A DNA stretch of 64,000 bases. Origin: a virus. The position numbers and the translations under genes were made by a program. The notes beneath the pieces were generated by a model. The model saw only the letters and a list, made by a program, of their open reading frames with translations. It made no database searches and was not told the DNA's origin. The stretch lies in the IMG/VR virus record IMGVR_UViG_3300045988_135716, positions 1 through 64,000 of that record; one strand, given 5' to 3'. Positions within the stretch are counted from its first letter, which is position 1, and the number at the start of each line of letters is the position of its first letter. Positions 1 through 64,000 of this stretch are shown here, piece after piece.

Positions 1-404
1 CTTTTTTTTTCTATATGTGAGATGAAATCATCCCATTGATTAATATTTAAGAAATATGTATTATCACTTGATCGAAAGTCTAATACTAATCCGCTTATAA
101 CACGATTATATTGTGCAAAATCTTTTAAACTCTTAATCTGATAATAATGCACAATTCCTTTTTCATTTTTATCACGTTCAAAGCTACATGAACCTTGAAA
201 TGTTTTTAATTCAAGTGTAAGAAAAAGATTTCGTGATCCATCGAATACCATCAAATCGCATGGGCTGTGACGACTGAATCTTAGCTTATTTGTTGATCCC
301 ACATCAAAAGCTTGAGCTGAATCAGGTGGACGGTGGGAGAGTACATAGTCTGGTACGCTTTTCTTAAAATTATCTTCAAATTGTTTACCTACACTTCTTG
401 CCAT
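1..404 (-). CDS. RecU-like Holliday-junction resolvase, PD-(D/E)xK fold (partial; C-terminus beyond window edge)
   Basis: Open frame from ATG at 404 to the window edge, absent from the ORF track because truncated. My translation MARSVGKQFEDNF...CDLMVFDGSRNLFLTLELKTF...HYYQIK fits the RecU-type D...E-x-K and hQ motifs from memory. Confidence 0.5.
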   Translation of the reverse strand, partial: MARSVGKQFEDNFKKSVPDYVLSHRPPDSAQAFDVGSTNKLRFSRHSPCDLMVFDGSRNLFLTLELKTFQGSCSFERDKNEKGIVHYYQIKSLKDFAQYNRVISGLVLDFRSSDNTYFLNINQWDDFISHIEKK

Positions 405-417
405 TAATCATATCCCT

Positions 418-672
418 TTAAGATTGTGATTTATTATGTTCTTTCTCCAATCTACGTTTTTGCCATGCTTCATACGGTTTCTTAGTTTCTGCTTTAATAA
501 AATAAAGAGCTAGTTTGTTATCATTAACCTCTGAAGGAGTTGTCCATACAGGTTGAATGTTAAAATTACTTAAATAAAAAATAATCTGTGGCATAAAAGT
601 GATAGGAATAACTCCATCTTCTCCAAACGCTTCAAACACTTCTTCTAAACTATCAAATACTTGTTTTTTCAT
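418..672 (-). CDS. hypothetical protein
   Basis: Minus-strand ORF packed in a co-directional operon; no motif recognised. Confidence 0.5.
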   Translation of the reverse strand: MKKQVFDSLEEVFEAFGEDGVIPITFMPQIIFYLSNFNIQPVWTTPSEVNDNKLALYFIKAETKKPYEAWQKRRLEKEHNKSQS

Positions 673-768
673 ATCACGTTTTCTCCTGAAAATCGTAAAA
701 AATAGGGATACAAGCCATTAATTCATAGCTAGTATCCCTACTAATTACTTATACTAACTACGATTAAT

Positions 769-1044
769 TTATTCAGATTTATCCTTTTGTTCATCTGTTG
801 CAACATCATCAGCTAACTCAACCTCCGTTACTTTCTTTTGCTTCTTTGCTCTTGAAACAGGTTTAACCTTTGCAGGTTTCTTTTCTTCTTCTAATTTACA
901 AGCGATAGAATATCTATCATTTTCATACTTTACGAATACAGTATCTTTATCTGTATGATCAGATGGCATTTGGATTTCTTTTCCATCAAAATCAACAACC
1001 ATAACATACTGATTGCGTAGTAATACTTTACATTCTTTTACCAT
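769..1044 (-). CDS. hypothetical protein, lysine-rich C-terminus
   Basis: Minus-strand ORF in a co-directional operon; no motif recognised. Confidence 0.5.
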   Translation of the reverse strand: MVKECKVLLRNQYVMVVDFDGKEIQMPSDHTDKDTVFVKYENDRYSIACKLEEEKKPAKVKPVSRAKKQKKVTEVELADDVATDEQKDKSE

Positions 1045-1114
1045 TGTGGTTATATTCTCCTTATAGAAATAGTAGGATGATATTGTATCATCCTACTATA
1101 GAATAAATTAAATA

Positions 1115-1849
1115 TTATTTTGTTTCGTCTGTAATTTCAATCATATCCATAACGTTACCGTCTGCATCCTGTAATACGGACATTTCAATTGTAACCTCCG
1201 CAGGATCACCATCAGATGAAAATGATAAATCAAGATTTCTATTTGGAGATGCCTTATAAGCAGTAATTCTTACTGGTACAAGTTGACCATTTTCATTTTT
1301 ATCCAGAGTTTCCATCTGAATGAAGAAATCTTTTGGAGTTTTATTGTTATTGAATGAAACCTTTTTAACTCCATCTACTTTTTCTTCAAGATAAGATACT
1401 TCATATGTTGTACCTTCTTTAATTGCAGAAGCAGTTGTAGCAGTAAATTCTTTTTCGGAAACTGTACCTTCAATAATATCTCCAGTATCAGGATCTACAG
1501 CATAAACTGTACCTGCTTTTGGAGTATTTGTCAGAGTAAGTTTTCCTTCCGCTGCACCTACCACATTTTCTCTACGAGCAATAAGAGCAGATGTTTCAAT
1601 TTCGCCATCAGAATATAGTGCATAAATCTGGAATGGTGCAACTTGGAATACCATTGTCATAGTACCCTCAAGTGGGTTATCAAATTTAATATCCTTTGCG
1701 CCTTTTTTATTTGCATATACTGCATCAGCACTAAAACCAGCGGTAGTAGTATTACAGAAGTCTACTAACATCCAAGGTTTCTTTGTAGCATAATCAAGGA
1801 TATGTACGTCACAACACTGACGGTTTGCCATATTAAGGTCTTTAGCCAT
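1115..1849 (-). CDS. virion structural protein, possibly major tail/tube-like
   Basis: Position downstream of the head genes, 244 aa, beta-rich T/V/G composition. Assignment rests on position and composition only. Confidence 0.35.
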   Translation of the reverse strand: MAKDLNMANRQCCDVHILDYATKKPWMLVDFCNTTTAGFSADAVYANKKGAKDIKFDNPLEGTMTMVFQVAPFQIYALYSDGEIETSALIARRENVVGAAEGKLTLTNTPKAGTVYAVDPDTGDIIEGTVSEKEFTATTASAIKEGTTYEVSYLEEKVDGVKKVSFNNNKTPKDFFIQMETLDKNENGQLVPVRITAYKASPNRNLDLSFSSDGDPAEVTIEMSVLQDADGNVMDMIEITDETK

Positions 1850-1922
1850 AATTTAATTCCTCCATTTTCTTAAAAATAAAATAAGCCACTGAAATATCAG
1901 CGACTTTGTTTGAAAGTTTTCA

Positions 1923-2714
1923 TTATTTAATTTTGTTCATATACTCCATAGGTTTATAGTCCTTAGAGTTTTTGAATGAGAATGAATTAGCAGCCATCAT
2001 ATCATTTATATCTGCTTGTCTTCCCATCCTATATTCTAAAAACATCTTCATGAATTGATAATATGTCATATCCCAAACATTCAATATATTGATTCCAACT
2101 TTGTTGTGAGTACAATATTTCACAATCATATTTGGCAATGTATAATCATCATCCGCAGATGTTTGTTTTTCTTTTTGTTCACTCTTATGTTTTGCCAATT
2201 TCTCAGCAATTCGTTGAGCTAACTTATTTTTATATTTCGGTTTTTCAACTTCTTTCTCAGATTTAATTCCTAAGATAACTTGCAGAAACACACGAAATTC
2301 ATCAAAATTGCTATTATCAATTTTTCCCGTTTCGTTAAAAATTTCCTTTCCATCATCGTCCTTCTCATAAGTGCCAATGAGAAAAGCATTCTGTTCTGGG
2401 TTATACTGAAAATCATCTACAACAAAGAAACTAATCATGTAGGCAAGAAAATCTGCACGATTCATTCCAAATGTTAGTAGATTGTACACAGTATTTTTTT
2501 CTTTTTCTTCATCACTGAGAGAATTGAATTTTTCAGTAAGACCAAATGTTTCAAGAAATTGTTTCTGAGTAATAGAAATGTAAGAGAGAAAAATATTAAA
2601 TTGTCCATAGGTTATACGTCTTATGTCCCTAAGAGTAGGGCATCTAACATGACCTATACCTTCATAAAAATAAGGTTCATCACAGAGATAATCATAATCT
2701 GAAAATCCTTTCAA
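1923..2714 (-). CDS. hypothetical protein of the structural module
   Basis: Tightly packed minus-strand ORF; no motif recognised. Confidence 0.5.
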   Translation of the reverse strand: MKGFSDYDYLCDEPYFYEGIGHVRCPTLRDIRRITYGQFNIFLSYISITQKQFLETFGLTEKFNSLSDEEKEKNTVYNLLTFGMNRADFLAYMISFFVVDDFQYNPEQNAFLIGTYEKDDDGKEIFNETGKIDNSNFDEFRVFLQVILGIKSEKEVEKPKYKNKLAQRIAEKLAKHKSEQKEKQTSADDDYTLPNMIVKYCTHNKVGINILNVWDMTYYQFMKMFLEYRMGRQADINDMMAANSFSFKNSKDYKPMEYMNKIK

Positions 2715-2717
2715 ATA

Positions 2718-3206
2718 TTACACCTCCTTGATTTTAAAATCAGGAATGCTATATTTGAGTTGTCGTCCATAATAACTGGATTGTGGAACAGTATAGCCAA
2801 TGTTATCAAGACTTGGTTTTCCAATTCCTAAATCATCAGAATCACGTAGAAGTCTTTCTATAATATCTGCAATAACATCTGCACGATTACCCATGTAACT
2901 TTTTACATTAGATTCCATTTGCATACAATCACGATGCACGAAAATCCAAATATACAAGTCCATAGATTTTACGGTACGATTTGTACCACTACAAACTGTT
3001 TCTACGCAAACAAAAGGCATAATTTCTTCCTGCGTTCCATCAACATAAGAATAATCGAATACTTGTTTATACTCCATATCGTTTTTCTCGTCATCAGTAA
3101 AATCCTCCTTACGCAACATTACTTTTGCAAACTCGTCAGATTCTAACAAGCGAGAAATTACTTTTGACTTGACAAAAGCCAAGTCTCTAGCAACTGATTT
3201 TGCCAT
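2718..3206 (-). CDS. hypothetical protein of the structural module
   Basis: Tightly packed minus-strand ORF; no motif recognised. Confidence 0.5.
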   Translation of the reverse strand: MAKSVARDLAFVKSKVISRLLESDEFAKVMLRKEDFTDDEKNDMEYKQVFDYSYVDGTQEEIMPFVCVETVCSGTNRTVKSMDLYIWIFVHRDCMQMESNVKSYMGNRADVIADIIERLLRDSDDLGIGKPSLDNIGYTVPQSSYYGRQLKYSIPDFKIKEV

Positions 3207-3220
3207 AATATACCTCCGAT

Positions 3221-4234
3221 TTATCCTACAATAGTAATAGTTGTTTCAGATAAAATGTTACTTTCATTGTCGAGAACTTGTAGCGTAAACGTACAGTCGA
3301 TTGCCTTATCATCTGTACATTTCAACTGTATTTTATTACTTGTGATATTTTGAGTGATTTTGAAGTCTGATTTGACATTCCATGTGAAGTTTGGTTGATT
3401 TTCAGAATCAGAGAAAGTGACTGTCCATGTTTTTGCTCTACCATATCGGAGAGTATCGCCACCTGTGATTGTGACAGATGTAGTTGGATTGTCTGGTTCT
3501 GATGGTGGGAGAGTAGGAGTAATAGGGGATTTGTAGTTGCAGATCCACGCCTTTGTTCCATTTTCTAACTCAATCAACTTATCTGTAACTTCATTAAATT
3601 GCTCATAAGATAATGTGACGGTCATGACACCACCTTTATCAACATATCTAACATCAGATAAGAAACCTTTTTTACCAGTCATTCTATATGTGTCTGGTGG
3701 GTACACTTCCTCATAGTCTATGACAAATCTATTTGTACGATTAAGTTGTTTTGTTTCTTCATCGACAGGTATAGTCAAACCATATTGATAATCACCAACA
3801 GTAATAGTAGAGTTACCTTTTTCACCCATACTATATTTAGTATAGTCTTCTGAATATCCCCAACGCTCAACAATCTTACCATCTGCATTTTGCCATCTAA
3901 TCATCAACTGACATAAATACATACATCCACGATTCCATACTTTATCATCAGTATCAAGTAATGTAATTATCCAAATTTGGTTATTCCATTTAACATAGTC
4001 ACCAAGTCTGATAATATCATTATGTCTTGATTTTATTTTCTTCTTATATGTATTGTTGTCGGTATCTCTGATAATCATTAACTGCATAGGTTCATTATTT
4101 ACTAGAACATCTTGAGTATCAAATGTGTCTTCAAAATGTCTATCAGCATGTTTGTTTATTTTTGCTAAATTTTTCTCACGTTTATTTTTTGTACCATAAG
4201 CATTTTGTAATTTCATATAATACTCAATATCCAT
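3221..4234 (-). CDS. structural protein with Ig-like C-terminal domain
   Basis: The C-terminal roughly 90 aa (TSVTITGGDTLRYGRAKTWTVTF...LQVLD) looks like a bacterial Ig-like (Big_2-type) beta-sandwich. Sits in the head/neck module. Confidence 0.45.
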   Translation of the reverse strand: MDIEYYMKLQNAYGTKNKREKNLAKINKHADRHFEDTFDTQDVLVNNEPMQLMIIRDTDNNTYKKKIKSRHNDIIRLGDYVKWNNQIWIITLLDTDDKVWNRGCMYLCQLMIRWQNADGKIVERWGYSEDYTKYSMGEKGNSTITVGDYQYGLTIPVDEETKQLNRTNRFVIDYEEVYPPDTYRMTGKKGFLSDVRYVDKGGVMTVTLSYEQFNEVTDKLIELENGTKAWICNYKSPITPTLPPSEPDNPTTSVTITGGDTLRYGRAKTWTVTFSDSENQPNFTWNVKSDFKITQNITSNKIQLKCTDDKAIDCTFTLQVLDNESNILSETTITIVG

Positions 4235-4237
4235 AGG

Positions 4238-4741
4238 TTATTCCTCCTCATACTGAGCATAATTAATAAACTGTTTTAATGCGTTAGTTTTTCTATCTCG
4301 ATTTTTGTAATCGTCAATTTTGATAGATACATCATGTTCCAATTTAGCAATAAAATTACGGTAACTTGTTCTTTCATTTCCTGGTGAAAATACACTCAAA
4401 TCAGATGGCGTAAAATTAATTTCCATTGCATGAAGGAGAGATTCATCCCTTTTCATATAAATAAGAAACATAATTTCAACAACCAGTTTGATTTCTTTAG
4501 GCAATAATTTAAAACCAATTTGTTGTACATCTTCATCATAATCTGAAAAATCTACATCCAAATTCGAGAGGCATGATAATTCATCAAGTGCCTCACATAG
4601 ATAATTAGTAGCACGAGTCTGAGCAATTTGTATCGCTTCACTAACATCTATATTATAATAACTAAAAAAGTCCTCATCCTTTTCTATACGATCATAGAAT
4701 TTGTTGAGAATTTTTTCAAATTTTGTAATTTCTTGAGGCAA
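4238..4741 (-). CDS. hypothetical protein of the structural module
   Basis: Tightly packed minus-strand ORF; no motif recognised. Confidence 0.5.
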   Translation of the reverse strand: MPQEITKFEKILNKFYDRIEKDEDFFSYYNIDVSEAIQIAQTRATNYLCEALDELSCLSNLDVDFSDYDEDVQQIGFKLLPKEIKLVVEIMFLIYMKRDESLLHAMEINFTPSDLSVFSPGNERTSYRNFIAKLEHDVSIKIDDYKNRDRKTNALKQFINYAQYEEE

Positions 4742-4759
4742 TTGAGTTCACCTCCCATA

Positions 4760-5437
4760 TTAATTTTTTCTAGGTCTACCTGGGGATTTTCTAGTAGATT
4801 TCGCTACTGTCTTTACTTCCTCAGTTTTAGTAGAAGCAGTATCAACTACTTCCTTTTTATCTTCCTGCTTAGATGCATTCATCTGTAGTAGAAGTGCTTT
4901 CATTTCAGCTAATTGCTGTTCAAGTTCTTCAACTTTTTTATTGCTTGGTACTACATCCGCATCATCTACAGAAATATTTGATTTGATTTGATTATTAAAC
5001 AATTCTCTTGTGCGTGTATCAATGACATTTGCCATATCCAATGTAAGTCTATATCCTTCTGATTTTAACTTTTGAAACTGTCCACGCACTCTATCAAAGT
5101 CAGAAAGAGTAGAAATAGAAATAATTTTAATAAGTCCTTCTTTTGTTGGATTCAAAAGAATATCTCTAATTTCACTAATCTTTAATACTTTTGACTTGTC
5201 AATACGAAGCTCATCATATAGATCATCTTCAATATCCTCTGGAAATTCTAAATTTCCTGTCCTAAATGCAGTTCCGTTATTTGCATAACGAATTTCATCT
5301 AGTGTAAGTGGAATAGTTGTAGGTTGACCATCTATAGCAGCTTCAAGAACAGTGCTTTTACCTGGGGCAATATTAATACAAACGCAATTATCGTTATAAT
5401 TTAAAACAGAAATATGTTTAGTTTCTTGAATATTAAT
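4760..5437 (-). CDS. hypothetical structural-module protein, apparently ATT-initiated
   Basis: The ORF track begins at TTG 5155, but the frame stays open and protein-like up to 5479 with no ATG/GTG/TTG. AGGAGGA lies 7 nt upstream of ATT at 5437-5435. Confidence 0.5.
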   Translation of the reverse strand: MNIQETKHISVLNYNDNCVCINIAPGKSTVLEAAIDGQPTTIPLTLDEIRYANNGTAFRTGNLEFPEDIEDDLYDELRIDKSKVLKISEIRDILLNPTKEGLIKIISISTLSDFDRVRGQFQKLKSEGYRLTLDMANVIDTRTRELFNNQIKSNISVDDADVVPSNKKVEELEQQLAEMKALLLQMNASKQEDKKEVVDTASTKTEEVKTVAKSTRKSPGRPRKN

Positions 5438-5456
5438 AACAATTCCTCCTAATATT

Positions 5457-5480
5457 AGGAGGGCGTTTGCACACCCTCCT
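5457..5480 (-). terminator. GC-rich hairpin after the capsid gene; its 3' arm can alternatively pair with the downstream SD
   Basis: aggagggcgtttgcacaccctcct forms a 7-bp stem. cctcct-aatatt-aggagg (5445-5462) is itself a palindrome. Confidence 0.45.
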
Positions 5481-5503
5481 TAAATTTTTTGTAATAAAAA
5501 AGA

Positions 5504-6499
5504 CTACTTACTTAAAGTAACCTTTGCGAAGTTTTCAATATTTGTAAGCATGATTCCATATGTGAAATCTTTTAGCATAATATGAACTTTCTCACCCTGA
5601 TTGTTCATATCCTGATATGTATGAATTTCACCCTTCATATCAAGATTTCCAATCTTTCCAGCTACACCGTAAATACGCTTATCTGGAAGTAGGAGAGAAC
5701 CTGTACCAGTTTTCTTTGCGCCAGAAATACCAGCAATACCAATTCCATCATATGTTTTAACAAGACCATATCTATTAAAATCGTCTTTCATAGTATTACT
5801 CATATATTGTGCAAAGTTTGGCATACGTCTAATAGCTTGAGCATACTTATTAAGTGTGATAATTACACTATCGCTTGCTCTATCGTTGAGGTAAAGAGAA
5901 AGCTTATCCATAGCCTCAAGTGTTGGTGTTGCGCCATCAACAGGAATTAATTGATCTCCGCCTTTAACTGCATCATCTGCTTGAGCAAGTGCATCAAAGA
6001 ATAGTGCGTTCTGGCAAGCTTCTTTCATAAATGTAGTAAGAGTAGCAATTGATTTAAAGCCATTCTTACGCAGGTCTACATAAGATAGGTCAGTTTCAAC
6101 CTGACGGTTTTTCCATGTAGGTTTCAGTACGGAAATATCAATGTAGGAACGATCTACATTACCGCCACGTGCTGCCTCATATGCAACAAGTGTATTCTTT
6201 GGATCTTTGTGACCTTCATAATCATCAAACTCACCAACAGAACCTCTTTCAAAGATTTGATCCAGAAGTTCATCTGGCGCATTATAAATTTCTTCATTTA
6301 CAGTTCTATTAATGAACTCAGCGATTGTACATTCTGGATCTTTTCCAGTTTTTCCAATCTCTCTAGCCCAAGCATCAGAAATCTCAGCAATTTCTTTTTC
6401 CTCGGCATTAAGTTCTCTTTTGTATTCAATTTTTTCAGCGACATCAAAGAGTACGCCCTCTTTGCTCATAATGTCTTTAATTTCTGTATTAATAGCCAT
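5504..6499 (-). CDS. major capsid protein (HK97-fold inferred)
   Basis: 331 aa, lies after the protease/scaffold and decoration-like genes, strong SD, hairpin downstream. The call rests on synteny and size. Confidence 0.6.
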   Translation of the reverse strand: MAINTEIKDIMSKEGVLFDVAEKIEYKRELNAEEKEIAEISDAWAREIGKTGKDPECTIAEFINRTVNEEIYNAPDELLDQIFERGSVGEFDDYEGHKDPKNTLVAYEAARGGNVDRSYIDISVLKPTWKNRQVETDLSYVDLRKNGFKSIATLTTFMKEACQNALFFDALAQADDAVKGGDQLIPVDGATPTLEAMDKLSLYLNDRASDSVIITLNKYAQAIRRMPNFAQYMSNTMKDDFNRYGLVKTYDGIGIAGISGAKKTGTGSLLLPDKRIYGVAGKIGNLDMKGEIHTYQDMNNQGEKVHIMLKDFTYGIMLTNIENFAKVTLSK

Positions 6500-6523
6500 T
6501 GTGTTAATTCCTCCTTATCTTAA

Positions 6524-7000
6524 TTACGCCTGTGCAACTGCATCAGCTTCTACACGAATCATAATGAGATCATGACCATTATCTTTAAATGGTTTCTCAT
6601 ATACATATTTGGAAGATCCAGTTGTAAGTTTCTGCCATTTTCCATCTGCGCCTACAGATACAGGTGTACCATCAGTAACTTCACCAGAAAAATCCTCTGC
6701 TTTATATTGGTCTGTTGCGAACTTTTCACCATCTGTATATCTTTCAAGTCCGAGGAACTCACCTTTGGCAATCTTTACAAAATCTTCATCATAGTCTGAC
6801 ATATCCACTCTTGCTGCGTTAATGCCAGTTGGAATACGCTCTTTTGTTGCTACATAAATATTTGCTACAGTTTCAGCTTTTGGAAGCTCAACAGTAGTAG
6901 CATCTTTGATTACAACGCCCATACCTGTAACAAGTGCTACACCAGCTTTGTGCATTGTATCTTTTGGCTGTGCGCCATTACGTCTAATATCACGAATCAT
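6524..7000 (-). CDS. putative head decoration/accessory protein
   Basis: 158-aa ORF between the scaffold and capsid genes. Positional inference only. Confidence 0.3.
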   Translation of the reverse strand: MIRDIRRNGAQPKDTMHKAGVALVTGMGVVIKDATTVELPKAETVANIYVATKERIPTGINAARVDMSDYDEDFVKIAKGEFLGLERYTDGEKFATDQYKAEDFSGEVTDGTPVSVGADGKWQKLTTGSSKYVYEKPFKDNGHDLIMIRVEADAVAQA

Positions 7001-7015
7001 TACATTTTCCTCCTA

Positions 7016-8641
7016 TTATCGTCTTGATAAAAATTTAGTCATGAAAGAACTTGCGCTTTCATTTACATCATCAGTTTCTAAGCTTGCTGTTGCTGTCACA
7101 GGATTTGACTCTTCTGTTTCAACATCCTCTGCTACATCAGTCTCTTCTTTATCAAAAGAAGCAATATATTTTTCTGCGATTAAACTATTGATGGCAGTTT
7201 TATCTCTTGCTTCAATTAATTCTGCGATTTCAGCTTTTGCAATTTCTTCCTCAGTGAATAATCCACCTTTAAGAAGATTTTTCTTTAAGGATTCTTTTTC
7301 TTCTGCAATTTCAGCTTCGATCTTTTCTTGTTCTGCTTTTTCAACCTGTTCTTTGTATGGTTGTAATTCAGAAATCTGCACATTAAGTTTTCCAATTTTC
7401 TCACCTGCGGAGATAACAGCTTTATCTTTGATTTCAAGCTCTGCGGTTAATGTTTCGATTTTCTCATCTTTTTCAGCAAGAACAGTATTAACATCTGATA
7501 CAGAAATAGTAAGTTTTACATCTTGTGGTTCAGAAACAGTTACTTCATCATTCTCAACTGTATATGTAAATAACTTATAATCTAACTGTGTTGGAGCATC
7601 ATCAGATTTAAACCAAACAGTATGTTCCTCTGGAAACCAATAAGAGATATAACCCCAATATTTAATTGCATCTTCACAAGCTTTGTTAATTTTTCTAAAC
7701 AAATCGCGATCAGTTAAAGAAGCTGTTTCTGGTTCTTCTGGATTACCTTCTGGCTCAACAGCAGATTCAGCAGTTTCTTTTGTTTCAGATGTATCTTCTG
7801 CGCAAGAAGTTTTCTTTTTCTTTTCAGCAGTTTCTTCATCTTTTTTCTTTTTGTCTTTTTCTGTTTCGTCTACAGAATCAGGTGTTTCCTTTTCTTTTTC
7901 TGTATCTTCAACAGAGACATCTTTCTTTGTCTTTTCAGCCAAATTCATGTCCTCCTTTTCTTCAATATCTTCATAGTTTGCTATATCAGTATTTGAAATA
8001 TCAGCAAGAAGAGCAGAAGATAATTGTTCTTCTAAATCATCCATTTCGGCATACTCAATTACACCTGCTCCTGGAACGGCAGGATTCCTATTGCTACCTA
8101 AAATGCAATTGCCAATAAATTCAAAAACTTTATAAATTTTGTTAGCACCCTCAGTAACTACATCCGTTGCAGTTAATTCCCATGAGCTGCTAATTTCTCC
8201 ATCGTCCCATAATTTATCGAATACTTTAAAGTATTCTGGGAATCGTGAAGTCCATAGTTTAGTTTTGATTAAAATACATTTTGGCGTACCATCATAACCA
8301 TCTACTTCACGTTCCTCAATCCATGCGTCTGTCACACTACCAATCGGAACAGTGTCAAAATGACTTTTCTTTTTTCCATCTTTAGTTTTTTGAATGATCA
8401 ATTCATGACCACCAAAATCTACAGGTTGTCCGAAAATATTCTTTTTAAGTTTGGCTACAATTGGATATCCAATGATTGTGTCAAAATATTTTTCACCTGC
8501 TTCTTCTGGAATAATTCTTCCATATGAATCAGGTTCATCTAACACACTGATCAAAAAGACAGCTTCCTTATAATTGGTATAAGACGCTATAGATATGGGG
8601 CGACTGTTTAGAATAATATGTTCATTATCCATTTCAATCAC
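7016..8641 (-). CDS. prohead protease-like N-terminus fused to acidic coiled-coil scaffold
   Basis: The N-terminal pattern FGGHE...PIGSV...DGEISSSWEL resembles the HK97-family prohead protease His/Ser motifs. The C-terminal 300 aa is E/K-rich and helical. Lies between portal and capsid. Confidence 0.5.
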   Translation of the reverse strand: MIEMDNEHIILNSRPISIASYTNYKEAVFLISVLDEPDSYGRIIPEEAGEKYFDTIIGYPIVAKLKKNIFGQPVDFGGHELIIQKTKDGKKKSHFDTVPIGSVTDAWIEEREVDGYDGTPKCILIKTKLWTSRFPEYFKVFDKLWDDGEISSSWELTATDVVTEGANKIYKVFEFIGNCILGSNRNPAVPGAGVIEYAEMDDLEEQLSSALLADISNTDIANYEDIEEKEDMNLAEKTKKDVSVEDTEKEKETPDSVDETEKDKKKKDEETAEKKKKTSCAEDTSETKETAESAVEPEGNPEEPETASLTDRDLFRKINKACEDAIKYWGYISYWFPEEHTVWFKSDDAPTQLDYKLFTYTVENDEVTVSEPQDVKLTISVSDVNTVLAEKDEKIETLTAELEIKDKAVISAGEKIGKLNVQISELQPYKEQVEKAEQEKIEAEIAEEKESLKKNLLKGGLFTEEEIAKAEIAELIEARDKTAINSLIAEKYIASFDKEETDVAEDVETEESNPVTATASLETDDVNESASSFMTKFLSRR

Positions 8642-8646
8642 CTCGT

Positions 8647-10359
8647 TTAAGTTGTTTTAGACTTTTGATAGTTACTATCATATTCTTGTTTCGATTCGTT
8701 TACAGAATTTCCTTTTGATGTACTTCCTTTAGGTCTTCCACCTTTAGAATCTTTTTCTTCCTGTTGTACATCTTCTTGTTCATCTTGATTTCCAGAAGAG
8801 TTATAAGATGTTGGATGTGGAATAAATATTTCATCAACACCATTATCTTGTTCTGCTTTTCTGCGTTCCATTTCATCATTAAAATTCATATCCAATGTTT
8901 CATATGCTGTGCGGAATGAACAATTTAATTTAGAATACAAGAACTCTGCAAGATCCTTTTTCATTTCAAACTCTAATAATTCTGCATCGAGAATATGTGG
9001 AGTAGGGCAGTACTCAATAGGTATCTTTTCTTCTGTTAAAACAATTTCATACCATCGTTGTAAGATTACTTCTTGACGTTCAGCAATTTTATTGATAGTA
9101 CGCATAAGCTGTTTAATAGAAATATTTGCCGTACTCACCGTTTGTTGACCATCAGTATTTAAAAATGAAATTCCTAATGCGGAAGTAACACGAGAACGAT
9201 ATTGTTTTACAGTGCTTTCGTTTGTAAATTCTACAGACGGTTCTACATACATGACTTTTTCTACACATGGCGGTGGAGTATAAACTACTGTAGGATTAGC
9301 CCATGCTGCCATTAAACAGGTATGAGCATAAGCCATATCCTCAAGACCTTTTTTATCGTAAGTGTCACCCATAGTTTCTTTACGCATAATCTGAGTGATA
9401 ATCTTTTTTGCTTTAGCTTTTGCATTAACTGCATCTGCTTTATCACAAGTATCAAGCATAAGTTTTGGTTTCAATGCCTTAAATATTGGTGAGAGTCCAT
9501 ACGCTCTACCAAGATTTCCAAAACGATTAACACCTGTGCGTCTAATATCAAGTCGTGCATATTTTTCTCTTGCACTATAAGCATCAATAACTTCTTTTGG
9601 ATAGTTATTTTTAATTTCTTCGGATGTATTTTTAAAGAATAATGGTTTGTTCTTTTTATTTTTTAACGTAGACTTTTGAAGTCTGTTTGATAATTCTGTT
9701 GTATCAATTAATACATATGGGATTCCATTTAAAGAATAATCAGAGATAATTGCTACACCTAATGGATATTTGTCAATTACATGATGATAAATTCCTTTGG
9801 CTTTCTTTGAGCGAAGATACTGAATACAATTACCTTCATCGTAAGTAGAAGTGATAGAAGTGGTCATAACATCATTTATATTTACTTCTTTATGAAATCG
9901 TTTGATAATACCATCGGCTTTATCTTTTATATCCTGATCATATTCTTTAGGGAGATTGTCAAATGAATATCTGACATTTGCATTAAGATTAGATTCTATA
10001 GATTCATGTACCTTGCCAATAATGTCATCCTCATTTTCGGCTTGTCGCACTAATTGATTGATTTTCTGAATTTTAGATATATCACTTTGAGCGTTTAACG
10101 CTAATTCTTTAATATCATCTAATGTAGTTTCAGATGTGGAAGATGAGGATGCTTCATTGAATCTGACGGAGTATTGTTGACCGCCTTTATCAAAACTTTG
10201 CATTGCTTCATACATCCAATTTTCAGATTGTTTTTTAATCGCTTCTGCTGTAACAAGGACGGTTTCATCTCCATCATTATCTTGTATACTTGAAGCAATT
10301 GTTAATTTATAATCCTTATCAGGATTGTCAATATATTCTGGTTCTTCTGATTTTGACAT
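8647..10359 (-). CDS. portal protein
   Basis: 570 aa, immediately downstream of the large terminase. Synteny and size only. Confidence 0.6.
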   Translation of the reverse strand: MSKSEEPEYIDNPDKDYKLTIASSIQDNDGDETVLVTAEAIKKQSENWMYEAMQSFDKGGQQYSVRFNEASSSSTSETTLDDIKELALNAQSDISKIQKINQLVRQAENEDDIIGKVHESIESNLNANVRYSFDNLPKEYDQDIKDKADGIIKRFHKEVNINDVMTTSITSTYDEGNCIQYLRSKKAKGIYHHVIDKYPLGVAIISDYSLNGIPYVLIDTTELSNRLQKSTLKNKKNKPLFFKNTSEEIKNNYPKEVIDAYSAREKYARLDIRRTGVNRFGNLGRAYGLSPIFKALKPKLMLDTCDKADAVNAKAKAKKIITQIMRKETMGDTYDKKGLEDMAYAHTCLMAAWANPTVVYTPPPCVEKVMYVEPSVEFTNESTVKQYRSRVTSALGISFLNTDGQQTVSTANISIKQLMRTINKIAERQEVILQRWYEIVLTEEKIPIEYCPTPHILDAELLEFEMKKDLAEFLYSKLNCSFRTAYETLDMNFNDEMERRKAEQDNGVDEIFIPHPTSYNSSGNQDEQEDVQQEEKDSKGGRPKGSTSKGNSVNESKQEYDSNYQKSKTT

Positions 10360-10374
10360 GAAATCCTCCTTTCT

Positions 10375-12147
10375 TTAGAATGATATTGATGATGCACAGA
10401 TGGGGGCATCTTTATAGTTTTCATTTGCTCTATACATTTTCTTTTTATTGTTTGTTTCAAGTTCACAAACAAAACTTAGTCCATACATTAAACTTGTGGC
10501 TCTATCTCTTTTCTTACCAGAAACAATACGAGTATATGTCATATTATTTTTATCAGTAAAATCTTGTTTGATATTACTAAGTTCACTCTGCAAAATATCA
10601 TGTTCCATGTGTTGAAAGAATTCTTCGTGAGAAATTCCACCACTTTTATATAAACTATCTAATTCCGCAGATGGAATTAATAATTCTAAACTCATATCTT
10701 CAAAACATGATTTCATGTATGGATAATACAAATTTATAAATCCATTTAAACCATGCACATTCCTTATTAGTGGAAGAGCATTTTCCAATAATGTTATATC
10801 TTTTTCATCATCAGATACAATTGGTGGGTATTCAGTAATCTCACCTGTTTTTGGATCAACATATTCCCAAGGTTCATAGAACATACTTGGCAAACCTGCT
10901 CCTGCACCATTGGCATCTATCAATAGCTTTACAGTATTAGGGAATCTAATATGAATTAGTTCCCTTAGAAAATCTCTTTGAGCATTTAGTTTCATGCCAT
11001 TAACAGTTTTTGTATAAACTAATTCCTTTACATATGTACCATTTGGTCGTGGCTTTAATTTGATAACATGAGTACAAGAGTTATCAGAACCTTTTTCATC
11101 AGATACCGCAACGTCATGTGTAACAACATAAATGCAATTTGATTTCTTTGGTTGCTGCAATTCGCATCTTTCTAATACACGACATGGATTAGTTAATTCA
11201 TATGGATAATAACTTTCTCCACTAGAACCTACAAAAACACCCTCAAATTCATAAGCAAATTTATCTTTTGTCATCTGAGGTTTTTCAAGCTCTTTTTCAA
11301 TATCCTCTTTATCGAATAAACCTGCTTGTACACCTACTTGATAAGGAAAACAAATTGCCATATAATCTTTATTGCCTTTTATCATAGATTCATAATGATA
11401 CATAAATCTTTTATATAAAGGGCTTGTTTTAAGATAAGCAGAAGAGATAAATATTACTTTACCTTTTTCGCTCATTCCCCAACGAATTGCCATTTCACGT
11501 TTGGTTTTTGTCATAGGAATTAAAATTTCTTCAATAATATTATCCTTGACAAGTCTTGCTTCATCCACAAGAATCATATTAAAACGCCATGATCTTGCGC
11601 CATCTCCTCCACGATTTTGATCGAGAGTAATTGCACGAATTTCACTTCCTGATTTCAGTTCACAAACGCAATCATCTTGTCCTGTTTTAATAGGAAAGTT
11701 TATTTCTCTAGCAACAGCTTCTTTTTTCGATAATTCACCTTTGATTTTCTGAATAATTACGTTACGAGCCTGTTTTGAATTACCACTTGCAATACCAAGT
11801 TTAATATTTGTGTATAGAATAGAAACACATATATAATAAACCGCAACAATCCATGACTTACCTAAGCCTCTACATGCGATCAACATTTCACTCTGGTAAC
11901 GTGACATAGCGCGAAGTATTACACGCTGAAATGGGAACAGGTTTATACCCAATATATCCATTGCAAATTCATCAATATAATATCTATAATAAGAAATAAA
12001 TTTTGTCCATGCTTCATAATCAATGCTTTCTTCTCGAATAACAGTATTAGAATATGGATTATCTAAATTCTCTCTACCTGCATATTGTTCACGAGCCTTT
12101 TTCAATCGTTCCGATGGTGATTCAGTCATATATTTCATAATAATCAC
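10375..12147 (-). CDS. terminase large subunit
   Basis: Walker A CRGLGKSW, Walker B ILVDEA, 590 aa, followed by the portal gene. Confidence 0.85.
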   Translation of the reverse strand: MIIMKYMTESPSERLKKAREQYAGRENLDNPYSNTVIREESIDYEAWTKFISYYRYYIDEFAMDILGINLFPFQRVILRAMSRYQSEMLIACRGLGKSWIVAVYYICVSILYTNIKLGIASGNSKQARNVIIQKIKGELSKKEAVAREINFPIKTGQDDCVCELKSGSEIRAITLDQNRGGDGARSWRFNMILVDEARLVKDNIIEEILIPMTKTKREMAIRWGMSEKGKVIFISSAYLKTSPLYKRFMYHYESMIKGNKDYMAICFPYQVGVQAGLFDKEDIEKELEKPQMTKDKFAYEFEGVFVGSSGESYYPYELTNPCRVLERCELQQPKKSNCIYVVTHDVAVSDEKGSDNSCTHVIKLKPRPNGTYVKELVYTKTVNGMKLNAQRDFLRELIHIRFPNTVKLLIDANGAGAGLPSMFYEPWEYVDPKTGEITEYPPIVSDDEKDITLLENALPLIRNVHGLNGFINLYYPYMKSCFEDMSLELLIPSAELDSLYKSGGISHEEFFQHMEHDILQSELSNIKQDFTDKNNMTYTRIVSGKKRDRATSLMYGLSFVCELETNNKKKMYRANENYKDAPICASSISF

Positions 12148-13155
12148 CTATAACGATTTCTTTATTGTAGATAAATAATCGAGAAGTTTATCTATTTCAT
12201 CTTTTTCAATGGGTTTATGCTCTGGAATCCAGTTATGATTTTCAACCATTTCGGTAATCTTAGAAAAGCTACTGATACCAACATCGTTTACACTTCTGGT
12301 ACTTTCACTAAATTTTGCTGATTTAGAAAGAGTATCAAATGCTTTTGTGGCATTATCATATTTTTTATCTGCACCTTCAACGCCATTCATCATGTCGTCA
12401 AAAGTTCTATCCATTTGTAAACTTGCTTTTGCAATTTTACGAGCATAATCTCTATGATTCTCAGTGATGATTTTATAATCACGTTCCAATCCTGCATAAT
12501 ACGAATTAAGATAATCAATATCTGATTCTGTATAATTACCTTTCCATTCATCACTCCAAATTAAAGGCTCTTTTGGTTTTTTAGCTTTAGGAGAACTAAG
12601 AACATCACAGTGCGCATTATCCTCATTTATTCCAGAATCGGTTGAATCGTCAAAGTATAAATTATTTTCCATAGAAAATAGTGAGGAATATTTATTTACA
12701 ATTGCACTTTTCTCACCAATTGTACGATTATTACTTTGGTGCATATGACCTTCTGATTCTGCATCTGACCAATTTCGTTGACGATCTTGGCGCATTGCTA
12801 TAAGAGTAAAATATTTTTGTAATATTTCTTTTCCATGATATTTTAATTCATTTTCGTCTATATAACTGTTTTCTTTAAGCAAAGATTCTTCGCTGCTAGC
12901 AATCAAATCATAGTATAGGGGTTTGTCAATCTGCATTAAAAGACTTTTTAATTTTATATAATTGATTGTGCCATCACTATTTAAAGCTGAATTTTTACAA
13001 CATTCTTTGCAAATAGGAACTCTATTATCCAAAGAATACATAGGACTATATGACAAATAAAAGTCTGTCATGTTCTTTGGATGATGGCAACAAGTGCAGA
13101 CCTTCTTTCCTTTTTGTTGATTTGCTGGCGTTGTACCAGTTTTCTTAGTAGGCAT
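12148..13155 (-). CDS. Zn-ribbon protein in the small-terminase position
   Basis: N-terminal CTCC...CKECC cysteine pairs; directly upstream of and abutting the large terminase. Confidence 0.3.
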   Translation of the reverse strand: MPTKKTGTTPANQQKGKKVCTCCHHPKNMTDFYLSYSPMYSLDNRVPICKECCKNSALNSDGTINYIKLKSLLMQIDKPLYYDLIASSEESLLKENSYIDENELKYHGKEILQKYFTLIAMRQDRQRNWSDAESEGHMHQSNNRTIGEKSAIVNKYSSLFSMENNLYFDDSTDSGINEDNAHCDVLSSPKAKKPKEPLIWSDEWKGNYTESDIDYLNSYYAGLERDYKIITENHRDYARKIAKASLQMDRTFDDMMNGVEGADKKYDNATKAFDTLSKSAKFSESTRSVNDVGISSFSKITEMVENHNWIPEHKPIEKDEIDKLLDYLSTIKKSL

Positions 13156-13168
13156 AACGCCACCTCCT

Positions 13169-14221
13169 TTATTTTTGATTATTTACTTTTAAATATTCAA
13201 TATATTCATAATTAATAGACTTTGACAAATTGTTATTTTCAAAGAAATCATCATAATATCCGTCAATAATTCTTTCGGAAAATTTTATAAAATCATCTAA
13301 AGTAGAATCATAATATGTAAATTCTTTATGAAATAAAGTATGCAATTCTTCACACATACACGCACCATAAAATGTTTGCATATGTACTTCAATAACCTTA
13401 TTTTTTAAATCATTGTATTCATCAGAAGAGTATTGAGAAATGTTTTCTCGTCTATTTAATTTCAATTCATGTAAAGATTGTTCAACTAATGAATTGAATG
13501 ATATAATATGATGAATATTTTTGAATCTTCCACCAGTAAAAATACATTTATAATCACAAAATTCGGCAGAAGATTTCTTCCAATTAATAATATCTCTTCT
13601 TAATTGTTCAATAAGTTCACTAGATCCACCTTTCCAACGTCCATTCTTTTCCCCATATAACGGATTTTTAGAAAGAGGTGCTAAATCTCCTTTTCCTAAT
13701 CCTCGTTTGATAGCATTTTTACTTGCAATTTTTCTTTGTTCTAAACTTTCATATCGTTTCTTTTGAGCGTCGCTTATATGCCTTTTATGTTCTTCTGAGA
13801 ATATCTTACCTTTTTGTTTTTCACTATTTTTAATTGCTCCATTTTTAGAAGCTCTATCAATTGTTTCCTGTGTCTTATGATTAAACTTATATTTATGAGC
13901 AATTGCTTCTAATGATCTCAAAGTCCTGTCTGGAAAGAAATTCTTAATAATTTCTTCATTTGTATAATCTTTATAAACAGATTTCAATTTTTCTAAATCT
14001 TCATTAGACCATTTTGTATTTGTCCTATGATTCAATTCTAAAAATCTACCATATTTAGGATTACATTCTCTACAAACACTTCTTAATCCATCTTTACAAG
14101 ATTTATCCGTTGGAAAGTGTAAACTATTATTTGGTAAATCTCTTTTACATTTTTTACAGGTTCTAAACCCATCGTAAAATATATCCATTCCAATTTCTCG
14201 CTTTCCACTCGCAAGCATCAT
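13169..14221 (-). CDS. HNH-type homing endonuclease-like protein
   Basis: N-terminal CxxC...CxxC ribbon, NIHHIISFN and LHTLFHKEF His motifs. Free-standing between packaging genes and small ORFs. Confidence 0.5.
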   Translation of the reverse strand: MMLASGKREIGMDIFYDGFRTCKKCKRDLPNNSLHFPTDKSCKDGLRSVCRECNPKYGRFLELNHRTNTKWSNEDLEKLKSVYKDYTNEEIIKNFFPDRTLRSLEAIAHKYKFNHKTQETIDRASKNGAIKNSEKQKGKIFSEEHKRHISDAQKKRYESLEQRKIASKNAIKRGLGKGDLAPLSKNPLYGEKNGRWKGGSSELIEQLRRDIINWKKSSAEFCDYKCIFTGGRFKNIHHIISFNSLVEQSLHELKLNRRENISQYSSDEYNDLKNKVIEVHMQTFYGACMCEELHTLFHKEFTYYDSTLDDFIKFSERIIDGYYDDFFENNNLSKSINYEYIEYLKVNNQK

Positions 14222-14393
14222 TAAAAATAGAGTGAGAGAGTAGTGCGAGTATCTACTATACCAAGGTTCATGACTTCCTTAGTTTCTCACTCTATTAAGA
14301 TTCAACTACGCCCCACCGACAGGGCAACAAACGCCAACCGCTTATAGTCAATATATATTTCTCCATTTTCCATTATCATATCCATATGATATC

Positions 14394-14456
14394 TAGTGAG
14401 TGTAATAACCTCACTTTACAGGTATGGAATTACCTGAATATAAATTAAATTTATAT
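14394..14456 (-). repeat. triple-hairpin element, copy 1
   Basis: Three hairpins: agtgag-N9-ctcact, caggta-tggaat-tacctg and the atataaatt/aatttatat palindrome. Near-identical copy at 15114-15177. Confidence 0.8.
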
Positions 14457-14503
14457 TTTTTTACATAATAAAAGAGCCACCCACATCATCGTGAATGACT
14501 CTT

Positions 14504-14755
14504 TTACAACATTGAATAAATCCATGCTTTCTTATTTAATTCAGCAACATCACCAATAATTTTTGCGATTAAATAACTATTTGAAACTGAGAATATATCT
14601 CCATCAGTCATCAAACTTGCGGTAGGAAAATCTACATATAATGTTACATCTTCATCTGTAATAATATTTCCGTTTTCATCTAGTTTAATATTTGCCCCGT
14701 TTCCATCAGGACATGAGAGAAGTCTACTTGCAATAATGTAAGATAATACGTCCAT
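14504..14755 (-). CDS. hypothetical protein (gene B)
   Basis: ATG at 14755 overlaps the stop of the upstream ORF (TAATG). No motif recognised. Confidence 0.55.
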   Translation of the reverse strand: MDVLSYIIASRLLSCPDGNGANIKLDENGNIITDEDVTLYVDFPTASLMTDGDIFSVSNSYLIAKIIGDVAELNKKAWIYSML

Positions 14756-15003
14756 TATTCTGTGCCTGTATCTTTCCAACCAAATGAAAACAGCATATAG
14801 ATTTTCACTGTGCCTGATTCATTTCCTACAATAGCTTGACTTCCCATTGGGGCAGGAGATTCAAGACCAGGAATATTTGTAAAATCGCCTGTTGCGCCAT
14901 GTTCCATAGTAGGAAGTTTTGCAATTTCTTCAATAGTATCTACGCAAAATGTTTTAATTGCTGAGTTTGGATCGTTACCAACTTTTAATAAATTAGTTGC
15001 CAT
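14755..15003 (-). CDS. hypothetical protein (gene A)
   Basis: ATG at 15003 is preceded by GGAGG, giving MATNLLKVGND... Confidence 0.55.
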   Translation of the reverse strand: MATNLLKVGNDPNSAIKTFCVDTIEEIAKLPTMEHGATGDFTNIPGLESPAPMGSQAIVGNESGTVKIYMLFSFGWKDTGTE

Positions 15004-15113
15004 GTAATACCTCCATTTTTTTCGTATACAAAAAGAAGCCACCAATAAGGCGACTTCTCATAAATTTCAATATTAAGTTTCTATTTCCATTATCGTATTT
15101 CATTCTACAATAT

Positions 15114-15177
15114 TTAGTGAGTGTAATTACCTCACTATACAGGTATGGAATTACCTGAATATAAATTAAATTTATAT
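15114..15177 (-). repeat. triple-hairpin element, copy 2
   Basis: Same three hairpins as 14394-14456, with 2-3 substitutions. Confidence 0.8.
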
Positions 15178-15181
15178 TATT

Positions 15182-15234
15182 TCAGCATAACATCGAATAA
15201 ATCCATGCTTTCTTATTTGATTCAGCAATATTAT
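15182..15234 (-). pseudogene. remnant of the 3' end of a gene-B paralogue
   Basis: Reads AESNKKAWIYSMLC-stop, against AELNKKAWIYSML-stop at the real gene-B end (14504-14545). Abuts the DUF262 stop codon. Confidence 0.7.
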
Positions 15235-15237
15235 ATG

Positions 15238-16230
15238 CTATAATCCTTTGCAAAGATTCTTCCAATAGTCAAATCTTCCTTGGACAGACTGAGCAGAAGA
15301 TGTACCGCTAGTACAATACTGAACATAGTCCATATTATCACCATAGCTACTTACAAATGCCTGTACAATATTTACAAATTCGTCAAAGTCCTTTTCATTC
15401 TTCACACATGTATATGCGGCATATAACATCATCGGAAGAGAAGTAGACTTGAGATTCAGTTTTTCTTCAAATTTTTCATCCAAGAATGCCAGAGCAGATT
15501 TCAATAAAATAATATCTTTCTCACCAACATGTTCATTATACCATTCTACAAATGCATCAATATCTTTTGCTCTAAATGATGTAAAATCATTATCATCTGT
15601 AGTATTAATCAGCATAAGTGTCTGTCGCACAATATCATTCGCAACATCTTTTTTCAACTGTGTTGGTGATAATACTTTTGCAAAGAATGGATGATTTGCA
15701 ACATCAAAGATAATTGCACTAACCTCATCACTCTCTAATGATTTTCTTTTCTGAGTATTGGATAATGGTTTACCAGCGTTTTGTCTGCGGAACATCTCAC
15801 GAATATCTTCATCTGTACAATCAGAAAAGATATACTGTATCATTTCATAATCGTTGATTTTATCCTGGACAACTTCATCCAACTGTGAGAATTTCTTACC
15901 TGCAATGTTATATACAGTGCCTTCAATTGATACTGGTTTCAGCTTTTGACTTAATTTGAATCCATCAGTTAAAAAATCTCTGATAGTTGTACTACGCTGA
16001 ACACCGTCAAATACATATCTGATTTTATCTTCTTTCTCTTCTGAACGAATCGGATCAACAGGATAGTTGCGAAGCATTGAGTCGATTAATAAGCTCTGCT
16101 CATAATTTTTCCATTGCCCTTCTTTTCGCTGTAATTTATGAAACATATTGTATTTTCCATTTTTCATATCTCGTGCAAATGATTTGACAGTTTGTGTCTT
16201 TCTGTTGAACTCCATATACAACACCTCCAA
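15238..16230 (-). CDS. DUF262 (ParB/Srx-fold, GmrSD N-terminal-like) protein, stand-alone
   Basis: LQRKEGQW...LIDSMLRNYPVDPI...FDGVQRSTT motif series typical of DUF262. I saw no DUF1524/His-Me nuclease motif. Confidence 0.75.
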   Translation of the reverse strand: MEVLYMEFNRKTQTVKSFARDMKNGKYNMFHKLQRKEGQWKNYEQSLLIDSMLRNYPVDPIRSEEKEDKIRYVFDGVQRSTTIRDFLTDGFKLSQKLKPVSIEGTVYNIAGKKFSQLDEVVQDKINDYEMIQYIFSDCTDEDIREMFRRQNAGKPLSNTQKRKSLESDEVSAIIFDVANHPFFAKVLSPTQLKKDVANDIVRQTLMLINTTDDNDFTSFRAKDIDAFVEWYNEHVGEKDIILLKSALAFLDEKFEEKLNLKSTSLPMMLYAAYTCVKNEKDFDEFVNIVQAFVSSYGDNMDYVQYCTSGTSSAQSVQGRFDYWKNLCKGL

Positions 16231-16491
16231 TTTTTGATATTTTTACATTATCACAATTGGAAAATATTGTAAAGGCTTACTTTAAGATAGGGCAGTAGTG
16301 AACTGCCCTTTCAGGAGAAGAGATCATATGAAAAAGTTATGTCTCTTTGAAGAGTAAATATGAAGCAAGAAAAATATATAGAAAGATAGGTATTTGCCCG
16401 AAGCGGTTTGACAGTCCGATGTCGTGCGCTTGTTTCCATATAAGGTGTGTTTGATCTACACTACGGGCTTTGATGTGGGGGTTATTTTACA

Positions 16492-17532
16492 TCAATCAGT
16501 AAATGCTTCATCAGATTCATCATTTTCATCGTTGCGAATAATATAATGGTCTAAGGTCGTAGTAACTTGATTATGTCCTAGTAATTTCTGAGCTACCTCT
16601 GGTGCTTTATGTTGAAACACGACAAGGTTTGTAGCTCTTGACTCTCTGAACAGGTGGGGATGCACCCTACGTCCAACAATTTGTGTAAACAATCCTTGAC
16701 ACCAATTATTAAAAGTACTTTCGCTCACTTGTCTAACTTCTTTTCCATCTTTAGATTTAATTACAAACATATAAGGACAGTCATCTTCGCCACGTACTTC
16801 AATCCATTTTTTCAACCATTGCATTGCATCATCACCGAATTTAAGTTTACGTGGTTTACCTACAAGAGATGCACCTTTGCAACGAATAGTGTGAGTCAAA
16901 TACTGTTTTGAAATAGTTTCATATTCATGTCCATCTTCATCCAGAACTTTGATTTTCTTTTCATTTGCAGAATAATCAATGACTTCCTTGAGTAATTGTC
17001 TAGCTTCTGCGCGTCTACATCCTGTACTATAAGAAAATGTAAGATATGCTAACATTTGCCATTCTTCTCGTTTCTCAAGTTCTTGGCATAAATTAATGTA
17101 CTCATCTGGTGTAAGAGGAACTTTTTCGTGAACATATCCAGTTTGTACTACTTTAAGCCCAATTGTAAAGTTACGAAATGTAGGATATTCTTCTTCATAC
17201 ATCATCATTACATAATTACAAAATGTACTTACAGCAGATTTTTTGAATTTAATGCCAGAATCAGAAAAGCCTCGTTTGGTTAGCCAATTAAGATATTTTT
17301 GAAATTCCTTCTTTTTAATATCTGTAAAATTCTTATCCTTGAGATTATCCCTAACCCAAGTAAAGAAAATCCTTAATCCCGATTTATATGCTGGCAAAGT
17401 TTTTACAGAAAGGTCAGCTTGATTATCAAGGTAATCCTCAACCATTTCTCTATTAAATTCATTTACTGTTTGCCATTCTTCATCTGTTATTTCAACAGAT
17501 CTATCTGCAATTTTACCATCCAATAATCTCAC
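16492..17532 (-). CDS. tyrosine recombinase/integrase
   Basis: GCRRAE (Arg), HPHLFRESRAT (H-x-x-R) and LLGHNQVTTTLDHY (His...Tyr) catalytic pattern. Confidence 0.85.
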   Translation of the reverse strand: MRLLDGKIADRSVEITDEEWQTVNEFNREMVEDYLDNQADLSVKTLPAYKSGLRIFFTWVRDNLKDKNFTDIKKKEFQKYLNWLTKRGFSDSGIKFKKSAVSTFCNYVMMMYEEEYPTFRNFTIGLKVVQTGYVHEKVPLTPDEYINLCQELEKREEWQMLAYLTFSYSTGCRRAEARQLLKEVIDYSANEKKIKVLDEDGHEYETISKQYLTHTIRCKGASLVGKPRKLKFGDDAMQWLKKWIEVRGEDDCPYMFVIKSKDGKEVRQVSESTFNNWCQGLFTQIVGRRVHPHLFRESRATNLVVFQHKAPEVAQKLLGHNQVTTTLDHYIIRNDENDESDEAFTD

Positions 17533-17575
17533 TTCCTTTCATAATTTTTTGTATAATAAAAGAAGTCACTATTTA

Positions 17576-19228
17576 TTAAGCAACTTCTTTCTTTTTAGGT
17601 CTTGTATCTCTGAGAAATGGCTTCGAATAATCTAATTCACCAACTTCTCTGATTTTAACCCAATCTATATTGTTTTGATTAAAATTCTCAATTTCTTTTT
17701 TTAACTCAAGAGAACTATCATTTAATATTTGTTTAAAATTACTTTTTGTTAAATCACATGGAAAGAGTATAAAATAAATTAGATTATGCGATTTTAACAT
17801 TTCTTCTTTTGTTTGTAATTTTAAACGATAATTTTCTTTTGATTTTTTATTTATTGATTTATTGTCATAAAACCATGTTTTATATTCTGCTAATATTCCT
17901 GCAATTTCAATATAAATGGTTTTATTATTGATTTCTATAACATAGTCACAATTCATATTGCCAGTATATTCTGAAATAAATGTTGAATATTTAACATCTC
18001 TTTTGTAATCTTTATTATATACAAGACCGTTGTCTCGTAAATATTTAGAAAACATATACTCAAACTGACTTGTTATATGTTCCCCATCATCAAAGTCAAA
18101 TGTAATACCAACACCTTGTTTTCCAAGAGTAATATCATATCTTAATAATAGATCTTGTAACTTTACTCCATAGAATTTTTTGCATGATTTATGCAATGAA
18201 GTAATATTTACCCATTCGGGACGTTCATTTATTTCTCTAGTGGTAATAAAATTTCGATTTTCAGATTTCACAAAATTACATATATCTAAAATCATATTGT
18301 CTAATTCTTCTTTTGAAGATATTTGACGATCAATCATAGATTCAATGTTAATTTCTAATCCTAGACCTTTCTTCATTTTATTTAAACTACCCCAATATTT
18401 ATTAATTTGCCCTACAGTTACTTTTCCATATCCACTACCTCTAAAGTCATCATACATAAGTGGTCTGTCATAACATTTTGACATATTTAAAATAATATCC
18501 TTACATTCTTCTTTTGTCATAATTCGAGTATATAATCCCATCCATCTTTTCAAGTCATCATTACTTTTGACAGTTTTATCAGGGCAGTGATTAATGAACC
18601 AACGAATATTTGGTAAGCCTGTATTTTTATATTCTTGTGTTCTTGATAATGAATATAAATCTATACTATCGTGATTAATTATATATTTTTTGAATTTTTC
18701 AATATATTGCTCATAATATTTTTCATTTGCGATAGATTTCGTACAATCAATTTTAGATAATTCATCTTGCAAAGTCGTATTATTTTGCTTACAAAGACTT
18801 ATTATTTTACTATAAGAACAATTAAAACCATTTTCAGTTGTGTATTCGTTATATTTAGGGAATCTATCATTATTAGAATAAAAAGATTTAATAGAATTAA
18901 TTACTGATTCAAAAGATATACCATTTTTAAAATCTTTATGTTTTGTATCATGGTCACATATATACAATCCATGATTACGTTGTATATTTTGATTATATTT
19001 ATGATATTGAAGTTTTCTCTTTTTATGGCAACAATCACATTCTACATCTATATATTGATTTGATGAAGGAAGCAAATCAGAAATTTTAATCTTAATTGTT
19101 GTTCCTCTAGGAACTCGTAATCTTCCATCTTTATCTTTGCTTCGTGGTATTTTGTAACCTAAAGATTCATAATAAGAAGTTGTAGAATTATCTAATCTAA
19201 CTTCTGTGTATTCATTTACAATTGCCAT
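17576..19228 (-). CDS. large protein with Zn-ribbon and C-terminal Vsr/DUF559-like PD-(D/E)xK signature
   Basis: CDCC...CDH cysteines, and NCDYVIEINNKTIYIEIAG resembling the D...IE-x-x-G nuclease core. Nuclease call is tentative. Confidence 0.35.
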   Translation of the reverse strand: MAIVNEYTEVRLDNSTTSYYESLGYKIPRSKDKDGRLRVPRGTTIKIKISDLLPSSNQYIDVECDCCHKKRKLQYHKYNQNIQRNHGLYICDHDTKHKDFKNGISFESVINSIKSFYSNNDRFPKYNEYTTENGFNCSYSKIISLCKQNNTTLQDELSKIDCTKSIANEKYYEQYIEKFKKYIINHDSIDLYSLSRTQEYKNTGLPNIRWFINHCPDKTVKSNDDLKRWMGLYTRIMTKEECKDIILNMSKCYDRPLMYDDFRGSGYGKVTVGQINKYWGSLNKMKKGLGLEINIESMIDRQISSKEELDNMILDICNFVKSENRNFITTREINERPEWVNITSLHKSCKKFYGVKLQDLLLRYDITLGKQGVGITFDFDDGEHITSQFEYMFSKYLRDNGLVYNKDYKRDVKYSTFISEYTGNMNCDYVIEINNKTIYIEIAGILAEYKTWFYDNKSINKKSKENYRLKLQTKEEMLKSHNLIYFILFPCDLTKSNFKQILNDSSLELKKEIENFNQNNIDWVKIREVGELDYSKPFLRDTRPKKKEVA

Positions 19229-19479
19229 TTTTAATTTCCTCCTTCTAAAGTATTTTTTGATACAATAAAAGGACTTAATGCTGTCTCACGACATGAGCCT
19301 TTATAGAAAAACAGTAGAAGAGAAGTGCATAGGTGAAATACCTCTCAAACACCAGGTAGCTACTCCCGATGTTTCCACTGTTTTCAAAATCCCAACATCA
19401 GCTATGACACTAACATTGAGCAATTTGGGTTTGTCACCCAATCATTAATTCTCCATTGAACAAAACAATCCAATGAATA

Positions 19480-19516
19480 TAAAAAGAGTGCGTAAGCTAT
19501 GACACCCACGCACTCT
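19480..19516 (-). terminator. intrinsic terminator
   Basis: 9-bp stem agagtgcgt/acgcactct followed by T5 on the minus strand. Confidence 0.7.
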
Positions 19517-19548
19517 AAAAGGAGATCTATGTCCATTATAAAGATAGA

Positions 19549-20175
19549 TTACACTTTGAAAATACGACAAAGCATATGTAAAGTTTCAATATCTTCTTTA
19601 GGAAGAGTCACCTTTACATATTCTTCATCATCCATATCACAATCTACGCAATCATGATGACAACAACAATCGTAACAATTGCCTAATTCTAAGTCATCTG
19701 CGAAATCGTCATATTCATCGTCAATATCTTCTTTCAACTCGACAAAGTAAGTTTTAGCAGTTTCTACTTGTGGTAAAAGTTGCTTACTACATTCATCCAG
19801 AATATAAGTTGCATCTGCTTCATTAAGAAGATAACCGTCTTTTCGTTTAGCAGGCTCAACCCAGATTTCTGGTGTATCATGATTACTGATTCTTGCGCAT
19901 AACGTAATTATAAATTCATCTTCATATCCATCAATCTCAGGGTCATGAAAATTTATATTAGCAAGCTCATAATCATAGTCAGTAAGAAGATTAATGATTT
20001 TTCTTGCATTATCATATTTTGCAAAGATTGAAATATCTACAGATTCATCTGACTTAGATGCATAATATCGTCTATTAAATTCAGAATCCATAGCTTCACA
20101 AAATTCATAAATATCTTCAAAACAAATAGTTGGAATTTTATTCATATAATCAGCCCTCTTATTATGCATTAACAA
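19549..20175 (-). CDS. acidic Cys-rich hypothetical protein
   Basis: Co-directional ORF; CYDCCCHHDCVDC cluster. Confidence 0.5.
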   Translation of the reverse strand: MLMHNKRADYMNKIPTICFEDIYEFCEAMDSEFNRRYYASKSDESVDISIFAKYDNARKIINLLTDYDYELANINFHDPEIDGYEDEFIITLCARISNHDTPEIWVEPAKRKDGYLLNEADATYILDECSKQLLPQVETAKTYFVELKEDIDDEYDDFADDLELGNCYDCCCHHDCVDCDMDDEEYVKVTLPKEDIETLHMLCRIFKV

Positions 20176-20464
20176 GGTCTTTAAGTGCCTTTGCTGGTTT
20201 AAACTTTGGCATTTTACATGCTTTTATCATAATAGATTGACCAGTTTGGGGATTGCGACCTTCTCTTTCAGCTCTTTCGACAACTTCAAATGTACCAAGT
20301 CCAACAATTGAAAGTTTTTCTCCTGCTTTAAGAATTTCAGCTAATGACTTAGTAAAAACTTCTAAATAAAAATCAGAATCTTTTTTGAATACTTTTTTCT
20401 CTTCATCTTCGTTCATTTCAACTGCATTTTCGTACATATGATTAATAAAATCTACTTTTGTCAT
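20162..20464 (-). CDS. HU/IHF-family DNA-binding protein
   Basis: GLGTFEVVERAEREGRNPQTGQSIMIKACKMPKFKPAKALKD matches the HU arm consensus. Confidence 0.85.
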   Translation of the reverse strand: MTKVDFINHMYENAVEMNEDEEKKVFKKDSDFYLEVFTKSLAEILKAGEKLSIVGLGTFEVVERAEREGRNPQTGQSIMIKACKMPKFKPAKALKDLVNA

Positions 20465-20536
20465 TTAAAAATTTCCTCATCTTTCATATATTTTTATATC
20501 AAAATAGGAGAGTAGCAAATGTACTCTCCATATCAA

Positions 20537-21706
20537 TTAATCCAATTGAATATCATATAAACAAACTAAACCATCCTGTCCCACAACAGATATGGTCTGT
20601 TCAGGACGATTAGTTTTTCTAATAGACATTGCATATTGGTCTGTTCCTGAGCAACATCCTGACTCAATAACCTTTGCATTATATACGGTAGTTAATCCAT
20701 TCAAATGTCTATGCCCTAATAGCACAATGTCTGGTTTAATTCCAAACATCATTGTAAAATTTTGAACAACACTTGCGGGTGCATCTTTATGACCGTGTGA
20801 TGCAAAAATATTATTTCCTCGAATATTAAACATTGCAATCTCAGAATCAATATTATTTTCACAAATATCAATGTTTTTAATATTTTGTAATCTTGCTTTC
20901 AAATAAAATGGTAATAATACATCCATATTTTCACCATCTAAAGCATCCTCTTTTTTAGGTGAAATTCTTGAATGATTACCAGGTGTAACATATACATAAA
21001 TATTATTGAAATGATTTGCAATTCTAATTAGCATTGCAGAAATTAATTCTGAAACATATTTGAATTGTTCCATTAAATCCATGTTATTTTGTAATCGAAG
21101 ATTGTTATGGATAATGCCTGACAGAATTTCACCGATGACTAGATAACAATTTTCAGATTTATGTAAATCTCTAATTTTAAGAATTTCGGATGTGAATTTT
21201 TCGATTCGTTCTTTTAGAATATCTTGATTAAATGTATTATTCCAAGTATTAATCTCAATTCCTGTGTGAATGTCAGTGAGATGTACCAATAAATCAGTGT
21301 TACTATTAAAAGTATGATATTGTACTTTTAAATCAGTTGGCTCTACATTCTCACAAATAATTCTTTTAACCATTTCAGAATAAGATTCCTTACGAGCTTC
21401 TTGCCTAATTTGACGATTATATTCAACTCTTGCGTCAGATAATTTCTGACGTTCTTTCTTTAATCTAATAATTTCATCAGATTCAGAAATACTCATTGAT
21501 GTTGGTTCATGTACCCATCCTGCATCTAAGTATTCATATAAAAGTTTACTTCCTTTACGGATAGTATCTCTATGTTCAGATTCCCCATTGTAATCTGATC
21601 TGAAATCAGCGATATCTTGCCATTCAATGTTTGAATCTTTCTGTTTACGTTTTAATAAATCTAGCTGTTGCTCTAAAAACTCAACTTTATTTATATCATC
21701 CACCAC
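20537..21706 (-). CDS. calcineurin-like metallophosphoesterase (SbcD/Mre11-like possible)
   Basis: LTDIHTG, GNHS, SHGH and GHRH motif series. Confidence 0.7.
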   Translation of the reverse strand: MVDDINKVEFLEQQLDLLKRKQKDSNIEWQDIADFRSDYNGESEHRDTIRKGSKLLYEYLDAGWVHEPTSMSISESDEIIRLKKERQKLSDARVEYNRQIRQEARKESYSEMVKRIICENVEPTDLKVQYHTFNSNTDLLVHLTDIHTGIEINTWNNTFNQDILKERIEKFTSEILKIRDLHKSENCYLVIGEILSGIIHNNLRLQNNMDLMEQFKYVSELISAMLIRIANHFNNIYVYVTPGNHSRISPKKEDALDGENMDVLLPFYLKARLQNIKNIDICENNIDSEIAMFNIRGNNIFASHGHKDAPASVVQNFTMMFGIKPDIVLLGHRHLNGLTTVYNAKVIESGCCSGTDQYAMSIRKTNRPEQTISVVGQDGLVCLYDIQLD

Positions 21707-21711
21707 CCAAC

Positions 21712-21912
21712 TTATTCTTCTTCTGGAAGTTCTACACTAATATTGAAGTTAATTGTTTCTGTTCCTTCTGGTAAGGTATCAATGACTTCTTGAGTAATGT
21801 TTTCACCTGTATCTGTATCAATAAGATTTAGGTCATGTAATGAAATATTTTTAAGCTGAATATTCTTCTTACGTGGGGTGGTTTTACTTTTAATTTCACT
21901 AATTTTGATCAT
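21712..21912 (-). CDS. hypothetical protein
   Basis: Co-directional small ORF. Confidence 0.45.
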   Translation of the reverse strand: MIKISEIKSKTTPRKKNIQLKNISLHDLNLIDTDTGENITQEVIDTLPEGTETINFNISVELPEEE

Positions 21913-21972
21913 GTTTTCTTCTCCTTGAATTTATATATTTGCATAAAAATAGAAGAGTAGTAATAACTCTTC

Positions 21973-22635
21973 TTAGATAATTTCGTCTAAACTTTTAATA
22001 ATTCTATCTGCTACCTTGTACTCGATAGCTTCTTTTGCAGATAAATACCAGTCATTCTCAAAGTTTTCATAGAATATATCTTCTGGTATATTTGTTCTTG
22101 ATAATACAAATTTACCAAGTTCATCAATTTGTCTTTGATAATTTAAAATAGCAGCAACTACATCATTATAAGAACCACTAAATTGTCCTGCTCCTTTATG
22201 AATGAGGAATTCAGCAGAAGGTAGAGTTAGTCGTTCATGACAAGCAAGATAAATAAAACATCCACTTGAAGCCGCCATACCGACATTTACTCCAACGACA
22301 GGAGTTTGACTAAGTGAGATTGTATCAACAAGACAATTATTTACTTCTAAATCTCCACCAGGACTAAAGAATACAACTTTAATTTTAGTACGTTCATTAA
22401 TAGGAATGTTCTTTTGTTTATCTTCAAAATTCCATTGCATAATCATTTTGGCATATTCCAATGTCATAGTGGTAATCTCATCGTCAATCCAGATTATTCT
22501 ATTTTCGTAATTTTTATAAAATTGAAGTAGAGATGGATCTGGTAATTGAAGGTTTTCTGCATTTTGTGGAATAGCAATATCAAGATATGCTGTATCTGCT
22601 TTTTTTTTATTTGTCATATAACACCTCTCAAACAT
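21973..22635 (-). CDS. ClpP-like serine protease
   Basis: FFSPGGDL...GMAASSGCFIYLAC...LIHKG pattern of the ClpP/S14 family. Confidence 0.75.
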   Translation of the reverse strand: MFERCYMTNKKKADTAYLDIAIPQNAENLQLPDPSLLQFYKNYENRIIWIDDEITTMTLEYAKMIMQWNFEDKQKNIPINERTKIKVVFFSPGGDLEVNNCLVDTISLSQTPVVGVNVGMAASSGCFIYLACHERLTLPSAEFLIHKGAGQFSGSYNDVVAAILNYQRQIDELGKFVLSRTNIPEDIFYENFENDWYLSAKEAIEYKVADRIIKSLDEII

Positions 22636-23560
22636 ATGTATATACTTTATTATTTTTGATGTGAGAAATTGTTTGTACGCTTACATCATATGTATTAGCA
22701 ATGGCAGTCAAAGACATACAGTCAGATAATATTTGATTTTTTATTTCCTTAACTTGATTTAACGTAAGTTTTGAGTTGTTATTTTTCTCTCCTCTTAGTC
22801 TTCCGTTTGATTTTTGAAAAACTAAATCTTTGGTATATTTCGTCCATGTTTTGTGATTCCTTATATCTGAAATAGTTTTTCTATTTACTCCAAATTTGTT
22901 ACCTATTTCTGTATCACTAAAACCATTGTTAATACATTCAATTACATCAACTATATTTTCATCAGTTAATTTATTTAAACCATTACGTCTACCTTTTGTA
23001 CTCGGAAAACAAATATCTTTTGTTAAATATTTCCATGAATGTCCGCTTTTAATACTTGAAACAACACTTTTATTAACATCGTATTTTTTAGATATTTCAG
23101 TATTAGATAATTTGCCATCTATTAAGTCATTAATTATATTTTTTACTTGTTGTTCTGTCAATTTAGAATAGAAACAATTTTCTCCTACATATTTACCTTT
23201 TAATGTATTGGAAATTTTTGATTTTGTTTCATCTGATAACATAGACATATCAGTAGTTGGCATGATATTATATCCTAAATTATCATCAGTACAATTAAAT
23301 TTATTAATATAAAATTGTTCTTTTTCTCTTAAAATATTTTCATCGCACAATTCTACAATTTTGAACTCAAAATTGTCTTTCCCGTGTTTATTCCATGCAT
23401 TTTGAAGATGCTCATTCGTATGAGAATTTTTATTTAATTTATTTAGATGCTGTTTCCATCTAGTATGAATATCTATTGAACTTCCAATGTATATTTTACT
23501 ATTAACGATATTTTTAATTTGATATACGCCTATTAATTTTTCTTTTGCCATAATCATCAC
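22628..23560 (-). CDS. GIY-YIG homing endonuclease with repeated HTH DNA-binding modules
   Basis: GVYQIKN...KIYIGSS...R...H...N...E motifs. The C-terminal half has three similar HTH-like repeats (SHIKNNK, SDIRNHK, SSIKSGH). Confidence 0.85.
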   Translation of the reverse strand: MMIMAKEKLIGVYQIKNIVNSKIYIGSSIDIHTRWKQHLNKLNKNSHTNEHLQNAWNKHGKDNFEFKIVELCDENILREKEQFYINKFNCTDDNLGYNIMPTTDMSMLSDETKSKISNTLKGKYVGENCFYSKLTEQQVKNIINDLIDGKLSNTEISKKYDVNKSVVSSIKSGHSWKYLTKDICFPSTKGRRNGLNKLTDENIVDVIECINNGFSDTEIGNKFGVNRKTISDIRNHKTWTKYTKDLVFQKSNGRLRGEKNNNSKLTLNQVKEIKNQILSDCMSLTAIANTYDVSVQTISHIKNNKVYTYV

Positions 23561-23605
23561 CTTGTCCTTTCGTTGTATTATTAGTGAATATAAAAAGACT
23601 GCCGA

Positions 23606-23782
23606 TTACTCAGCAGTCAATTGTTTTAAATCTTGTACAAATTTTTCTGTTTCTTCAAAGAAGAAAATTGTTGCATTTTTTAATTTGTGGTTTTTCTGCA
23701 AATCAACTATTGGATTTCCACAATGTAATAATTGTTTTGCAAGAAAACTATTGAAAATAGGTTTTGTTTTAATGATATACAC
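23606..23782 (-). CDS. small hypothetical protein (GTG or ATT start)
   Basis: 59-codon open frame, just under the track cutoff. GAGGTG lies 6 nt before ATT 23773; an in-frame GTG at 23782 sits inside that SD. Terminator hairpin overlaps the stop. Confidence 0.4.
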   Translation of the reverse strand: MYIIKTKPIFNSFLAKQLLHCGNPIVDLQKNHKLKNATIFFFEETEKFVQDLKQLTAE

Positions 23783-23792
23783 CTCATTTTAT

Positions 23793-25025
23793 TTAATCTA
23801 ACAAATCTGCCATTGCAGCTGTTTCACTACGTTCAGTTTTTAATAGTTGTACATATCCAAATTTCTCATTGCCTGCAAGTTTTTGAACAGCCGATAATAA
23901 ACCATTATTCATCCTAAAAAGAGCAGAATCAGTTTGTTTAAAATCTCCATTCATCCATAGAGCAGATCCTTCACCAACACGACCAATTAATAATTGAACA
24001 TGTTCTTTTGTAAGATTTTCTGCTTCACTTACATAAATTATAGTATTTTTGATATCTCTTCCTCGAATATATCCAAGATGTTCAACATCAACAGTTCCTT
24101 CCAGCATTTTCAATTCAAGACCAGATTCTCCACCAAGATGATCTGCTAATGGCATTGCAAATGGGAGAAGTTTAGAAAATTTGTCCCCAGGAAGGTACCC
24201 AATTTCTTCGGCATCTTTTACACCAATTGTATTTCTGACATACAATAACTTATCAAATTTACCATCCTCGATAAGTTTTAAAGCATTTGCAATCATTAGG
24301 AAGTCTTTACCTGAACCGAATTTCCCTGAAATAATTTTAATTGTTTCATTTGAATTTTGTAACATATCAAATGCCAATACTTGTTGCGGATTTCTTGGTT
24401 TAACTCTTCCGTTGAAATTGCTTTTTATTTGTTTATAAGATAATGCAGAATATTCTTCGCCATTCCATTTACGATAATCAACAACTTCACCATCACTCTT
24501 ACGAATAATCAAATATTCATTTAGAAGAGAATCATACATATTCTCATTTGTATGTAAATAAAAATAACTCATTTCTTCATCAGAAAGAGTTACATCCTTA
24601 TATCCTGTATATTCATCAAGATTCTTAACAAGATTAAGTTCTTGCGTTCCTTTTGTGGGAAGTTTAAAAATATTTTTTGAGATGAATTTACAATTAAGAT
24701 CATCTGTGCAAACGATAATGGAAGAGGATTGATTATACCAATAAGCAGAAGCTAGAATGATATTATCTGGTGTTTCATCCAATGTAAAATCATTAATAAT
24801 TTTTCTGATTTCTGGTGTATATGCAATTACTTCATAATTTTCACTTTGATCAAGTAATCTTGCAATTGACCTCGCTTTATATTTTACATCCCCATCTTTA
24901 TGACCTGATGTTTTAATCGACTCAATTTCTTCAAGAGTCTTCTGAGAAATAACAAATTCCTCTTTGAATGCTGCACTTTGTAAATTTAATAGTGCATTGG
25001 TATCCAGAAATAATTTATATTCCAA
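23793..25025 (-). CDS. PhoH-like ATPase with N-terminal PIN domain (YlaK-like)
   Basis: LFLDTNALLNL (PIN), SGKFGSGKDF (P-loop), GYLPGDKFSKL and GYIRGRDI...SEAENLT motifs. Confidence 0.8.
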   Translation of the reverse strand: MEYKLFLDTNALLNLQSAAFKEEFVISQKTLEEIESIKTSGHKDGDVKYKARSIARLLDQSENYEVIAYTPEIRKIINDFTLDETPDNIILASAYWYNQSSSIIVCTDDLNCKFISKNIFKLPTKGTQELNLVKNLDEYTGYKDVTLSDEEMSYFYLHTNENMYDSLLNEYLIIRKSDGEVVDYRKWNGEEYSALSYKQIKSNFNGRVKPRNPQQVLAFDMLQNSNETIKIISGKFGSGKDFLMIANALKLIEDGKFDKLLYVRNTIGVKDAEEIGYLPGDKFSKLLPFAMPLADHLGGESGLELKMLEGTVDVEHLGYIRGRDIKNTIIYVSEAENLTKEHVQLLIGRVGEGSALWMNGDFKQTDSALFRMNNGLLSAVQKLAGNEKFGYVQLLKTERSETAAMADLLD

Positions 25026-25068
25026 TAAAAGATACCACCTTTCCTATATATTTTATCTTTCTTTTCTG

Positions 25069-25221
25069 TCATTGATATTCCACAACATTTAACCCATTAT
25101 GGTAAGCATCTAATGCCTTATTAATAGCATTACATTCTCTATAGTAGTATTTATTCTTACCACTATATGTCTTAAAAATGTCTTCATGAAACTTAAACCC
25201 TTTCTTCATAAGGTATTCCAT
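25069..25221 (-). CDS. small hypothetical protein
   Basis: ATG at 25221 (MEYLMKKGF...). The frame stays open to an ATT at 25251 preceded by AAGGA. Below the track cutoff. Confidence 0.4.
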   Translation of the reverse strand: MEYLMKKGFKFHEDIFKTYSGKNKYYYRECNAINKALDAYHNGLNVVEYQ

Positions 25222-25290
25222 TTCTTTTTTACTAATTGCTTTTATAACAATTCACGTCCTTTGCATTTATTTCTCCAAGTAGGAGAGTAA

Positions 25291-25379
25291 CGTACAGGGT
25301 AGGATTTGAACCCACGGATGGTTTTATCCATCAAATGCTTTCAAGGCATTCGCATTAAACCTGACTCTGCCACCTGTAC
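25291..25379 (-). tRNA. tRNA-Ser (anticodon UGA), class II with long variable arm
   Basis: Folded by hand: acceptor GTACAGG/CCTGTAC, D arm GCA/TGC, anticodon stem AATGC/GCATT with loop CTTGAAA, variable stem GATGG/CCATC, T arm GTGGG-TTCAAAT-CCTAC. Confidence 0.85.
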
Positions 25380-25511
25380 TGATTTTATCCAACCGCCATG
25401 AGTAGTAGCGGTGATGTTTTTTATGATATATCAAACATACTATTAAAACATATTTTATTAGTCGAATAACGTAATAATCGACACTCATTATTGGATTTTT
25501 ATAATCAAATA

Positions 25512-25540
25512 TTGAATAATCGCATCATAAGTTGTATAAT
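25512..25540 (+). promoter_or_regulatory. sigma-70-type promoter
   Basis: TTGAAT, 17-nt spacer, TATAAT. Confidence 0.55.
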
Positions 25541-25569
25541 TGTAAGAAAAATCCATTGGATGTATACAA

Positions 25570-25767
25570 ATGAGAGATACAACTTTAGATCTTAATCAAA
25601 TTAAAGAATTAGCTGATTATGTAGCTAAAAGAAGTGCTTCTGTTGGTTCTCAACCACTTCAAGTAAAAACATTCGTTAAAAAGTATATGGAAGCATATAC
25701 AGAAGCATTCAACGAAATTTCTGAACTTAATGATCAAAGAAGAAAAGAACAATCTGAAAATTTATAA
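25570..25767 (+). CDS. hypothetical protein (lone plus-strand ORF inside the minus arm)
   Basis: 65-aa helical ORF downstream of the promoter at 25512. Confidence 0.45.
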   Translation: MRDTTLDLNQIKELADYVAKRSASVGSQPLQVKTFVKKYMEAYTEAFNEISELNDQRRKEQSENL

Positions 25768-25929
25768 ATTAATTTTATTATTCTCATTAATTTCTTGAAT
25801 AATTCTATCAAAAAGATGTTTTGTTGTAGCTAAAGTGAATTCTTCATGTGAGAGAATTGTCAAAATTTTATCTTTGATTTTATTTTCATTATCATGCATA
25901 TAAGGTATTCCATCTTTTTCTACATACAT
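25762..25929 (-). CDS. small hypothetical protein
   Basis: 55-aa ORF MYVEKDGIPYMHDN..., convergent with and overlapping the 3' end of 25570..25767. Confidence 0.35.
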   Translation of the reverse strand: MYVEKDGIPYMHDNENKIKDKILTILSHEEFTLATTKHLFDRIIQEINENNKINL

Positions 25930-26020
25930 AATTTACCAACTTTCTAACTCATTTAGGGGACATCTCACAACGTCCCCTATCGCCAGTATATTTAAGAGAG
26001 TTTGATTATTCCTGGCTTAA

Positions 26021-26098
26021 TTGATATATTAGGCTTTGAACCTAAATCTACCAAATCCATACGGAAACAATCGCTCTAACCAATTGAGCTATATATCA
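26021..26098 (-). tRNA. tRNA-like element with non-foldable anticodon arm
   Basis: Canonical acceptor TGATATA/TATATCA, D arm GCTC-AATTGGTTA-GAGC and T arm TTAGG-TTCAAAG-CCTAA. The 26 nt between the D and T arms (normal is about 23) give no 5-bp stem with a 7-nt loop. Confidence 0.5.
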
Positions 26099-27016
26099 TT
26101 ATTATTATTATAAATGCTGAGATTACACATTTATACAGAAGTTCTTTTAGAACATTATGAGTTCTTTCCGTATCCACTATATACCTTACGCATATATAGT
26201 AAACTTCCACAACCGCCTTTTTGAAAGAGTGGCATTTCTCTTTTACTACATGACTACTCTGATTTTATTATTCCATTAACACCGCCGTGCTATAAATCTC
26301 CGCTAAGAGAACTGTGCAAACTCGATCAAACATCTCAAAGTCTTGCGAGACTTATTAATGTCCATATTATACTCTTATAAGTACTATGGAATTAGGTTGT
26401 TTTCACCATGTAGAGGTGTAGACTTTCGCTTTGTATGTAATATTTAAGTATATAAATATTCTTTTACCTTTTAAACGTAAACGGCATTCCACCATTCCCG
26501 ATAATATTATTCTACTTTTTTACAACAAGTTTAAGTCCAAGTTACAGAAGATGTGCTACACCAGACGCTTTCATTCCTTTTGAGAACAAAAATACATCAC
26601 ACCTTCATGTCTTTCAGTTATAATCCCTACTAAACGTTCATATAAGTAATATACTCATATAAATGGATAATGCACTCGATTAATAATTTCTCGCACTATT
26701 TATCCTCCTGATTCACCATTATATGCATATAAGTTTGCATGAGCTATCTGATTTGCGGTCAAAAAGTAATTCTCAGCGGTCGCCCCTAAATCACTTTATC
26801 GCTCCTTATAATACATACTATTTCCGCATAGACTCAATTGCGAAACGCAACCTTTTGAGTTACTGGTATGTCAGTTTTGCTTGAATTGACTATATTTCTA
26901 TAGCGATAGGGTGTAAATCTATCTTTATATACCTCACGATATACTATCTGTGTCAAGCCACATAATCGTAACAATAACATTGTAAAATTTATGATGCGTC
27001 ATAAAACGCATCAAAT
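26099..27016. ncRNA. ORF-free, hairpin-rich segment between tRNA genes; candidate large structured RNA
   Basis: No ORF of 60 aa or more in any frame over about 0.9 kb. Several short stems (aagtct-tgcg-agactt, ttgcg-aaa-cgcaa, gcactg/cagtgc nearby). Flanked by tRNA genes. Strand undetermined. Confidence 0.45.
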
Positions 27017-27087
27017 AGCGGATATTGGATTTGCACCAATGTTCTCTTGGTTATGAGCCAAGCGAGTTAACTACTTCTCTAATCCGC
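27017..27087 (-). tRNA. tRNA-Met-type (anticodon CAU), slightly aberrant
   Basis: Anticodon stem CTTGG/CCAAG with loop CTCATAA; acceptor GCGGAT/ATCCGC; T arm ATTGG-TGCAAAT-CCAAT. The T loop reads TGC rather than TTC, and there is a 7:66 mismatch. Confidence 0.6.
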
Positions 27088-27244
27088 ATTGTTATATTTT
27101 TAATCAACGGAAGCACTGTAGCGAAAGGGGAAGAATCAGTGCAACCGCCGATTATATACCAATTAGTCGCCAAACTAATCATAACTGTATTTCTATCGAG
27201 ATACTCTCAGATATTCATAAGAAACTAAGATTTCTCCTTTTTAA

Positions 27245-27544
27245 CTAATTTTCAAAATAACCATTGAGTTTTCTGTTATAATGTCGTGTGATTTTTGGCT
27301 TTACCCAAATTTTTTCATCACATTGAATATCTTCATATCTATGAATTTCTTGTGATGGAACATATTTACATTCCAAACTCAATCCGTCCAATAATTTAAC
27401 CACTGTTTTATCAGTGGGAGTAGTAGAAGATAAATAGTCGAAAATAATACCCTCTGCCGATTTGAAAACTTTTCGGACTGTCGCTATATCTATATCTTCT
27501 TTTTTTGAAATCTCTTTGATAATATTTTCTTGATTAATCGTCAA
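27245..27544 (-). CDS. divergent HU/IHF-like DNA-binding protein
   Basis: N-terminus INQENIIKEISKKEDIDIATVRKVFKSAEGIIFDYL follows the HU helix-turn-helix pattern. The arm region is divergent. Confidence 0.4.
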   Translation of the reverse strand: MTINQENIIKEISKKEDIDIATVRKVFKSAEGIIFDYLSSTTPTDKTVVKLLDGLSLECKYVPSQEIHRYEDIQCDEKIWVKPKITRHYNRKLNGYFEN

Positions 27545-27651
27545 ATAATATTATTCCTCCCATCTGTTTACGATCGTTTTATTGAGCATATTCATTTGTA
27601 ATTTCAGCGTAGTTGCTGTTGTGGTATGCTCTCCATATAGCCACAAATGAA

Positions 27652-27728
27652 AAAATATTTTCGCCCATGCGCAATGGGTGTTTTTATTTTTGGTAAAATA
27701 TTTTCGCCCATGCGCAATGGGTGTTTTT
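27652..27728 (+). terminator. tandem duplicated intrinsic terminator (two identical 34-nt units, 43-bp period)
   Basis: aaaatattttCGCCCATgcgcaATGGGTGttttt occurs at 27652-27685 and 27695-27728. The U-tract follows the stem only on the plus strand. Confidence 0.6.
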
Positions 27729-27729
27729 G

Positions 27730-30537
27730 CTAAATCGACATTCTTTTTTTTCTACGATATTCTCTATCAATTCTACGCTTTTCTTTTAATTGACATTCTT
27801 CGCATCGACAGGATTTAGTATCTTTTATATCAACCTCAAACCATTCTCCACAATCAACGCACTGAATAAATTTAGTTTTCTTTATAGGAATATTAGACTC
27901 AAGATTTTTTACAACGTATTGACCATAACAAAACCAAAATAATTGTTTTGATCTTTTGTTATTTCCATATAAATATTTAACAAGCATGTCTGTTAATTCT
28001 TCATTTGAATAGCCAAACTTTGAAAATTCATCTCGAATTTGACAAGCAACATATCTCAGATTATCAATATATTCATCTTTCATATTGATTTTGTACCTGT
28101 ACTTTTTATTTAATTCATCATATAAATCAGATACTTCTTTTTTACAAGTTGTATTAACATTGCTCATCATTTTATGATAATCAAGTTTTCCAAGTTGTAA
28201 TCCCCTTGTGTTAATTGCCTTATTTGGAATTACGCTATAAAGTTTATTTACAAAACTTCCATTTCTTTTTTCTACTTGAGTCTTATTTTCATCCTCACTA
28301 ACTTTTTTATCCTTTGCATATTCAAAAAATGCAGGTAATTTTTTATTAGTAAATTCCTTAATCTGTGCAGATATTTCTTTTGGAAACTCTGGTTTATATA
28401 GTGTCTTGGCGAAGTCAATAACAAAATTATTCTGACAACATAATCGCTTTACACAATTAGTAGCATGTTGTTTCTCTTCATCTGTACCGTCAATGAAAAT
28501 GTCACTGTTCCAAATCTTTGAAATATTATTACTATAAATGCCGATATTTCCACCAGTAAATGCAGCATTTAATCCTGCATAAATATTTTTATTATTCAAC
28601 TCGACTGGTTTTGCTTTTTGCATATTATAATATAATGGAACAATACCATTCATATTTCTTTCAGCAATACGAATAAAATCTTGATCAGCTACAACAAGAG
28701 ATTTATCACCGTCAACATCAAATTGAAGAATCTTACTAATTAAATCATATGTACTGGTATAAACGGCATTAGTTGTAAACCATTTTCTGATTTTTTCAAC
28801 TCTTTCTCCGTATACTTTATTGGCAACATTAAATCGTATAGCATGTTCTTTATATAAATGTGGACTTCTAAGACAATCTAATTTATCATAATATTTGAAT
28901 AACCAACAAAATACTTCTTTATCTGCTAATAATCCTGTTGGGGTTTCAATGTGTCCAAACCAATATTCACATGCGGCATAAAAATCAGGAAGTAAAAATG
29001 TATATTTCCCATTAATGTCTAATCGACCACTACGATATTGTTTGAGAAGACTATTTTTTACTTCTCTAATAACATCTTTTGCATATGTATCATTTAATAA
29101 CGCAGGATATATTTTAACCGCTTTTTGAAACGGTGTCATATTATCGTTATATGGGGTAATTCCTAATACTTCCATCATTGTTTTTTCTGATGTACATATA
29201 TTAGTAATCTTTTCGATTGACTTAGATGCTAAAAGTAATATTTCTTCATCCGATATATTGGTAAGAGTTTGCAACATCTGATAGTTGATTTTTGCATTTT
29301 TAACTCTATCTTCTTCTGTATTACATCTACCAGCTTGACAATTATATTTTTTAAAGTATGTTTTGTATTCATCCCATGAATCATAGAACTTGTACATTTT
29401 AAACTGACTCTTTGTAAATATAATTTGAATATTTTCTTCGATGACATCGTGTTCTTTACCATATATATCTTTGATGATAGGAGAGTGGCTGTTTACTTTT
29501 ATAAATTTTACAAAATCAAATACACCTAACAATCCTTTTATCCATGGCGCACGAAACATTGTATTTTTATCCATAAGACACGGTAAGATCATTCCAGCTC
29601 CATCAGTGTGTGGAATTGGCACTAAACCAGTTTTTCTTTCAATTGAATAATTTGTCTCGTCTATAAAATCAAATGTACCAGGAACATTAGTTTCAAAATC
29701 GTCAATTACAATACATCTATCAATATCAAAATCAACCCATTGATCTGTTGCTGAATTTGCTAATGCCATGTAAGCCAAATGTTTATTAACATTATTACCA
29801 CCTTTAGAATTGATTTTATCAATCGTTAATCCACACATTACGGTTTTTTCTACTTGATTCCATACAGATTCTTTTATAAAAACTGCTTTCTTTTTACGAA
29901 TTTGTCCTGCTGATGATGTAAAATATCTATATTTTTCACCTTTATACATAAAACCATAAAAAGATAAATCTTTAAAAACATCGAAATAGTAAACCTGTAC
30001 TACGATAAGAGCATCTGTAAGTTCATCTTTTTTAATTCCAATAGTTCTGGTAAGAGAAGATTCAAAAACTGAAATAACATTTGTATCTTTCAATTCTTCT
30101 TGTCTTAAATATCGCAATGGTATATCTTTTTTTATTTCATTTTCTTCATTATATTTTGCAGTGTTCTCTTTTTCATAAACCTTAGTTGCAAGGATTTTTA
30201 ACAATTTCTCTTTTGACTCATTAGCTTTCTTTCTTTTATGCGCAATTAAACGATTCCAATAATTTAGTTGATTTCTGAGCTGATTAAATTGATCCATATC
30301 AGTTATGGATGTTTTTTCTATATCACTCAAAATATATTCAATATCTTTTTTAATCAACTCATATGTATCATCAGAACATCCAATAGTATTAAAATCTTTT
30401 TTAATTCCATCAAGTTTATTACTAATATAGTTTCGTTCTCTTCGATATTTACAATTCATTTCGTGAAGATACTTTTCTGAATTACTATAAAAATGACCAG
30501 TATCTACACTATACATATTAATTTGCGTGTCTAACAT
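27730..30537 (-). CDS. single-subunit two-barrel RNA polymerase, YonO / RNAi-RdRP-like
   Basis: FDVDGD (DxDGD metal-binding loop, nt 28705-28719) about 45 aa after CLRSPHLYKEH. Upstream is MFRAPWIKGLLGV (F-R-x-P-x-x-KG, nt 29533-29556). C-terminal CxxC...CxxC ribbon. Confidence 0.65.
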   Translation of the reverse strand: MLDTQINMYSVDTGHFYSNSEKYLHEMNCKYRRERNYISNKLDGIKKDFNTIGCSDDTYELIKKDIEYILSDIEKTSITDMDQFNQLRNQLNYWNRLIAHKRKKANESKEKLLKILATKVYEKENTAKYNEENEIKKDIPLRYLRQEELKDTNVISVFESSLTRTIGIKKDELTDALIVVQVYYFDVFKDLSFYGFMYKGEKYRYFTSSAGQIRKKKAVFIKESVWNQVEKTVMCGLTIDKINSKGGNNVNKHLAYMALANSATDQWVDFDIDRCIVIDDFETNVPGTFDFIDETNYSIERKTGLVPIPHTDGAGMILPCLMDKNTMFRAPWIKGLLGVFDFVKFIKVNSHSPIIKDIYGKEHDVIEENIQIIFTKSQFKMYKFYDSWDEYKTYFKKYNCQAGRCNTEEDRVKNAKINYQMLQTLTNISDEEILLLASKSIEKITNICTSEKTMMEVLGITPYNDNMTPFQKAVKIYPALLNDTYAKDVIREVKNSLLKQYRSGRLDINGKYTFLLPDFYAACEYWFGHIETPTGLLADKEVFCWLFKYYDKLDCLRSPHLYKEHAIRFNVANKVYGERVEKIRKWFTTNAVYTSTYDLISKILQFDVDGDKSLVVADQDFIRIAERNMNGIVPLYYNMQKAKPVELNNKNIYAGLNAAFTGGNIGIYSNNISKIWNSDIFIDGTDEEKQHATNCVKRLCCQNNFVIDFAKTLYKPEFPKEISAQIKEFTNKKLPAFFEYAKDKKVSEDENKTQVEKRNGSFVNKLYSVIPNKAINTRGLQLGKLDYHKMMSNVNTTCKKEVSDLYDELNKKYRYKINMKDEYIDNLRYVACQIRDEFSKFGYSNEELTDMLVKYLYGNNKRSKQLFWFCYGQYVVKNLESNIPIKKTKFIQCVDCGEWFEVDIKDTKSCRCEECQLKEKRRIDREYRRKKRMSI

Positions 30538-30548
30538 TTATACCCCCA

Positions 30549-30776
30549 TTAAATACCATTGCATTCCCAAAATTCATCCATTGAATCATATCCACATCCA
30601 ACAATAGAATCGCAAAACATTTCGTAACCTACATATGCAAAATTAGCATCATCCATACAATTTTCAAAATGTTCACAGTTGGTACATGAATACAATTTTG
30701 AGTCATCTACATCATTGTATTTGCATACGCCCCATTTTTCTAAAAAATGAATATCACCAATATTTACATTGTTCAT
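30549..30776 (-). CDS. small Cys-rich protein
   Basis: Co-directional ORF; CTNCEHFENC motif. Confidence 0.5.
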   Translation of the reverse strand: MNNVNIGDIHFLEKWGVCKYNDVDDSKLYSCTNCEHFENCMDDANFAYVGYEMFCDSIVGCGYDSMDEFWECNGI

Positions 30777-30778
30777 TT

Positions 30779-31012
30779 TTAATCTTCCTCCATAATTCCA
30801 ATCTCATAATTTAACCATTCAGCTAAGTCTTTCTTTCCAGTAATACATTCCCAATGAGCATAATCACCATCGTTCCTTATATATTCTTCACCGTTATAAA
30901 TTCCATTACCGCAAATAGAGCAGTAGTGGGTTGCATTCTCAGGAATATAATCAGGACACGTTGATGGACAATAACTCATGTGGCAACCTGCGCACACCAT
31001 TAAGCAACACAT
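30779..31012 (-). CDS. small Cys-rich Zn-binding-like protein
   Basis: CAGCHMSYCPSTC...CSICG pattern. Confidence 0.5.
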   Translation of the reverse strand: MCCLMVCAGCHMSYCPSTCPDYIPENATHYCSICGNGIYNGEEYIRNDGDYAHWECITGKKDLAEWLNYEIGIMEED

Positions 31013-31443
31013 CCTTTCTCTAATTTTTCATATGAATAACCATCATTTGTTGTATAATATATTTCTCTAATTCCAAGATCTTTTATCGCTTGCATACAGC
31101 TTGCACAAGGTCTAGCCATTCCACACACAATATCTTTTCTAGTGCGGTATATGTACAACTTCACCTTTGAAAAATTAATGTTCAAATGTTTCAGTTGATT
31201 TATGCAATTAATTTCTGCGTGGAGTTTTGGTAGAAGTGATTCAGAATTATCAAAATCGTTGTCATCTATTCTATATCGGTTATAATACTTCTGGGTTGGG
31301 TGGGTTTTATTTGTATTACAACCAATTCCGATAATGCGATTCTGATAAACAGCGATACATCCAATATGTACCTTTGGAAAATCAGACACCTGTGCAATCT
31401 GCTTGGCTTTTGAGAAATATTTGTAATCCATTTTTCTCATCAT
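31000..31443 (-). CDS. dCMP deaminase (cytidine/deoxycytidylate deaminase family)
   Basis: HAEINCI and PCASC zinc-ligand motifs, 147 aa. Confidence 0.85.
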   Translation of the reverse strand: MMRKMDYKYFSKAKQIAQVSDFPKVHIGCIAVYQNRIIGIGCNTNKTHPTQKYYNRYRIDDNDFDNSESLLPKLHAEINCINQLKHLNINFSKVKLYIYRTRKDIVCGMARPCASCMQAIKDLGIREIYYTTNDGYSYEKLEKGCVA

Positions 31444-31610
31444 ATTTTCCTTATTTAATTATTCTCAATATATATTGATAAATTTTGGGTGAATTTCGAT
31501 TTTAAGTTGTAGGTGGAACAACTTAACAATAGATACCGTAGAATTGAAATTTGACTATCATTTCTTTATAATTTTACGATAAACTGAACATAAGAGAGTA
31601 GTGGTATATA

Positions 31611-31976
31611 CTATTTCTTTTTAGACTCACGATATTTTTGCAAATTCTGTATCAATTTTTCCTTTTGTTCTTCTGTTAATACTCTTTTAGGTTTGTTTGG
31701 ATCAGGTATAGAACCAGGGTTTATCTTTACCCATTTAAGCGGAAATTTCACACAAATGCTACCATCTTTATTTTCTCTAAAGTATTTAATCTCATCTTTT
31801 CTTTCAGCATAAATTTTCTTCAAACGAGTGATATGTTTCCTGTTTGTAAAAGTTGCAACGGCATATCGTTCACCAGATAAAAACTCAATACAATTTTCAT
31901 TATTTTTATCAAAATTTCTTTCAATCATTGTTTTTCTCTCTTTCTTTACTAAGAATATTTTTATGGCATTGTTCAT
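31611..31976 (-). CDS. hypothetical protein
   Basis: Co-directional ORF. An internal start at 31928 (MIERNF...) would remove most of the overlap with the upstream ORF. Confidence 0.5.
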   Translation of the reverse strand: MNNAIKIFLVKKERKTMIERNFDKNNENCIEFLSGERYAVATFTNRKHITRLKKIYAERKDEIKYFRENKDGSICVKFPLKWVKINPGSIPDPNKPKRVLTEEQKEKLIQNLQKYRESKKK

Positions 31977-32163
31977 CTACTCGCCAATCGGATGCAATTT
32001 TTTCTGCAATTCTGGATTGTTTTTGATTATTTCCTCTTGACATAATGAAATCCGCATTGTTTAACCAACCACTATATCCTCTATGTAATTCTTCTCTGCT
32101 TGGCATAGCATAATATTTGTTATAGCTGCATTCATGGTTTCTTCTGTTTTCTGTTTCTGTCAT
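31921..32163 (-). CDS. hypothetical protein
   Basis: Co-directional ORF. Confidence 0.45.
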   Translation of the reverse strand: MTETENRRNHECSYNKYYAMPSREELHRGYSGWLNNADFIMSRGNNQKQSRIAEKIASDWRVDEQCHKNILSKEREKNND

Positions 32164-32301
32164 ATTTAATGTTCTCCTTTGATTTAAAATTCATAATTGC
32201 ATCACTCCTTTTTGTGATACTGGTTAATAGTTATATATGTATATTCTCTTTTTTATTTATTCAATCATGTGTATCATCAACGTCCTTTCTATCCGTCAAA
32301 T

Positions 32302-33462
32302 TTATTTCACATCCTTACCTGTTAATTCTCCAAATGAATCTACATTATATACTTCTAGCATCTTTAAAATAGCCCATTCAATTTCTTGTTCATATCCTTC
32401 TTTATTAAGTACATAGATATTTGGAACATTTTGTGGTGGCTTTTTAGGATCTGGTTGTATACTACCTACTTCTCTTTTTATCAAAAGAGGTTTTTGGTTT
32501 TCACTAGAAGAAGTTAAACATTGAATACATTGATTTAATGTATCTTTTGAAATTGCCAATTCTTTTGCCATACTTTCCATGCTGCGAAAAAATGCTTCTG
32601 GTTTAGATTTAGGATTACTTATTGTTTCTTCATTATTTTTATTTTTTGGACGAATAAAAATATAAGAATTGATGTAAAGGAATGCCATTAATATATTCTC
32701 TTTGTTAATACTTGATTCACTCATCATTATGAAGTCAAGTTGCGAAGATGTAATTTTTGAAAATTTATCTGTTGCGTCAAAATTCTCTGGTATAATATCC
32801 ATTTGAATACATTCATTATATCCAACACTATGAATATCAAAATCAGAAGTAATATTAATCATGTTACTTTCATGTAAAAACAATAAACATTTGATTATTT
32901 CAAAAAATATTTTAGGTTTGTGTTTTGTTTGCTTATATTTACATAAATTGAATATCTCTGAAATCACAATATATGATTGATCTTCATAACTTCTATGTTT
33001 ATCAATTAAGATATATATAAGATAAAAAATTCTATGTAAATGATATTTCTTTTTAATGTCTACCTGAATAAAGCTATTTGGAACTCTGGCAAAATATTCT
33101 TTGTGTTTATTCTCAACATATGGATTGTTTATTGGAACAATATCATCAAAATCAAATTGAAACGCTATACCCAAATTAAAATTAGAATTATTATATCCTT
33201 TCAATACTGAATCATATTTTGATATATAAAACTTCTCTAAAGTTCTTGCTTCTTTGTAACTGATATTTTCTTTTATAATTTCATGTGAAAATCCATCATT
33301 CCATCCATATTTCTGAATATCTTTATAAAATTTTTTGTTTTCTCTATATCCATTACCATTACTCCATCTTTCTTTTTCTGCTTGTTGAGTAATCCCAATA
33401 TATTTTTTTCCATTAACTAAATTTGTATGTATATATACTTTGTAATTGTTTATAATATTCAC
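32302..33462 (-). CDS. GIY-YIG domain protein with large uncharacterised C-terminal region
   Basis: YKVYIHTNLVNGKKYIGIT...R...GYRENKKFYKDI...E motifs at the N-terminus. Confidence 0.65.
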   Translation of the reverse strand: MNIINNYKVYIHTNLVNGKKYIGITQQAEKERWSNGNGYRENKKFYKDIQKYGWNDGFSHEIIKENISYKEARTLEKFYISKYDSVLKGYNNSNFNLGIAFQFDFDDIVPINNPYVENKHKEYFARVPNSFIQVDIKKKYHLHRIFYLIYILIDKHRSYEDQSYIVISEIFNLCKYKQTKHKPKIFFEIIKCLLFLHESNMINITSDFDIHSVGYNECIQMDIIPENFDATDKFSKITSSQLDFIMMSESSINKENILMAFLYINSYIFIRPKNKNNEETISNPKSKPEAFFRSMESMAKELAISKDTLNQCIQCLTSSSENQKPLLIKREVGSIQPDPKKPPQNVPNIYVLNKEGYEQEIEWAILKMLEVYNVDSFGELTGKDVK

Positions 33463-33674
33463 CTTCCTTTTGACTTGGGCATATTATGCGAGCGTTCAGT
33501 TTACAACACCTGGGTGCTGTATGATTTTCAATTTTAGAAATTAGACATCAACTGGATGTTCTAAACTGAACAGAAAGAAGATATACTACTTTTTAATAAG
33601 ACAGACAAAATATATTTTATTTATTCATTACATTCATAAATAAAATATATTTTAAAAACCACATCTTGTTTGTA

Positions 33675-33881
33675 TCATTGAGTTATTGAAATATCATCCT
33701 CATACATTCCATTTTGTATATTCTCTCTTTGCTGGATATAAGTCTTAATACATTTCTCAATCTCTGGTTTATCAACTTCTCTTAACAGAGAGCCGATAAT
33801 TGATAGTATTAGTAGATTCTCTGAATGAATTAAATCAGCATAATTGTAAATCTTGTTTAATTTCTTTTCTAAATCTGTCAT
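33675..33881 (-). CDS. hypothetical protein
   Basis: Co-directional small ORF. Confidence 0.45.
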   Translation of the reverse strand: MTDLEKKLNKIYNYADLIHSENLLILSIIGSLLREVDKPEIEKCIKTYIQQRENIQNGMYEDDISITQ

Positions 33882-33886
33882 ATGTA

Positions 33887-34093
33887 TTATTTTTCTCTTC
33901 TTTCTTTTAAAATATCTTCACACACTTGAATAGCCATTATGAAATAGTCAGTGTTACATTTTGGATTTACTTTGCATTTCTTGAAATACGTTTTCCATTC
34001 CAGGATAGTATCAGTTGATTGGTTTGCTAAGTTTTTCAGTAATCTATTATATTTTGGGCTGTGATTTTCAATTGTAATGGTCTTAGTGGACAT
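33887..34093 (-). CDS. hypothetical protein
   Basis: Co-directional small ORF. Confidence 0.45.
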   Translation of the reverse strand: MSTKTITIENHSPKYNRLLKNLANQSTDTILEWKTYFKKCKVNPKCNTDYFIMAIQVCEDILKERREK

Positions 34094-34146
34094 TTATGTG
34101 TTTCTCCCTTCAAATTGATTTTTGGTATATTTTTTATAAAGGATAA

Positions 34147-34352
34147 TTATTTTGTGTCAAAAATTGTTGACATTACAAGTTTCTCTTTATGAAGTACTAA
34201 ATCATATTTCTCCAAAAGATTATCTACTAACTGCTCAAACAATACTCTTACAGTTTTATCATGCTCTATTGCATCTAATGTGTAACAAGTTTCTAGTTTA
34301 TTCTCGTAGCAATAATCATCTACAATCTGGTTTAGCTCAATATCAGGATATA
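34147..34352 (-). CDS. protein-like open frame with no canonical start; probable frameshifted C-terminal extension of the antirepressor
   Basis: About 68 sense codons (SDIYPDIELNQIVDDYCYENKLETCYTLDAIEHDK...) in the -1 frame relative to 34332..35009. No ATG/GTG/TTG and no SD. Confidence 0.4.
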
Positions 34353-35009
34353 TATCTGAAATTCTCTATATAGATTCTTATAGAGATCTTTCAGTTGGAT
34401 TTCAAAATATTCTGCTAATGCTTGATATTTAGGGAACATTTTTGATTGCCAATATGTAAATCTCTGTTTCTTTGATAATGCTTTTGGTATATTATTGTTT
34501 TCCAATGTAGATACTCTTGATTCTAATGAATCAAATTTACTATCAATCTTTTGTACAAGACTGGTTACACTCTGCGCTAAAGCTTGAATATCATCATTTC
34601 TTGCTTGTAATTTAGCAGTAGCAATTTTTAATCCTTGCTCACAAGCGATAAAATAATCTCTTGCTTGCTCATGTTTCTCAGTATTACCTGTCATTGAAAG
34701 TTTCTTTGCAAATTCTGATGTGAGTTTATAATCTGTCTTTGGTTTTGGATTTTTTGGTTTATCTCGTTCTTCTTGCATGATGAACGGGAAATAATCTTCA
34801 TTTTCAGTTACAAATTTATTATTTACGATATTTTTCTTACACCATCTAGCAAAATTACTTGGATTCAATTCTAAAAAAGCATATAATTTACTTGCTGTTG
34901 TCATTCCATCTTTATCAATCTGCAATGCAATCTCAATAGGTGTCTTATCAGATGTTGATGGTGTGATAGTAGTTGTTGTATTATTTTTGTCGTCTTTTAA
35001 TTTTCTCAT
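34332..35009 (-). CDS. AntA/AntB-type phage antirepressor-like protein
   Basis: ASKLYAFLELNPSNFARWCKKNI...EDYF...DYKLTSEFAKKLSM...ARDYFI pattern. The last 8 residues (QIYILILS) look like out-of-frame junk. Confidence 0.55.
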   Translation of the reverse strand: MRKLKDDKNNTTTTITPSTSDKTPIEIALQIDKDGMTTASKLYAFLELNPSNFARWCKKNIVNNKFVTENEDYFPFIMQEERDKPKNPKPKTDYKLTSEFAKKLSMTGNTEKHEQARDYFIACEQGLKIATAKLQARNDDIQALAQSVTSLVQKIDSKFDSLESRVSTLENNNIPKALSKKQRFTYWQSKMFPKYQALAEYFEIQLKDLYKNLYREFQIYILILS

Positions 35010-35028
35010 AGTAATTGATCTCCTTTAT

Positions 35029-35544
35029 TTATTTGTGAAATTTCTTATTTGTGTTGTTTCTATCGGCAATAAGTTTTAAGCAGCTCATTTCTTTCTGATT
35101 ATTACTTCTCTGTTTAGTAATAATATTTTGTGTTGTATATGAATTAAATATCTTCTTACAAATCTTTGCTTTATATAAATTCTCTATATCAGATTTATAA
35201 TTTTGTACTGTGTATTCTGGTGAATATGGATCATATGAAAATTGACTCTTTTCTGAATTTAATATTAGCTTTAGGAAATAACATAACTCTCTGATTGATT
35301 TACCGTTTCCTCTTGAGAGATGGTAGTATGATTGTGGTGTTATTTCTGATATGTATATTCTCTTATCGGCAAGATATTTATTTGTTATGGATTTGATTTT
35401 GTTTAATGTTGCCGATGAAAAATTCCATTTGTATATTGTAAGTGGTTGAAATATATTTGAAGTAATTAATAAGATTGATAGGATATAATCTTGTGCCATT
35501 AAAATATTTAGTCAAATATTCATTACTGTTAATTTTATTATTCA
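35029..35544 (-). CDS. hypothetical protein, probably split by a frameshift
   Basis: A strong SD plus ATG at 35544 opens a 55-codon frame ending at 35377. The 156-aa track ORF (35029..35499) overlaps in another frame and has a poor N-terminus. Confidence 0.35.
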
Positions 35545-35649
35545 TTTGTGTAATCTCCTTTTTATTTTAATGATTTTTGATAATTATTATTTCTCTCTTT
35601 GCGGATTGAAATATTTAGTTTGCATGTTACTGGTTGTAGATTCTCTATT

Positions 35650-36600
35650 TGAAACAAAGATGATCTATTTTTGCTGGTGAAAATTTGAGGTTAGGTGGGA
35701 TATGAGAGTAGTGATTTTTGTGAATGTAAAAGTACCCCCACTTATCTTTCTATCTAATATTCTCTATTTGAGATTCTGCTTGAGATATTTGTTGTAGATT
35801 ATATGATGTAGATTTAATTTGAAAATTGTAACGTGCAAATGCTAAGTTGCTCAAGTGATGGTATTTGTGATGTTTATTCTAAGTTGTACATTAGAATAGT
35901 GAGCATAGAATTGATTTTAGAGTTGTAGATGATATGTGATTGATATGAAATTGAAATGATTGTATCTTGAAGTGTAACTTTAGCATTTCAAGATTTTTTA
36001 TAATGTATTTTTGAGTAAATTTTTGTGATTAGAATTGTGTGAAAGTTTGACACAATTTAGAGAGGTATTTCCTGATGATGTGAGATTATGGACTTCGAGA
36101 TAGGTGTTTTGGGTGATAATTTTGATTGAGATGGGAGAGTGATGTGTACTTTTAATAGGAAATGATTGCTGCGTTTTAGGTAGATGTGGCAAGGGAATAT
36201 GGGATATTGCAGGATGATAAAATTAAATTAAGTTTATGATCTTGAGATATATAATTAGGTATCACTTCGAGAAGACTTCGTAAATTGTTAGATTTTGCAA
36301 GGGATATTGTGATTTGGAGTAGGTAATTTTGGGTGAAAATTGGTGATTTAGAATTGTCAGAAAATTTATTTTGCGTTGATATGCAAGGGTGCGGTCGAAC
36401 TCAGTCTCGAACTCATTTTGATTATTTTGGTGAATTGTGTGTAGGTTTAGTGCAATTTGTGAGGTGGTATGAGGGTGAGAAATTTTTTGTTGCTGGTGGT
36501 GAGTGTAGAGTGATGGATTACCAGTTTTGATTTTTGGACGAGTAGTGTGAGTTGAACTCATCAGTGGATATGACAATATCATATTAAAATTACAAATGTA
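35650..36600. other. C-depleted (G+T-rich on plus strand) non-coding arm
   Basis: Hand count: 17 C in 360 nt (35881-36240). Only composition-artefact ORFs. Confidence 0.8.
35964..35999 (+). terminator. terminator-like hairpin inside the C-depleted arm
   Basis: atcttgaa-N15-ttcaagat followed by T5-6 on the plus strand. Confidence 0.4.
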
Positions 36601-37019
36601 AACTATCCCCGTCCTACTGGTATACATTATAAAACAGGATCATAAAATCGGATTAAAATAGTGTAATATGCAATTCCCGAAAAGCCTTGCTATTGTTGAA
36701 TAAAACTAACTTTTGCACTTTTGTGGGAAGTGTAAAAAAGTCAAGTTTTGTTATTATTTGACATTTTTACTCCGGTCAAAAACATGGGGGTGGTACAGGA
36801 TATAAAAGTTAGTATGATAAAACTAAAATTTTATCGGGTATTCTGGATATGAGATCACGGGACGGTAGACTTTAATTGTATAGACAATTATAAATATTAT
36901 TATAGTATACTCGAAAAAAGGAAAAGTGAGAAAATGAAAGAAAACAAGAGAAAATGAGCGAAAAAACGTGAATAAATGACTATCGGTCAATTCTGTTCGT
37001 TATGTTGGATTTCCAACAA

Positions 37020-38160
37020 AAAATTTGATTACAAGATTGTAACACAAAATCATAACACAAACTTATATCACCACTTGCACCACAAAAACGTAACAAAATA
37101 GACTAATACACTCCACTTTATACCCAAAAACAGCGGTAAAAATGGGATAGCGCACCACTACAAAATAATACATAAATGTAACACAAAAATTGTATCACAC
37201 TCATATAACACAAAAATCTGGACGAAATAAAACCATCTGGACGCACAACAGTAGACTCTACCAGATAGCAAGATCACACCCCAAACCATCCCCCAAAATA
37301 CAATATAAAATCATATTAACATAACACAATATACTCATACAATAACATCAAATAACCATACATAAACTCACAATAATATACAATATAATATACATTATAT
37401 ATCACATAATACATCACATATAACTTACAATATACATCTATCTATATTCAACTATATACCTACAATATACCACATAATATTACTATTATAATACCTCTGA
37501 TATATCATACAATATACTACAATACATACTCATACAATCAACCATAATGCCACATAATATAACGCATAATATACTCACACTAACCACACCACATTATACA
37601 ATCTGCATCCTATAAAACCATTGCAAATACTACATTCTAACACCATCCAGGGATTAAAATATAACATCAGATCACGATAAAATTATCTTAAAACAGGACG
37701 CAAAACACCACATAAAAACAGATAAAATTATACTCCAAACAAGATAAAAACCACACGCCAAACAGATAAAAATACCTCACATTTCAATCATAAATCAGAC
37801 AAAATACTCACACTTTACCGCAATATTTTACCCATTCGCACACAAAAAACAACGCTATTCTATACAAAATTTTGCATAAAAATACATCAATCAAACTGTA
37901 TAAATATACAATATTCTTGCATAAAATAGCGCACATTTTGACGTAAAAATACACCTAAAAACATATTAAAATGATACAAAAATATCATCATGCTGCACGT
38001 TTCAAACAGTCCAGATATACGATTGTAAATATATCATACTTACAAAATGACCTTGTAAAACGCTCTATAAACGACTTTAAGCGCATAACCCTATATAATT
38101 ATCATATCTAATATAAAAGCCCTTAAAACGTCAAATACACGCTTATAAGGCTATCTGTAC
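37020..38160. other. G-depleted (A+C-rich on plus strand) non-coding arm with several short direct-repeat families
   Basis: Hand count: about 75 G in 1140 nt and zero G in 37321-37440. No ORFs. Confidence 0.8.
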
Positions 38161-38212
38161 ATTTTGAACATGATAACAATAGGTTGTTTGTGTTACTTCC
38201 TATTATATGTGG

Positions 38213-38692
38213 CTAATACAACTGTTTTATCTTTGACAACATAGTATCTATATAACTATCTAATTCATTGTAATTTCTTCCATACCATAATAAATGTGCA
38301 ACAAAATCTATTTCTATATCTGCACATCTTCCGTTATTTAAGGCGTTGTATATATCTTCTTTATTGACTCTATATCTTCCATTTGATAACTTTTGATTAT
38401 ACTGTATATTATTATATCTAAGCATATCTAAACATCTTGACACGTTACCAGATACAATAAAAAATTTATATATTATATCTGTTATGCTGTCAGTGTCAGT
38501 TATAAATAAACATTTCCTTATTATATGGCGTATATACTCTATAAATAAATCATCATATAAATAATGTATATTTCCATTATCAAACAACTTTAAAGCATCA
38601 TAATAGTTTATGTCTCTTAAATGTTCTATGTGCTCTTTTGTTATTTTATCGTCTATCATATATTTATTTATAACCTTTTCTGTCAAGATCAT
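38213..38692 (-). CDS. hypothetical protein downstream of the RHH repressor
   Basis: Overlaps the RHH gene's 3' end, same strand. Confidence 0.5.
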   Translation of the reverse strand: MILTEKVINKYMIDDKITKEHIEHLRDINYYDALKLFDNGNIHYLYDDLFIEYIRHIIRKCLFITDTDSITDIIYKFFIVSGNVSRCLDMLRYNNIQYNQKLSNGRYRVNKEDIYNALNNGRCADIEIDFVAHLLWYGRNYNELDSYIDTMLSKIKQLY

Positions 38693-38852
38693 CCTGTATT
38701 AGCTTCTTGATATATACGCTCATTGGTATGTTATTATCTTTTGCATACCGTTTCATTCTTGCACATTCTTCCGTTTCTTCTGGTGTATATTTAAGTTTTA
38801 CAACTGTACATCTATCATTATAATCTTTTTGTGATTTTGGGCTATATGCCAT
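38664..38852 (-). CDS. ribbon-helix-helix (CopG/Arc-like) repressor candidate
   Basis: 62 aa with CTVVKLKYTPEE (beta strand) and IPMSVYIKKLIQDDL (helix B). Divergent from the operator-bearing early promoter. Confidence 0.55.
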   Translation of the reverse strand: MAYSPKSQKDYNDRCTVVKLKYTPEETEECARMKRYAKDNNIPMSVYIKKLIQDDLDRKGYK

Positions 38853-38985
38853 AATTCTTACACCTTTCTTTATTTATTATATGTAATAATTCTCTTTTTC
38901 TTTTTGGTGTAAGAGTAGTATTACATATTAACATTATAGCTTTATCCTGTCAACTTTTCTATTGACATTTGTGTATATTGTACTA

Positions 38986-39075
38986 ATAGGGTACCCTATG
39001 CAAATATGTAAATTATACACAATTCACAAACATAAAAAATCATAGGGTAACCTATTGACTAATAGGGTACCCTAT
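38986..39075. promoter_or_regulatory. three 14-bp palindromic operators: O1 38986-38999, O2 39042-39055, O3 39062-39075
   Basis: ATAGGGTACCCTAT occurs perfectly twice and once as ATAGGGTAACCTAT. Confidence 0.75.
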
Positions 39076-39083
39076 GGTATAGT
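39055..39083 (+). promoter_or_regulatory. early rightward promoter with operator O3 in the spacer
   Basis: TTGACT, 17-nt spacer, TATAGT. Confidence 0.6.
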
Positions 39084-39158
39084 AATACCATCAACAGAGG
39101 GGCAGAGATAAAATCAAAGTTCTAAAGTTGATAAAACTAAATAAAGGAGGTGACTCCA

Positions 39159-39266
39159 ATGACATATCCAATCGGATATCGTGGTCACTGTTTTCTTGCA
39201 ATAGTCAATGGCAAGTTGATGCAATTTGCAAGTGATACAGAATACTACGAATACATAACGGATTAA
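39159..39266 (+). CDS. 35-aa micro-ORF
   Basis: AAAGGAGGTGA SD 7 nt before the ATG; MTYPIGYRGHCFLAIVNGKLMQFASDTEYYEYITD. Confidence 0.45.
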   Translation: MTYPIGYRGHCFLAIVNGKLMQFASDTEYYEYITD

Positions 39267-40046
39267 TCATTGATGAGGGCATAGCCACAAGGCTTATAAG
39301 TCCCTCAAAATCACTTCCTTAAATGGTATTATACCATATTTAGTTTTTAACTACAAGTTAATCTAATAAGTCCCAAACAAGATTGAAACGGGCACACACT
39401 GAACCTTGCAGTTGAATAAAGGGTTGACTACTCGACAGCGAAAACTGTTATATGAGAGTCCTGGGTATCTGCCTCGAAAGAGATATTAGCGCATTCTGAA
39501 TTGCTGAAAGTATAGTAACAAAATCAGACGTTTGTAGAAAAGGTTTTTAACGTGAAAAAACTTGACCGTCAATGTGATCAACAGGGAATCACACAAAAAT
39601 AATAAGTTAGGGACGGGATAATAAATCAGAATTTAGTTTTACATAAAAGCAACTTATTAACAATAACATACTTGTAATAAGTGGCAAGTTACTTTTTTAC
39701 GGAATATCTAAAGCAACAAAAAATGGAGTCAAAACCATTTCAAAAAAAGAATGTGATGACCAAACTAAATAGTGGACGGTTTGTCTGGTATGAGTACCAC
39801 TTTAAAAGATAGGAAATCAGTCAAAAGCATGAGACAGCTTAATCATTCAAAAAATACGGTTGTCCGTATCCGATCAAAAAACGGGGAAAGATGCAAAACA
39901 AAGACCTAAGATTTGTTTAGACTGAAATAGTTTACTTGTTATCTATCAATGATACATAAAAATAAGTCGTTATCATAAAACGTTAAAAGCGTTCTGATTT
40001 ACGAAAAATCATTGCAAGCGGTTAATCATTAATCACTTGCTTTTTT
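39267..40046 (+). ncRNA. about 780-nt untranslated RNA segment ending at a strong intrinsic terminator
   Basis: No ORF of 60 aa or more in either strand. Several hairpins (tgaggg...ccctca, atacgg-ttgt-ccgtat, acttatta...taataagt). Terminator at 40014-40046. Confidence 0.5.
40014..40046 (+). terminator. intrinsic terminator
   Basis: 12-bp stem with one mismatch (gcaagcggttaa/ttaatcacttgc) followed by T6. Confidence 0.75.
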
Positions 40047-40224
40047 GTTTTACTTAGGTTGCAAGGCATTATCAACAAGCAAAGTTATTTGAAAGACGGG
40101 CAAAAGCGTAAGACCCGTGGCGGTGAGTAGTAGTCAAGTATAAATAATTTCTAATGTTGAATTATAATGGCTTGCAAAAATGAGAACAAAAAGAGAATAC
40201 ATAAACATACAGGAGGGAAATACG

Positions 40225-40551
40225 ATGACAACATATGTAGACGTAATTGCAAGAAAAGATACTATCACAATTGATGGTTATACATCAAACAAAACAGAAC
40301 GTGGCATTATTAAAGATGTTGCAAGAGTAGTTTCAAAATACGATCAGAGTGAAGCCAACACTCTTCTTGATTACTTAAAAATGGGGTTGAACAAGTACAA
40401 TACTCCATTTGCTAAAGCATCTGAAAGTGAAGGCGGTTATTTCTTTGAATATGAAGAAGTGCCATGTGCTACAAGATACAATGAAGAAACTGACGAGATG
40501 AAATATAAAGAAGGTTATTACAACTACTTTTGTATTAGAATTGTTAAATAA
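40225..40551 (+). CDS. hypothetical early protein
   Basis: AGGAGGG SD before the ATG at 40225. Confidence 0.55.
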   Translation: MTTYVDVIARKDTITIDGYTSNKTERGIIKDVARVVSKYDQSEANTLLDYLKMGLNKYNTPFAKASESEGGYFFEYEEVPCATRYNEETDEMKYKEGYYNYFCIRIVK

Positions 40552-40568
40552 ACAGGAGGTCAAAAGCT

Positions 40569-40772
40569 ATGCCAAAAGTTAAAATTACAGCTCATACATA
40601 TGTATGTGAGTTGCCCGAAACAATTCAGTCACAGATTTTCCAGGAGTGTGAAGCTACATTTAAAAGCCTTGCATTTCCTGTAGATATCAATGAGCAACTT
40701 GAAAACGTAAAAGGTTGCAAGATGTGTGATCTTGAAGATACGATAAACGTACAGAAATATTACACAAAATGA
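40569..40772 (+). CDS. hypothetical early protein
   Basis: SD AGGAGG upstream. Confidence 0.55.
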   Translation: MPKVKITAHTYVCELPETIQSQIFQECEATFKSLAFPVDINEQLENVKGCKMCDLEDTINVQKYYTK

Positions 40773-40798
40773 AATCCATGTTTTAAGGAGGTTTTACA

Positions 40799-41008
40799 AT
40801 GAAAGAATGGCATATTATCCATGAATGTGATACAGAGAACGGAATACCAACGCAATGGGCAAAAGAGATTGACCATCCTAAATATGGTCGGTATGTATGG
40901 ATTGAACTTACATATAATAACACTTATGACGTAGTTGCAAATGATACAGTTTTAAAGAATTGTAAATCACTTGCAAGTGCGAAACGTTGGGTATCAACAA
41001 ATTTATAG
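40799..41008 (+). CDS. hypothetical early protein
   Basis: SD AAGGAGG upstream. Confidence 0.55.
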   Translation: MKEWHIIHECDTENGIPTQWAKEIDHPKYGRYVWIELTYNNTYDVVANDTVLKNCKSLASAKRWVSTNL

Positions 41009-41092
41009 GCAGTAACATAGCACACAAGTAAATGACGCTTGTGTGTTTTTTAGTACCTATAAACAGAGAACTATAGAAGGGAAGGTGCAACA

Positions 41093-41242
41093 ATGTTCAA
41101 AAAGTTATTCCGTCGTAATTCATATACGACAGCTATCAAGAAAGACATTACCGACATTAAAGCAATGTCAAAACAGTATGAGGAAACACGTAAACAGGTT
41201 TTAAAGAACGTTGAAACAATCAACGCTTTAATGGGGAGGTGA
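41093..41242 (+). CDS. 49-aa hypothetical protein
   Basis: SD GGGAAGGTG upstream; below the track cutoff. Confidence 0.4.
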   Translation: MFKKLFRRNSYTTAIKKDITDIKAMSKQYEETRKQVLKNVETINALMGR

Positions 41243-41246
41243 AAAC

Positions 41247-41687
41247 ATGGAGTTTACAACACTTGCAAAAATGAAAAAGTCTTTTCCGTGGTGTAAAACA
41301 TCAGACGGAAAACAGACTGTACTTTTCGATCTGTCGGATTTAGACAGAACATGGTTCAAAGAATCTGTTATCAATCAGATCATGCCATCCTTAGAAAAGT
41401 ATATAGGAATAAACAGCATAGAGGAATTTGTTTTTGCGATTCCTGTTAGTACAGATAATGCAGAACTGTCGATAGACATTGAATTTAACAGAACGCACGT
41501 ATATAGCGAAAAAACAGGAAAGAAACTTTATACATTGAAAAGTGTATCGGGTTTCCGTATTGCGGAATACAAGCGTAACATTTACGGAGTTGTGCCTTAT
41601 AACTCTATTCCAGTTAGCGTTATTACATATGGAACGTTGGATAATCCTAAATGGATTAAAGCATATAACAGGGACGTGGAAATTTAA
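41247..41687 (+). CDS. hypothetical early protein
   Basis: SD GGGGAGGTG upstream. Confidence 0.55.
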   Translation: MEFTTLAKMKKSFPWCKTSDGKQTVLFDLSDLDRTWFKESVINQIMPSLEKYIGINSIEEFVFAIPVSTDNAELSIDIEFNRTHVYSEKTGKKLYTLKSVSGFRIAEYKRNIYGVVPYNSIPVSVITYGTLDNPKWIKAYNRDVEI

Positions 41688-41739
41688 TCAAGAGTCTTAC
41701 AAACAACACTAATACATAGAAAGAATGAGGGAAAGAATT

Positions 41740-42126
41740 ATGATGAATTATAATTATTTAGAAGCAATTACAGAGGATGTAAAAGAATATATTAAGAATG
41801 AGATTAATTTCTCTGAATATGAGGATATGGACGAATTAAAAGAATTTTTAAATGACGATTTATGGACGGAAGATAGCGTAACAGGAAACGGAAGTGGAAG
41901 TTATACATTTAATCGTGCAACTGCTAAAGAATATGTTGACGAAAATAAAGATCTTGTTAATGAAATGATGGAAGAATTTGATTGCAAAGAAAAGGTGGCT
42001 AATTGGTGGATAGAAGATAACTATGAAGCTATTGACGTTTCAATCAGATGCTATCTTTTAGGACAGGCAATAGATAAAGCATTAGATGATTTTACAGAAG
42101 AATTTGAGAAAGCACATGAAGCGTAA
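41740..42126 (+). CDS. acidic hypothetical protein
   Basis: GAGGG SD before ATG 41740; TGNGSGSYTFN motif not assigned to a family. Confidence 0.5.
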   Translation: MMNYNYLEAITEDVKEYIKNEINFSEYEDMDELKEFLNDDLWTEDSVTGNGSGSYTFNRATAKEYVDENKDLVNEMMEEFDCKEKVANWWIEDNYEAIDVSIRCYLLGQAIDKALDDFTEEFEKAHEA

Positions 42127-42232
42127 ACACACTTTATAATCACTAAATAGGGCATGAATGGAAATTATATCATTCGTGCCTTTTATAGTGCTTATAATGG
42201 CAAATAACACAACAAGAAAGAGGGAAACTACT

Positions 42233-42388
42233 ATGGAAAAGATTTATGGAACAAGAGCCTACTGGAAAGCAGTATTTAAACAGGAAAGAAAGCAGAAAAT
42301 CAAGAAAGTACTTACATATATTTGCGCATTCTTCTTATTTACAATGCCTGTTTGGATGTTTTTAGACTACATTGCAAAAGGATATTAA
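42233..42388 (+). CDS. small membrane protein
   Basis: SD GAGGGA; C-terminal hydrophobic helix ICAFFLFTMPVWMFL. Confidence 0.45.
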   Translation: MEKIYGTRAYWKAVFKQERKQKIKKVLTYICAFFLFTMPVWMFLDYIAKGY

Positions 42389-42419
42389 TTATATATATAT
42401 AAGAAAGGTGAAAACAATT

Positions 42420-42815
42420 ATGAAGAACAGAGTTAAAAAGATATTACTTGCTACACTTGCAACCTTAACAGTTATTGGAAACACAACAAGCGCACCTGTA
42501 CAGGCTACAGAATATACGGAAGTGGTAAAAGCTGTACCTATCACAAAAGTTATTGATTGTAATGACTTAACAGAGGAAATGCTTACAACAAGAGCAGAGC
42601 GCAACGTTATGTATATAGAACGCATTATCGGAAAAGTAACTGATAATGCTAAGAATGGAAAAGTACTCAATCCGCCTGTCGATGGTGGCTACTACATCTC
42701 ATACGCAAGCGTAGAGGATGCAAGAAAAGGAGATACAATCATTACTTATTGCGTTTATAATCCCTATTCAAATTGGGATGATGATGTTATAGAACGTTGG
42801 GACTTTATACAGTGA
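42420..42815 (+). CDS. secreted protein (signal peptide)
   Basis: MKNRVKKILLATLATLTVIGNTTSAPVQA has the n-h-c signal layout with an AxA site. Confidence 0.55.
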   Translation: MKNRVKKILLATLATLTVIGNTTSAPVQATEYTEVVKAVPITKVIDCNDLTEEMLTTRAERNVMYIERIIGKVTDNAKNGKVLNPPVDGGYYISYASVEDARKGDTIITYCVYNPYSNWDDDVIERWDFIQ

Positions 42816-42828
42816 GGAAGGTGGAAAC

Positions 42829-43014
42829 ATGAAAGAAGTAAAATACAACTACCATCACACGGCAAGCGACAGGGGATATATTCCAGTAGGGAAAGAAATT
42901 AAAGAACCTTACAAGGGCAGATATGGAAGAGGGTACATCATAAAGCGTAACAACCCACGCTCAAATAGGTTTTATCTCAAAGATTATTATATCAGACAGG
43001 AGGTGGAAAGATGA
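42829..43014 (+). CDS. basic hypothetical protein
   Basis: SD GGAAGGTGG upstream. Confidence 0.5.
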   Translation: MKEVKYNYHHTASDRGYIPVGKEIKEPYKGRYGRGYIIKRNNPRSNRFYLKDYYIRQEVER

Positions 43015-43157
43015 AGAAATATTATGTAATGTTCTATAACGGAAATGAAAAAGTATGTGGAACGTGGAAACAAGCTTGCTTATTTGCGGAAATTACATTG
43101 ATATGTAAATATCCGAATGTAAGATATACAAGTTGTAATGTGGTAAATGTGGCATAA
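43011..43157 (+). CDS. 48-aa hypothetical protein
   Basis: ATGA overlap with the upstream stop; SD GGAGGTGG. Confidence 0.4.
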   Translation: MKKYYVMFYNGNEKVCGTWKQACLFAEITLICKYPNVRYTSCNVVNVA

Positions 43158-43195
43158 AGAATAGATAAAAGTACAATTTCATGGAGGGAAACAGA

Positions 43196-43437
43196 ATGGA
43201 TATATTATTTAGAAAAGACAGAAAAACAAATGAAGTGGTAGCATTTATTCCAGAATCAACAGTATGCATATCGGACAGCATAGCGAAGCAAGTTTACAGT
43301 ATTATTGGGAAACGGTAAAAGCTACAGAGGAAGAATATAAACCACTGTTAAAGGAATTAAAAAGCATTTATGCTGATGAAGCACTTGTTATTAAGAAGCG
43401 TTTAAACATGGATAAATTAAGAAGTATATGGAGATAA
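43196..43437 (+). pseudogene. gene split into 40-aa and 57-aa overlapping frames
   Basis: The first frame has SD GGAGGG. The second frame starts at ATG 43264 without an SD. Restoring 1 nt near 43264 gives one 80-aa product. Confidence 0.4.
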
Positions 43438-43450
43438 AGGGGAAAATATT

Positions 43451-43693
43451 ATGTTTATAATTAAAGATAAGAAAAACAAAACTATTACATATGATGAAGG
43501 GGATGCATACGCATATAAAAAAGTTGTGTATGGATGTTATTCATCAGAAGCAGATGCAACCTTTATCATGGCGGATATAATTGAAAAGGAAACAGGTTCT
43601 TGTATAAGTACAGAAGTAACAGGCTTTTATTTTGGTGAGCCTGACTTTGAATATACCGAAAAATATCAGAACACACGAAAAACGGAATTTTAG
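43451..43693 (+). CDS. hypothetical early protein
   Basis: SD AAGGGG upstream. Confidence 0.5.
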   Translation: MFIIKDKKNKTITYDEGDAYAYKKVVYGCYSSEADATFIMADIIEKETGSCISTEVTGFYFGEPDFEYTEKYQNTRKTEF

Positions 43694-43705
43694 GAAATAA
43701 AAACC

Positions 43706-43948
43706 ATGACAAATACAGAGAAAGTAAAAGCGGAAAAGATTCTTGATGAAGCTATCAGAAAACACAAGAACGCAATTGACGATTGGAAAGCATATGAGCG
43801 TTGCAAGAAAGAAAATGATCTGGTATCAGCAGAAACATATTTGCGGAAATTTCAGGACGGAATAAGTTATGCGGAAGGCATTTATAACGCATTGGTTACT
43901 ATTGGTTTTACACATCCCAAAATGAAAGAATTTTCGGATATGTTATAA
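43706..43948 (+). CDS. hypothetical early protein
   Basis: Co-directional ORF. Confidence 0.5.
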   Translation: MTNTEKVKAEKILDEAIRKHKNAIDDWKAYERCKKENDLVSAETYLRKFQDGISYAEGIYNALVTIGFTHPKMKEFSDML

Positions 43949-43983
43949 ATGAAATTCACATTTCAGACAGGAGGTAAACTGGT

Positions 43984-44340
43984 ATGGATAAGTTTGTAGA
44001 ATTAAAAATTTGTAACTATATTGATGATACTTTGGATGTAGAAAGAGAAGTAAGATTTAAAATTACAAAAGAATGTTTACAAGATTATTTAATAGAAACA
44101 GAAGACGGCAGAACAATTAATAAATTTTTGGAAACATACAATAGTGATGAATCAAGTATTATTTATGAATATGCGAGTGATGATGGGAGAATTGTATCAG
44201 AAGAAATTACATATTGTGATGATTTTAATGAACAGTACAAAGATTTTATTAGAAGAACACAAATGTTTAATCCTGATATGACTCCAGAAGAAATAGCAAC
44301 AAAAGAAGATTATTATTGGCAATGTTGGAAAGTTCATTAA
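43984..44340 (+). CDS. hypothetical early protein
   Basis: SD AGGAGG upstream. Confidence 0.55.
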   Translation: MDKFVELKICNYIDDTLDVEREVRFKITKECLQDYLIETEDGRTINKFLETYNSDESSIIYEYASDDGRIVSEEITYCDDFNEQYKDFIRRTQMFNPDMTPEEIATKEDYYWQCWKVH

Positions 44341-44361
44341 ACCACAAGGGAGGAAATAAAC

Positions 44362-44544
44362 ATGAATAGTTCAGAATTAGCAAGAAAGATTATCGACTGT
44401 CTTTCCGATGGCTATGACGATGAAGAAAACAGAGAAGAAGCGGAAACAGAACTATACAATGAGTTATCACAACTTAACGGAAATAGTGTGGTGAAAGCTG
44501 CTCTTTTAAGATTGTGCGAAACAATAGAAGAATTAATAGAATGA
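44362..44544 (+). CDS. acidic hypothetical protein
   Basis: SD GGGAGG upstream. Confidence 0.5.
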   Translation: MNSSELARKIIDCLSDGYDDEENREEAETELYNELSQLNGNSVVKAALLRLCETIEELIE

Positions 44545-44560
44545 ACAGGAGAAAAGAAAA

Positions 44561-44770
44561 ATGGAATGGATCAACAAATTTAATGAAATGTTAGAAGAAA
44601 ATCCGTATACAAACGGAAACAGAGTAACAGTGACATATTCAGAAGAATCGGAAAGCGTGTTTGTTACCGTAAACGGAAAGACTTCTATTGTTATGTGGGA
44701 AGGTTTAACAGAATATGGTTTGATGATGAAGATCATGAGAACAATTGACCGCTTATACAACAATGTTTGA
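44561..44770 (+). CDS. hypothetical early protein
   Basis: SD AGGAG upstream. Confidence 0.5.
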   Translation: MEWINKFNEMLEENPYTNGNRVTVTYSEESESVFVTVNGKTSIVMWEGLTEYGLMMKIMRTIDRLYNNV

Positions 44771-44821
44771 CCGTTGATAGGCATACGGAAAATAGTTCTG
44801 TATGCCGATTGAACGGTCAAA
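44764..44821 (+). promoter_or_regulatory. long imperfect hairpin (about 18 bp in two stem segments)
   Basis: Outer arms gtttgaccgtt/aacggtcaaac and inner arms ggcatac/gtatgcc around a 13-nt loop. No U-tract. Confidence 0.6.
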
Positions 44822-44855
44822 CAGAACACTATATAATAAGGAAGGAATTGATAAC

Positions 44856-45092
44856 ATGAAATTAATTGCAATGGCGGTAAAAGGAAAAGAATACTTGCAT
44901 TCCAGACAGAATGCTTTCTTTGTGTCTGATAGAAGTGCAAAGAAAATTTGTGAAGTAATGAATAATGTAAAATTTAGAATCAAAAATGATTCGGAAACAT
45001 GGTACATTTATGACTATGATTTTACGCAAGAAAGTTATGTCACTGGAAAATTAACTATTTACAAGGGCATTGTAAAGTTAAAAGCATTATAG
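44856..45092 (+). CDS. hypothetical early protein
   Basis: SD AAGGAAGG before ATG 44856. Confidence 0.5.
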   Translation: MKLIAMAVKGKEYLHSRQNAFFVSDRSAKKICEVMNNVKFRIKNDSETWYIYDYDFTQESYVTGKLTIYKGIVKLKAL

Positions 45093-45119
45093 AGAAGAAT
45101 ATACGGAGGTATACAGAAC

Positions 45120-45374
45120 ATGGAAAATTTAATAATAAGAGTTAAGGCAAATAAAGATGGACATTATAAAACAATTGATTTAATGGAGTGTATAAAGAAA
45201 AATTTTAATGATGTTATATTCCCTAACAAACCATTATACGAAACTTGTTTAGCTGATTTGTCATTAGACAATGGGAAAATGTGTACATATTCATTTTCTA
45301 GTGGTGTAATAGGAACATGGGATAATGATTTAGGAGAATACATGGAAAGAGATTTTGTTTTGTGCTTTTCATAA
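45120..45374 (+). CDS. hypothetical early protein
   Basis: SD GGAGG upstream. Confidence 0.55.
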   Translation: MENLIIRVKANKDGHYKTIDLMECIKKNFNDVIFPNKPLYETCLADLSLDNGKMCTYSFSSGVIGTWDNDLGEYMERDFVLCFS

Positions 45375-45402
45375 AATGTAACAGAATAACAGAGAATACC
45401 AA

Positions 45403-45434
45403 AAGGAAACTAATTCAATTTAGTTTCCTTTTTT
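45403..45434 (+). terminator. intrinsic terminator
   Basis: 11-bp stem aaggaaactaa/ttagtttcctt followed by T4-5. Confidence 0.75.
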
Positions 45435-45462
45435 AATTGGAAAATTTTGGAGGTATAAGAAC

Positions 45463-45972
45463 ATGATTAACAGAGAATGGTTAGAACTGATTGAACAGAA
45501 TAAAGAAAGAATTATCAGCAAAGGAATCGAAGCATATAAAGAATCTTTAGAAAATAAAAACTTGCGTTACATTGTGGAAATGGACGAAAACGGAATTATA
45601 ACAATGTGGTATGACGTAGCCGGTGGAAACAGTTTCCATATGTCTACATATAACGGAAAGTCGATAGAACTAATTCACTTCTGTATGCGGAATTGGATTG
45701 ACGATCCTATCCCTGATAGCGATATAGAACAGAAATTACAGGAACGTGGTTTATACAAGTGTTACCTTAAAGAAAGAGAATCGCAAGAAGTAGAGGACTG
45801 GGAAACAGCGGAAATTGTTATTATTAACAGTACAGATGAACAATTACATAATATTCTTGAAGAATGCCGACAGGAAAGAAAACAGTTCTACGTGGACGAA
45901 TACGCAAGAACAGAAGCAGAGAATCAGTTGGAAAATTTAAAGAACGTATTAGACAGCTTCACTTGTTTATAA
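45463..45972 (+). CDS. hypothetical protein
   Basis: SD GGAGG upstream. Confidence 0.55.
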   Translation: MINREWLELIEQNKERIISKGIEAYKESLENKNLRYIVEMDENGIITMWYDVAGGNSFHMSTYNGKSIELIHFCMRNWIDDPIPDSDIEQKLQERGLYKCYLKERESQEVEDWETAEIVIINSTDEQLHNILEECRQERKQFYVDEYARTEAENQLENLKNVLDSFTCL

Positions 45973-46023
45973 ATAAAGAAAATCAATACATATAATAAAA
46001 CATACATAAAGGAGATTAAAACA

Positions 46024-47202
46024 ATGATGGAATTTAAAATTACTATGAAGGAAATGAAAGATGTTGTTAAAAAGATTGAAAAGTCAGTAATGAAGAAAGC
46101 TGCACTTTCAATCCTGGAAACGGTACTTGTTAAACAGGAAAATGGTCAACTTGCATTTATCGCAAGTAACACGGAAGAAGAATTACATATTTATAAAAAT
46201 GTTCTTGTTACTGGAAATGATTCTTTCTGTATTGCGCTAGATAACTTAAAAAAGATCGTAAAACTTAAAGCTGATGTTATCACTATTACATACGATTCAG
46301 AAGATAAGAAAATATTAGTTAGCACTGGAAAGAAGATCGTATCATTTGTTTCAGAATGGGATATAACATCTTTTCCGTTGATGTATATTAAAGAACCAGA
46401 AGAAACATGGTTTATTTCAAGGTATACAAGTTTTTATGAAATGATGGAAAAATTATCAGTATATCTTGAAGATGCAGACGAGAATTACAAAGCAATGACT
46501 TGTTATAATTTCAATATTGCAAAGAATAGAATTGTTGCACTTGATGGTCATAGAATGGGAGTGTGTAACCCGTCCGAAAATATCGGAAAATTTAATAACG
46601 ATTCAGAATTGAAAGAAATCAATTTAAAGCGTACTTTCTGGATTAAATTAAAAAATTGTATTGCGAAAGAAGTTAATGGTGAACAGAACACTATATCTAT
46701 GGCAAGTGCGGAAAATAAAACATATATCACTGGAAATGATTTTATGATGATTGTTAGAAATGTTGATGTAATGTATTTTAACGTTGATGGAATGATTTTG
46801 AATGAGTTAGATTTAATGATGGTTAATGTAAGTACAAAAGAACTCAAAGAATCAGCAGAATATAATGTTACTTTATATGATAAGGATCATAGAAAGCCAA
46901 TGTATATGGAGTTTATCGGAAATTATGTAATGTCTTATATGAAGTCACAGACAGAAGAATCATTTGATAGAATTACATTAATGGAAAATGGTGTAAATGA
47001 TGGCTTTATGATCGGATTTAATCCACGATTTATAAAAGATTTATGCAATGGAATTGATACAGAATTTGCGAGAATGGGTTTTCGTAATGCTAAATCTCCT
47101 GTTATGGCATACGATGGAGATTTTACCTATCTTGTATTACCTGTTAATATCAACGAATGTGATGTATCAGAAAGAATTGATAAATTGATGAAAGCTGCAT
47201 AA
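46024..47202 (+). CDS. DNA polymerase sliding clamp (beta-clamp-like)
   Basis: 392 aa. The N-terminal pattern F-KITMKEMKDVVKKIEK...LSILETVLVK..NGQLAFIASNTEEEL follows the DnaN consensus layout. Confidence 0.6.
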   Translation: MMEFKITMKEMKDVVKKIEKSVMKKAALSILETVLVKQENGQLAFIASNTEEELHIYKNVLVTGNDSFCIALDNLKKIVKLKADVITITYDSEDKKILVSTGKKIVSFVSEWDITSFPLMYIKEPEETWFISRYTSFYEMMEKLSVYLEDADENYKAMTCYNFNIAKNRIVALDGHRMGVCNPSENIGKFNNDSELKEINLKRTFWIKLKNCIAKEVNGEQNTISMASAENKTYITGNDFMMIVRNVDVMYFNVDGMILNELDLMMVNVSTKELKESAEYNVTLYDKDHRKPMYMEFIGNYVMSYMKSQTEESFDRITLMENGVNDGFMIGFNPRFIKDLCNGIDTEFARMGFRNAKSPVMAYDGDFTYLVLPVNINECDVSERIDKLMKAA

Positions 47203-47224
47203 TGGAAGAATGGAGGAAATAGTT

Positions 47225-47575
47225 ATGATTAAATTAAGTAATACAATAGCGGAAATTTTAGAAGATAATGGATTTAGCTATGATGAGGTTAAAGAACAGG
47301 ATGGAAAATATTACATAGAACTGAATAATGACACACCAGAGGGAGAAGATTGGTGGTTGACTGTATGGTTTGATGGAACGGATAAAAGTTTTGTTGATGC
47401 CGTAGAAGAAATTATAACTGATTTTGATGTAGATGAAGAAGTGGAAATATTGATACCATCAAGAGGGCAAAATGGTGTACCGTCCAGTATTTCAGCATTG
47501 GTACACGATGCAGAATGGAAATTAGAACAATTAGAATCATTGTTATCTGATTTACAAAGAGGGAAAGTCGCATAA
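47225..47575 (+). CDS. acidic hypothetical protein
   Basis: SD GGAGGA before ATG 47225. Confidence 0.5.
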   Translation: MIKLSNTIAEILEDNGFSYDEVKEQDGKYYIELNNDTPEGEDWWLTVWFDGTDKSFVDAVEEIITDFDVDEEVEILIPSRGQNGVPSSISALVHDAEWKLEQLESLLSDLQRGKVA

Positions 47576-47598
47576 TTAACGATGAAATGTATCTTTTA

Positions 47599-47636
47599 TA
47601 GCCTTGTAGAGAATAAATCTATAAGGCTAATTTTAT
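47599..47636 (+). terminator. terminator-like hairpin
   Basis: tagcctt/aaggcta stem followed by ATTTTAT. Confidence 0.45.
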
Positions 47637-47667
47637 ACTTAGAACAGGATTAAAGGAGAAGATTAAA

Positions 47668-47736
47668 ATGTACGAGTTAGGTTATTGTTTGGGAATTGGA
47701 CTTACAATACTTATTATAGTAGCAATACTGAGTTGA
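47668..47736 (+). CDS. 22-aa hydrophobic micropeptide
   Basis: SD AAAGGAG; MYELGYCLGIGLTILIIVAILS. Confidence 0.35.
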   Translation: MYELGYCLGIGLTILIIVAILS

Positions 47737-47750
47737 TGGAGGATATACAT

Positions 47751-48011
47751 ATGCAGAATTTAGCAAGCTTCATAGAGTATACAGATGGAAATAAACAGAA
47801 TACACACGTTTTTATGAGAATGCAGATGGATAACGGAAAAATAGAAGAGATTGATCTGTTTGCGAATGATAAAGTAAGAAAATACAAAACACGCCTGGAT
47901 GATAGTATAAGAGAAGGCGGAAAAGGTTCAGTTGCTAAAAAGAAAATGAGGATAGAATTGATAAACGCATTTGAAGCATTATTGAAAGCATCAGGATTAC
48001 ATATAGCATGA
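47751..48011 (+). CDS. hypothetical protein
   Basis: SD GGAGGA before ATG 47751. Confidence 0.5.
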   Translation: MQNLASFIEYTDGNKQNTHVFMRMQMDNGKIEEIDLFANDKVRKYKTRLDDSIREGGKGSVAKKKMRIELINAFEALLKASGLHIA

Positions 48012-48095
48012 TTCGTTTGTAGTTAGTAGTTGCTAGAATGGAAATTTTAGTAACTACGATAGTGCTTATGAACATAAAAATAATGAAAATAGATG

Positions 48096-48124
48096 TTGAC
48101 AAGTACCTGTTAAAATGATAATAT
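48096..48124 (+). promoter_or_regulatory. sigma-70-type promoter
   Basis: TTGACA, 17-nt spacer, TAATAT. Confidence 0.6.
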
Positions 48125-48147
48125 AATAGACGTAAGGAGGAAATCCA

Positions 48148-48303
48148 ATGGCGAAACCTAAGCAGAATGGAATAAGAAAGTCTGTTTATATTTCAAAAGA
48201 ATTGGAGGAATCATTGGAAAGAGAAGCACAAGAAAAGGGGACAAATTTTTCTAATCTCATAAGAATGATTCTTGTAGAACGGGAGAAAGATAAGCAGAAA
48301 TAG
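48148..48303 (+). CDS. 51-aa ribbon-helix-helix regulator
   Basis: SD AAGGAGG; KSVYISKELEESLEREAQEKGTNFSNLIRMIL has the beta-alpha-alpha layout. Confidence 0.55.
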   Translation: MAKPKQNGIRKSVYISKELEESLEREAQEKGTNFSNLIRMILVEREKDKQK

Positions 48304-48488
48304 AAATGGTGGTTCACAGCCTGAGAAACTAGAAACCACCATTAACCGCCATCAGCATGGAAAACCATTAACTGATTGACTTATCTATTATATATCATTT
48401 CAACACGATTAGTCAATCAGAAAATTTCCAATATTTTACAAATGCACATTGAGAACTAAATAATATGCAAGTACAGGAGGAATCAATT

Positions 48489-49226
48489 ATGGTAGAAACA
48501 AAGAAAATTCCATTTGAAGGTAGTGAACTGTTAGGAATCAAAGATGATTCTGGAAAATTATGGTTGGCAATCAGAAATGTTTGTTATGACTTAGGGTTTT
48601 CGGATGGTCAGACTAGGAGACAGGTTGAAAATGCAAGAAAAGATATCGTGCTTTCAAAAGGAATCGCAATTTTGCGTTACCCTTCCAAAGGTGGAGAACA
48701 GGAAACATTATGTGTCGTTGAAGATTATGTTACACTATGGCTTGCTAAAATTTCTCTTACTCCTACTATGAGAAGGAATAATCCAGAAGGTGTACAAAAA
48801 CTTGTTTTATATCAGTTAAAAGCTGCTAAAACACTTCACGAGGCATTTTTCGGAACAGAAGAACAGAAACAAGAATTTTTTAATGATTTAGGACTTACAG
48901 GACGTATTGAAGGAATGCAAGTTCAAATTAACGCAATGGAAGATCTTCTCGGAGAACAGACAGAAATGCTCAACAAGATGGTGGAAAATATGACGTTATC
49001 CACTAGACAGCAACAGAAGTTATATAAAGCAGCGAAAGACAGAATCAATAAACTTCTGGATGGAGCGCATGGGACTAAATACAAATGCTATTCCAAAAGC
49101 TATTTTATCAATATGTGGAATGAATTAAAGGAAAGGTTTGGATGTAGTTCTTATAAGGATTTAAACCCTATGTATTACAATGAAGCGTTTGACTTTATCG
49201 CAGAATGGGAATATACAGAACGATAA
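48489..49226 (+). CDS. Bro-N / antirepressor-like protein
   Basis: FEGSELLGIKDDSGKLWLAIRNVCYDLGFS resembles the BRO-N consensus. SD AGGAGG before ATG 48489. Confidence 0.5.
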   Translation: MVETKKIPFEGSELLGIKDDSGKLWLAIRNVCYDLGFSDGQTRRQVENARKDIVLSKGIAILRYPSKGGEQETLCVVEDYVTLWLAKISLTPTMRRNNPEGVQKLVLYQLKAAKTLHEAFFGTEEQKQEFFNDLGLTGRIEGMQVQINAMEDLLGEQTEMLNKMVENMTLSTRQQQKLYKAAKDRINKLLDGAHGTKYKCYSKSYFINMWNELKERFGCSSYKDLNPMYYNEAFDFIAEWEYTER

Positions 49227-49238
49227 TATTACATACTT

Positions 49239-49274
49239 ACAGGTGGTACTTGATATAGAGTGCCACCTGTTTTA
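49239..49274 (+). terminator. intrinsic terminator
   Basis: acaggtgg/ccacctgt stem followed by TTTTA. Confidence 0.65.
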
Positions 49275-49323
49275 ATTAACAGAGAATTAACAGATGAAAG
49301 AGATATTTCAGAGAGGTGAAACT

Positions 49324-49629
49324 ATGATTATTAATAAGATGGAAAATGGAGTATGGACGAGTATTGATACAGAAAGAAATGAAGTGTTATGTACCATAGA
49401 ATCACTTGGAAATCATATCTATAAAGCTACAAATAGTTTTTTAAAAATAACCGCAGAAGTATTTCCTATTGATGAATATACAACTTCTGTTAAATGTATC
49501 GAAAATAAAAACAGAACTAAGAATGGGATATATAGAAAATCAAGGAAATTATTGGATTCTAATATGAAATGGTTGGTTTATATGTTAGAAGAATGTGGAT
49601 TTATTAGAAAACCAAAAACTATATCATAA
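49324..49629 (+). CDS. hypothetical protein
   Basis: SD GAGAGGTG before ATG 49324. Confidence 0.5.
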   Translation: MIINKMENGVWTSIDTERNEVLCTIESLGNHIYKATNSFLKITAEVFPIDEYTTSVKCIENKNRTKNGIYRKSRKLLDSNMKWLVYMLEECGFIRKPKTIS

Positions 49630-49664
49630 AAGAAGAGTTTTAGGTTAAAAATGGAGGAAGTAAT

Positions 49665-49892
49665 ATGAAAGAATTTAAGGAATTTGTATTAGATAAATGT
49701 AAAGAGTTGAATATTTCAGATACGGAAAACATTTATTTTTCTCAGACAAGAGATATGTATTATGCTAATTATAAATCGAATTATCCAGAAAAAACAAATG
49801 GGGACTTTACAATTTCACAGGAAGTTATATCTGGTAAAAGAAAAATGTATGGAAATTTTAATGCTTTGATTCCAACAATAATAGAATTGTAG
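49665..49892 (+). CDS. hypothetical protein
   Basis: SD GGAGGA upstream. Confidence 0.5.
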   Translation: MKEFKEFVLDKCKELNISDTENIYFSQTRDMYYANYKSNYPEKTNGDFTISQEVISGKRKMYGNFNALIPTIIEL

Positions 49893-49929
49893 CAATGAAA
49901 CAAGAGTTTCTTTAGATAAGGAGAAGATT

Positions 49930-50214
49930 ATGAAAATAAATTTTGATATTACTAAAATTGTGTTTACACCATACTGCAATAATTATGACTTTACATTAGG
50001 TATTACGAGAGATAATGAAGGTGATGAATGCTATTTAGGAATAGATATTCCATGCAAAGACGATGCAGAATGGAGATTTTGGTTGTTATTTGAAGATGAC
50101 AATGTTGCTTGGAATATTTCTAATGAAGATAAAGAGTACGTTAAGCAAGAAGCAATAAAGCATTGTTTATCTAATGGATATTCATACAATGGAAAATATT
50201 TTGAACAGAGATGA
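49930..50214 (+). CDS. hypothetical protein
   Basis: SD AAGGAG upstream. Confidence 0.5.
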   Translation: MKINFDITKIVFTPYCNNYDFTLGITRDNEGDECYLGIDIPCKDDAEWRFWLLFEDDNVAWNISNEDKEYVKQEAIKHCLSNGYSYNGKYFEQR

Positions 50215-50254
50215 TGAAACGATGATTTACTGACAGAAAGTGAGGAAAAATATT

Positions 50255-50464
50255 ATGAAGACGAATACATTAATGCCTGTTATTAAAGCAATATTAAATG
50301 ATGAAGAATTTTTATGTGGTGGAATTTTTACTAAAGAAAAACAATATGCGAAAAAATATGATTTGACAATGGAAGAAATAGGAAATATTCAGACCTGTTT
50401 ATATTATGCATTACATATCAAAGATGAATGTTATAACGAGAGAATTAATCATTTGTGTGATTGA
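50255..50464 (+). CDS. hypothetical protein
   Basis: SD GTGAGGA before ATG 50255. Confidence 0.5.
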   Translation: MKTNTLMPVIKAILNDEEFLCGGIFTKEKQYAKKYDLTMEEIGNIQTCLYYALHIKDECYNERINHLCD

Positions 50465-50477
50465 GAGGTGGGAAAAA

Positions 50478-50696
50478 ATGAAAGTATATATGTTGGATGA
50501 TTTTTGGATCGGAAGTTATTGTGTAACCTGTGTTGCAGAAACGAAAGAGAAATGTATTGAAGTTGCATGGAAGAAAATCGGAGAGATGTTTCCAGGATAT
50601 GTTGAACAGTACAAGAATTGTTCTGAATGGGTGGAAGATAATTGGATTGAAAATAAGGTTGAAAAAATTACATTAGGAGAATGTATTGTTAGATAA
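50478..50696 (+). CDS. hypothetical protein
   Basis: SD GAGAGGTGGG before ATG 50478. Confidence 0.5.
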   Translation: MKVYMLDDFWIGSYCVTCVAETKEKCIEVAWKKIGEMFPGYVEQYKNCSEWVEDNWIENKVEKITLGECIVR

Positions 50697-50710
50697 GGAA
50701 AGGATATGAT

Positions 50711-50863
50711 ATGAGAAGTATTTCAAGCGCAATAATTAGTTTGACTTGTTGGTATATACTTACAAATTACAATGACGAAAGAGATGGCGAGAGAGTATTT
50801 TTAGCTTTGATGTCATTTGTAATGTTAGTAGTAGCAATTATATTGATGATTTTAGGATTTTAA
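50711..50863 (+). CDS. 50-aa two-helix membrane protein
   Basis: MRSISSAIISLTCWYIL...FLALMSFVMLVVAIILMILGF. Confidence 0.4.
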   Translation: MRSISSAIISLTCWYILTNYNDERDGERVFLALMSFVMLVVAIILMILGF

Positions 50864-50897
50864 TGAAATAAAATTTTATAAAGGAAGTGTAAATAAG

Positions 50898-51044
50898 TTG
50901 TATGGATTTTTAGAAGAGAAATGGATTAAAGATGGCTGTCATATTGATGAAATGCCAGATTATGAAATGGAAGATAAAGAAAGATTAAAAGATGCGTTAC
51001 GTGCATTAGATAGAACACTTGACAATTTCAAAAATGGAAAGTGA
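50898..51044 (+). CDS. 48-aa hypothetical protein (TTG start)
   Basis: AAGGAAG about 10 nt before the TTG; helical acidic sequence. Confidence 0.3.
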   Translation: MYGFLEEKWIKDGCHIDEMPDYEMEDKERLKDALRALDRTLDNFKNGK

Positions 51045-51054
51045 GGAAAGAGAC

Positions 51055-51247
51055 ATGAAAGTAGCAGTAACATGGGAGATGTGCGGGGTACATTGATATT
51101 GAAGCTAACAACATGGAAGAAGCTATGAAAAAATTCCACAGTGAATCGGATCATATTAAGCTTCCTGAAGATGGTGTCTATGTCGATGGCAGCTTTCAGT
51201 TAACATCTGATGATGTAGAGGAAATGGAAGCTATGTCTGAATGGTAG
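51055..51247 (+). pseudogene. small gene interrupted at a G4 run
   Basis: MKVAVTWEMCG stops after 13 codons. Removing one G at gcGGGGta joins it to YIDIEANNMEEAMKKFHSESDHIKLPEDGVYVDGSFQL... (64 codons). Confidence 0.45.
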
Positions 51248-51257
51248 GAGGAGACTT

Positions 51258-52100
51258 ATGAAAGTATATTTAGTATGTACATTGGATGATGAACATTATA
51301 GAGAACCATATTTTTACTTTTTCAAAACTGCTTTTGCGGCTCATAAATGGGTTATAAACAACTTAGTCAGTATTACAGAGGAAAGCCGAGAAGAAGTAAT
51401 AAGTGAGCTTGAATATAAAAATGTAGACGGATCCGACGACCAGATCATGCGAATTGATTATTCATACGGAGATGGAGAATTCTATGTTAACACTATTCAT
51501 GAAATTGAAATAAAAGATGGAGATTATCTTTGTATTTATCATCATGCTTACGAAGGTGTTGGATTCTATGTAGAGAAGATTGGCACTTTGGAAGAATGTA
51601 AAAATCATATGTTAGATTCTACAGCTAAAATGGCTAATGATCATGACATTGACATAACCAATGATGATATATTCGAAGTTAATTCATTTGATTCGTGTAT
51701 TGATGATGACTATCAGTGGCATATGAACAATATTATTCTGTTCAAGGCAGATGAAATTATTCAAGACGAAAAAAAAGAGTCTAAAGAAACTGAACCAGAA
51801 GAAATTGGAGCAACAATATTAACATCAGAGGAATCAAATAATAACGGTCATAAATACAGTGATGAAATTTATGAAGAGCTAAAAGATTATATGTATGGAC
51901 CTATTCCTGGATATGGTGTTACTTCTGATTATGTTGAAACTTCGTTAGAAGAAATAATTGAAGATATTGATGCCAGACCAAAATATGAAGTATTTAAAGA
52001 ATTGTGTAACTATCATGGAATTGCACCTAGTACGGTAGAGTATCTGTACGAATCTATTTGGGGAAAGCCAAAGGATAAAACAGTTGGATATTTCTTATAA
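51258..52100 (+). CDS. acidic hypothetical protein (280 aa)
   Basis: SD AGGAGGAG upstream. Confidence 0.55.
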   Translation: MKVYLVCTLDDEHYREPYFYFFKTAFAAHKWVINNLVSITEESREEVISELEYKNVDGSDDQIMRIDYSYGDGEFYVNTIHEIEIKDGDYLCIYHHAYEGVGFYVEKIGTLEECKNHMLDSTAKMANDHDIDITNDDIFEVNSFDSCIDDDYQWHMNNIILFKADEIIQDEKKESKETEPEEIGATILTSEESNNNGHKYSDEIYEELKDYMYGPIPGYGVTSDYVETSLEEIIEDIDARPKYEVFKELCNYHGIAPSTVEYLYESIWGKPKDKTVGYFL

Positions 52101-52198
52101 TACAAATAAAAATAAGGGGATAAAATTGCAGTATTTTTTAATAGGAGTTATAGCAAGAGTTATTATTGAATGGATATTTAAATGAAAGAAGGTGAAAC

Positions 52199-52387
52199 AT
52201 GAAAACTTATAACAGAAGAGAAGTTGAGAGAATTATTCTAAAGAATGGCTGGGAACTAGACCATTGTACTGGAGGACATTCGATTTATAAGAAAGAAGGT
52301 GTAAAGAAAACATTGTCTATTGCTTATAAGAAATGTAACCGGATGGTTGTGCAGAGACTTATTAAAGAGTTTGGGTTGGTTACGTAG
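52199..52387 (+). CDS. hicA: HicA-like toxin (mRNA interferase fold)
   Basis: 62 aa; REVERIILKNGWELDHCTGGHSIYKK...VVQRLIKEFGL follows the HicA consensus including the catalytic-region GxH. Confidence 0.65.
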   Translation: MKTYNRREVERIILKNGWELDHCTGGHSIYKKEGVKKTLSIAYKKCNRMVVQRLIKEFGLVT

Positions 52388-52396
52388 GTGCAAAAT

Positions 52397-52609
52397 ATGA
52401 GTATCATTAAAGCAAACAAGTTACATAAGGATATTAAAATAAAATCTTGCCCGTTTTGTGGAGAATCAGATGATATTGTTTTAGAAGAATATGAACATAC
52501 ATCTGGTAAAAGATGGAAAATCTATTGTTGCAACTGTATGTCTGGAATTGATAGAGGGTACGATCAGTCACCGTATGGATTAATTGATGCATGGAATAAG
52601 AGAGTATAA
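52397..52609 (+). CDS. lar: Lar-family restriction-alleviation protein
   Basis: CPFCGE...YCCNC...AWNKR pattern typical of the Lar family. Confidence 0.6.
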   Translation: MSIIKANKLHKDIKIKSCPFCGESDDIVLEEYEHTSGKRWKIYCCNCMSGIDRGYDQSPYGLIDAWNKRV

Positions 52610-52640
52610 GGAGAATGCATTATCAAATAAGGAGCGAAAT

Positions 52641-52874
52641 ATGAAGGTAAAAGATTTATTGGAAAATTATCAGGGAGATAATCATATAGAGATTTACGAT
52701 TGTTTTTCATGGGACACAAAAAGATTTAATAATAAAGCAATCGCAATCAAAAATTTTGGTTATTTCCCAGTGTTATCGTGGACAGTATTAACCACTCAAA
52801 ACAAAATTAAAAATTACAATAAAAAGTCAAATGTAACTGATGAAATGATGATTTCAGGATTGGAGAAAATATGA
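52641..52874 (+). CDS. hypothetical protein
   Basis: SD AAGGAG before ATG 52641. Confidence 0.5.
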   Translation: MKVKDLLENYQGDNHIEIYDCFSWDTKRFNNKAIAIKNFGYFPVLSWTVLTTQNKIKNYNKKSNVTDEMMISGLEKI

Positions 52875-53077
52875 ACAATAACGGGAAAATCAAATTGGAA
52901 CTTACACCAAAGGAAATAAGTATTTTATCAAATGGTTTAATTTGTTTAATTGACAATGCTTACAGAGCAGAAAAATTAACATGTGAAACATCTGTAATTA
53001 AAGCGTTAGATGAATCAGCGGAGATATATCAGAAACTTAATCAGAAAATTTGTAATTCAGTATCAAGAATGGAGTGA
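52871..53077 (+). CDS. hypothetical protein
   Basis: ATGA overlap with the upstream stop. Confidence 0.5.
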   Translation: MNNNGKIKLELTPKEISILSNGLICLIDNAYRAEKLTCETSVIKALDESAEIYQKLNQKICNSVSRME

Positions 53078-53081
53078 TAAT

Positions 53082-53225
53082 ATGATTTATTGTTATGTAT
53101 GCGGACAGAAAAGCAGAAAACAGTATTTTGATTTTGTTAATGGGAAATTTGTGTTAGTGGATAGATGTTTTAATCCTTTTTGTAAATCATACAACAAATT
53201 CATAAATTATGGGAGAACTATATGA
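53082..53225 (+). CDS. 47-aa Zn-ribbon-like protein
   Basis: CYVCG...CFNPFC; SD GGAGTG. Confidence 0.4.
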   Translation: MIYCYVCGQKSRKQYFDFVNGKFVLVDRCFNPFCKSYNKFINYGRTI

Positions 53226-53440
53226 AAGAAAAAGAATTAACGCTACAAGATGTAATTGATAAAAATATAGAAATTTTATGGAAAGAATTTCAGAACGTTC
53301 CTGTAGATTGTAATGGAAATCTTAAAGCTGCATGGTATGCATTTCCAAAAGGAACTAATAAGAATGCTGTATATGATTGGTTCAATCGTCACTATAGTAA
53401 GGGATTATCATATCTTATGGAAGAGGTGAAGAAAGAATGA
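53222..53440 (+). CDS. hypothetical protein
   Basis: ATGA overlap with the upstream stop. Confidence 0.5.
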   Translation: MKEKELTLQDVIDKNIEILWKEFQNVPVDCNGNLKAAWYAFPKGTNKNAVYDWFNRHYSKGLSYLMEEVKKE

Positions 53441-53592
53441 AAGGAACAAATAAATATGTAGAACATTGGGATAAAGACAAGCGTGATTCTGGAAACTGTT
53501 TCCGTAATTATAATGGAAATTATACAGAAAGAGAAGAAAATATGGAAAATTTTAACTTTGATGTGTGGTTGAGAGAAATGTTGCATAGATGA
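53437..53592 (+). CDS. 51-aa hypothetical protein
   Basis: ATGA overlap with the upstream stop; below the track cutoff. Confidence 0.4.
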   Translation: MKGTNKYVEHWDKDKRDSGNCFRNYNGNYTEREENMENFNFDVWLREMLHR

Positions 53593-53616
53593 ATCAGAGA
53601 ATTTAAGAGGTAGTGT

Positions 53617-54177
53617 ATGGGAAGAAGAGAATGGACAAAAGATGAAGAAACTTATATGTATAGAAGGTATTTGAATCAATCAGTTGAAACTACGGCAAAT
53701 TTTCTGGATAGAAGTGTATCATCTGTAAAGCATAAAGCAAGTAAAATGGGATTGAATCATTATTACGGGGAAAGAATTAGTGCGAAAACACTTGCAAAAT
53801 GCTTTCATTCAGATATAAGCGTAATAGTGAGATGGATTGATAAATATGATCTTCCTTGTAAAAAGGTCAAATTGAAAAATCAGACACGATATTTAATTGA
53901 CGCAGCAGAGTTTTGGAAATGGGCTGAAAATCATAAAGAGATAATTAACTGGAAGAAATACGAAAGAGAAACATTATTTCCAGAGCCATCATGGATTAAC
54001 TATGAATGGAAGAAAGATAACGGTAAACCAGAGCGACATGGAAATAAAATAACAGACTTTGAGAAGCTATCAATTAAAAACATGTTGAGAAAAGGCATGA
54101 GCAATAAGGAGATTGCAAAAGAAATACATAGAACTTATGAAGCTACGAAACATATCACAAAGACAGTATTTTGCTGA
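53617..54177 (+). CDS. DNA-binding protein with Myb/SANT-like N-terminus and C-terminal HTH
   Basis: REWTKDEETYMYRRY... and GMSNKEIAKEIHRTYEATKHI (sigma-r4/LuxR-like HTH). Confidence 0.4.
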   Translation: MGRREWTKDEETYMYRRYLNQSVETTANFLDRSVSSVKHKASKMGLNHYYGERISAKTLAKCFHSDISVIVRWIDKYDLPCKKVKLKNQTRYLIDAAEFWKWAENHKEIINWKKYERETLFPEPSWINYEWKKDNGKPERHGNKITDFEKLSIKNMLRKGMSNKEIAKEIHRTYEATKHITKTVFC

Positions 54178-54193
54178 GAAAGAGGAAAAATAA

Positions 54194-54289
54194 ATGATAA
54201 CAGGTATTATAATTGGAATAATTATTGGTGGGCTTACAGGAATGATGTGCACTTGCTTATGTGTAGCAAGTGGAAAGGAGAAGAGATAA
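54194..54289 (+). CDS. 31-aa hydrophobic micropeptide
   Basis: MITGIIIGIIIGGLTGMMCTCLCVASGKEKR. Confidence 0.35.
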   Translation: MITGIIIGIIIGGLTGMMCTCLCVASGKEKR

Positions 54290-54360
54290 TGTATACATTA
54301 GGATGTATTGCTTGTTTTGGATTTGTAGTGGTAATTATAGCAGCGTTACTTGATTTATAG
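54289..54360 (+). CDS. 23-aa hydrophobic micropeptide
   Basis: TAATG overlap; MYTLGCIACFGFVVVIIAALLDL. Confidence 0.35.
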   Translation: MYTLGCIACFGFVVVIIAALLDL

Positions 54361-54372
54361 GAGAAATTTATT

Positions 54373-54771
54373 ATGGACGAATTAAAAGAATTTCAATTAT
54401 ATGTATCGCAATTGGAAGAAGAAAATTTTAGACTGAAAAATTCTATTAAAGCATTAAGAAACAATAATAAATCCATGTTACAAGGATTAACAAAACTTCA
54501 AAGTTATGTACATAAGTTAAAACGAGATTTACATTACAATAATTATTGGGTGTCACTATTAATTCAGGACGATGAAAAGAGCAAACCATATCTTATTTCA
54601 ATGACAGATAGCGCACCACATTTAAAAGATGCAATGAAAATTATTGAAAGAGGAAGAAATAATTATAGAGTATTATCTGCGTGGGTTGATGTGTTTGACA
54701 AGAATAATGCAAAGATAACGATATTTCATGAATGCTATGTAAATGTAGTTGGAAAAGTGGAAAGGAAATAA
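54373..54771 (+). CDS. hypothetical protein with N-terminal coiled coil
   Basis: SD AGGAG upstream. Confidence 0.5.
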   Translation: MDELKEFQLYVSQLEEENFRLKNSIKALRNNNKSMLQGLTKLQSYVHKLKRDLHYNNYWVSLLIQDDEKSKPYLISMTDSAPHLKDAMKIIERGRNNYRVLSAWVDVFDKNNAKITIFHECYVNVVGKVERK

Positions 54772-54773
54772 AC

Positions 54774-54950
54774 ATGATAAAAGAAATAGCAATATGTGAT
54801 AAATGCGGAAAAGAAATGAATCCGTATACTGAAAGTAATGATATTACAATCAAATGGGATGATAAATATTTTACAAATACAACAGCCATTCATTTGTGCG
54901 ATGAATGTTATAAAGAATTTATGAGGATATATTTGCACGAGAATGTCTGA
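54774..54950 (+). CDS. 58-aa Zn-ribbon protein
   Basis: CDKCG...CDEC. Confidence 0.45.
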   Translation: MIKEIAICDKCGKEMNPYTESNDITIKWDDKYFTNTTAIHLCDECYKEFMRIYLHENV

Positions 54951-54977
54951 AACGAGAATTTCATGGAGGAAAGAAAT

Positions 54978-55349
54978 ATGGAAAATAAAAAGAGCTATGA
55001 ACGTATGAAAGCATTTCAAAAATCTTTAATGGAATTATCCAACGAAGTGGAAGATCAGTATTTAAAGATGCATAAAGAATGTATAGAAGAAATTGTCTTA
55101 AAAGAGGAAGAAAAAATAGTTCAGAAAAACGATATGCATGATTTATATGAGAGATTGACAGAATGTCATTCCTTGCGAATAACATACATAAAAAATCATC
55201 TTCCTTGGTATCTGAAACTATTTAAAGTTAATAGCACAGAAATGAAACTTTATGGAAATAGCCTTTTTATTGGTGTAAACTTATGGAAATCTAATAAAAC
55301 AAATTTCTTTATAGAAGTAAGACCTGTAGATATAGGATGGAAGAACTAA
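54978..55349 (+). CDS. hypothetical protein
   Basis: SD GGAGGA before ATG 54978. Confidence 0.5.
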   Translation: MENKKSYERMKAFQKSLMELSNEVEDQYLKMHKECIEEIVLKEEEKIVQKNDMHDLYERLTECHSLRITYIKNHLPWYLKLFKVNSTEMKLYGNSLFIGVNLWKSNKTNFFIEVRPVDIGWKN

Positions 55350-55350
55350 T

Positions 55351-55539
55351 ATGATTAAAGGGCAAATGACAGGATGGGGATTACAAACTCAAAAAGAATT
55401 AGAACATGCGAGAAATTGGTTGGTTGAAAGGGGACTTCTTGCTCATATAGATTATGAGAAAATGGTAGTTGTTGTTAGTGGAACAGTAAATGGTAAATGG
55501 GTAACTGATTCTAATGGAGATTTAATACGAATTGATTAG
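55351..55539 (+). CDS. hypothetical protein
   Basis: Abuts the upstream stop. Confidence 0.5.
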   Translation: MIKGQMTGWGLQTQKELEHARNWLVERGLLAHIDYEKMVVVVSGTVNGKWVTDSNGDLIRID

Positions 55540-55570
55540 ATGAAAACCAGTTTTTAAGGAAGGAAGTAAA

Positions 55571-55738
55571 ATGAAAGAAAGCATTAAAATTGAGCCACTG
55601 ATTAGGAAATTCGAAGATATGGCAAAAAGAGAATCATTGTTGGCTAGAGGAAATATAACACAGAATGATTTGTTAATTCAAATTATTGGAACAATTGTTC
55701 ATGTTGCAATGGAAGAACAGGATGCAATAAGTAAATGA
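55571..55738 (+). CDS. 55-aa hypothetical protein
   Basis: SD AAGGAAGGAAG; below the track cutoff. Confidence 0.4.
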   Translation: MKESIKIEPLIRKFEDMAKRESLLARGNITQNDLLIQIIGTIVHVAMEEQDAISK

Positions 55739-55884
55739 AAACCAATTTTTAGAATAAAGATCTTACAAACAACACAATACATATAAAGAACAGGAGATAA
55801 TTGATGGTGAGTGACAGATTGATTGATGTGTGGTAAAATAATAGATAATAAGCAGATGAAAGAATAGATTCATGGGGTGAAAAT

Positions 55885-56100
55885 ATGAATGAATGGATTG
55901 TTGCAAGAATAAATTCTTTGAAAGAAGATTTATCTAAGAAACAGGAATATTTCAAAATAAATATACAAAACATGGATTCTCCCACCTATGAGGATAATAC
56001 AATTAACGATTTGTTGGTAATGAAAAAGTTGAAAACGGAAATTGAGCAGCTTGAATTAATGTTACAGATGAATGAAATTTTTCACAGAGAAAATACATGA
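55885..56100 (+). CDS. hypothetical coiled-coil protein
   Basis: SD GGGGTG upstream. Confidence 0.5.
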   Translation: MNEWIVARINSLKEDLSKKQEYFKINIQNMDSPTYEDNTINDLLVMKKLKTEIEQLELMLQMNEIFHRENT

Positions 56101-56134
56101 AAGATATAGAAAATAATGTTAAGAGGTAAATATT

Positions 56135-56425
56135 ATGGGAATGGACATAGAAGTAATTGGGATGACATGGTATACAGTTCATCTTTCGGACGAAGATGTA
56201 GAGAAAGTGAAACAATGGCTTGAAAATCATAAAGATGATTTACCGTCATTTGATCCAAAAGAGAATATTTCAAAAGCGGTATGGAATTTATATAGTAAGG
56301 GAGAAATCTCTTTATTTGATGATGATAAATGTACAGAAAGTGATTTTAATACAGAAGAAATCAGATGGTCAGAGTTTGAGGAACGAGAACCAGAAGAAAT
56401 ATTTGGAGAAAAAGTATTTAGATGA
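56135..56425 (+). CDS. acidic hypothetical protein
   Basis: SD AAGAGG upstream. Confidence 0.5.
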   Translation: MGMDIEVIGMTWYTVHLSDEDVEKVKQWLENHKDDLPSFDPKENISKAVWNLYSKGEISLFDDDKCTESDFNTEEIRWSEFEEREPEEIFGEKVFR

Positions 56426-56453
56426 TGAAACCTAAGTTTCAGGAGGTGTTTTT

Positions 56454-57098
56454 ATGTTTGAGTGGAAAATAGAAGAATTAAAATTATACCACCAAAAAGG
56501 TGTAATTTATGATTGTGAACATACAGTATCGAGAGAAGATAAAATTGCATTCGTTGATGGTTTACAAGATGGGAAATTGAGTTATATATTAAATCTTTTT
56601 GAGAAATTTAAAGAAGATGAAGAAAATTTACCAAAAGACAAATGGGGAGATGTAAAAACTGTTTCGCTAAAATCCTGGATAAAAAGAAACGATACAAGAA
56701 AATTAATTGATGATACTTATACTTATGGAAAAATAAGATTTATTGGTGGACGATCAATTAAATCGGTCAATATAAAAAGTGCATATGATACATACGATGA
56801 TTATGTTGATGAAGTTTTTCATAGACAACTAAAAGAATGTGAAAATAAAGAAAGGGAATATTTCTTAGAACATGATGAATATTCAATCTTGAAAAGAGAG
56901 TTTTTGAATAAAAAATATAACACTACTTTTGGAGTAAACATCACATCATGGAGTAGTGGGAAAGTATGTATTTGTGATGATGTAACTAAAGAAGAAAGAG
57001 AAATAACTATCGAAGAATTAAAATATTTATTGAGTAGATATAAAGAATTGGATGAACTTGTTGAGAAAATAACAAAAGAAACACATATTACTTATTGA
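56454..57098 (+). CDS. hypothetical protein (214 aa)
   Basis: SD AGGAGG upstream. Confidence 0.55.
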   Translation: MFEWKIEELKLYHQKGVIYDCEHTVSREDKIAFVDGLQDGKLSYILNLFEKFKEDEENLPKDKWGDVKTVSLKSWIKRNDTRKLIDDTYTYGKIRFIGGRSIKSVNIKSAYDTYDDYVDEVFHRQLKECENKEREYFLEHDEYSILKREFLNKKYNTTFGVNITSWSSGKVCICDDVTKEEREITIEELKYLLSRYKELDELVEKITKETHITY

Positions 57099-57157
57099 TG
57101 AAATTTAACTTTCAAGTCACTTTTATATGTGATATAATATAGTAGAGTTTAGTAGTC

Positions 57158-57220
57158 CCATATTGGAATGTAAAAAGTATTATAAAATTTTACATTATTT
57201 AAAGTAGAACCATATTGGAA
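57158..57220 (+). promoter_or_regulatory. direct repeat CCATATTGGAA x2 (52-bp spacing) upstream of the next gene
   Basis: gtag-N-cccatattggaa at 57158-57168 and 57210-57220. Confidence 0.5.
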
Positions 57221-57244
57221 CATAAAAATAAGGAGGATTACATT

Positions 57245-57529
57245 ATGTTAGAAAGTACATTAAAGTATGCAGAAAGTATGGGCTATAAACTTACAACTGT
57301 TAATAACTGTATTTATGGTATTGACACTTATCTTGTAAAAGATCATCATAGAATATTCTGTAGTAAAGTTGCTGCATTTGAAAAATATTCTATTCCTGAT
57401 GAGGAAATTCTGAATCAATTAACAGAAGAAGAATATCAATGGCAGAAAACTACCGAAGAATTATTGAATAATTATAGTGACGATTTATATAATAAAGCGA
57501 TGGGAGCGTTACAAGATGGATGTGAATAA
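57245..57529 (+). CDS. hypothetical protein
   Basis: SD AAGGAGGA before ATG 57245. Confidence 0.5.
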   Translation: MLESTLKYAESMGYKLTTVNNCIYGIDTYLVKDHHRIFCSKVAAFEKYSIPDEEILNQLTEEEYQWQKTTEELLNNYSDDLYNKAMGALQDGCE

Positions 57530-57791
57530 GTGGTTTTGTTTTAAACAGGGTGAAGAATTTGGCAAGTTAGCAAAAAAGAAAACGATTTTAAAATATAAAA
57601 TGCAAGAAATATTAAACTTGTCAGAAGCTAAAAAACAAAGTGATACATTACAAAGTATATTAGATTTAGCTTTACAATATGAGTCAAATGCCAGTTCTAT
57701 TGGAGAAGTTTTGGTTGACGGGAATGAGGAAGATTGTAGAACAGCTAGATTATATTTTGTACAAGGGTTTATACGTGGAAGAACAAGTTAA
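57516..57791 (+). CDS. hypothetical protein
   Basis: ATG 57516 overlaps the upstream 3' end. Confidence 0.5.
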   Translation: MDVNKWFCFKQGEEFGKLAKKKTILKYKMQEILNLSEAKKQSDTLQSILDLALQYESNASSIGEVLVDGNEEDCRTARLYFVQGFIRGRTS

Positions 57792-57816
57792 GGGTGATAG
57801 AAATATCACCCATTTT
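57791..57816 (+). terminator. intrinsic terminator with GAAA tetraloop
   Basis: gggtgata-gaaa-tatcaccc followed by ATTTTC. Confidence 0.7.
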
Positions 57817-57864
57817 CTATAAAATGACTGTTTCGAGTTTTACAATGTTGTGAGGAGAAATTTT

Positions 57865-58017
57865 ATGTATGATCGTAATGAAATCAAGCAAATAATTGAC
57901 GAAATTGTGTTTCTGAAAAAATATGCATTATTTGATAAGCAGGGATATGATGAAAAAGCAAAAGTTATAGAAGAATTAAAGTCGGATTTATACAATGCGT
58001 TTGGAATAGATGAATAA
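57865..58017 (+). CDS. 50-aa hypothetical protein
   Basis: SD GAGGAG; below the track cutoff. Confidence 0.4.
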   Translation: MYDRNEIKQIIDEIVFLKKYALFDKQGYDEKAKVIEELKSDLYNAFGIDE

Positions 58018-58052
58018 ACAACATAAAATGACGGTTTTAAAGAGGTGATATT

Positions 58053-58313
58053 ATGCATAGACATGCTGTGAGAAATGGAATAAGAAGACAGGTATATAAT
58101 AGACAAAATGGAAAATGTTCTATGTGTGGTGATAAGATTAGTTATTTGAATTTTACTGTAGATCATATTATTCCAATATCAAAGGGTGGTTCTAATACTT
58201 TAGAAAATATGGAAGCAATGTGTGAAGTATGTAATCAAATGAAAAGAGATCATATGAAAAATGATTTTCTTAGGCACATAGAGAAAATTTATAAATTAAA
58301 TTTTTGTGGTTAA
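58053..58313 (+). CDS. HNH endonuclease
   Basis: CSMCG...VDHIIPISKGGSNTLENMEAMCEVCNQMK. Confidence 0.85.
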   Translation: MHRHAVRNGIRRQVYNRQNGKCSMCGDKISYLNFTVDHIIPISKGGSNTLENMEAMCEVCNQMKRDHMKNDFLRHIEKIYKLNFCG

Positions 58314-58331
58314 AACTGATAAAATAATTAC

Positions 58332-58360
58332 TTGCTACGTGAGCAGATTTCCTTTATAAT
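58332..58360 (+). promoter_or_regulatory. sigma-70-type promoter
   Basis: TTGCTA, 17-nt spacer, TATAAT. Confidence 0.6.
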
Positions 58361-58370
58361 AAGAAGAGAT

Positions 58371-58575
58371 ATGATGGGAGGCGGTTAAGATAACAGTATC
58401 AAAAGCAAAAAAAGAAGCCAATGAGCGTTATTTTAAAAAGGCATATGCACAAGTTAAACTGTCTATGCCAAAAGAAGAAGCTGCTACTCTTGCGACTTAT
58501 TGTGAAGAAAAGGGATATACAAAAGCAGGTTTTATAAGGCAAGCTATTAAAGAAAAAATGGAAAGAGACAATTAG
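58371..58575 (+). CDS. ribbon-helix-helix regulator with unresolved start
   Basis: The frame ...ITVSKAKKEANERYFKKAYAQVKLSMPKEEAATLATYCEEKGYTKAGFIRQAIKEKM has no ATG/GTG/TTG before the beta strand. Either ATA 58390 after GGGAGG is the start, or ATGATG 58371 is, if GGG is really GG. Confidence 0.5.
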
Positions 58576-58576
58576 A

Positions 58577-58607
58577 AATAAGACATCTTAATAGGTGTCT
58601 TATTTTT
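58577..58607 (+). terminator. intrinsic terminator
   Basis: aataagaca/tgtcttatt stem followed by a T run. Confidence 0.7.
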
Positions 58608-58613
58608 GTACAA

Positions 58614-58708
58614 GAAATACAATGGTACTATTGTATAAATATCACAAATAATAACTATGAATATTGGTACTAATGCCTATTGAAATACAATGGTACTAAT
58701 GCTATAAT
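58614..58708 (+). promoter_or_regulatory. promoter with repeated operator-like boxes
   Basis: GAAATACAATGGTACTA occurs twice (58614, 58682), plus a TGGTACTAATGC half copy at 58665. TTGAAA, 17-nt spacer, TATAAT at 58680-58708. Confidence 0.6.
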
Positions 58709-58740
58709 ATAATCAAGTTAAGAGAGAGGAGAAAAATCAA

Positions 58741-59136
58741 ATGACAAGTAAACATTATATGCACTTTAATCCGAATGATAAAGACAAAAAAGATGAACAA
58801 AGTGATTGTGTTATTCGTGCATTATGCAAGGTAATGAGCAAAACATGGTTAGAAGTATTTGATGAATTGATTCCGATTGCAAGAGATATACAGTGTAATC
58901 CTAACAGTAAGCCTTGTTACAAGCGATATTTAGAGGAACATGGATTTGAATATGTGGGGATTAGTAACAAAAAAGGATCTAAACGTCCTACAGTAGAAAG
59001 CTTTACAAAAGATCATAAAGAAGGTACATACTTTTTAAGTGTAGCAAATCACGCAGTTGCATCCGTTGATGGATATTTCTACGACAAATGGGATTCTGGC
59101 GATTGCTGCTTATATGGATATTGGAAAATAAAATAA
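58741..59136 (+). CDS. putative papain-fold cysteine peptidase-like protein
   Basis: SDCVIRAL (Cys) ... ANHAVASVDG (His, Asp) spacing resembles C39/C70-like folds. Tentative. Confidence 0.3.
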   Translation: MTSKHYMHFNPNDKDKKDEQSDCVIRALCKVMSKTWLEVFDELIPIARDIQCNPNSKPCYKRYLEEHGFEYVGISNKKGSKRPTVESFTKDHKEGTYFLSVANHAVASVDGYFYDKWDSGDCCLYGYWKIK

Positions 59137-59384
59137 AATAGTGTAGGTTCTCAACCGACCAAAGCGATAACCTACACTACTAAAGATAGGGATAATGCAT
59201 AAATGACACATATCCAGAACATATTATAGCTTATTTTCTGGACTATTTCAAGTCGTAATTCCCATATATAAACTGAACATTGATAATTAAATATGAAATT
59301 ATCACTGAAATTAATAAGACTTACTCAGAAATGAGATAGGTCTATTAAGTATACAAAAAAATTACATAAAGGAGAGAAAGCATT

Positions 59385-60290
59385 ATGAGCGCAGTTATTA
59401 AAATGAATGAAGAAGAAAGAAGAATTGAGCAGTTTAATGATGTAATGGCAAATGCGAAGCCGATGATTACAGAAGGTAAAGGACGATCATTGAGGACTAT
59501 TACAGCAAGTGCATGTGTACCTCTCAGTATTTGTTTTGTAGATCCACGTTATCAGGGTATGAGAAGTCATAAAAGACTTAATCGACTGGATCTGCATTTT
59601 GACAAACGTAAACTTGCTCCAATTACTCTTGTACCCCATTACGAAGAATATAGATTTGCTGTAGTAGATGGACAGGGAAGAACAATAGTTGCACCAAGAA
59701 AAGGAATGGATAGATTGTTTGCTACAATTCTCATGGATGCACCAGAAGATCCTGTAGAAAGACTGAAATTTGAAGCTGAATATTTTATTGGACAGGATTC
59801 AGAGATTGAGCCAGTAAGCTCTCTGGAAAAGCATCCAGCAAGAGTTATTATTGGTGATCCAACAGCAACAACGCTTGATAAGTTGCTTAAAAGATATGAT
59901 ATAAAATTTACTCAGAGTCCAGGTAACAGAAAAGAATCTGTATTAGGAAGTTATCCAACTACATATGAAATTGCTAAACGTGGAGAAAAATGTTTGGATT
60001 TTATTTTTTCTATTATTAAAAATGCAGGATGGAATCATGAGAAAAATGGATATGGAACATTTGTAATGATTCCATTAGAAAGAATGTGGGTTGAACATTC
60101 AGAGGATAGAGATAGAATTGACAACTTCTTATCTGATTATTTACGTCAGATTAATCCATCCATTTTTAATACAGAAGCAAAGGTTACATATCCAAAGAGA
60201 GATAATCGAGCAGCTTGTACATTACACTTAGAAGATATTCTTTGTGAATCATTAGGTATTGAGCGAAAGGTTTATCCCGTAAGTAAATAG
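59385..60290 (+). CDS. ParB/Srx-fold protein (DndB/DGQHR-like variant)
   Basis: VDPRYQGMR ... FAVVDGQGRT motifs. Confidence 0.55.
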   Translation: MSAVIKMNEEERRIEQFNDVMANAKPMITEGKGRSLRTITASACVPLSICFVDPRYQGMRSHKRLNRLDLHFDKRKLAPITLVPHYEEYRFAVVDGQGRTIVAPRKGMDRLFATILMDAPEDPVERLKFEAEYFIGQDSEIEPVSSLEKHPARVIIGDPTATTLDKLLKRYDIKFTQSPGNRKESVLGSYPTTYEIAKRGEKCLDFIFSIIKNAGWNHEKNGYGTFVMIPLERMWVEHSEDRDRIDNFLSDYLRQINPSIFNTEAKVTYPKRDNRAACTLHLEDILCESLGIERKVYPVSK

Positions 60291-60313
60291 GGATTATATA
60301 AGGAGGAATTGAA

Positions 60314-61363
60314 ATGTTACAGATTTTAGGCAAAACAGATAAGTTAAGAGATGAATGGACGGTTAGAAAGATTGTAAATAATTATAAAAGTGGTGTTAGC
60401 GTATTTGATAATGCGGTTCAGAGAGGACTTGTCTGGAAGAATGATAAGAAATCAAGACTTATTCGTTCTACTATTCTTAATAGACCAATTCCTCCTATTT
60501 ACGCTTCAAAACATGATGAGATTTATAATAATCTGGATGGAAAACAGAGAAGTTATACATATGTGGAGTTCCTTAATGATGAATTTTCGTTAGAAGGACT
60601 TGATCCCGTCACTGTTAAGAATACAGAAACAGGTGAAATTGAGGATGTGGAATTGAATGGTAAGTGTTTTTCAGAGTTGCCGGAGGAATTACAGAACGCT
60701 ATCACGGATGCAACTTTAACTGTCATTATAATTAACAATGTGACAGAAGATGAAGAATGTGAGATTTTTTATGACATTAATAATGGACAGCCATTAAATG
60801 CTATTACCATTGCAAGAGCAACAGCAAAATCACGTAAAGATATTACTCAGTTGGGACTGCATAAATTATTCCAGAATGCTTTAACTAAGAAAGCATTAGA
60901 GAAATATACAAATGAGGATATTGTTGTTAAGAGTTGGGCTATTTTGCATCAGGAAAATCCATCTCTGGAATCAAAGAATATTAAAAAATTAATGTCAGAA
61001 GTAGAATTAACAGGGGATGATATGATTCAACTTGAAAAATGCTTCGATAGAGTTCTGGCTACATATAACGCCATTGATGATAGAAAGATAGCAAAAAGGA
61101 TTTTAACCAGAACACATATGATTAGTATTATGCGAGTTGTATGGAAATCTATTGAATGTGGGAAATCAGAGGAAGAATTTGCAAATTGGTTTACAAAGTT
61201 TTATTGTGGTAAACAATCTCCTACAAAAGACGAAGTGTATAACAGTTTATGTAGAGCAGGAACTAATAGAACATCTGCGGTATGTAAGAGACTTGAAATT
61301 CTTGAGAATAACTATAATAAATTTTTCAACATATCATCAACAAGTGAAAAGGAGAACGATTAA
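60314..61363 (+). CDS. DUF262 (ParB/Srx-fold) protein, paralogous in architecture to 15238..16230
   Basis: AVQRGLVW...LIRSTILNRPIPPIY...LDGKQRSYT...NNGQPL motif series. Confidence 0.75.
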   Translation: MLQILGKTDKLRDEWTVRKIVNNYKSGVSVFDNAVQRGLVWKNDKKSRLIRSTILNRPIPPIYASKHDEIYNNLDGKQRSYTYVEFLNDEFSLEGLDPVTVKNTETGEIEDVELNGKCFSELPEELQNAITDATLTVIIINNVTEDEECEIFYDINNGQPLNAITIARATAKSRKDITQLGLHKLFQNALTKKALEKYTNEDIVVKSWAILHQENPSLESKNIKKLMSEVELTGDDMIQLEKCFDRVLATYNAIDDRKIAKRILTRTHMISIMRVVWKSIECGKSEEEFANWFTKFYCGKQSPTKDEVYNSLCRAGTNRTSAVCKRLEILENNYNKFFNISSTSEKEND

Positions 61364-61365
61364 AT

Positions 61366-61551
61366 ATGGCGAAAGACAGAGAAACACCTTGCCTGTACTA
61401 TATCTGTATGGGTGAATGTAAGAAAGGTAGAGATGCAAACCATTGGCATTATTGCCAGAAATGTGATAAGTACAGACCAAAGTTAAGAGTGCGACATCTT
61501 AACAAGAAGAAAGAGAAATTAGAGAAGATAAGGAAGAATGAAAAATATTAG
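61366..61551 (+). CDS. small basic Zn-ribbon protein
   Basis: CLYYICMGEC...CQKC followed by a K/R-rich tail. Confidence 0.5.
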   Translation: MAKDRETPCLYYICMGECKKGRDANHWHYCQKCDKYRPKLRVRHLNKKKEKLEKIRKNEKY

Positions 61552-61563
61552 GAGGTGGGGGTT

Positions 61564-62388
61564 ATGCCAACTTTAGCAATCCAACAGCCGTGTTATATCA
61601 ATCAAAAACAGAAAGCAACGATATACAACTTCCCAAAACAGAAAACATTACGGCGTGGGAAGTCAACAGAGATGGAATGCTTGTATACTAAGGATGAAAT
61701 TTTATCTGTATACAATATGTTTAAAACAGATGTTGATAATGCAACTACTGTTAATAAAGAAAAGAACGCTATGCGAAATCTTACAATGTTCATATGTGCG
61801 ATCAATATTGGATTACGTGGTGGGGATTTTTGCAAACTCACATGGAAAGATGTATATGAAGATGGATGGAGAATTAAAAAGTCACAGAAGTTTGTTCCAG
61901 AAAAAACAGAGCGTAGAGATAGATGTGGAAATGTAATTAAAAGAAAATATGTCAAGTTAAGATATGACAGTGATTTTAAAATGGCTATTCAGAATTGGCA
62001 TAAGTGGTTAGAAGATCATAATGAAACACCTGAGTTGACTGATTATATCTTTTCTTCTAATAAAGGTGAACATATTGGAGAAATGACATGGTATAGAACT
62101 GTTGAGAGGAATAGAATAAAAGCAGGTATTAAACAGTCTATTGGTACTCATGGACTTCGTAAGACTTTTGGACATAGCTATTATTTAGCAGCACCAGATA
62201 AACAACAAGCTCTTATACAGCTTATGACTATTTTTGGACATGCTGATATGCGTATTACTCTAAGATATATTTGTATTACCGATGAAGAAATATTTAAAAA
62301 CCAGGAAAGAATGTGCATTTTCTCGAATGAAGAAGAAACACCAGAAGATTATTTATGTCCACAAGATGATCCAGATATGATAGAATAG
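61564..62388 (+). CDS. tyrosine recombinase
   Basis: GLRGGDF (Arg), HGLRKTFGH (H-x-x-R) and FGHADMRITLRY (His...Tyr). SD GGAGGTG before ATG 61564. Confidence 0.8.
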   Translation: MPTLAIQQPCYINQKQKATIYNFPKQKTLRRGKSTEMECLYTKDEILSVYNMFKTDVDNATTVNKEKNAMRNLTMFICAINIGLRGGDFCKLTWKDVYEDGWRIKKSQKFVPEKTERRDRCGNVIKRKYVKLRYDSDFKMAIQNWHKWLEDHNETPELTDYIFSSNKGEHIGEMTWYRTVERNRIKAGIKQSIGTHGLRKTFGHSYYLAAPDKQQALIQLMTIFGHADMRITLRYICITDEEIFKNQERMCIFSNEEETPEDYLCPQDDPDMIE

Positions 62389-62446
62389 GAGTAATAAGTG
62401 AGATTAACAGAGAAGTATATTATAGAAAGATTTTGGAGGTATATAG

Positions 62447-62603
62447 ATGATGGATAGCTTTATGAATAAAACCAGTTGAGAAAGAATTTACATATGATGA
62501 TATTGTGAATACTTATAATAGAAGTGGAGACAAGAAAGACGTTGCCAAAAGATTTTGTATAAGTGTTGGCGAAGTGACTAAGATTTTGAAGAAGAATAAA
62601 TAG
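62447..62603 (+). pseudogene. small HTH protein interrupted at an A4 run
   Basis: MMDSFMNKTS-stop. Dropping one A in aatAAAAcc joins it to [43 protein letters not shown] (an HTH). Confidence 0.45.
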
Positions 62604-62616
62604 AGAGGTATTAATT

Positions 62617-63153
62617 ATGAATTTAACAAATTTGAGCAAATATATGAGTCTTATTTTAAGACACAAACCCGAAGCAATTGGGATTTCTTTAGATGAACAC
62701 GGATGGGCGAGTGTAAACGATTTGATTTGTGGTATTGAAAAGAATAATCCAGGATTCAATATGGATATTTTAGAACAAATTGTGAGAACTGATAGTAAGC
62801 ATCGTTATTCTTTCAATGAAGATAAATCGCTTATTCGTGCAAATCAAGGACATTCCGTTAACGTAGATGTAGAATTAAAAGAAAAAGAACCTCCAGAATA
62901 TTTATATCATGGAACAGGAGAAAAGTATGTAAAATCTATTAATCAGGATGGTTTAATTCCTAAGAGTAGATTATATGTACATTTGTCTAAAGATATAAAA
63001 ACTGCTGAAAATGTTGGGAAAAGGCATGGAAAAGAAGTTGTATATCGTATTAATAGTGGACAAATGTATCGAGATGGATATAAATTTTATCTATCTGAGA
63101 ATGGAATTTGGTTAACGAAAGAAGTTCCTGTAAAGTATTTAGAAATAATGTAA
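62617..63153 (+). CDS. kptA: RNA 2'-phosphotransferase (Tpt1/KptA family)
   Basis: [32 protein letters not shown] ... RYSF...IRANQGHS ... LYHGT motifs. Confidence 0.8.
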
Positions 63154-63188
63154 TAATGCAAAATAAAATAATAAATGGAGTTTAGTTT

Positions 63189-63374
63189 ATGAAGCATAAA
63201 AAGAAAAGTGAAATCAAATTAGGAAGAAGTGAAGCGTTCACGGAAGATTTATATAGCAATCCAGAAGCAGGAAAATGCCCTGAATGTGGTGGTATTTTAG
63301 TTACAAATTATGGCGAAGGAATAAGTTGTACTTTTTGTGTAGATTGTGATTATAATGAATATGATTATGATTAG
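63189..63374 (+). CDS. Zn-ribbon protein
   Basis: CPECGG...CTFCVDC. Confidence 0.5.
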   Translation: MKHKKKSEIKLGRSEAFTEDLYSNPEAGKCPECGGILVTNYGEGISCTFCVDCDYNEYDYD

Positions 63375-63411
63375 ATGAAAGACTGAATTTATTAAAATGG
63401 AGGTATGATAT

Positions 63412-63633
63412 ATGGGACACGTTAATATTTTTAAAACAAAATCAAAAGAAGAATTAATAAAATTGTATGGTGAATTTCTTAAAGTAGAAGAAACTGGATT
63501 TTTTGATCCTGAGACAGATTTGGGTGGAATCAGAGAAATTTACAGCTGTGATTTTGGAGCAAATACGACATGGATGTTGCAAATAGAATTAACTCATGCA
63601 ATTTCTGATTTGTGGTACGAAGAAAATAAATGA
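63412..63633 (+). CDS. hypothetical protein
   Basis: SD GGAGG upstream. Confidence 0.5.
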   Translation: MGHVNIFKTKSKEELIKLYGEFLKVEETGFFDPETDLGGIREIYSCDFGANTTWMLQIELTHAISDLWYEENK

Positions 63634-63857
63634 ATTTCGACTTTCATTTTGTGAGAAAGATGGTGTTACAAATGGCAAAAGTAAAAGACACGGGGTATAG
63701 AATGATTATAGAAAATCATGGTGGAAGATGGATGTTTGTTAATGATGATATTTACAGTTTTATGGAATGTTCAGGTTGTAAAGAGCAGATTTTAATTAAA
63801 GATGTTGAAAAGTATTGTCCTAATTGCGGAGCAAAATTAGAAGGTGTGGGAGATTAA
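63630..63857 (+). CDS. Zn-ribbon protein
   Basis: CSGC...CPNCG; ATGA overlap with the upstream stop. Confidence 0.5.
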   Translation: MNFDFHFVRKMVLQMAKVKDTGYRMIIENHGGRWMFVNDDIYSFMECSGCKEQILIKDVEKYCPNCGAKLEGVGD

Positions 63858-63858
63858 T

Positions 63859-64000
63859 ATGGAAAAAATTAAAGCAAGGCGTGTAGATATAGAATCTGGA
63901 CGTATGGATCAGGATGAGTTTTTAGAGCAAGTTACATCTGCATACGTAGATGCAGAGAAACGTGGCTTCAATAGTATTGTTGTGGCAATTGATACAGATT
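63859..64000 (+). CDS. hypothetical protein (partial, runs off window)
   Basis: ATG at 63859; open to the window end. Confidence 0.4.
   Translation, partial: MEKIKARRVDIESGRMDQDEFLEQVTSAYVDAEKRGFNSIVVAIDTD

What the first reader, a model, noticed from the sequence alone, without database searches (positions are those of the whole stretch)
26099..27016. About 0.9-kb ORF-free, hairpin-rich segment bracketed by tRNA genes: candidate large structured RNA (GOLLD/ROOL-like context)
No ORF of 60 aa or more exists in any frame. The composition looks less AT-biased than the neighbouring intergenic DNA. Several compact stems are present: aagtct-tgcg-agactt, ttgcg-aaa-cgcaa, ctat-agcg-atag and tgatgcgt/acgcatca.

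The segment lies between a tRNA-like element (26021-26098) and tRNA-Met (27017-27087), with tRNA-Ser nearby.

Established knowledge: the giant ornate RNAs GOLLD and ROOL occur in phages and prophages of Firmicutes and are characteristically adjacent to tRNA genes. I cannot verify their consensus by eye. This could equally be a different, undescribed RNA. The strand is unresolved. The tRNAs are on the minus strand, but the only clean bracketing signals (promoter 25512, tandem terminators 27652-27728) are on the plus strand.
Basis: partly seen in the sequence, partly recalled or inferred. Interest (0 to 1): 0.75.

Follow-up and report, generated by a model that had tools for sequence, protein, structure and literature searches.

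The report
GOLLD RNA gene in gut phage
The ORF-free stretch between two tRNA genes is a bona fide GOLLD RNA gene on the minus strand of a human-gut phage; GOLLD is a known class of giant phage RNA that self-assembles into hollow cages and whose function is unknown, so this is a correct but unsurprising find.

Summary
Window 26114-26607 on the minus strand matches Rfam GOLLD (RF02032) end to end at 172.4 bits (gathering score 150, E 1e-46). No other large-RNA family matches.

The Rfam model covers only the conserved 3' domain. The 353 nt upstream (26960->26608) form a structured 5' domain. In four related phage lineages it has 87 predicted pairs, 32 of them with compensatory double changes. 99.6% of cells are paired, against 34-46% in shifted controls.

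The gene lies between tRNA-Met(CAU) and a tRNA-like element. It is co-oriented with a long minus-strand gene block and sits downstream of a YonO-type RNA polymerase gene. The phage is about 171 kb, with about 31% GC in this 64-kb window, and probably infects Clostridia.

By homology to the solved GOLLD structures, the roughly 850-917-nt RNA should be cut out by tRNA-processing enzymes. It should then assemble into a homo-oligomeric RNA nanocage. Stoichiometry and function are untested.

Side findings:
- The tRNA-GOLLD block behaves as a recombination cassette.
- Related phages carry a second GOLLD type that Rfam's threshold misses, or none.

This is a new member of a known kind, of modest interest.

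The parts
27016..27088 (-). tRNA-Met(CAU), immediately upstream of the GOLLD gene in RNA sense
   Evidence: ARAGORN. Rfam tRNA 60.9 bits. A tRNA-Met or tRNA-Met-like element precedes GOLLD in all type-1 lineages and in env-38 (PMC12286853).
26961..27015 (-). 55-nt leader between tRNA-Met and the conserved core. It holds a terminator-like hairpin (27013->26992, 9 bp, then UAAAUUUU) and an AU-rich spacer. Whether it is part of the mature RNA is unknown.
   Evidence: Terminator-like site on the minus strand. Identical in lineages A and B, absent from C and D. The type-2 relatives L129 and L172 also start with a short hairpin right after the upstream tRNA.
26608..26960 (-). GOLLD 5' domain core (353 nt, 16 helices)
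   Evidence: RNAalifold on 12 distinct sequences gives 87 pairs, 32 with compensatory double changes. 99.6% of cells are paired against 34-46% when partners are slid, and 32 against 1-4 compensatory pairs.
26875..26960 (-). 5' module: P1 (26958-26953 with 26884-26879) encloses a GUGA-tetraloop hairpin (26943-26928), an invariant UAAAG, a second hairpin (26923-26905) and a GAAA-loop hairpin (26904-26889)
   Evidence: The element order matches the start of env-38 and the type-2 relatives. Covariance model R1 of this module finds 7 unrelated GOLLD loci at 31-44 bits.
26623..26630 (-). Invariant GUAGGGAU just before the 3' domain. It corresponds to env-38 UAGGGAUA (residues 408-415), one strand of intermolecular bridge B4.
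   Evidence: Invariant in alignment A1. env-38 mapping is. No partner was identified here.
26114..26607 (-). GOLLD 3' domain (the region covered by the Rfam model)
   Evidence: RF02032 at 172.4 bits, E 1e-46, model 1-416. Within the clade, 91 predicted pairs, 38 with compensatory changes.
26572..26588 (-). First 3'-domain hairpin with the loop CUCAAAAGG (L14 A-run)
   Evidence: Aligned to the model loop UCAAAAG. In env-38, A447 and A448 of this loop make the intermolecular A-minor bridge B6.
26433..26545 (-). Variable linker (J13/15), about 113 nt, 26% GC
   Evidence: Unalignable between lineages A and B, which are 93-97% identical in the flanking aligned blocks. Modelled as an insertion in the Rfam alignment. 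GC.
26407..26413 (-). Pseudoknot 5' strand CUACAUG
   Evidence: Rfam [[[ ]]] pairs. It pairs with CAUGUAG at 26252-26246. It covaries in lineage D (CUGUAUG/CAUACAG) and in L156 (CAUGCAAU/AUUGCAUG).
26246..26252 (-). Pseudoknot 3' strand CAUGUAG
   Evidence: As above.
26338..26353 (-). Hairpin AAGUCU-CGCAA-GACUU (L20-type loop).
   Evidence: Aligned to the model loop CGCAA. The stem covaries in lineage D. GC in the loop matches GC in J13/15 AAAGCGAAAG (26432-26420), the pair of elements that forms the L20-J13/15 kissing bridge B7 in env-38.
26279..26311 (-). P21a (UUCUC-UUAGCG-GAGA) and P21b (GCAC-GGCG-GUGU) hairpins. Both loops carry a GC dinucleotide.
   Evidence: Rfam alignment. Both stems show compensatory changes between lineages and the loops are conserved. 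In env-38, self-complementary GC in L21a and L21b forms bridges B8 and B9.
26116..26128 (-). Terminal motif GUGUAAUCUCAGC (L27 region)
   Evidence: The same motif retrieved 119 viral loci.
26099..26113 (-). 15-nt AU spacer between the end of the GOLLD model and the downstream tRNA-like element
   Evidence: Sequence. Length varies by 3 nt among near-identical relatives.
26021..26098 (-). tRNA-like element (ARAGORN: Arg-CCG). Acceptor, D and T arms are intact. The anticodon arm is extended, with a 4-5-nt loop.
   Evidence: 45.4 bits; fold. ARAGORN does not call it in lineage B.
25033..27165 (-). tRNA-GOLLD cassette: tRNA-Ser, two small ORFs, the tRNA-like element, GOLLD, tRNA-Met and 77 nt upstream
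   Evidence: 98-99% identical, with the same sharp ends, in L008, L037 and L120 (MT835469.1). Their flanks are unrelated at blastn level.

Best explanation
The segment is a GOLLD RNA gene on the minus strand of a roughly 171-kb human-gut phage.

Shown here:
- The conserved 3' domain (26607->26114) matches the GOLLD covariance model.
- A 353-nt 5' domain (26960->26608) has a fold supported by covariation. Its first module has the same architecture as other GOLLD RNAs.
- The two domains are joined by a fast-evolving linker.
- The gene sits tightly between tRNA-Met and a tRNA-like element.

Inferred from established knowledge of the family (cryo-EM of env-38 and Streptococcus agalactiae GOLLD):
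- The RNA is transcribed with the tRNA cluster.
- RNase Z-type cleavage after tRNA-Met and RNase P cleavage before the downstream tRNA-like element release it.
- It folds into a 5' 'cap' domain and a 3' 'ring' domain.
- It self-assembles without protein into a closed dihedral cage of about 10-14 copies, held together by A-minor contacts and kissing loops. The variable linker points inward.

What the cage does is not known for any GOLLD. The most likely role is an accessory function during lytic growth linked to tRNA or translation, such as sequestering or scaffolding. The RNA is dispensable, because close relatives lack it.
For: Identity and strand:
- Rfam RF02032 at 172.4 bits against GA 150, E 1e-46, complete model, minus strand only.
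- The minus-strand fold has z = -3.5 against -0.9 for the plus strand.

Structure:
- The 3' domain keeps the model's pseudoknot, the L14 A-run, the CGCAA loop, GC loops in P21a and P21b, and the terminal GUGUAAUCUCAGC.
- Within the clade, 91 pairs, 38 with compensatory changes.
- 5' domain: 87 pairs, 32 compensatory, 99.6% of cells paired against 34-46% in slid controls.
- Many G-U pairs would be A-C on the other strand.
- The 5' module recurs in env-38, in type-2 relatives and in 7 unrelated loci that score 245-269 bits for GOLLD.
- The linker is unalignable between lineages that are 93-97% identical in the flanking aligned blocks.

Context:
- Phage genome.
- Co-oriented with minus-strand genes at 1-39 kb.
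- tRNA bracketing is conserved although the tRNA identities change between lineages.

Family properties (14-mer and 12-mer cages, bridges, tRNA context, rise in expression at lysis) come from PMC12286853 and PMC12990946.
Against: - The score is only 22 bits above the gathering threshold and well below canonical members at 245-269 bits.
- Covariation rests on four lineages, so the number of independent events is small.
- No transcription, processing or assembly data exist for this RNA.
- No convincing sigma-70-type promoter was found on the minus strand upstream of tRNA-Met. A terminator-like hairpin sits between tRNA-Met and the core, so the transcription unit is uncertain.
- The partner of the invariant GUAGGGAU (bridge B4 in env-38) could not be found, and 5'-domain bridges could not be mapped. 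Cage formation and copy number are therefore extrapolated.
- 38 of 76 related phages show no GOLLD at this locus. One relative with 98% identical YonO protein has a TnpB element in its place. So it is not essential.
Confidence: 0.9

Rival explanations
1. A decaying GOLLD relic. It is recognisable by the model but no longer under selection or functional.
For: The score of 172 bits is close to GA 150 and far below canonical members at 245-269 bits. Relatives have lost the locus.
Against: Substitutions between lineages are overwhelmingly compensatory, with 32 and 38 double-change pairs and almost no broken pairs. The structured cores stay 93-97% identical in the aligned blocks while the linker is scrambled. 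Loops used for inter-subunit bridges are invariant.
Confidence: 0.04
2. The functional product is a plus-strand transcript. It would run from the sigma-70-like promoters at 25478-25540 to the tandem terminators at 27662-27723, antisense to the tRNAs.
For: Promoter-like sites scoring 11/12 and 10/12 and two clean terminator-like hairpins are on the plus strand.
Against: No Rfam family matches the plus strand. The plus-strand fold is no better than shuffles, z = -0.9. The conserved helices contain many G-U pairs that cannot form on the plus strand. The promoters sit directly in front of a 65-aa plus-strand ORF (25570-25767), which explains them.
Confidence: 0.02
3. A different large RNA (ROOL-like or undescribed), or a degraded protein-coding gene.
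For: ROOL and GOLLD share the phage and tRNA context. The 5' domain has no primary-sequence match outside its own clade.
Against: GOLLD is the only large-RNA family hit at E <= 1. The 5' module is shared with other GOLLDs. There is no ORF above 53 aa, and the substitution pattern follows base pairs.
Confidence: 0.01
4. It is a GOLLD, but it works chiefly in cis as a tRNA-operon element. The cage would hold back or time the maturation of the covalently attached tRNA-Met and tRNA-like element ('inhibited storage'), rather than acting as a free cage.
For: Tight tRNA bracketing is conserved while the tRNA identity changes. The downstream element has lost a normal anticodon arm yet keeps acceptor, D and T arms. 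The cassette's neighbours encode RNA nucleases: PIN-PhoH here and a beta-CASP RNase-J-like protein in L008. The idea is raised in PMC12990946.
Against: Here the tRNAs flank the RNA rather than sitting in the inward-facing linker. There are no processing data. L174 keeps tRNA-Met and tRNA-Lys adjacent without any GOLLD.
Confidence: 0.15

Closest known systems
GOLLD RNA, Rfam RF02032 (solved example: env-38, 833 nt, 14-mer cage, PDB 9MEE; PMC12286853)
   Same: - Full-length match to the 3'-domain model, including the pseudoknot.
- L14 A-run, CGCAA loop with a J13/15 GC, and both P21a and P21b loops with GC.
- Terminal GUGUAAUCUCAGC.
- A variable linker between two domains.
- A 5' start built as P1 [GNRA hairpin - UAAAG - hairpin].
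- GUAGGGAU before the 3' domain.
- Located directly downstream of tRNA-Met in phage DNA.
   Different: - The 5' domain is not alignable in sequence beyond the first module and the junction motif.
- It has an extra GAAA hairpin inside P1.
- It has a 55-nt leader with a terminator-like hairpin.
- The linker is about 113 nt, against 42 disordered nt in env-38.
- The partner for bridge B4 was not found.
- The bit score is modest at 172.
Streptococcus-type GOLLD (about 700 nt; S. agalactiae GOLLD forms a 12-mer, PDB 9L0R; PMC12990946). Examples seen here: S. suis L213 and loci L015, L062, L065, L088, L099.
   Same: They share the UGGCUU..CACAGAUA-GNRA-AAAG...GUCAAUC..AAGCAA 5' module, at 31-44 bits with model R1. 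They are tightly bracketed by tRNAs.
   Different: Those RNAs are about 685-715 nt and begin 4-5 nt after the upstream tRNA. They score 245-269 bits. According to the review, Sag GOLLD lacks P21b, which the window RNA has.
Type-2 GOLLD of related gut phages (L129-like and L172-like, 26 loci)
   Same: Same genomic slot, downstream of the YonO gene and between two tRNAs. Similar length of about 830 nt and the same two-domain plan.
   Different: A different 5' domain that is closer to env-38 (GUCGUUAAAUAAA...GGAUAAAG). The 3' domain scores only 83-105 bits, below Rfam's gathering score. No nhmmer similarity to the window RNA.
ROOL RNA
   Same: A large phage or prophage RNA near tRNA genes that forms an RNA-only cage (PMC12286853).
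   Different: Unrelated sequence and fold. No ROOL match in the region at E <= 1.

Membership tests
GOLLD (RF02032) | Match to the curated covariance model at or above its gathering score | tested here: met
   172.4 bits against 150, E 1e-46, model 1-416 complete, minus strand
GOLLD (RF02032) | Conserved 3'-domain secondary structure maintained by compensatory change | tested here: met
   91 predicted pairs, 38 with changes on both sides, across 12 distinct sequences in 4 lineages
GOLLD (RF02032) | 3'-domain pseudoknot | tested here: met
   CUACAUG (26413-26407) pairs with CAUGUAG (26252-26246). It covaries in lineage D and in L156.
GOLLD (RF02032) | Structured but variable 5' domain of about 300-420 nt | tested here: met
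   353-nt core, 16 helices, 32 compensatory pairs, 99.6% of cells paired against 34-46% in slid controls. Not alignable by sequence outside the clade.
GOLLD (RF02032) | 5' start module: P1 enclosing a GNRA hairpin, AUAAAG and a hairpin, as in env-38 | tested here: met
   Same element order in the window, L129, L172 and env-38. Model R1 finds it in 7 canonical GOLLD loci.
GOLLD (RF02032) | Loops that make the inter-subunit bridges of the 3' ring (L14 A-run; L20 with J13/15; L21a; L21b) | tested here: met
   CUCAAAAGG, CGCAA with AAAGCG, UUAGCG and GGCG are all present, and conserved in lineages A-D apart from one substitution in the L20 loop (CACAA in L145). This shows presence of sequence only, not of contacts.
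GOLLD (RF02032) | 5'-domain bridges (for example B4: UAGGGAUA with an AUCCC loop) | tested here: inconclusive
   GUAGGGAU is invariant, but no free complementary loop was found. The candidate UAUCC is used in a covarying intramolecular helix.
GOLLD (RF02032) | Poorly conserved linker between the domains | tested here: met
   26433-26545 is scrambled between lineages that are 93-97% identical in the flanking aligned blocks
GOLLD (RF02032) | Phage or prophage location next to tRNA genes | tested here: met
   IMG/VR contig of 171 kb and a GenBank phage record. Phage genes surround it. tRNAs lie on both sides.
GOLLD (RF02032) | Protein-free homo-oligomeric nanocage (10-14 copies) | not testable with these tools
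   Needs in-vitro transcription followed by mass photometry or cryo-EM
GOLLD (RF02032) | Expression that rises during phage lytic growth | not testable with these tools
   No expression data are available here. The property is reported for the family in PMC12286853.
ROOL / HEARO / raiA / OLE | Match to the family covariance model | tested here: not met
   No hit at E <= 1 in 25200-27800 on either strand, and none at gathering score in the whole window

The most novel reading that the evidence does not exclude
The tRNA-GOLLD block (25033-27165) is an exchangeable cassette that moves by recombination among mosaic gut Clostridia phages. At one conserved slot, phages carry GOLLD type 1, a very different GOLLD type 2, nothing, or a TnpB element. 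The flanking tRNAs decay into pure processing handles. That pattern of rapid turnover resembles accessory or counter-defence loci. It would point to GOLLD cages acting in phage-host or phage-phage conflict, for example buffering tRNA- or ribosome-targeting defences, rather than in housekeeping.
Probability: 0.2. Interest if true: 0.6.

Novelty: new member of a known kind. Interest (0 to 1): 0.3.

Why it matters
GOLLD is one of the largest bacterial or phage non-coding RNAs. Its cage architecture was solved only in 2025 and its function is still unknown.

This locus adds a full-length member from a human-gut phage family, with a 5' domain fold supported by covariation. It also supplies a natural comparison set at a single genomic slot:
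- 12 relatives with this type
- 26 with a second type that Rfam's threshold misses
- 38 with none

That set could be used to look for genes or hosts that co-vary with GOLLD presence. It could also guide the choice of constructs that test how 5'-domain variation sets cage stoichiometry. The finding does not change what is known about the family.

Tried and rejected
- blastn of the region against 50,697 phage records found only one near-identical unannotated record. There is no annotation to borrow.
- nhmmer with the 5' domain against 119 GOLLD-motif loci found only its own clade. Relatives had to be reached through the neighbouring YonO protein instead.
- A regex for the terminal motif missed the type-2 RNAs. 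They were found only because two tRNAs lay about 830 nt apart and a relaxed Rfam search was run.
- Residue-level mapping of the env-38 bridges was limited. The sequence recovered from the supplementary PDF is 816 nt instead of 833, so local offsets had to be fitted. Mapping was done only for unambiguous motifs.
- MAFFT could not align the type-1, type-2 and env-38 5' modules correctly. The comparison is by element order, plus a type-1-only covariance model.
- RNAalifold cannot draw the pseudoknot and nests it instead. The Rfam annotation was used for that helix.
- No convincing minus-strand sigma-70 promoter was found upstream of tRNA-Met. The phage encodes its own YonO-type polymerase, whose promoters this scan does not cover.
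- A possible closing helix between the leader (GUUAUUGUUAC) and the 3' tail (UAAUAAUAAUAA) appears in the MFE fold. It is AU-only and has no comparative support, so it is not claimed.
- The original GOLLD paper and the Mycobacterium tRNA-array paper are not in the held library. Family properties are cited from PMC12286853 and PMC12990946.

Full report
**What is at the coordinates**

ARAGORN and Rfam find three minus-strand tRNA genes:
- tRNA-Ser(UGA) at 25291-25379
- an element called tRNA-Arg(CCG) at 26021-26098
- tRNA-Met(CAU) at 27016-27088

Between the last two there is no ORF longer than 53 aa.

A scan of the whole window against Rfam 15 at gathering thresholds returns those three tRNAs and one other hit. 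GOLLD (RF02032) matches 26114-26607 on the minus strand at 172.4 bits against a gathering score of 150. The E-value is 1e-46 and all model positions 1-416 are matched.

A permissive rescan of 25200-27800 gives nothing else of note. There is no match to ROOL, HEARO, raiA or OLE.

As single-stranded RNA, the minus strand folds to -220.9 kcal/mol, z = -3.5, and none of 20 shuffles fold as well. The plus strand folds to -163.4 kcal/mol, z = -0.9.

The composition remark is weak. GC is 0.33 against a window mean of 0.31.

**The 3' domain**

The Rfam model covers only the conserved 3' half of GOLLD. The alignment shows these family elements in register (coordinates):
- the first hairpin, with a CUCAAAAGG loop (26588-26572)
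- a long insertion where the model has its variable linker
- AAAGCGAAAGUCU (26432-26420)
- the pseudoknot CUACAUG/CAUGUAG (26413-26407 with 26252-26246)
- the CGCAA hairpin (26353-26338)
- two small hairpins with GC-containing loops (26311-26279)
- the terminal GUGUAAUCUCAGC (26128-26116)

In the env-38 cryo-EM structure, the corresponding loops form the inter-subunit bridges (PMC12286853):
- B6: A-minor contact by the L14 adenines
- B7: L20 with J13/15
- B8 and B9: self-complementary GC in L21a and L21b

Their presence here is shown. The contacts themselves are inferred.

**The 5' domain**

Primary sequence finds no relative of 26608-27015 outside a narrow clade. I reached relatives through the upstream gene. 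79 IMG/VR loci encode homologues of the 935-aa protein.

nhmmer then found full-length homologues of the RNA in four lineages:
- A: the window clade, at least 98.7% identical
- B: about 90% identical
- C
- D

All of the lineage B, C and D loci submitted to Rfam pass the GOLLD threshold at 167-196 bits.

An alignment of 12 distinct sequences over 26965->26607 gives an RNAalifold consensus of 87 pairs in 16 helices. 32 of those pairs show changes on both sides that keep the pair.

In the pair-count controls, 99.6% of cells are standard pairs, against 34-46% when partners are slid by 1-3 columns. Compensatory pairs number 32, against 1-4 in the slid controls. The same treatment of the 3' domain gives 91 pairs, 38 of them compensatory.

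One caveat applies. There are four lineages, so the events are few. Even so, almost nothing is broken.

The linker (26545->26433) is scrambled even between lineages A and B. Those two are 93-97% identical in the flanking aligned blocks.

**Is the 5' domain a GOLLD 5' domain?**

The first 86 nt are built as follows:
- P1 (GCUUGA/UCAAGC), which encloses the rest
- a GUGA-tetraloop hairpin
- an invariant UAAAG
- a second hairpin
- a GAAA hairpin

env-38 begins in the same way: P1, UAC-GAAA-GUA, GGAUAAAG, hairpin. So do the relatives L129 and L172. In env-38, the GNRA adenines A34 and A35 make the only bridge between the 5' and 3' domains of neighbouring chains, B1.

A covariance model of this module (R1) finds seven unrelated loci at 31-44 bits. 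In each, the hit lies about 220-315 nt upstream of a 245-269-bit Rfam GOLLD 3' domain, and the whole RNA is bracketed by tRNAs a few nucleotides away. A genome scan with a sequence pattern of the same module found it in a further such locus, from Streptococcus suis (L213).

The invariant GUAGGGAU (26630-26623) corresponds to env-38 UAGGGAUA 408-415, one strand of bridge B4. I could not find its partner.

The 5' domain is therefore a recognisable variant of the family's variable half. It is closest to the Streptococcus-type start.

**Ends and transcription**

Conservation begins at 26960. The 55 nt between tRNA-Met and that point hold a 9-bp hairpin followed by UAAAUUUU, which scores as terminator-like. 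These 55 nt are identical in lineages A and B and absent from C and D.

In C and D the core follows directly after a degenerate tRNA-Met-like element with a CAU anticodon loop.

The downstream 'tRNA-Arg' keeps acceptor, D and T arms. Its anticodon arm, however, is 4 bp, an internal loop, 3 bp, and a 4-5-nt loop. ARAGORN does not call it in lineage B. It is probably a tRNA-like processing handle.

The identity of the flanking tRNAs changes between lineages (Met/Arg-like, Met-like/Ile, Asn/Pro, Met/Lys), but the bracketing does not. This supports excision by RNase Z and RNase P, though only by inference.

No sigma-70-like promoter was found upstream on the minus strand. The phage has its own polymerase.

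**Genome context**

The window is identical over the compared stretches to IMG/VR contig 3300045988_128882, which is 171,277 bp.

Genes from position 1 to about 39 kb are on the minus strand.

The upstream gene (27730-30537) is a YonO-type single-subunit RNA polymerase:
- Pfam RdRP at 46.8 bits
- 44% identity to SPbeta yonO
- 51.5% identity to Clostridium phage D-1873

The downstream gene (23793-25025) encodes a PIN-PhoH protein.

A full-length type-1 homologue lies on a contig binned to an uncultured Sarcina species, at 27% GC. With the window's 31% GC, this hints at a Clostridiaceae host. It is not proof.

**Turnover at the locus**

Among 76 relatives with at least 2.5 kb downstream of the polymerase gene:
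- 12 carry the window's type
- 26 carry a second type
- 38 give no hit

Rfam scores the second type at only 83-105 bits, though with E-values of 1e-20 to 1e-26.

Four of the 38 were checked with Rfam at E <= 0.01 and are negative. L174 has tRNA-Met and tRNA-Lys side by side. L146 has a YonO protein 98% identical to the window's, but a TnpB (IS605-family) element where the cassette should be.

Conversely, the block 25033-27165 is 98-99% identical, with the same sharp ends, in L008, L037 and GenBank MT835469.1. Their adjacent DNA is unrelated at blastn level. In L008 the neighbours are an unrelated 956-aa ORF and a beta-CASP/RMMBL nuclease.

The RNA is therefore accessory and is exchanged as a module.

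**Verdict**

The finding is a correct identification of a GOLLD RNA gene, a known family.

Shown here: family membership, strand, domain boundaries, a 5' fold supported by covariation, and the tRNA context.

Inferred: tRNA-type processing and assembly into an RNA-only cage.

Unknown, as for the whole family: what the cage does.

Novelty: new member of a known kind. Interest is modest.

Noticed in passing
window 27730-30537 (-): A 935-aa YonO-type single-subunit RNA polymerase lies directly upstream of the cassette. It hits Pfam RdRP PF05183 and phrog_8308, and is 44% identical to SPbeta yonO and 51.5% to Clostridium phage D-1873. Several relatives (L199, L182, L194, L195) carry insertions of about 1-1.4 kb inside this gene. 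These could be an intron, an intein or a homing-endonuclease insertion.
   Followed up: partly
window 25033-27165; L008, L037, L120 (MT835469.1): The tRNA-Ser...GOLLD...tRNA-Met block is 98-99% identical, with identical sharp boundaries, in phage genomes whose flanking DNA shows no blastn similarity. It looks like a recombination cassette.
   Followed up: partly
L129 9758-10590, L172 9481-10313 and 24 further related loci: A second GOLLD type occupies the same slot between two tRNAs. It scores only 83-105 bits against Rfam's gathering score of 150 (E 1e-20 to 1e-26), so standard annotation misses it. Its 5' start (GUCGUUAAAUAAA...GGAUAAAG) is closer to env-38 than the window's is.
   Followed up: partly
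L146 9370-11222: In a relative whose YonO protein is 98% identical, the tRNA-Met/GOLLD/tRNA-like block is replaced by an IS605-family TnpB (OrfB_IS605 plus Cas12f1-like TNB, with a separated N-terminal HTH ORF) and an unknown 203-aa ORF.
   Followed up: yes
L174 9329-9483: tRNA-Met and tRNA-Lys lie 8 nt apart with no GOLLD. L172 has tRNA-Met, then GOLLD, then tRNA-Lys. This looks like an 'empty site' configuration.
   Followed up: partly
window 26021-26098 (-): The element called tRNA-Arg(CCG) has intact acceptor, D and T arms. Its anticodon arm is extended (4 bp, internal loop, 3 bp) with a 4-5-nt loop. It is probably a non-decoding tRNA-like element. The outer stem covaries between lineages A and B.
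   Followed up: partly
window 27652-27685 and 27695-27728 (+): A 34-nt direct repeat. Each copy is a plus-strand terminator-like hairpin (CGCCCATGCGCAATGGGTG followed by a T-run). The repeat sits between the YonO stop codon and the 99-aa ORF. It is not clear which transcript it terminates.
   Followed up: no
window 25478-25767 (+): Two strong sigma-70-like promoter matches (11/12 and 10/12) precede a 65-aa plus-strand ORF. The ORF lies inside the otherwise minus-strand tRNA/GOLLD cassette and has no Pfam or PHROG hit. A 55-aa minus-strand ORF (25762-25929) converges on it.
   Followed up: no
window 23793-25025 (-); L008 6625-7737: The gene just downstream of the cassette encodes a PIN-PhoH protein here. 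In L008 the same position encodes a beta-CASP/RMMBL (RNase-J-like) protein. Two unrelated predicted RNA nucleases sit next to the same RNA cassette.
   Followed up: no
window 22628-23560 (-) and 32302-33462 (-): Two GIY-YIG homing-endonuclease-like genes lie in the neighbourhood.
   Followed up: no
L205 1303-2149 (-) (uncultured Sarcina sp. MAG, CAUWNL010000023.1): A full-length type-1 GOLLD homologue (nhmmer 139.6 bits) lies in a tRNA cluster on a 27%-GC contig. This hints at the host. The locus also holds an ARAGORN 'tRNA-SeC(tca)' call and a 4-base-anticodon call.
   Followed up: no
L137 300-366 (-): A sub-threshold twister-P1 ribozyme match (48 bits against a gathering score of 67.2, E 1.3e-7) in a related phage locus.
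   Followed up: no
window 26969-26979 with 26099-26110 (-): The MFE fold pairs the leader GUUAUUGUUAC with the 3' tail UAAUAAUAAUAA, which would close the whole RNA. The pairing is AU-only (-7.5 kcal/mol) and has no comparative support.
   Followed up: partly

What the first reader, a model, noticed from the sequence alone, without database searches (positions are those of the whole stretch)
27730..30537. 935-aa single-chain two-barrel RNA polymerase homologue (YonO / eukaryotic RdRP-like)
The protein carries FDVDGD (nt 28705-28719), preceded about 45 residues earlier by CLRSPHLYKEH. Further upstream is MFRAPWIKGLLGV.

These match, in order and spacing, the hallmarks described for the YonO / RNAi-RdRP branch of double-psi beta-barrel polymerases. 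Those hallmarks are the F-Q/x-I/x-R..G.KG motif of the first barrel, and R-N/S-P-x-h-H followed by the DbDGD metal loop of the second. SPbeta YonO and the crAss-like virion RNAP are the characterised examples.

I saw no multi-subunit or T7-like RNAP in the window. This enzyme would imply phage-autonomous transcription with unknown promoters.
Basis: partly seen in the sequence, partly recalled or inferred. Interest (0 to 1): 0.7.

Follow-up and report, generated by a model that had tools for sequence, protein, structure and literature searches.

The report
YonO-type single-chain phage RNA polymerase
This gene encodes a clear relative of YonO, the known one-protein RNA polymerase that Bacillus phage SPβ uses to transcribe its late genes; here it sits in a large uncultivated gut (Lachnospiraceae) phage, so it is a sound but largely expected find.

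Summary
A 935-aa ORF lies at 27730-30537 on the minus strand and carries all three quoted motifs.

- The protein passes Pfam's RdRP family (PF05183) cutoff.
- It is about 44% identical to SPβ YonO over about 89% of its length.
- All eight residues universal to two-barrel polymerases are invariant in 112 homologues.
- A confident AlphaFold model (pLDDT 89.7) matches only cellular-type RdRPs (RDR2, QDE-1) in the PDB (E 3e-16 to 3e-10).

Gene order mirrors SPβ: polymerase, terminator-like hairpins, HU-fold gene, a non-coding RNA island, then packaging and structural genes on one strand. By homology the enzyme is most likely a DNA-dependent RNA polymerase for the phage's late operon. Activity and promoter are untested.

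It is not new as a kind. The exact protein is already in NCBI nr, labelled "RNA dependent RNA polymerase". The family has over 1,200 clusters at 50% identity, mostly in Lachnospiraceae prophages.

The more interesting by-product is the RNA island after the polymerase, which holds a GOLLD RNA and three tRNAs. Some relatives carry ROOL or other structured RNAs there. This is the position where SPβ's YonO-dependent transcript starts.

The parts
27730..30537 (-). Gene for a 935-aa YonO-type single-chain two-barrel RNA polymerase
   Evidence: ORF. Pfam PF05183 above cutoff. phrog_8308 E 1e-244. About 44% identity to SPβ YonO. AF2 model matched by Foldseek to RDR2/QDE-1.
29521..29610 (-). First (β-like) double-psi barrel catalytic segment: HTDGAG (D312) and MFRAPWIKGLLGV (R329, K334)
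   Evidence: D312, R329 and K334 are invariant in 112 homologues. The spacing R-x4-K matches QDE-1 R738/K743 (PMC2919709). The segment lies on β-strands 299-339 of the model.
28705..28875 (-). Second (β'-like) barrel: LRSPHL (R557, P559) and the metal-binding DVDGD (D607/D609/D611)
   Evidence: These residues are invariant in 112 homologues. The Asp triad is essential in SPβ YonO, where the 3D>3N mutant is inactive (PMC5467207).
27793..27861 (-). C-terminal CxxC...CxxC zinc-ribbon-like element (C893, C896, C912, C915), followed by a basic tail
   Evidence: The cysteines are conserved in at least 90% of 112 homologues, including SPβ YonO. The model shows two β-hairpins at 888-903. The last 25 residues contain 11 K/R.
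27662..27723 (-). Tandem pair of identical terminator-like hairpins (CACCCATTGCGCATGGGCG x2, A-tract before and T-tract after) immediately after the polymerase stop codon
   Evidence: Two exact copies against 0 expected. The terminator scan lists both. Fold z-score is -3.2. SPβ has an annotated stem-loop at the same place after yonO.
27245..27544 (-). 99-aa divergent HU/IHF-fold protein gene, the conserved neighbour of the polymerase gene
   Evidence: A homologous ORF of about 98 aa follows the polymerase gene in nearly all related loci examined. hhalign against canonical HU gives 91% probability, E 1e-6, over the full length. There is no direct Pfam or BLASTP hit. SPβ, D-1873 and Perkons have a canonical HU here.
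27101..27154 (-). Long hairpin directly upstream of tRNA-Met. It is preceded by an extended -10-like TGGTATATAAT
   Evidence: Fold. The block is conserved in L004. An analogous hairpin with covariation precedes the first tRNA in relatives.
25291..27088 (-). Co-oriented RNA island: tRNA-Met (27016-27088), hairpin (26992-27013), GOLLD RNA (about 26110-26961; Rfam core 26114-26607), tRNA-Arg (26021-26098), tRNA-Ser (25291-25379). It occupies the position of SPβ's YonO-transcribed non-coding leader
   Evidence: ARAGORN. Rfam GOLLD 172 bits against a cutoff of 150. GOLLD homology extends to about 26961.
1115..25025 (-). Downstream same-strand gene train, the predicted late operon. It includes PhoH (23793-25025), a GIY-YIG endonuclease, a ClpP-like protease (21973-22635), a YonJ-like exonuclease (20537-21706), canonical HU (20162-20464), an integrase-family gene, large terminase (10375-12147) and a virion protein (1115-1849)
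   Evidence: PHROGs and Pfam. The order matches SPβ yonN-yonK-yonJ...yonF-yonE and close relatives. GC skew is uniformly negative over 1-34 kb.

Best explanation
The ORF encodes an orthologue, in the broad sense, of SPβ YonO. YonO is a single polypeptide whose two double-psi β-barrels form one active site like that of multisubunit RNA polymerases and eukaryotic RNAi RdRPs.

Shown here: family membership, the fold, intact catalytic residues, and SPβ-like gene order.

Inferred by homology: the enzyme is a Mg2+-dependent, DNA-templated, highly processive RNA polymerase. It is made early or mid-infection by the host polymerase, with that transcription stopped by the tandem hairpins after the gene. 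It then transcribes the long same-strand late gene train (packaging, structural and lysis genes) that begins just downstream, possibly starting with the tRNA/GOLLD island.

The always-adjacent HU-fold protein is a candidate DNA-bending cofactor for promoter use. This is speculative.
For: - Pfam RdRP above the gathering cutoff.
- About 44% identity over 89% of the length to SPβ YonO, 51% to Clostridium phage D-1873 and 43% to phage Perkons.
- The eight universal two-barrel residues are invariant in 112 sequences (definition in PMC2919709).
- AF2 model pLDDT 89.7, pTM 0.83.
- The top 14 Foldseek PDB hits are all RDR2 or QDE-1, with probability 1.0.
- YonO biochemistry and late-operon dependence are established for SPβ (PMC5467207).
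- Synteny is conserved from SPβ to this phage: polymerase, hairpin, HU-like gene, RNA slot, then PhoH, exonuclease, terminase and portal.
Against: - No activity, template preference or transcript data exist for this protein or its clade.
- 44% identity leaves room for changed specificity.
- The closest solved folds are RNA-dependent enzymes.
- No promoter could be identified.
- In the 76%-identical relatives the RNA slot opens with a respectable host-type promoter (TTGGCT-N16-TATAAT, my reading). At least part of the downstream region may therefore be host-transcribed.
Confidence: 0.85

Rival explanations
1. It is a true RNA-dependent RNA polymerase, as databases label it. It would copy or amplify an RNA, for example a phage transcript or the neighbouring GOLLD RNA, rather than transcribe DNA.
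For: The Pfam family is named RdRP. NCBI nr names this exact protein 'RNA dependent RNA polymerase'. The nearest solved folds are RDR2 and QDE-1.
Against: The only characterised close relative, SPβ YonO, is strictly DNA-dependent, more so than E. coli RNAP (PMC5467207). The database names are transferred from the Pfam family name, not from experiment. Sequence identity to the RdRPs is only 12-13%, against 44% to YonO.
Confidence: 0.05
2. It is a dedicated polymerase for the adjacent non-coding RNA island (tRNAs, GOLLD/ROOL) rather than for the late protein-coding genes.
For: tRNAs lie co-oriented within 4 kb downstream in 33 of 40 viral polymerase clusters. GOLLD or ROOL is present in 8 of 40. 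The SPβ YonO TSS precedes more than 1 kb of non-coding RNA.
Against: In species-representative bacterial genomes only 18 of 75 polymerase loci have downstream tRNAs, 1 has ROOL and none has GOLLD, yet all keep the polymerase. In SPβ, 37 late protein genes depend on YonO.
Confidence: 0.07
3. It is a virion-packaged early polymerase injected with the DNA, like N4 vRNAP or crAss-like gp66.
For: crAss-like phage protein pieces give weak fold matches in BFVD, E about 5e-4. Two-barrel virion polymerases exist (from my own knowledge; Drobysheva et al. 2021).
Against: The protein is 935 aa and free-standing, not a domain of a giant virion protein. It lies upstream of, not inside, the structural module. 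In SPβ the homologue is synthesised after induction and is needed for late genes. No crAss polymerase structure is among the 50 PDB fold matches listed.
Confidence: 0.03

Closest known systems
YonO of Bacillus phage SPβ (DNA-directed RNA polymerase YonO; Forrest et al. 2017, PMC5467207)
   Same: Single chain. Same order of β-like then β'-like barrel. Identical catalytic residues, including the DxDGD triad. Same C-terminal CxxC...CxxC element. About 44% identity over about 830 residues. Same genomic position: after early genes, followed by a hairpin, an HU-type gene, a non-coding RNA stretch, and then exonuclease, terminase and portal.
   Different: About 95 residues longer, mainly through a helical (coiled-coil-like) insertion at about residues 45-135 and a 10-residue insertion near residue 680. 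The host is a Lachnospiraceae rather than Bacillus. The neighbouring HU-fold protein is highly divergent. The RNA slot holds tRNAs plus GOLLD instead of SPβ's leader with the DUF3800-VIII motif.
Eukaryotic cellular RdRPs of RNA silencing (QDE-1, 2J7N; RDR2, 7ROZ/7W82)
   Same: Overall two-barrel fold across 800-920 aligned columns, TM 0.41-0.51, probability 1.0. Same Pfam family. Same eight active-site residues.
   Different: Only 12-13% identity. Those enzymes copy RNA (QDE-1 also copies ssDNA) in silencing pathways, whereas the phage branch characterised so far transcribes dsDNA.
crAss-like phage virion RNA polymerase (phi14:2 gp66)
   Same: A phage-encoded two-barrel polymerase of the RdRP-like branch (from my own knowledge). 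Weak fold matches to crAss-like proteins.
   Different: gp66 is part of a very large virion-packaged protein used for early transcription. The protein here is small and free-standing, and by homology it is late-acting. This relationship was not resolved.
Uncharacterised YonO-like proteins of Clostridium phage D-1873, Psychrobacillus phage Perkons and Enterocloster phages
   Same: D-1873 is the closest GenBank phage homologue (51.5%), with the same polymerase-HU-PhoH-tRNA order. Perkons has polymerase-HU-terminase-portal.
   Different: All are annotated as hypothetical protein or RdRP. None has been studied experimentally.

Membership tests
YonO-type single-chain two-barrel RNAP | Full-length sequence homology to SPβ YonO | tested here: met
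   tblastn E = 0, 44% identity, 89% of the query covered. The alignment is collinear from N-terminus to C-terminal Zn ribbon.
YonO-type single-chain two-barrel RNAP | Eight universal two-barrel active-site residues (one Asp plus R/K in the first barrel; R-x-P plus DxDxD in the second) | tested here: met
   D312, R329, K334, R557, P559, D607, D609 and D611 are invariant in 112 homologues. The definition is from PMC2919709. The assignment rests on motif pattern and spacing. 3D clustering was not measured.
YonO-type single-chain two-barrel RNAP | Two double-psi β-barrels in one polypeptide, with RdRP-like overall fold | tested here: met
   AF2 pLDDT 89.7. The top 14 Foldseek hits are RDR2 or QDE-1 at probability 1.0. 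Weak 80-90-residue matches to Rpb1 barrel segments follow.
YonO-type single-chain two-barrel RNAP | Genomic placement at the head of the late or structural gene cluster, next to an HU-type gene | tested here: met
YonO-type single-chain two-barrel RNAP | DNA-dependent, processive RNA synthesis that requires the Asp triad | not testable with these tools
   Known only for SPβ YonO.
YonO-type single-chain two-barrel RNAP | Required for late-gene transcription from a specific start site | not testable with these tools
   The SPβ TSS was bracketed to L001:12254-12449. No equivalent promoter could be identified here.
Pfam PF05183 (RdRP) | Score above Pfam's gathering threshold | tested here: met
   46.8 bits against 23.8. 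The same family is precomputed for most homologues.
Eukaryotic RNAi RdRP (functional class) | RNA-templated RNA synthesis | not testable with these tools
   Fold similarity only. The closest characterised relative is DNA-dependent.
T7-like single-subunit RNAP | Pol I-like right-hand fold, Pfam RNA_pol domain | tested here: not met
   No such Pfam hit even at E up to 1. No such structure is among the 50 fold matches listed.
Multisubunit RNAP (β/β') | Separate large subunits with flap, clamp, trigger loop and similar domains | tested here: not met
   Single 935-aa chain. There are only marginal (E above 0.6) barrel-sized matches to Rpb1.
crAss-like virion RNAP | Polymerase module embedded in a giant virion-packaged protein | tested here: not met
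   Free-standing 935-aa ORF. There are only weak BFVD matches to crAss-like proteins.
NCBIfam curated YonO model | Hit to a curated NCBI family model | tested here: inconclusive
   Neither this protein nor SPβ YonO hits any NCBIfam model, so the library holds no model for the family.

The most novel reading that the evidence does not exclude
The giant 'nanocage' RNAs GOLLD and ROOL, and other structured RNAs of unknown function (DUF3800-type, drum, skipping-rope, and a roughly 280-nt unannotated element), would be cargo of a specific slot at the head of the YonO-dependent late transcription unit. In this phage GOLLD would be made by the phage's own pause-insensitive single-chain polymerase as the promoter-proximal part of the late transcript. 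That would tie GOLLD's known rise late in infection to a defined polymerase and give a handle on its function.
Probability: 0.25. Interest if true: 0.6.

Novelty: new member of a known kind. Interest (0 to 1): 0.3.

Why it matters
This confirms that SPβ-style late transcription by a minimal two-barrel polymerase extends well beyond Bacillus. It is found in large, abundant gut Lachnospiraceae phages and prophages. It also provides a high-confidence model and a diverse alignment for an enzyme family with no solved structure.

Two open questions remain for the whole family: the promoter, and any cofactor. The universally adjacent HU-fold gene is a concrete cofactor candidate. The co-location with GOLLD and ROOL offers a testable route to learn when, and by which polymerase, these RNAs are made.

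Tried and rejected
- **Direct sequence search of the PDB.** Searching with the protein and with a 112-sequence profile gave nothing relevant. The link to solved RdRPs is visible only by fold or through the Pfam model.
- **Megablast of the gene against GenBank phages.** No match.
- **Identifying the 99-aa neighbour as HU.** I first took it for HU. Pfam, PHROGs and BLASTP against YonN all fail. Only profile-profile comparison supports an HU fold.
- **Promoter hunting.**
  - The sigma-70 scan gave no more sites than shuffles (63 against 63).
  - The apparent TTGACA/TATA near the GOLLD 5' end shows compensatory changes and is not conserved, so it is RNA structure.
  - The conserved block AAATCTTAGTTTCTTATGAATAT resembled a sequence at the SPβ TSS bracket. 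However, the loose motif is common by chance, and the exact block flanks insertions as an inverted pair in L004 and L031. It is therefore probably a mobile-element end.
  - I could not convert the published SPβ TSS coordinate to the sequence exactly. It is only bracketed by the primers.
- **A universal polymerase-GOLLD/ROOL link.** Rejected. ROOL is in 1 of 75 species-representative genome loci and GOLLD in none. No similarity of SPβ's leader to GOLLD or ROOL was found even at relaxed thresholds.
- **NCBIfam.** It has no YonO model.
Full report
**Observation.** The window contains one uninterrupted ORF at 27730..30537 on the minus strand. It is 935 aa, starts with ATG, and has a GGGGG ribosome-binding site about 6 nt upstream. 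All three quoted peptides are present. MFRAPWIKGLLGV is aa 327-339. CLRSPHLYKEH is aa 555-565. FDVDGD is aa 606-611, and DVDGD occupies exactly nt 28705-28719.

**Family assignment by sequence.**
- Pfam places the protein in PF05183 (RdRP) at 46.8 bits against a gathering cutoff of 23.8, E 2.4e-12. There is no T7-like or other polymerase domain even at E up to 1.
- PHROGs gives phrog_8308, E 1e-244, function unknown.
- tblastn against GenBank phages finds 37 records. The best is Clostridium phage D-1873 (51.5%). Psychrobacillus phage Perkons follows (43%, annotated RdRP). The whole SPβ group is at about 44% identity over about 89% of the query, E = 0. That group includes the yonO genes annotated 'DNA-directed RNA polymerase' in the Goe phages.
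- An eight-sequence alignment is collinear from the N-terminus to a C-terminal CxxC...CxxC element shared with SPβ YonO.
- Ruprich-Robert and Thuriaux define eight residues that are invariant in all two-barrel polymerases. In QDE-1 these are D709, R738, K743, R962, P964, D1007, D1009 and D1011 (PMC2919709). By pattern and spacing they correspond here to D312, R329, K334, R557, P559, D607, D609 and D611. All eight are invariant in a 112-sequence alignment that spans 42-96% identity to the query.

**Family assignment by structure.** AlphaFold2 on that alignment gave mean pLDDT 89.7 and pTM 0.83.
- Foldseek against the PDB returned 14 matches with E at or below 0.001, all at probability 1.0. Every one is a cellular-type RdRP: maize or Arabidopsis RDR2, or Neurospora or Thielavia QDE-1. 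They have E 3e-16 to 3e-10, TM 0.37-0.51 (0.41-0.51 for the thirteen strongest), and mostly 800-920 aligned columns.
- The next matches are marginal 80-90-residue pieces of Rpb1-type barrels.
- Against viral predicted structures, the best hits are phage proteins named RdRP (E 2e-29 and 1.5e-27). crAss-like proteins appear only weakly.
It is not met.
- Sequence-only searches of the PDB, single or profile, find nothing. No YonO-like structure has therefore been deposited.

**What the family does.** Forrest et al. (PMC5467207) established the following for SPβ YonO:
- It is a strict DNA-dependent, highly processive, pause-insensitive RNA polymerase.
- The Asp triad is essential.
- A yonO deletion abolishes plaque formation and silences 37 late genes.
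- The promoter, and any need for cofactors, were left open.

I found no later paper that resolves this.

**Context in the window.** All substantial genes from about 33.4 kb down to 1.1 kb are on the minus strand, with uniformly negative GC skew. In transcription order they are:
- dCMP deaminase and two small Cys-rich ORFs;
- the polymerase;
- two identical terminator-like hairpins;
- a 99-aa ORF;
- an RNA island of tRNA-Met, GOLLD, tRNA-Arg and tRNA-Ser;
- PhoH, a GIY-YIG endonuclease, a ClpP-like protease, a YonJ-like exonuclease, canonical HU and an integrase-family gene;
- large terminase and virion proteins.

This mirrors SPβ, which has yonO, a stem-loop, yonN (HU), about 1.7 kb with no annotated gene, and then yonK, yonJ (exonuclease), yonF (terminase) and yonE (portal). 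It also mirrors D-1873 and Perkons. Close metagenomic relatives show the same order.

The 99-aa ORF has no direct hit to HU. However, a homologous ORF follows the polymerase gene in nearly all related loci examined. Profile-profile comparison with canonical HU gives 91% probability, E 1e-6, over the full length. A polymerase plus HU-fold gene pair is therefore conserved across the family. That makes this small protein a candidate cofactor, though this is inference only.

**Where late transcription might start.** The primer-extension primers in the SPβ paper's supplement map to L001:12231-12254 and about 12449-12475. The YonO-dependent start therefore lies 0.3-0.5 kb after yonN and 1.2-1.4 kb before yonK. 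SPβ's late transcript thus begins with more than 1 kb of non-coding RNA. That stretch contains a DUF3800-VIII motif and, just upstream of the bracket, a sub-threshold skipping-rope hit. The window's tRNA/GOLLD island is in the equivalent position.

I could not identify a promoter.
- The sigma-70 scan is at background.
- The promoter-like hexamers at the GOLLD 5' end are RNA stems with compensatory changes.
- A conserved block that resembled SPβ sequence is better explained as a mobile-element end.
- In the 76%-identity relatives the slot opens with a decent host-type promoter, by my reading.

Whether the island is read by the phage polymerase or the host polymerase remains open.

**Distribution and novelty.**
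- The exact protein is already in NCBI nr as DAR46144.1, 'MAG TPA: RNA dependent RNA polymerase [Caudoviricetes sp.]'. It occurs on at least 10 contigs up to 181 kb, and its 90% cluster has 383 members.
- Near-identical polymerases occur on IMG/VR contigs of 113-171 kb.
- An exhaustive search of 1.84 billion cluster representatives finds 1,205 clusters at E up to 1e-3, and 375 at E up to 1e-30.
- In species-representative bacterial genomes the closest relatives (up to 72%) are overwhelmingly in Lachnospiraceae: Eubacterium, Lachnospira, Acetatifactor, Roseburia, Mediterraneibacter and Bariatricus. Several are isolates. The host is therefore very likely a gut Lachnospiraceae.
- NCBI already names the Bacillus cluster 'DNA-directed RNA polymerase YonO'. 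NCBIfam has no model for the family.

This is a new, uncharacterised member of a known kind. It differs from YonO mainly by a helical N-terminal insertion at about residues 45-135.

**By-product: the RNA slot.**
- Among 40 polymerase clusters from viral contigs, co-oriented tRNAs lie within 4 kb downstream in 33. GOLLD is present in 5 and ROOL in 3. Presence or absence varies even among near-identical polymerases. Rfam confirmed the negatives in 26 representatives.
- Other occupants of the slot are DUF3800-I (L063), drum (D-1873), and a roughly 280-nt conserved element not in Rfam. That element has 21 of 39 predicted pairs supported by double compensatory changes.
- In the independent genome sample the slot is poorer. 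tRNAs are present in 18 of 75 loci, ROOL in 1 and GOLLD in none. The association is therefore a tendency of the large phages, not a rule.
- No indexed paper mentions YonO together with GOLLD or ROOL.
- The literature notes that both RNAs sit near tRNAs in phages, that GOLLD rises during lysis, and that one GOLLD lies downstream of a tRNA-Met (PMC12286853 and PMC5737381). The arrangement seen here matches that description.

**Verdict.** The most likely mechanism is YonO-like DNA-dependent late transcription, with confidence about 0.85 for the family and activity class and lower for the exact regulon. Novelty is modest and interest is about 0.3. The most novel reading not excluded is that GOLLD-type and ROOL-type RNAs are promoter-proximal products of this polymerase's late operon, at about 25%.

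Noticed in passing
window 26110-26961 (Rfam core 26114-26607), minus strand; flanked by tRNA-Met 27016-27088, tRNA-Arg 26021-26098 and tRNA-Ser 25291-25379: A GOLLD RNA (172 bits, cutoff 150) sits inside a co-oriented tRNA island immediately downstream of the polymerase and HU-like gene pair. Homology to relatives' GOLLD extends to about 850 nt. In relatives, GOLLD starts directly after a tRNA(-like) 3' end, which suggests co-transcription.
   Followed up: yes
L005:13318-13935; L068/L071/L074/L075/L077/L080 at about 10.0-10.6 kb; L165:9918-10365: ROOL RNA occupies the same post-polymerase slot in other relatives. GOLLD and ROOL thus look like alternative cargo of one site, and presence varies among near-identical polymerases.
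   Followed up: yes
L023:7320-7600 and homologous stretches in L014, L017, L021, L033, L043, L058, L062, L085, L093, L140, L166: A conserved non-coding element of about 280 nt lies in the same slot and ends in a long hairpin before a tRNA. 21 of 39 predicted pairs keep pairing through double changes. There is no Rfam hit in the members that were scanned. It is a candidate unannotated structured RNA and is absent from the window.
   Followed up: partly
window 27662-27680 and 27705-27723: Two identical copies of the hairpin CACCCATTGCGCATGGGCG, with an A-tract before and a T-tract after, lie right after the polymerase stop codon. They probably insulate the late region from upstream host-polymerase transcription.
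   Followed up: partly
window 27245-27544 (minus); canonical HU at 20162-20464 (minus): The phage encodes two HU-fold proteins. One is a highly divergent 99-aa protein that always lies next to the polymerase gene and lacks the usual R-N-P arm motif. The other is a canonical PF00216 HU further downstream.
   Followed up: yes
window 27204-27226; L004 and L031: The block AAATCTTAGTTTCTTATGAATAT is single-copy in the window. In L004 and L031 it occurs as an inverted pair flanking inserted segments; in L031 my reading is that the insert encodes a TnpB/IS605-like ORF. It looks like mobile-element ends or an insertion hotspot.
   Followed up: partly
window 22628-23560 and 32302-33462 (minus); L067, L085; phi3T-type phages: GIY-YIG homing endonuclease genes lie on both sides of the polymerase locus. 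In some relatives the polymerase gene itself is split by an inserted ORF, as in the yonO_1/yonO_2 annotations.
   Followed up: no
window 30549-30776 and 30779-31012 (minus): Two small Cys-rich ORFs (75 and 77 aa) lie directly upstream of the polymerase gene. One has a weak DUF2175 hit, and that ORF's position is conserved in the closest relative (L004). Function unknown.
   Followed up: no
L001:11976-12085 and 13330-13395; L002:15347-15454; L063:7386-7493; L089:4376-4450: Other 'orphan' structured RNAs cluster around YonO loci: skipping-rope (sub-threshold) and DUF3800-VIII in SPβ, drum in D-1873, DUF3800-I in L063, and RAGATH-18 just upstream of the polymerase in L089.
   Followed up: partly
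window 16492-17532 (minus), 61555-62388 (+), 60314-61363 (+), 46024-47202 (+): There are two integrase-family genes, one inside the late-strand gene train. There is also a GmrSD-like nuclease N-domain protein, and sub-threshold similarity to a DNA polymerase III β-clamp. Antirepressor-type genes lie near the strand switch at about 34-39 kb.
   Followed up: no

What the first reader, a model, noticed from the sequence alone, without database searches (positions are those of the whole stretch)
35560..38210. 2.6-kb ORF-free zone with mirror-image strand composition (C-depleted arm, hinge, G-depleted arm)
This zone sits at the divergence point of the two gene arms.

- Left arm: the plus strand is first almost C-free and G+T-rich. 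I counted 17 C in 360 nt at 35881-36240.
- Hinge: ordinary composition over about 36600-37020.
- Right arm: the plus strand then becomes almost G-free and A+C-rich. I counted zero G in 37321-37440 and about 75 G in 1140 nt at 37021-38160.

Read outward from the hinge, both arms are A/C-rich. Read inward, both are G/T-rich. A strand lacking G or C cannot form G-C pairs with itself, so both the DNA and any transcript here would be nearly structure-free.

The only ORFs (35998..36192, 36262..36627, 36333..36530) are low-complexity composition artefacts. A skew this extreme and this sharply bounded is not ordinary replication skew.

Hypotheses (inference):
1. An origin or iteron field.
2. Convergent transcription giving C-less, G-rich, R-loop-prone RNA. 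The RHH operon at 38852-38213 does read leftward into the right arm, and a plus-strand terminator-like hairpin lies at 35964-35999.
3. Physical genome ends or a packaging region collapsed by the assembly.
4. Long unstructured A/C-rich decoy RNAs.
Basis: partly seen in the sequence, partly recalled or inferred. Interest (0 to 1): 0.85.

Follow-up and report, generated by a model that had tools for sequence, protein, structure and literature searches.

The report
Skewed DNA arms flanking phage genome ends
This 2.6-kb gene-free stretch of a large gut Clostridia phage is most likely the place where the genome is cut and packaged, and its central block is flanked by two unusually long arms of mirror-image strand composition whose purpose is still unknown.

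Summary
Every base count was reproduced. The zone is the strongest mirror-image GC-skew feature in the 64-kb window (z about 6). It holds no coding signal, no Rfam RNA and no called gene.

About 30 independently assembled relatives, phages of roughly 170-180 kb, keep the same architecture. This holds even where the right arm no longer aligns, so composition is conserved rather than sequence.

The phage is related to SPbeta and c-st (TerL 57% identical to c-st, plus a YonO-like RNA polymerase). In SPbeta, an unbiased scan puts the strongest skew "butterfly" of 100 kb exactly on the experimentally mapped 251-bp pac/opening block. That block lies in the syntenic intergenic region. The 404-bp terminal repeat of c-st shows the same polarity more weakly. 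The repeat of phiCD211 does not show it.

Best reading (about 0.55): the hinge is the packaging site and short terminal-repeat block, collapsed by assembly. The arms would then be subterminal DNA whose 3'-ending strand is G/T-rich at both virion ends.

Distant relatives carry three perfect DnaA boxes at the hinge/right-arm junction. The least stable duplex in the window lies next to that position, so an adjacent replication origin is not excluded.

The R-loop, decoy-RNA, iteron, polar-motif and restriction-avoidance readings were not supported. The function of the arms remains an inference.

The parts
35700..36560 (.). Left arm. The plus strand is G/T-rich and C-depleted (C 7%, G 25%, T 39%).
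   Evidence: Composition. The arm is conserved in all relatives. Identity to relatives is 0.86-0.94, at or above the third-codon-position identity of the flanking genes (0.75-0.88). No coding periodicity.
35724..35739 (+). Motif copy 1, ATGTAAAAGTACCCCC, at the outer edge of the left arm. It contains TACCCCCACT, which is also found 20 nt inside the c-st terminal repeat.
   Evidence: The pattern ATGTAAA-N1-3-TA[CT]CCCC occurs only twice in the 64 kb, both times in the zone. It occurs once in 100 kb of SPbeta, inside the pac block. The c-st TDR sequence is printed. The pattern was defined after seeing the match, so it is suggestive only (blastn E 0.42).
35964..35999 (+). Terminator-like hairpin followed by a T-run, reading rightward.
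   Evidence: Found by the scan. Conserved in the distant relatives too, with G-U-compatible changes.
36092..36099 (+). ACTTCGAG, a conserved C-containing motif. Further copies lie at 36264-36271 (+) and 36406-36413 (-, one mismatch).
   Evidence: These are the only exact copies in the 64 kb. They are invariant across all lineages.
36561..37020 (.). Hinge of ordinary composition. Candidate packaging (pac) site and short direct terminal-repeat block. The boundaries are approximate.
   Evidence: The butterfly scan centres here. The analogous SPbeta 251-bp pac block (64531-64781) and the c-st 404-bp TDR are likewise unskewed blocks between skewed flanks. The left half is highly conserved and the right half is a swapped, variable module.
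36596..36610 (+). Motif copy 2, ATGTAAACTATCCCC, at the boundary between left arm and hinge. The SPbeta copy sits at the same relative position, about 35 nt inside its pac block.
36734..36768 (.). Invariant palindrome AAAAAAGTCAA-N13-TTGACATTTTT, inside the invariant block of about 36690-36772.
   Evidence: Identical in all 13 aligned lineages. An exact 22-mer from it retrieves only this phage family in IMG/VR, plus two Clostridia MAG contigs.
36874..36889 (.). Palindrome AATTGTATAGACAATT, a candidate protein-binding site.
   Evidence: Conserved in all lineages; it reads TTGTATATACAA in the distant group.
37004..37017 (.). Hairpin or palindrome GTTGGAtttCCAAC at the boundary between hinge and right arm.
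   Evidence: Both arms change together: GTTGCAtttGCAAC in L023-25 and AGGTGtaattGCACCT in L017. In L023-25 it is followed directly by three TTATCCACA boxes.
37040..37243 (+). Lineage-specific box cluster: TAACACAAA at 37040, 37053, 37179 and 37206, and ATCTGGACG at 37216 and 37235. It occupies the position of the DnaA boxes of the distant lineage.
   Evidence: Other lineages carry TT(A/G)TTCATA six times, ATAACCACA twice, or perfect DnaA boxes three times at the same place.
37273..37498 (.). G-free alternating purine-pyrimidine (A-Y)n core. It is the least stable duplex of the window and a candidate unwinding or flexible element.
   Evidence: 226-nt G-free run. Nearest-neighbour stability is -1.03 kcal/mol per step against -1.198 +/- 0.045, the lowest of the 64 kb. 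Purine-pyrimidine alternation is 0.74 against 0.478 +/- 0.045, the highest in the window, and is kept in all relatives.
37021..38160 (.). Right arm. The plus strand is A/C-rich and G-depleted (G 7%, C 23%, A 46%), with C phased at about 11.25 bp.
   Evidence: Composition. The sequence is not alignable to the distant relatives, yet the composition is kept. The periodicity has power 15-48 times the median in every relative.
38213..38852 (-). Flanking two-ORF operon (62 aa and 159 aa) that reads towards the right arm. It is not part of the element, and some relatives carry other genes here.
   Evidence: ORFs. No Pfam or PHROG hits. No intrinsic terminator was found downstream. MT835469.1 has different genes at this position.

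Best explanation
**What it is.** The zone is the genome-end and packaging region of a large SPbeta/c-st-like Clostridia phage, seen here in its joined (circular or concatemer) form.

**How it would work.**
- The hinge (about 36.56-37.0 kb) carries the terminase recognition and cutting site. It is probably the short direct terminal repeat present at both ends of virion DNA.
- The two arms are then the DNA immediately inside each end.
- Because their composition is mirrored, the strand that ends 3' at either terminus is G/T-rich and C-poor. The 5'-ending strand is A/C-rich and G-poor.
- By analogy with SPbeta, packaging would start at the hinge/right-arm boundary and run leftwards. Hinge plus right arm would then be packaged last and injected first, ahead of the early promoters at 38.9-39.1 kb.

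**Shown.**
- The architecture, and its conservation by composition rather than by sequence.
- Its coincidence with the experimentally mapped terminal block in SPbeta, and more weakly in c-st.

**Inferred.**
- That the ends of this phage lie in the hinge.
- That the arms act in end processing: control of resection or recombination of the 3' tails during circularisation or concatemer formation, protection of the entering end, or both.

**Possible second function.** Initiator-type boxes and an unwinding-prone core at the hinge/right-arm junction suggest that a replication origin may sit beside the packaging site.
For: **Relationship to SPbeta and c-st.**
- TerL (10375-12147) is 57% identical to c-st TerL and 28% identical to SPbeta YonF.
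- The 935-aa ORF at 27730-30537 is YonO-like.
- The order TerL, YonO, antirepressor, zone, early arm matches SPbeta and c-st.

**SPbeta.**
- Its genome opening point and packaging start lie between yonP and yonR, with a sharply bounded block of about 250 bp (bioRxiv 10.1101/2021.11.22.469490; block sequence). This block is NC_001884 64531-64781.
- GC skew is +0.58 on its left (C 7%), -0.01 within it, and -0.42 on its right (G 9%).
- An unbiased scan of 100 kb gives its single highest butterfly score (1.02, z about 5) with the gap starting at 64526.

**c-st.** The annotated 404-bp terminal repeat has GC skew +0.33 on its left, -0.05 within, and -0.35 on its right. It ranks third in the genome scan, behind two coding-strand switches.

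**This window.** The butterfly score is 1.23 (z about 6), centred on the hinge.

**Conservation.**
- 27 IMG/VR loci and further ENA/Logan loci keep the architecture.
- The right arm keeps its composition without alignable sequence.
- New polymorphisms run against the skew. With outgroup polarisation in the left arm: G>A 53 against A>G 33, and T>C 20 against C>T 6.

**Motifs.**
- A short motif is shared with the SPbeta pac block at the same relative position.
- TACCCCCACT is shared with the start of the c-st repeat.

**Neighbouring genes.** Early and anti-defence genes such as ArdA lie just beyond the right arm in relatives. This fits an end that enters the host first.
Against: - There are no read-terminus or coverage data for this phage.
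- The hinge has no significant overall similarity to the SPbeta pac block or to the c-st repeat. The shared motif was defined post hoc (blastn E 0.42).
- The experimentally determined 378-bp terminal repeat of phiCD211 (PMC5557969) shows no mirror skew in CP011970.1, assuming the coordinates are equivalent. The association is therefore not general.
- Ends of fragmentary contigs do not cluster at the hinge. They fall at 36474, 36810, 36921, 37393, 37874/37876, about 37998, 38445, 39098, 39136 and 40093.
- The proposed roles of the arms are weakly supported:
  - The G/T-rich strand of the left arm folds about as well as background when modelled as ssDNA.
  - No enriched oriented motif of the Chi type was found.
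Confidence: 0.55

Rival explanations
1. The zone is primarily a replication origin, serving lytic theta replication or plasmid-prophage replication. Initiator boxes at the hinge/right-arm junction would nucleate opening of the adjacent G-free (A-Y)n core. The A/C-rich strands, which run 5' to 3' outwards, would be the unstructured tracks on which the two helicases are loaded. This can coexist with the packaging reading.
For: - L023, L024 and L025 carry three perfect TTATCCACA boxes plus one box with a single mismatch, all in one orientation within 60-75 bp. About 0.14 perfect boxes are expected per 12-kb locus.
- Every lineage has its own 9-mer repeats at that same spot.
- SPbeta has TTATCCACT 13 nt to the right of its pac block.
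- The least stable duplex of the 64 kb, 37294-37494, lies next to the boxes.
- The gene arms point away from this neighbourhood, as expected at an origin in Firmicutes. The c-st arms diverge and converge about half a genome apart.
- The outward A/C-rich strands are nearly structure-free.
Against: - The window lineage has no DnaA box within one mismatch, nor any match to TTWTNCACA, anywhere in the zone.
- DnaA-box-like matches in the arms are not enriched over shuffles.
- By eye, no array of DnaA-trio type follows the boxes (criteria from PMC8287927).
- No initiator gene is adjacent.
- The polarity of the skew is that expected at a terminus, not at an origin.
- DnaA boxes also occur in the non-origin T5 injection-stop region (bioRxiv 10.1101/866236).
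- Origins do not need kilobase-long arms.
Confidence: 0.25
2. The arms are transcription elements. One version is that the outward-read, C-rich, G-poor, unstructured RNA acts as kilobase-long Rho-loading sites that insulate the two gene arms. The other is that long non-coding RNAs (A/C-rich decoys, or G/U-rich R-loop formers) are the functional products.
For: - Outward RNA has a C:G ratio above 3 and an MFE of -3 to -9 kcal/mol per 200 nt.
- The 38213-38852 operon reads into the right arm with no intrinsic terminator detected.
- A conserved plus-strand terminator-like hairpin lies at 35964-35999.
- A promoter-like pair lies at 35780-35825 in many relatives.
Against: - No sigma-A-type promoter conserved across lineages was found in the hinge or arms. 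Overall promoter-like counts equal the shuffle expectation.
- No Rfam family matches.
- The conserved left arm and hinge do not fold better than shuffles on either strand (z -0.86 and -0.75).
- G content of about 25% with 39-46% U makes for poor R-loop-forming RNA.
- An intrinsic terminator would insulate the arms in about 40 nt.
Confidence: 0.1
3. The zone is a nucleoprotein scaffold, such as a partition centromere of a plasmid prophage, in which a protein filament wraps the phased right arm.
For: - C is phased coherently at about 11.25 bp over roughly 900 bp in all relatives.
- c-st and phiCD211 place their partition genes (TubZ/TubR, ParM-like) next to their terminal repeats.
- Conserved palindromes lie in the hinge.
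Against: - No partition NTPase or recognisable centromere-binding protein lies nearby.
- There are no iterons.
- Known centromeres are far shorter.
- This does not explain the left arm or the mirror polarity.
Confidence: 0.05
4. The skew is a by-product without function. Repeated single-strandedness of the 3' tails next to the ends would lead to deamination (C to T, A to G) in DNA that is free to drift. A phage-encoded deaminase might contribute.
For: - The composition shifts (less C and A, more T and G on the inward strand) match the signature of ssDNA deamination.
- The skew fades outwards in the right arm.
- The per-site A>G rate on the G/T-rich strand exceeds T>C in both arms.
- The right arm evolves at about the third-codon-position rate.
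- A deaminase ORF lies at 31000-31443.
Against: - Polymorphism flux runs against the skew.
- C>T on the exposed strand is not elevated.
- The left arm is more conserved than the third codon positions of its neighbours.
- The phasing, the (A-Y)n core and the conserved motifs indicate constraint.
- An assembly artefact is excluded by more than 30 independent assemblies.
Confidence: 0.05

Closest known systems
SPbeta-like pac site / genome opening block (yonP-yonR intergenic region; Fink & Zahler 1982; Kohm et al., bioRxiv 10.1101/2021.11.22.469490)
   Same: - It occupies the same syntenic position, after the YonO arm and before the early arm.
- It is an unskewed block (251 bp) between a G-rich, C-poor left flank and a G-poor right flank of the same polarity.
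- It shares a short ATGTAAA..TACCCCC motif near the left edge of the block.
- A near-consensus DnaA box lies just to the right of the block.
   Different: - The SPbeta flanks are about 340 and 180 bp, against about 860 and 1140 bp here. They are purine-skewed rather than keto-skewed.
- The block itself shows no significant sequence similarity to the hinge.
- The skewed flanks are not mentioned in the sections of that paper I read.
- Termini are mapped for SPbeta and not for this phage.
Clostridium botulinum phage c-st 404-bp terminal direct repeat (NC_007581 annotation)
   Same: - It is the closest TerL relative (57% identity).
- It is also a large, AT-rich phage of Clostridia.
- Its repeat sits in a gene-free stretch with a positive then negative GC-skew pattern (+0.33, -0.05, -0.35).
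- TACCCCCACT lies near the physical end.
   Different: - The skew is modest (about 1 sd of genome windows) and short.
- The repeat lies about 6.5 kb from the gene-arm switch.
- There is no keto-skew zone anywhere in its 186 kb.
T5 injection-stop (iss) region: a 1.66-kb untranslated, repeat-rich region with eight DnaA boxes in the first-entering terminal repeat (bioRxiv 10.1101/866236)
   Same: It is a kilobase-scale non-coding region near the entering genome end. It is more conserved than the neighbouring genes and carries DnaA boxes without being the origin.
   Different: - T5 iss is built of direct and inverted repeats and palindromes; no strand-composition arms are described.
- The host and phage family are unrelated.
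- DnaA boxes occur only in one sub-lineage here.
Bacterial oriC / basal unwinding system (DnaA boxes, DnaA-trios and an AT-rich unwinding element; PMC8287927)
   Same: A cluster of same-orientation consensus DnaA boxes in L023-25, followed by an easily melted tract.
   Different: - There are no boxes in the window lineage.
- No trio array was recognised.
- The arms are twenty times longer than an unwinding element.
- The skew polarity is opposite to that around an origin.
Telomere G-strand polarity and Chi orientation (analogy only)
   Same: If the ends lie in the hinge, the G/T-rich strand runs 5' to 3' towards both ends. That is the geometry of telomeric G-strands and of Chi sites that are active against nucleases entering at an end.
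   Different: - There are no tandem repeats.
- No enriched oriented oligomer was found.
- No telomere-type enzymes were identified.
- This is purely a geometric resemblance recalled from general knowledge.

Membership tests
SPbeta/c-st-type packaging and terminal-repeat region | The phage belongs to the SPbeta/c-st group (TerL and YonO-type RNA polymerase). | tested here: met
   TerL is 57% identical to c-st and 28% to SPbeta YonF. The ORF at 27730-30537 matches c-st CST179/YonO (E 1e-19) and Pfam RdRP.
SPbeta/c-st-type packaging and terminal-repeat region | The region lies in the gene-free stretch between the YonO/structural arm and the early arm. | tested here: met
   Gene order, compared with SPbeta and c-st.
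SPbeta/c-st-type packaging and terminal-repeat region | An unskewed block of a few hundred bp flanked by G>C on the left and C>G on the right. | tested here: met
   The window scores 1.23 at the hinge. SPbeta gives the top score of 100 kb exactly at its pac block. The c-st repeat ranks third. The pattern is not seen at the phiCD211 repeat.
SPbeta/c-st-type packaging and terminal-repeat region | Sequence similarity of the block to a known pac block or terminal repeat. | tested here: not met
   The local alignment score is below the shuffle mean. There is no significant hit to the c-st repeat. Only a short motif, chosen post hoc, is shared.
SPbeta/c-st-type packaging and terminal-repeat region | Physical termini, or a doubled-coverage block, in virion DNA. 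| not testable with these tools
   No reads are available. Contig ends do not cluster.
DnaA-dependent origin (oriC-like) | A cluster of consensus DnaA boxes. | tested here: not met
   None lies within one mismatch in the zone of the window or of 24 relatives. The cluster is present (three perfect boxes plus one) only in L023, L024 and L025.
DnaA-dependent origin (oriC-like) | An adjacent AT-rich unwinding element. | tested here: met
   37294-37494 is the least stable 200-bp duplex of the 64 kb.
DnaA-dependent origin (oriC-like) | A DnaA-trio array within about 13 bp of the boxes. | tested here: inconclusive
   No phased trio pattern was seen by eye downstream of the boxes in L023/L024. The criteria come from PMC8287927. 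No formal scorer was run.
Iteron-type phage or plasmid origin | Tandem or phased direct repeats bound by a cognate initiator encoded nearby. | tested here: inconclusive
   Only short lineage-specific 9-mers occur, such as TAACACAAA four times. There are no strong tandem arrays and no initiator gene was recognised.
R-loop-forming G-rich transcribed region | G-clustered, G-rich non-template strand downstream of a promoter. | tested here: not met
   G is 23-25% and U 39-46% in the inward RNA. No conserved inward promoter was found.
Rho-dependent terminator (rut region) | C-rich, G-poor, unstructured untranslated RNA. | tested here: met
   Outward RNA in both arms has a C:G ratio above 3 and very weak folding. 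Dependence on Rho and the existence of the transcripts cannot be tested here.
Known structured RNA families (Rfam 15) | A covariance-model match. | tested here: not met
   No hit in 35000-41000 at E up to 1. The only hits in the window are GOLLD and three tRNAs, all elsewhere.
Partition centromere (ParR/TubR/ParB type) | An iteron array with an adjacent partition NTPase and adaptor genes. | tested here: not met
   There are no iterons and no partition gene was detected in the flanks. Only the 11.25-bp phasing is reminiscent.

The most novel reading that the evidence does not exclude
The kilobase arms would be a previously undescribed kind of cis-acting genome-end element. They would be subterminal DNA selected for strand composition rather than sequence, so that the 3'-ending strand at both virion ends is G/T-rich and C-poor, a telomere-like or Chi-like polarity. 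Such an element could steer resection, RecA or annealase loading, and circularisation. It could also shield the first-entering end, with DnaA or other host proteins recruited at the junction in some lineages. SPbeta and c-st would carry miniature versions of it.
Probability: 0.25. Interest if true: 0.75.

Novelty: new variant of a known kind. Interest (0 to 1): 0.6.

Why it matters
**If the hinge is the terminal repeat.** A simple composition scan could then locate physical genome ends and packaging sites in metagenome-assembled SPbeta/c-st-like phages, for which no virion DNA exists. In SPbeta, the scan found the mapped pac block without any prior information.

**What the arms imply.** About 2 kb of non-coding DNA is kept by composition, not sequence, in a widespread family of human-gut phages. 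More than 560 homologues of the adjacent gene were found in public data. This points to a strand-polar process at phage genome ends that has not been described. That process could be resection control, end protection, entry or initiation, and it is directly testable in SPbeta, a genetic model.

**If the arms are only a mutational scar.** They would still record which strand is single-stranded at phage ends in nature.

Tried and rejected
- **Iterons or tandem repeats in the arms.** Only weak, low-copy families were found.
- **Enriched oriented k-mers (Chi-, KOPS- or iteron-like).** Nothing is shared between the arms or between lineages. The top k-mers differ by lineage.
- **Arms as arrays of degenerate DnaA boxes.** Matches are not above the shuffle expectation.
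- **Hidden coding.** There is no 3-nt periodicity and no gene was called in relatives.
- **Structured RNA.** No Rfam hit. Folding z-scores are about -0.8 on both strands.
- **Restriction-site avoidance.** G/C-containing palindromic 4-mers occur at background density: 16.3 and 14.9 per kb against 17.2 +/- 5.5. The 6-mers are only mildly low.
- **Arms as one extended unwinding element.** Only 37273-37498 is unusually unstable.
- **A comparable zone in c-st or SPbeta.** Neither genome has a keto-skew zone. Only the GC-skew miniature at their terminal blocks is present.
- **Similarity of the hinge to the c-st repeat or the SPbeta pac block.** None.
- **Contig-end clustering as a proxy for termini.** No cluster was seen.
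- **Synteny of early genes with c-st, to place the terminus.** Only five ORFs match.
- **phiCD211 as a third test case.** There is no mirror skew at its 378-bp repeat.
- **Conserved sigma-A promoters inside the zone.** None is shared by all lineages.


Full report
**1.

- 17 C in 35881-36240.
- No G in 37321-37440.
- 75 G in 37021-38160.

Composition of the three segments:

| Segment | GC skew | Keto skew | Base content |
|---|---|---|---|
| Left arm 35700-36560 | +0.56 | +0.29 | C 7%, G 25%, T 39% |
| Hinge 36561-37020 | +0.20 | -0.03 | close to neutral |
| Right arm 37021-38160 | -0.55 | -0.37 | G 7%, C 23%, A 46% |

- Outside the zone, 300-nt windows have keto skew sd 0.077 and never exceed 0.29.
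- The G-free run is 226 nt (37273-37498). The next longest in the window is 63 nt.
- An unbiased scan (GC skew of a left block minus that of a right block, across a 450-nt gap) peaks at 1.23 with the gap starting at 36601. The next best place scores 0.29, and the sd is 0.19.

The zone is non-coding by several tests:
- There is no 3-nt periodicity, while control genes show it strongly.
- Rfam finds nothing at E up to 1.
- Gene callers left the equivalent 2.7 kb empty in five relatives.

Two details needed correction:
- Only the outward-read A/C-rich RNA is structure-free, at -3 to -9 kcal/mol per 200 nt against -30 +/- 8. The inward-read G/U-rich RNA folds better than average through G-U pairs.
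- The real divergent promoter and operator region is at 38925-39083, beyond the two minus-strand ORFs at 38213-38852.

**2. It is a conserved feature, not an artefact**

The gene adjacent to the left arm retrieved 27 IMG/VR loci, mostly from contigs of 95-177 kb. All show the plus, neutral, minus pattern. Further ENA and Logan contigs do the same.

- Most relatives are 77-94% identical across the zone.
- Three of them (L023-L025) align only over 35937-36768, at 72%. Their right arm does not align at all, yet it keeps the A/C-rich composition.
- The left arm and left hinge are at least as conserved (0.86-0.94) as third codon positions of the flanking genes (0.75-0.88). The right half of the hinge is a swapped, indel-rich module. 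The right arm evolves at about the third-position rate.

Polymorphisms run against the skew:
- With the minor allele taken as derived, the left arm shows G>A 106 against A>G 41 and T>C 41 against C>T 19. The right arm shows A>G 65 against G>A 22.
- With outgroup polarisation, the left arm shows G>A 53 against A>G 33 and T>C 20 against C>T 6.
- This argues that present-day mutation bias does not create the skew, and that selection or history maintains it. The counts are modest, and per-site A>G rates give a mixed signal.

**3. What kind of phage this is**

- TerL (10375-12147) is 57% identical to that of Clostridium botulinum phage c-st, and about 28% identical to SPbeta YonF.
- The 935-aa ORF at 27730-30537 is a YonO-like single-chain RNA polymerase.
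- An HU-like gene and a YonG-like gene also match c-st.
- Two MAG contigs that carry the invariant hinge 22-mer are binned as Lachnoclostridium and Eubacteriales.
- The order TerL, YonO, antirepressor, zone, early arm parallels SPbeta and c-st.

**4. What the arms are not**

- They contain no iterons or strong tandem repeats.
- No k-mer is enriched in both arms or across lineages. The top k-mers differ by lineage, which suggests local slippage under a compositional constraint.
- DnaA-box-like matches are not above shuffles.
- G/C-containing palindromes are not depleted at the 4-mer level.
- The conserved left part does not fold better than shuffles.
- No sigma-A promoter conserved across lineages lies inside the zone.

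**5. What the zone does contain**

In the left arm:
- A conserved terminator-like hairpin at 35964-35999.
- The C-containing motif ACTTCGAG at 36092 and 36264, with an inverted one-mismatch copy at 36406. These are the only exact copies in the 64 kb, and they are invariant in all lineages.

In the hinge:
- An invariant block at about 36690-36772 with the palindrome AAAAAAGTCAA-N13-TTGACATTTTT.
- The palindrome AATTGTATAGACAATT at 36874-36889.
- A hairpin at 37004-37017 whose two arms change together between lineages.

Just to the right of that hairpin, each lineage has its own short repeats:
- TAACACAAA four times and ATCTGGACG twice in the window.
- TT(A/G)TTCATA six times in a second class.
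- ATAACCACA twice in a third class.
- Three perfect DnaA boxes TTATCCACA plus one box with a single mismatch in L023-25.

In the right arm:
- The G-free core at 37273-37498 follows these repeats. It is the least stable duplex of the window and its most strongly alternating purine-pyrimidine tract.
- Cytosines are phased at about 11.25 bp coherently over roughly 900 bp. This is reproduced in every relative, at about 11.0 bp in the distant ones.
- I have no tested explanation for the phasing.

**6. The link to genome ends**

*SPbeta.* Kohm et al. (bioRxiv 10.1101/2021.11.22.469490) confirmed earlier restriction mapping. They report that the genome opening point and packaging start of SPbeta-like phages lie between yonP and yonR, with a sharply bounded block of about 250 bp. 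Packaging starts at its position 251 and runs counter-clockwise.
- That block is NC_001884 64531-64781. It lies in the intergenic region syntenic with the zone.
- Its left flank (64190-64530) has GC skew +0.58 with 7% C. The block itself has -0.01. Its right flank has -0.42 with 9% G.
- A genome-wide butterfly scan of 100 kb of SPbeta, run with no prior information, gives its single highest score (1.02, z about 5) with the gap starting at 64526.

*c-st.* The annotated 404-bp terminal direct repeat has flanks of +0.33 and -0.35 around a neutral block. It ranks third in the scan, behind two coding-strand switches.

*Shared motifs.*
- The motif ATGTAAA-N1-3-TA[CT]CCCC occurs twice in the window, both times in the zone, at 35724 and 36596. 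It is conserved in relatives.
- It occurs once in SPbeta, about 35 nt inside the pac block. That matches the position of the 36596 copy relative to the hinge.
- The c-st repeat begins with a stretch that shares TACCCCCACT with 35733-35742.

*Caveats.*
- The motif was defined after seeing the match (blastn E 0.42).
- Overall, the hinge is not alignable to either known block.
- The experimentally determined 378-bp repeat of phiCD211 (PMC5557969) shows no mirror skew, assuming equivalent coordinates.
- Ends of fragmentary contigs do not cluster.

**7. Most likely mechanism**

I conclude, at about 0.55, that the zone is the joined form of the genome ends. The hinge would hold the terminase site and probably equals the short terminal repeat. 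That gives an estimated length of 0.36-0.46 kb, against 251 bp in SPbeta, 404 bp in c-st and 378 bp in phiCD211. The arms would be the subterminal DNA.

- Geometry then dictates that the 3'-ending strand at both virion ends is G/T-rich and C-poor.
- By analogy with SPbeta, and using the general rule that the last DNA packaged is the first ejected (an inference), the hinge and right arm would enter the cell first. They would be followed by the 38213-38852 operon and the early promoters.
- Only processes that are polar with respect to an end can read a mirror-symmetric strand property. Packaging and ejection run in one direction through both arms, so they are poor candidates.
- Polar candidates include 5'-to-3' resection, nuclease entry, recombinase loading, and gap filling after annealing of the repeats.
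- I therefore favour a role in end processing or protection, but this step is inference.
  - The right arm is weakly structured as ssDNA on both strands.
  - The G/T-rich strand of the left arm folds about as well as background.
  - No Chi-like oligomer stands out.

**8. Rivals**

- *Replication origin beside or instead of the packaging site, about 0.25 and not exclusive.* It is supported by the DnaA boxes of L023-25, the near-consensus box 13 nt to the right of the SPbeta block, the unstable core and the gene orientation. It is weakened by the absence of boxes in the window lineage, by the wrong skew polarity for an origin, and by the precedent of DnaA boxes in the non-origin T5 injection-stop region.
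- *Transcription-based readings (Rho-loading insulators, long non-coding RNAs, R-loops), about 0.1.*
- *A centromere-like scaffold, about 0.05.*
- *A purely mutational scar, about 0.05.*
- An assembly artefact is excluded.

**9. Novelty**

Packaging sites and short terminal repeats of SPbeta/c-st-like phages are known. Kilobase arms of mirror-image strand composition flanking them are not described in the sections of the SPbeta paper I read, nor annotated in the c-st record. They are kept by composition rather than sequence and carry helical phasing. The same signature marks the mapped SPbeta pac block.

I file this as a new variant of a known kind. There is a 0.25 chance that the arms represent a new class of genome-end element.

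Noticed in passing
window 26114-26607 (-), with tRNAs at 25291-25379, 26021-26098 and 27016-27088: A full-length GOLLD RNA (RF02032, 172 bits, E 1e-46) lies among three tRNA genes (Ser-tga, Arg-ccg, Met) in the late-gene arm of this gut Clostridia phage.
   Followed up: no
window 38925-39083: A switch-like control region. Divergent sigma-A-type promoters (minus strand TTGACA-17-TAATAT; plus strand TTGACT-17-TATAGT with an extended TG) are interleaved with three copies of the palindrome TAGGGTACCCTA. A small ORF at 39160-39266 follows, with a strong Shine-Dalgarno sequence.
   Followed up: partly
window 39050-39700 (+): A second ORF-poor stretch with higher GC (0.34-0.38). Its plus-strand RNA folds well beyond shuffles (z -3.4), but it has no Rfam match.
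   Followed up: partly
window 31000-31443 (-): A 147-aa zinc deaminase scores above the curated cut-offs of both dCMP_cyt_deam_1 (52 bits) and the MafB19-like nucleic-acid deaminase family (32.7 against 27). It is conserved about 4 kb from the zone in relatives. It may bear on the C-depleted strands.
   Followed up: no
window 35029-35545 (-): The gene next to the left arm is one protein of about 207 aa in most relatives. In the window it is split into a 55-aa ORF with a Shine-Dalgarno sequence (35378-35545) and a 156-aa ORF (35029-35499). The same split form recurs in independent Logan contigs, so it is not a one-off error. The family has more than 560 homologues and no known domain.
   Followed up: partly
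window 27730-30537 (-): A 935-aa YonO-like single-chain RNA polymerase (Pfam RdRP 46.8 bits; tblastn to c-st CST179, E 1e-19).
   Followed up: partly
window 37858-37881; loci L089 and L090: Two contigs from different sequencing runs end within 2 nt of each other (window 37874 and 37876), at the palindrome CAAAATTTTG inside the right arm. This could be an assembly break or something physical.
   Followed up: no
L084 151-375 (phage T7, just inside the left 160-bp terminal repeat): T7 shows C>G skew (-0.49 and -0.35) immediately inside its left terminal repeat. This is the same polarity as the right arm here. The T7 right end is not mirrored.
   Followed up: no
L092 3913-4827 (phiCDIF1296T) and c-st 176734-178074: Large Clostridia phage-plasmids place their partition genes (ParM-like; TubZ/TubR) next to the terminal repeat. 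No such gene was found beside the zone in the window.
   Followed up: no
window 60314-63153: The early arm carries a GmrSD_N-domain protein, a tyrosine integrase and a Tpt1/KptA RNA 2'-phosphotransferase. Relatives also carry ArdA and IS elements near the zone.
   Followed up: no
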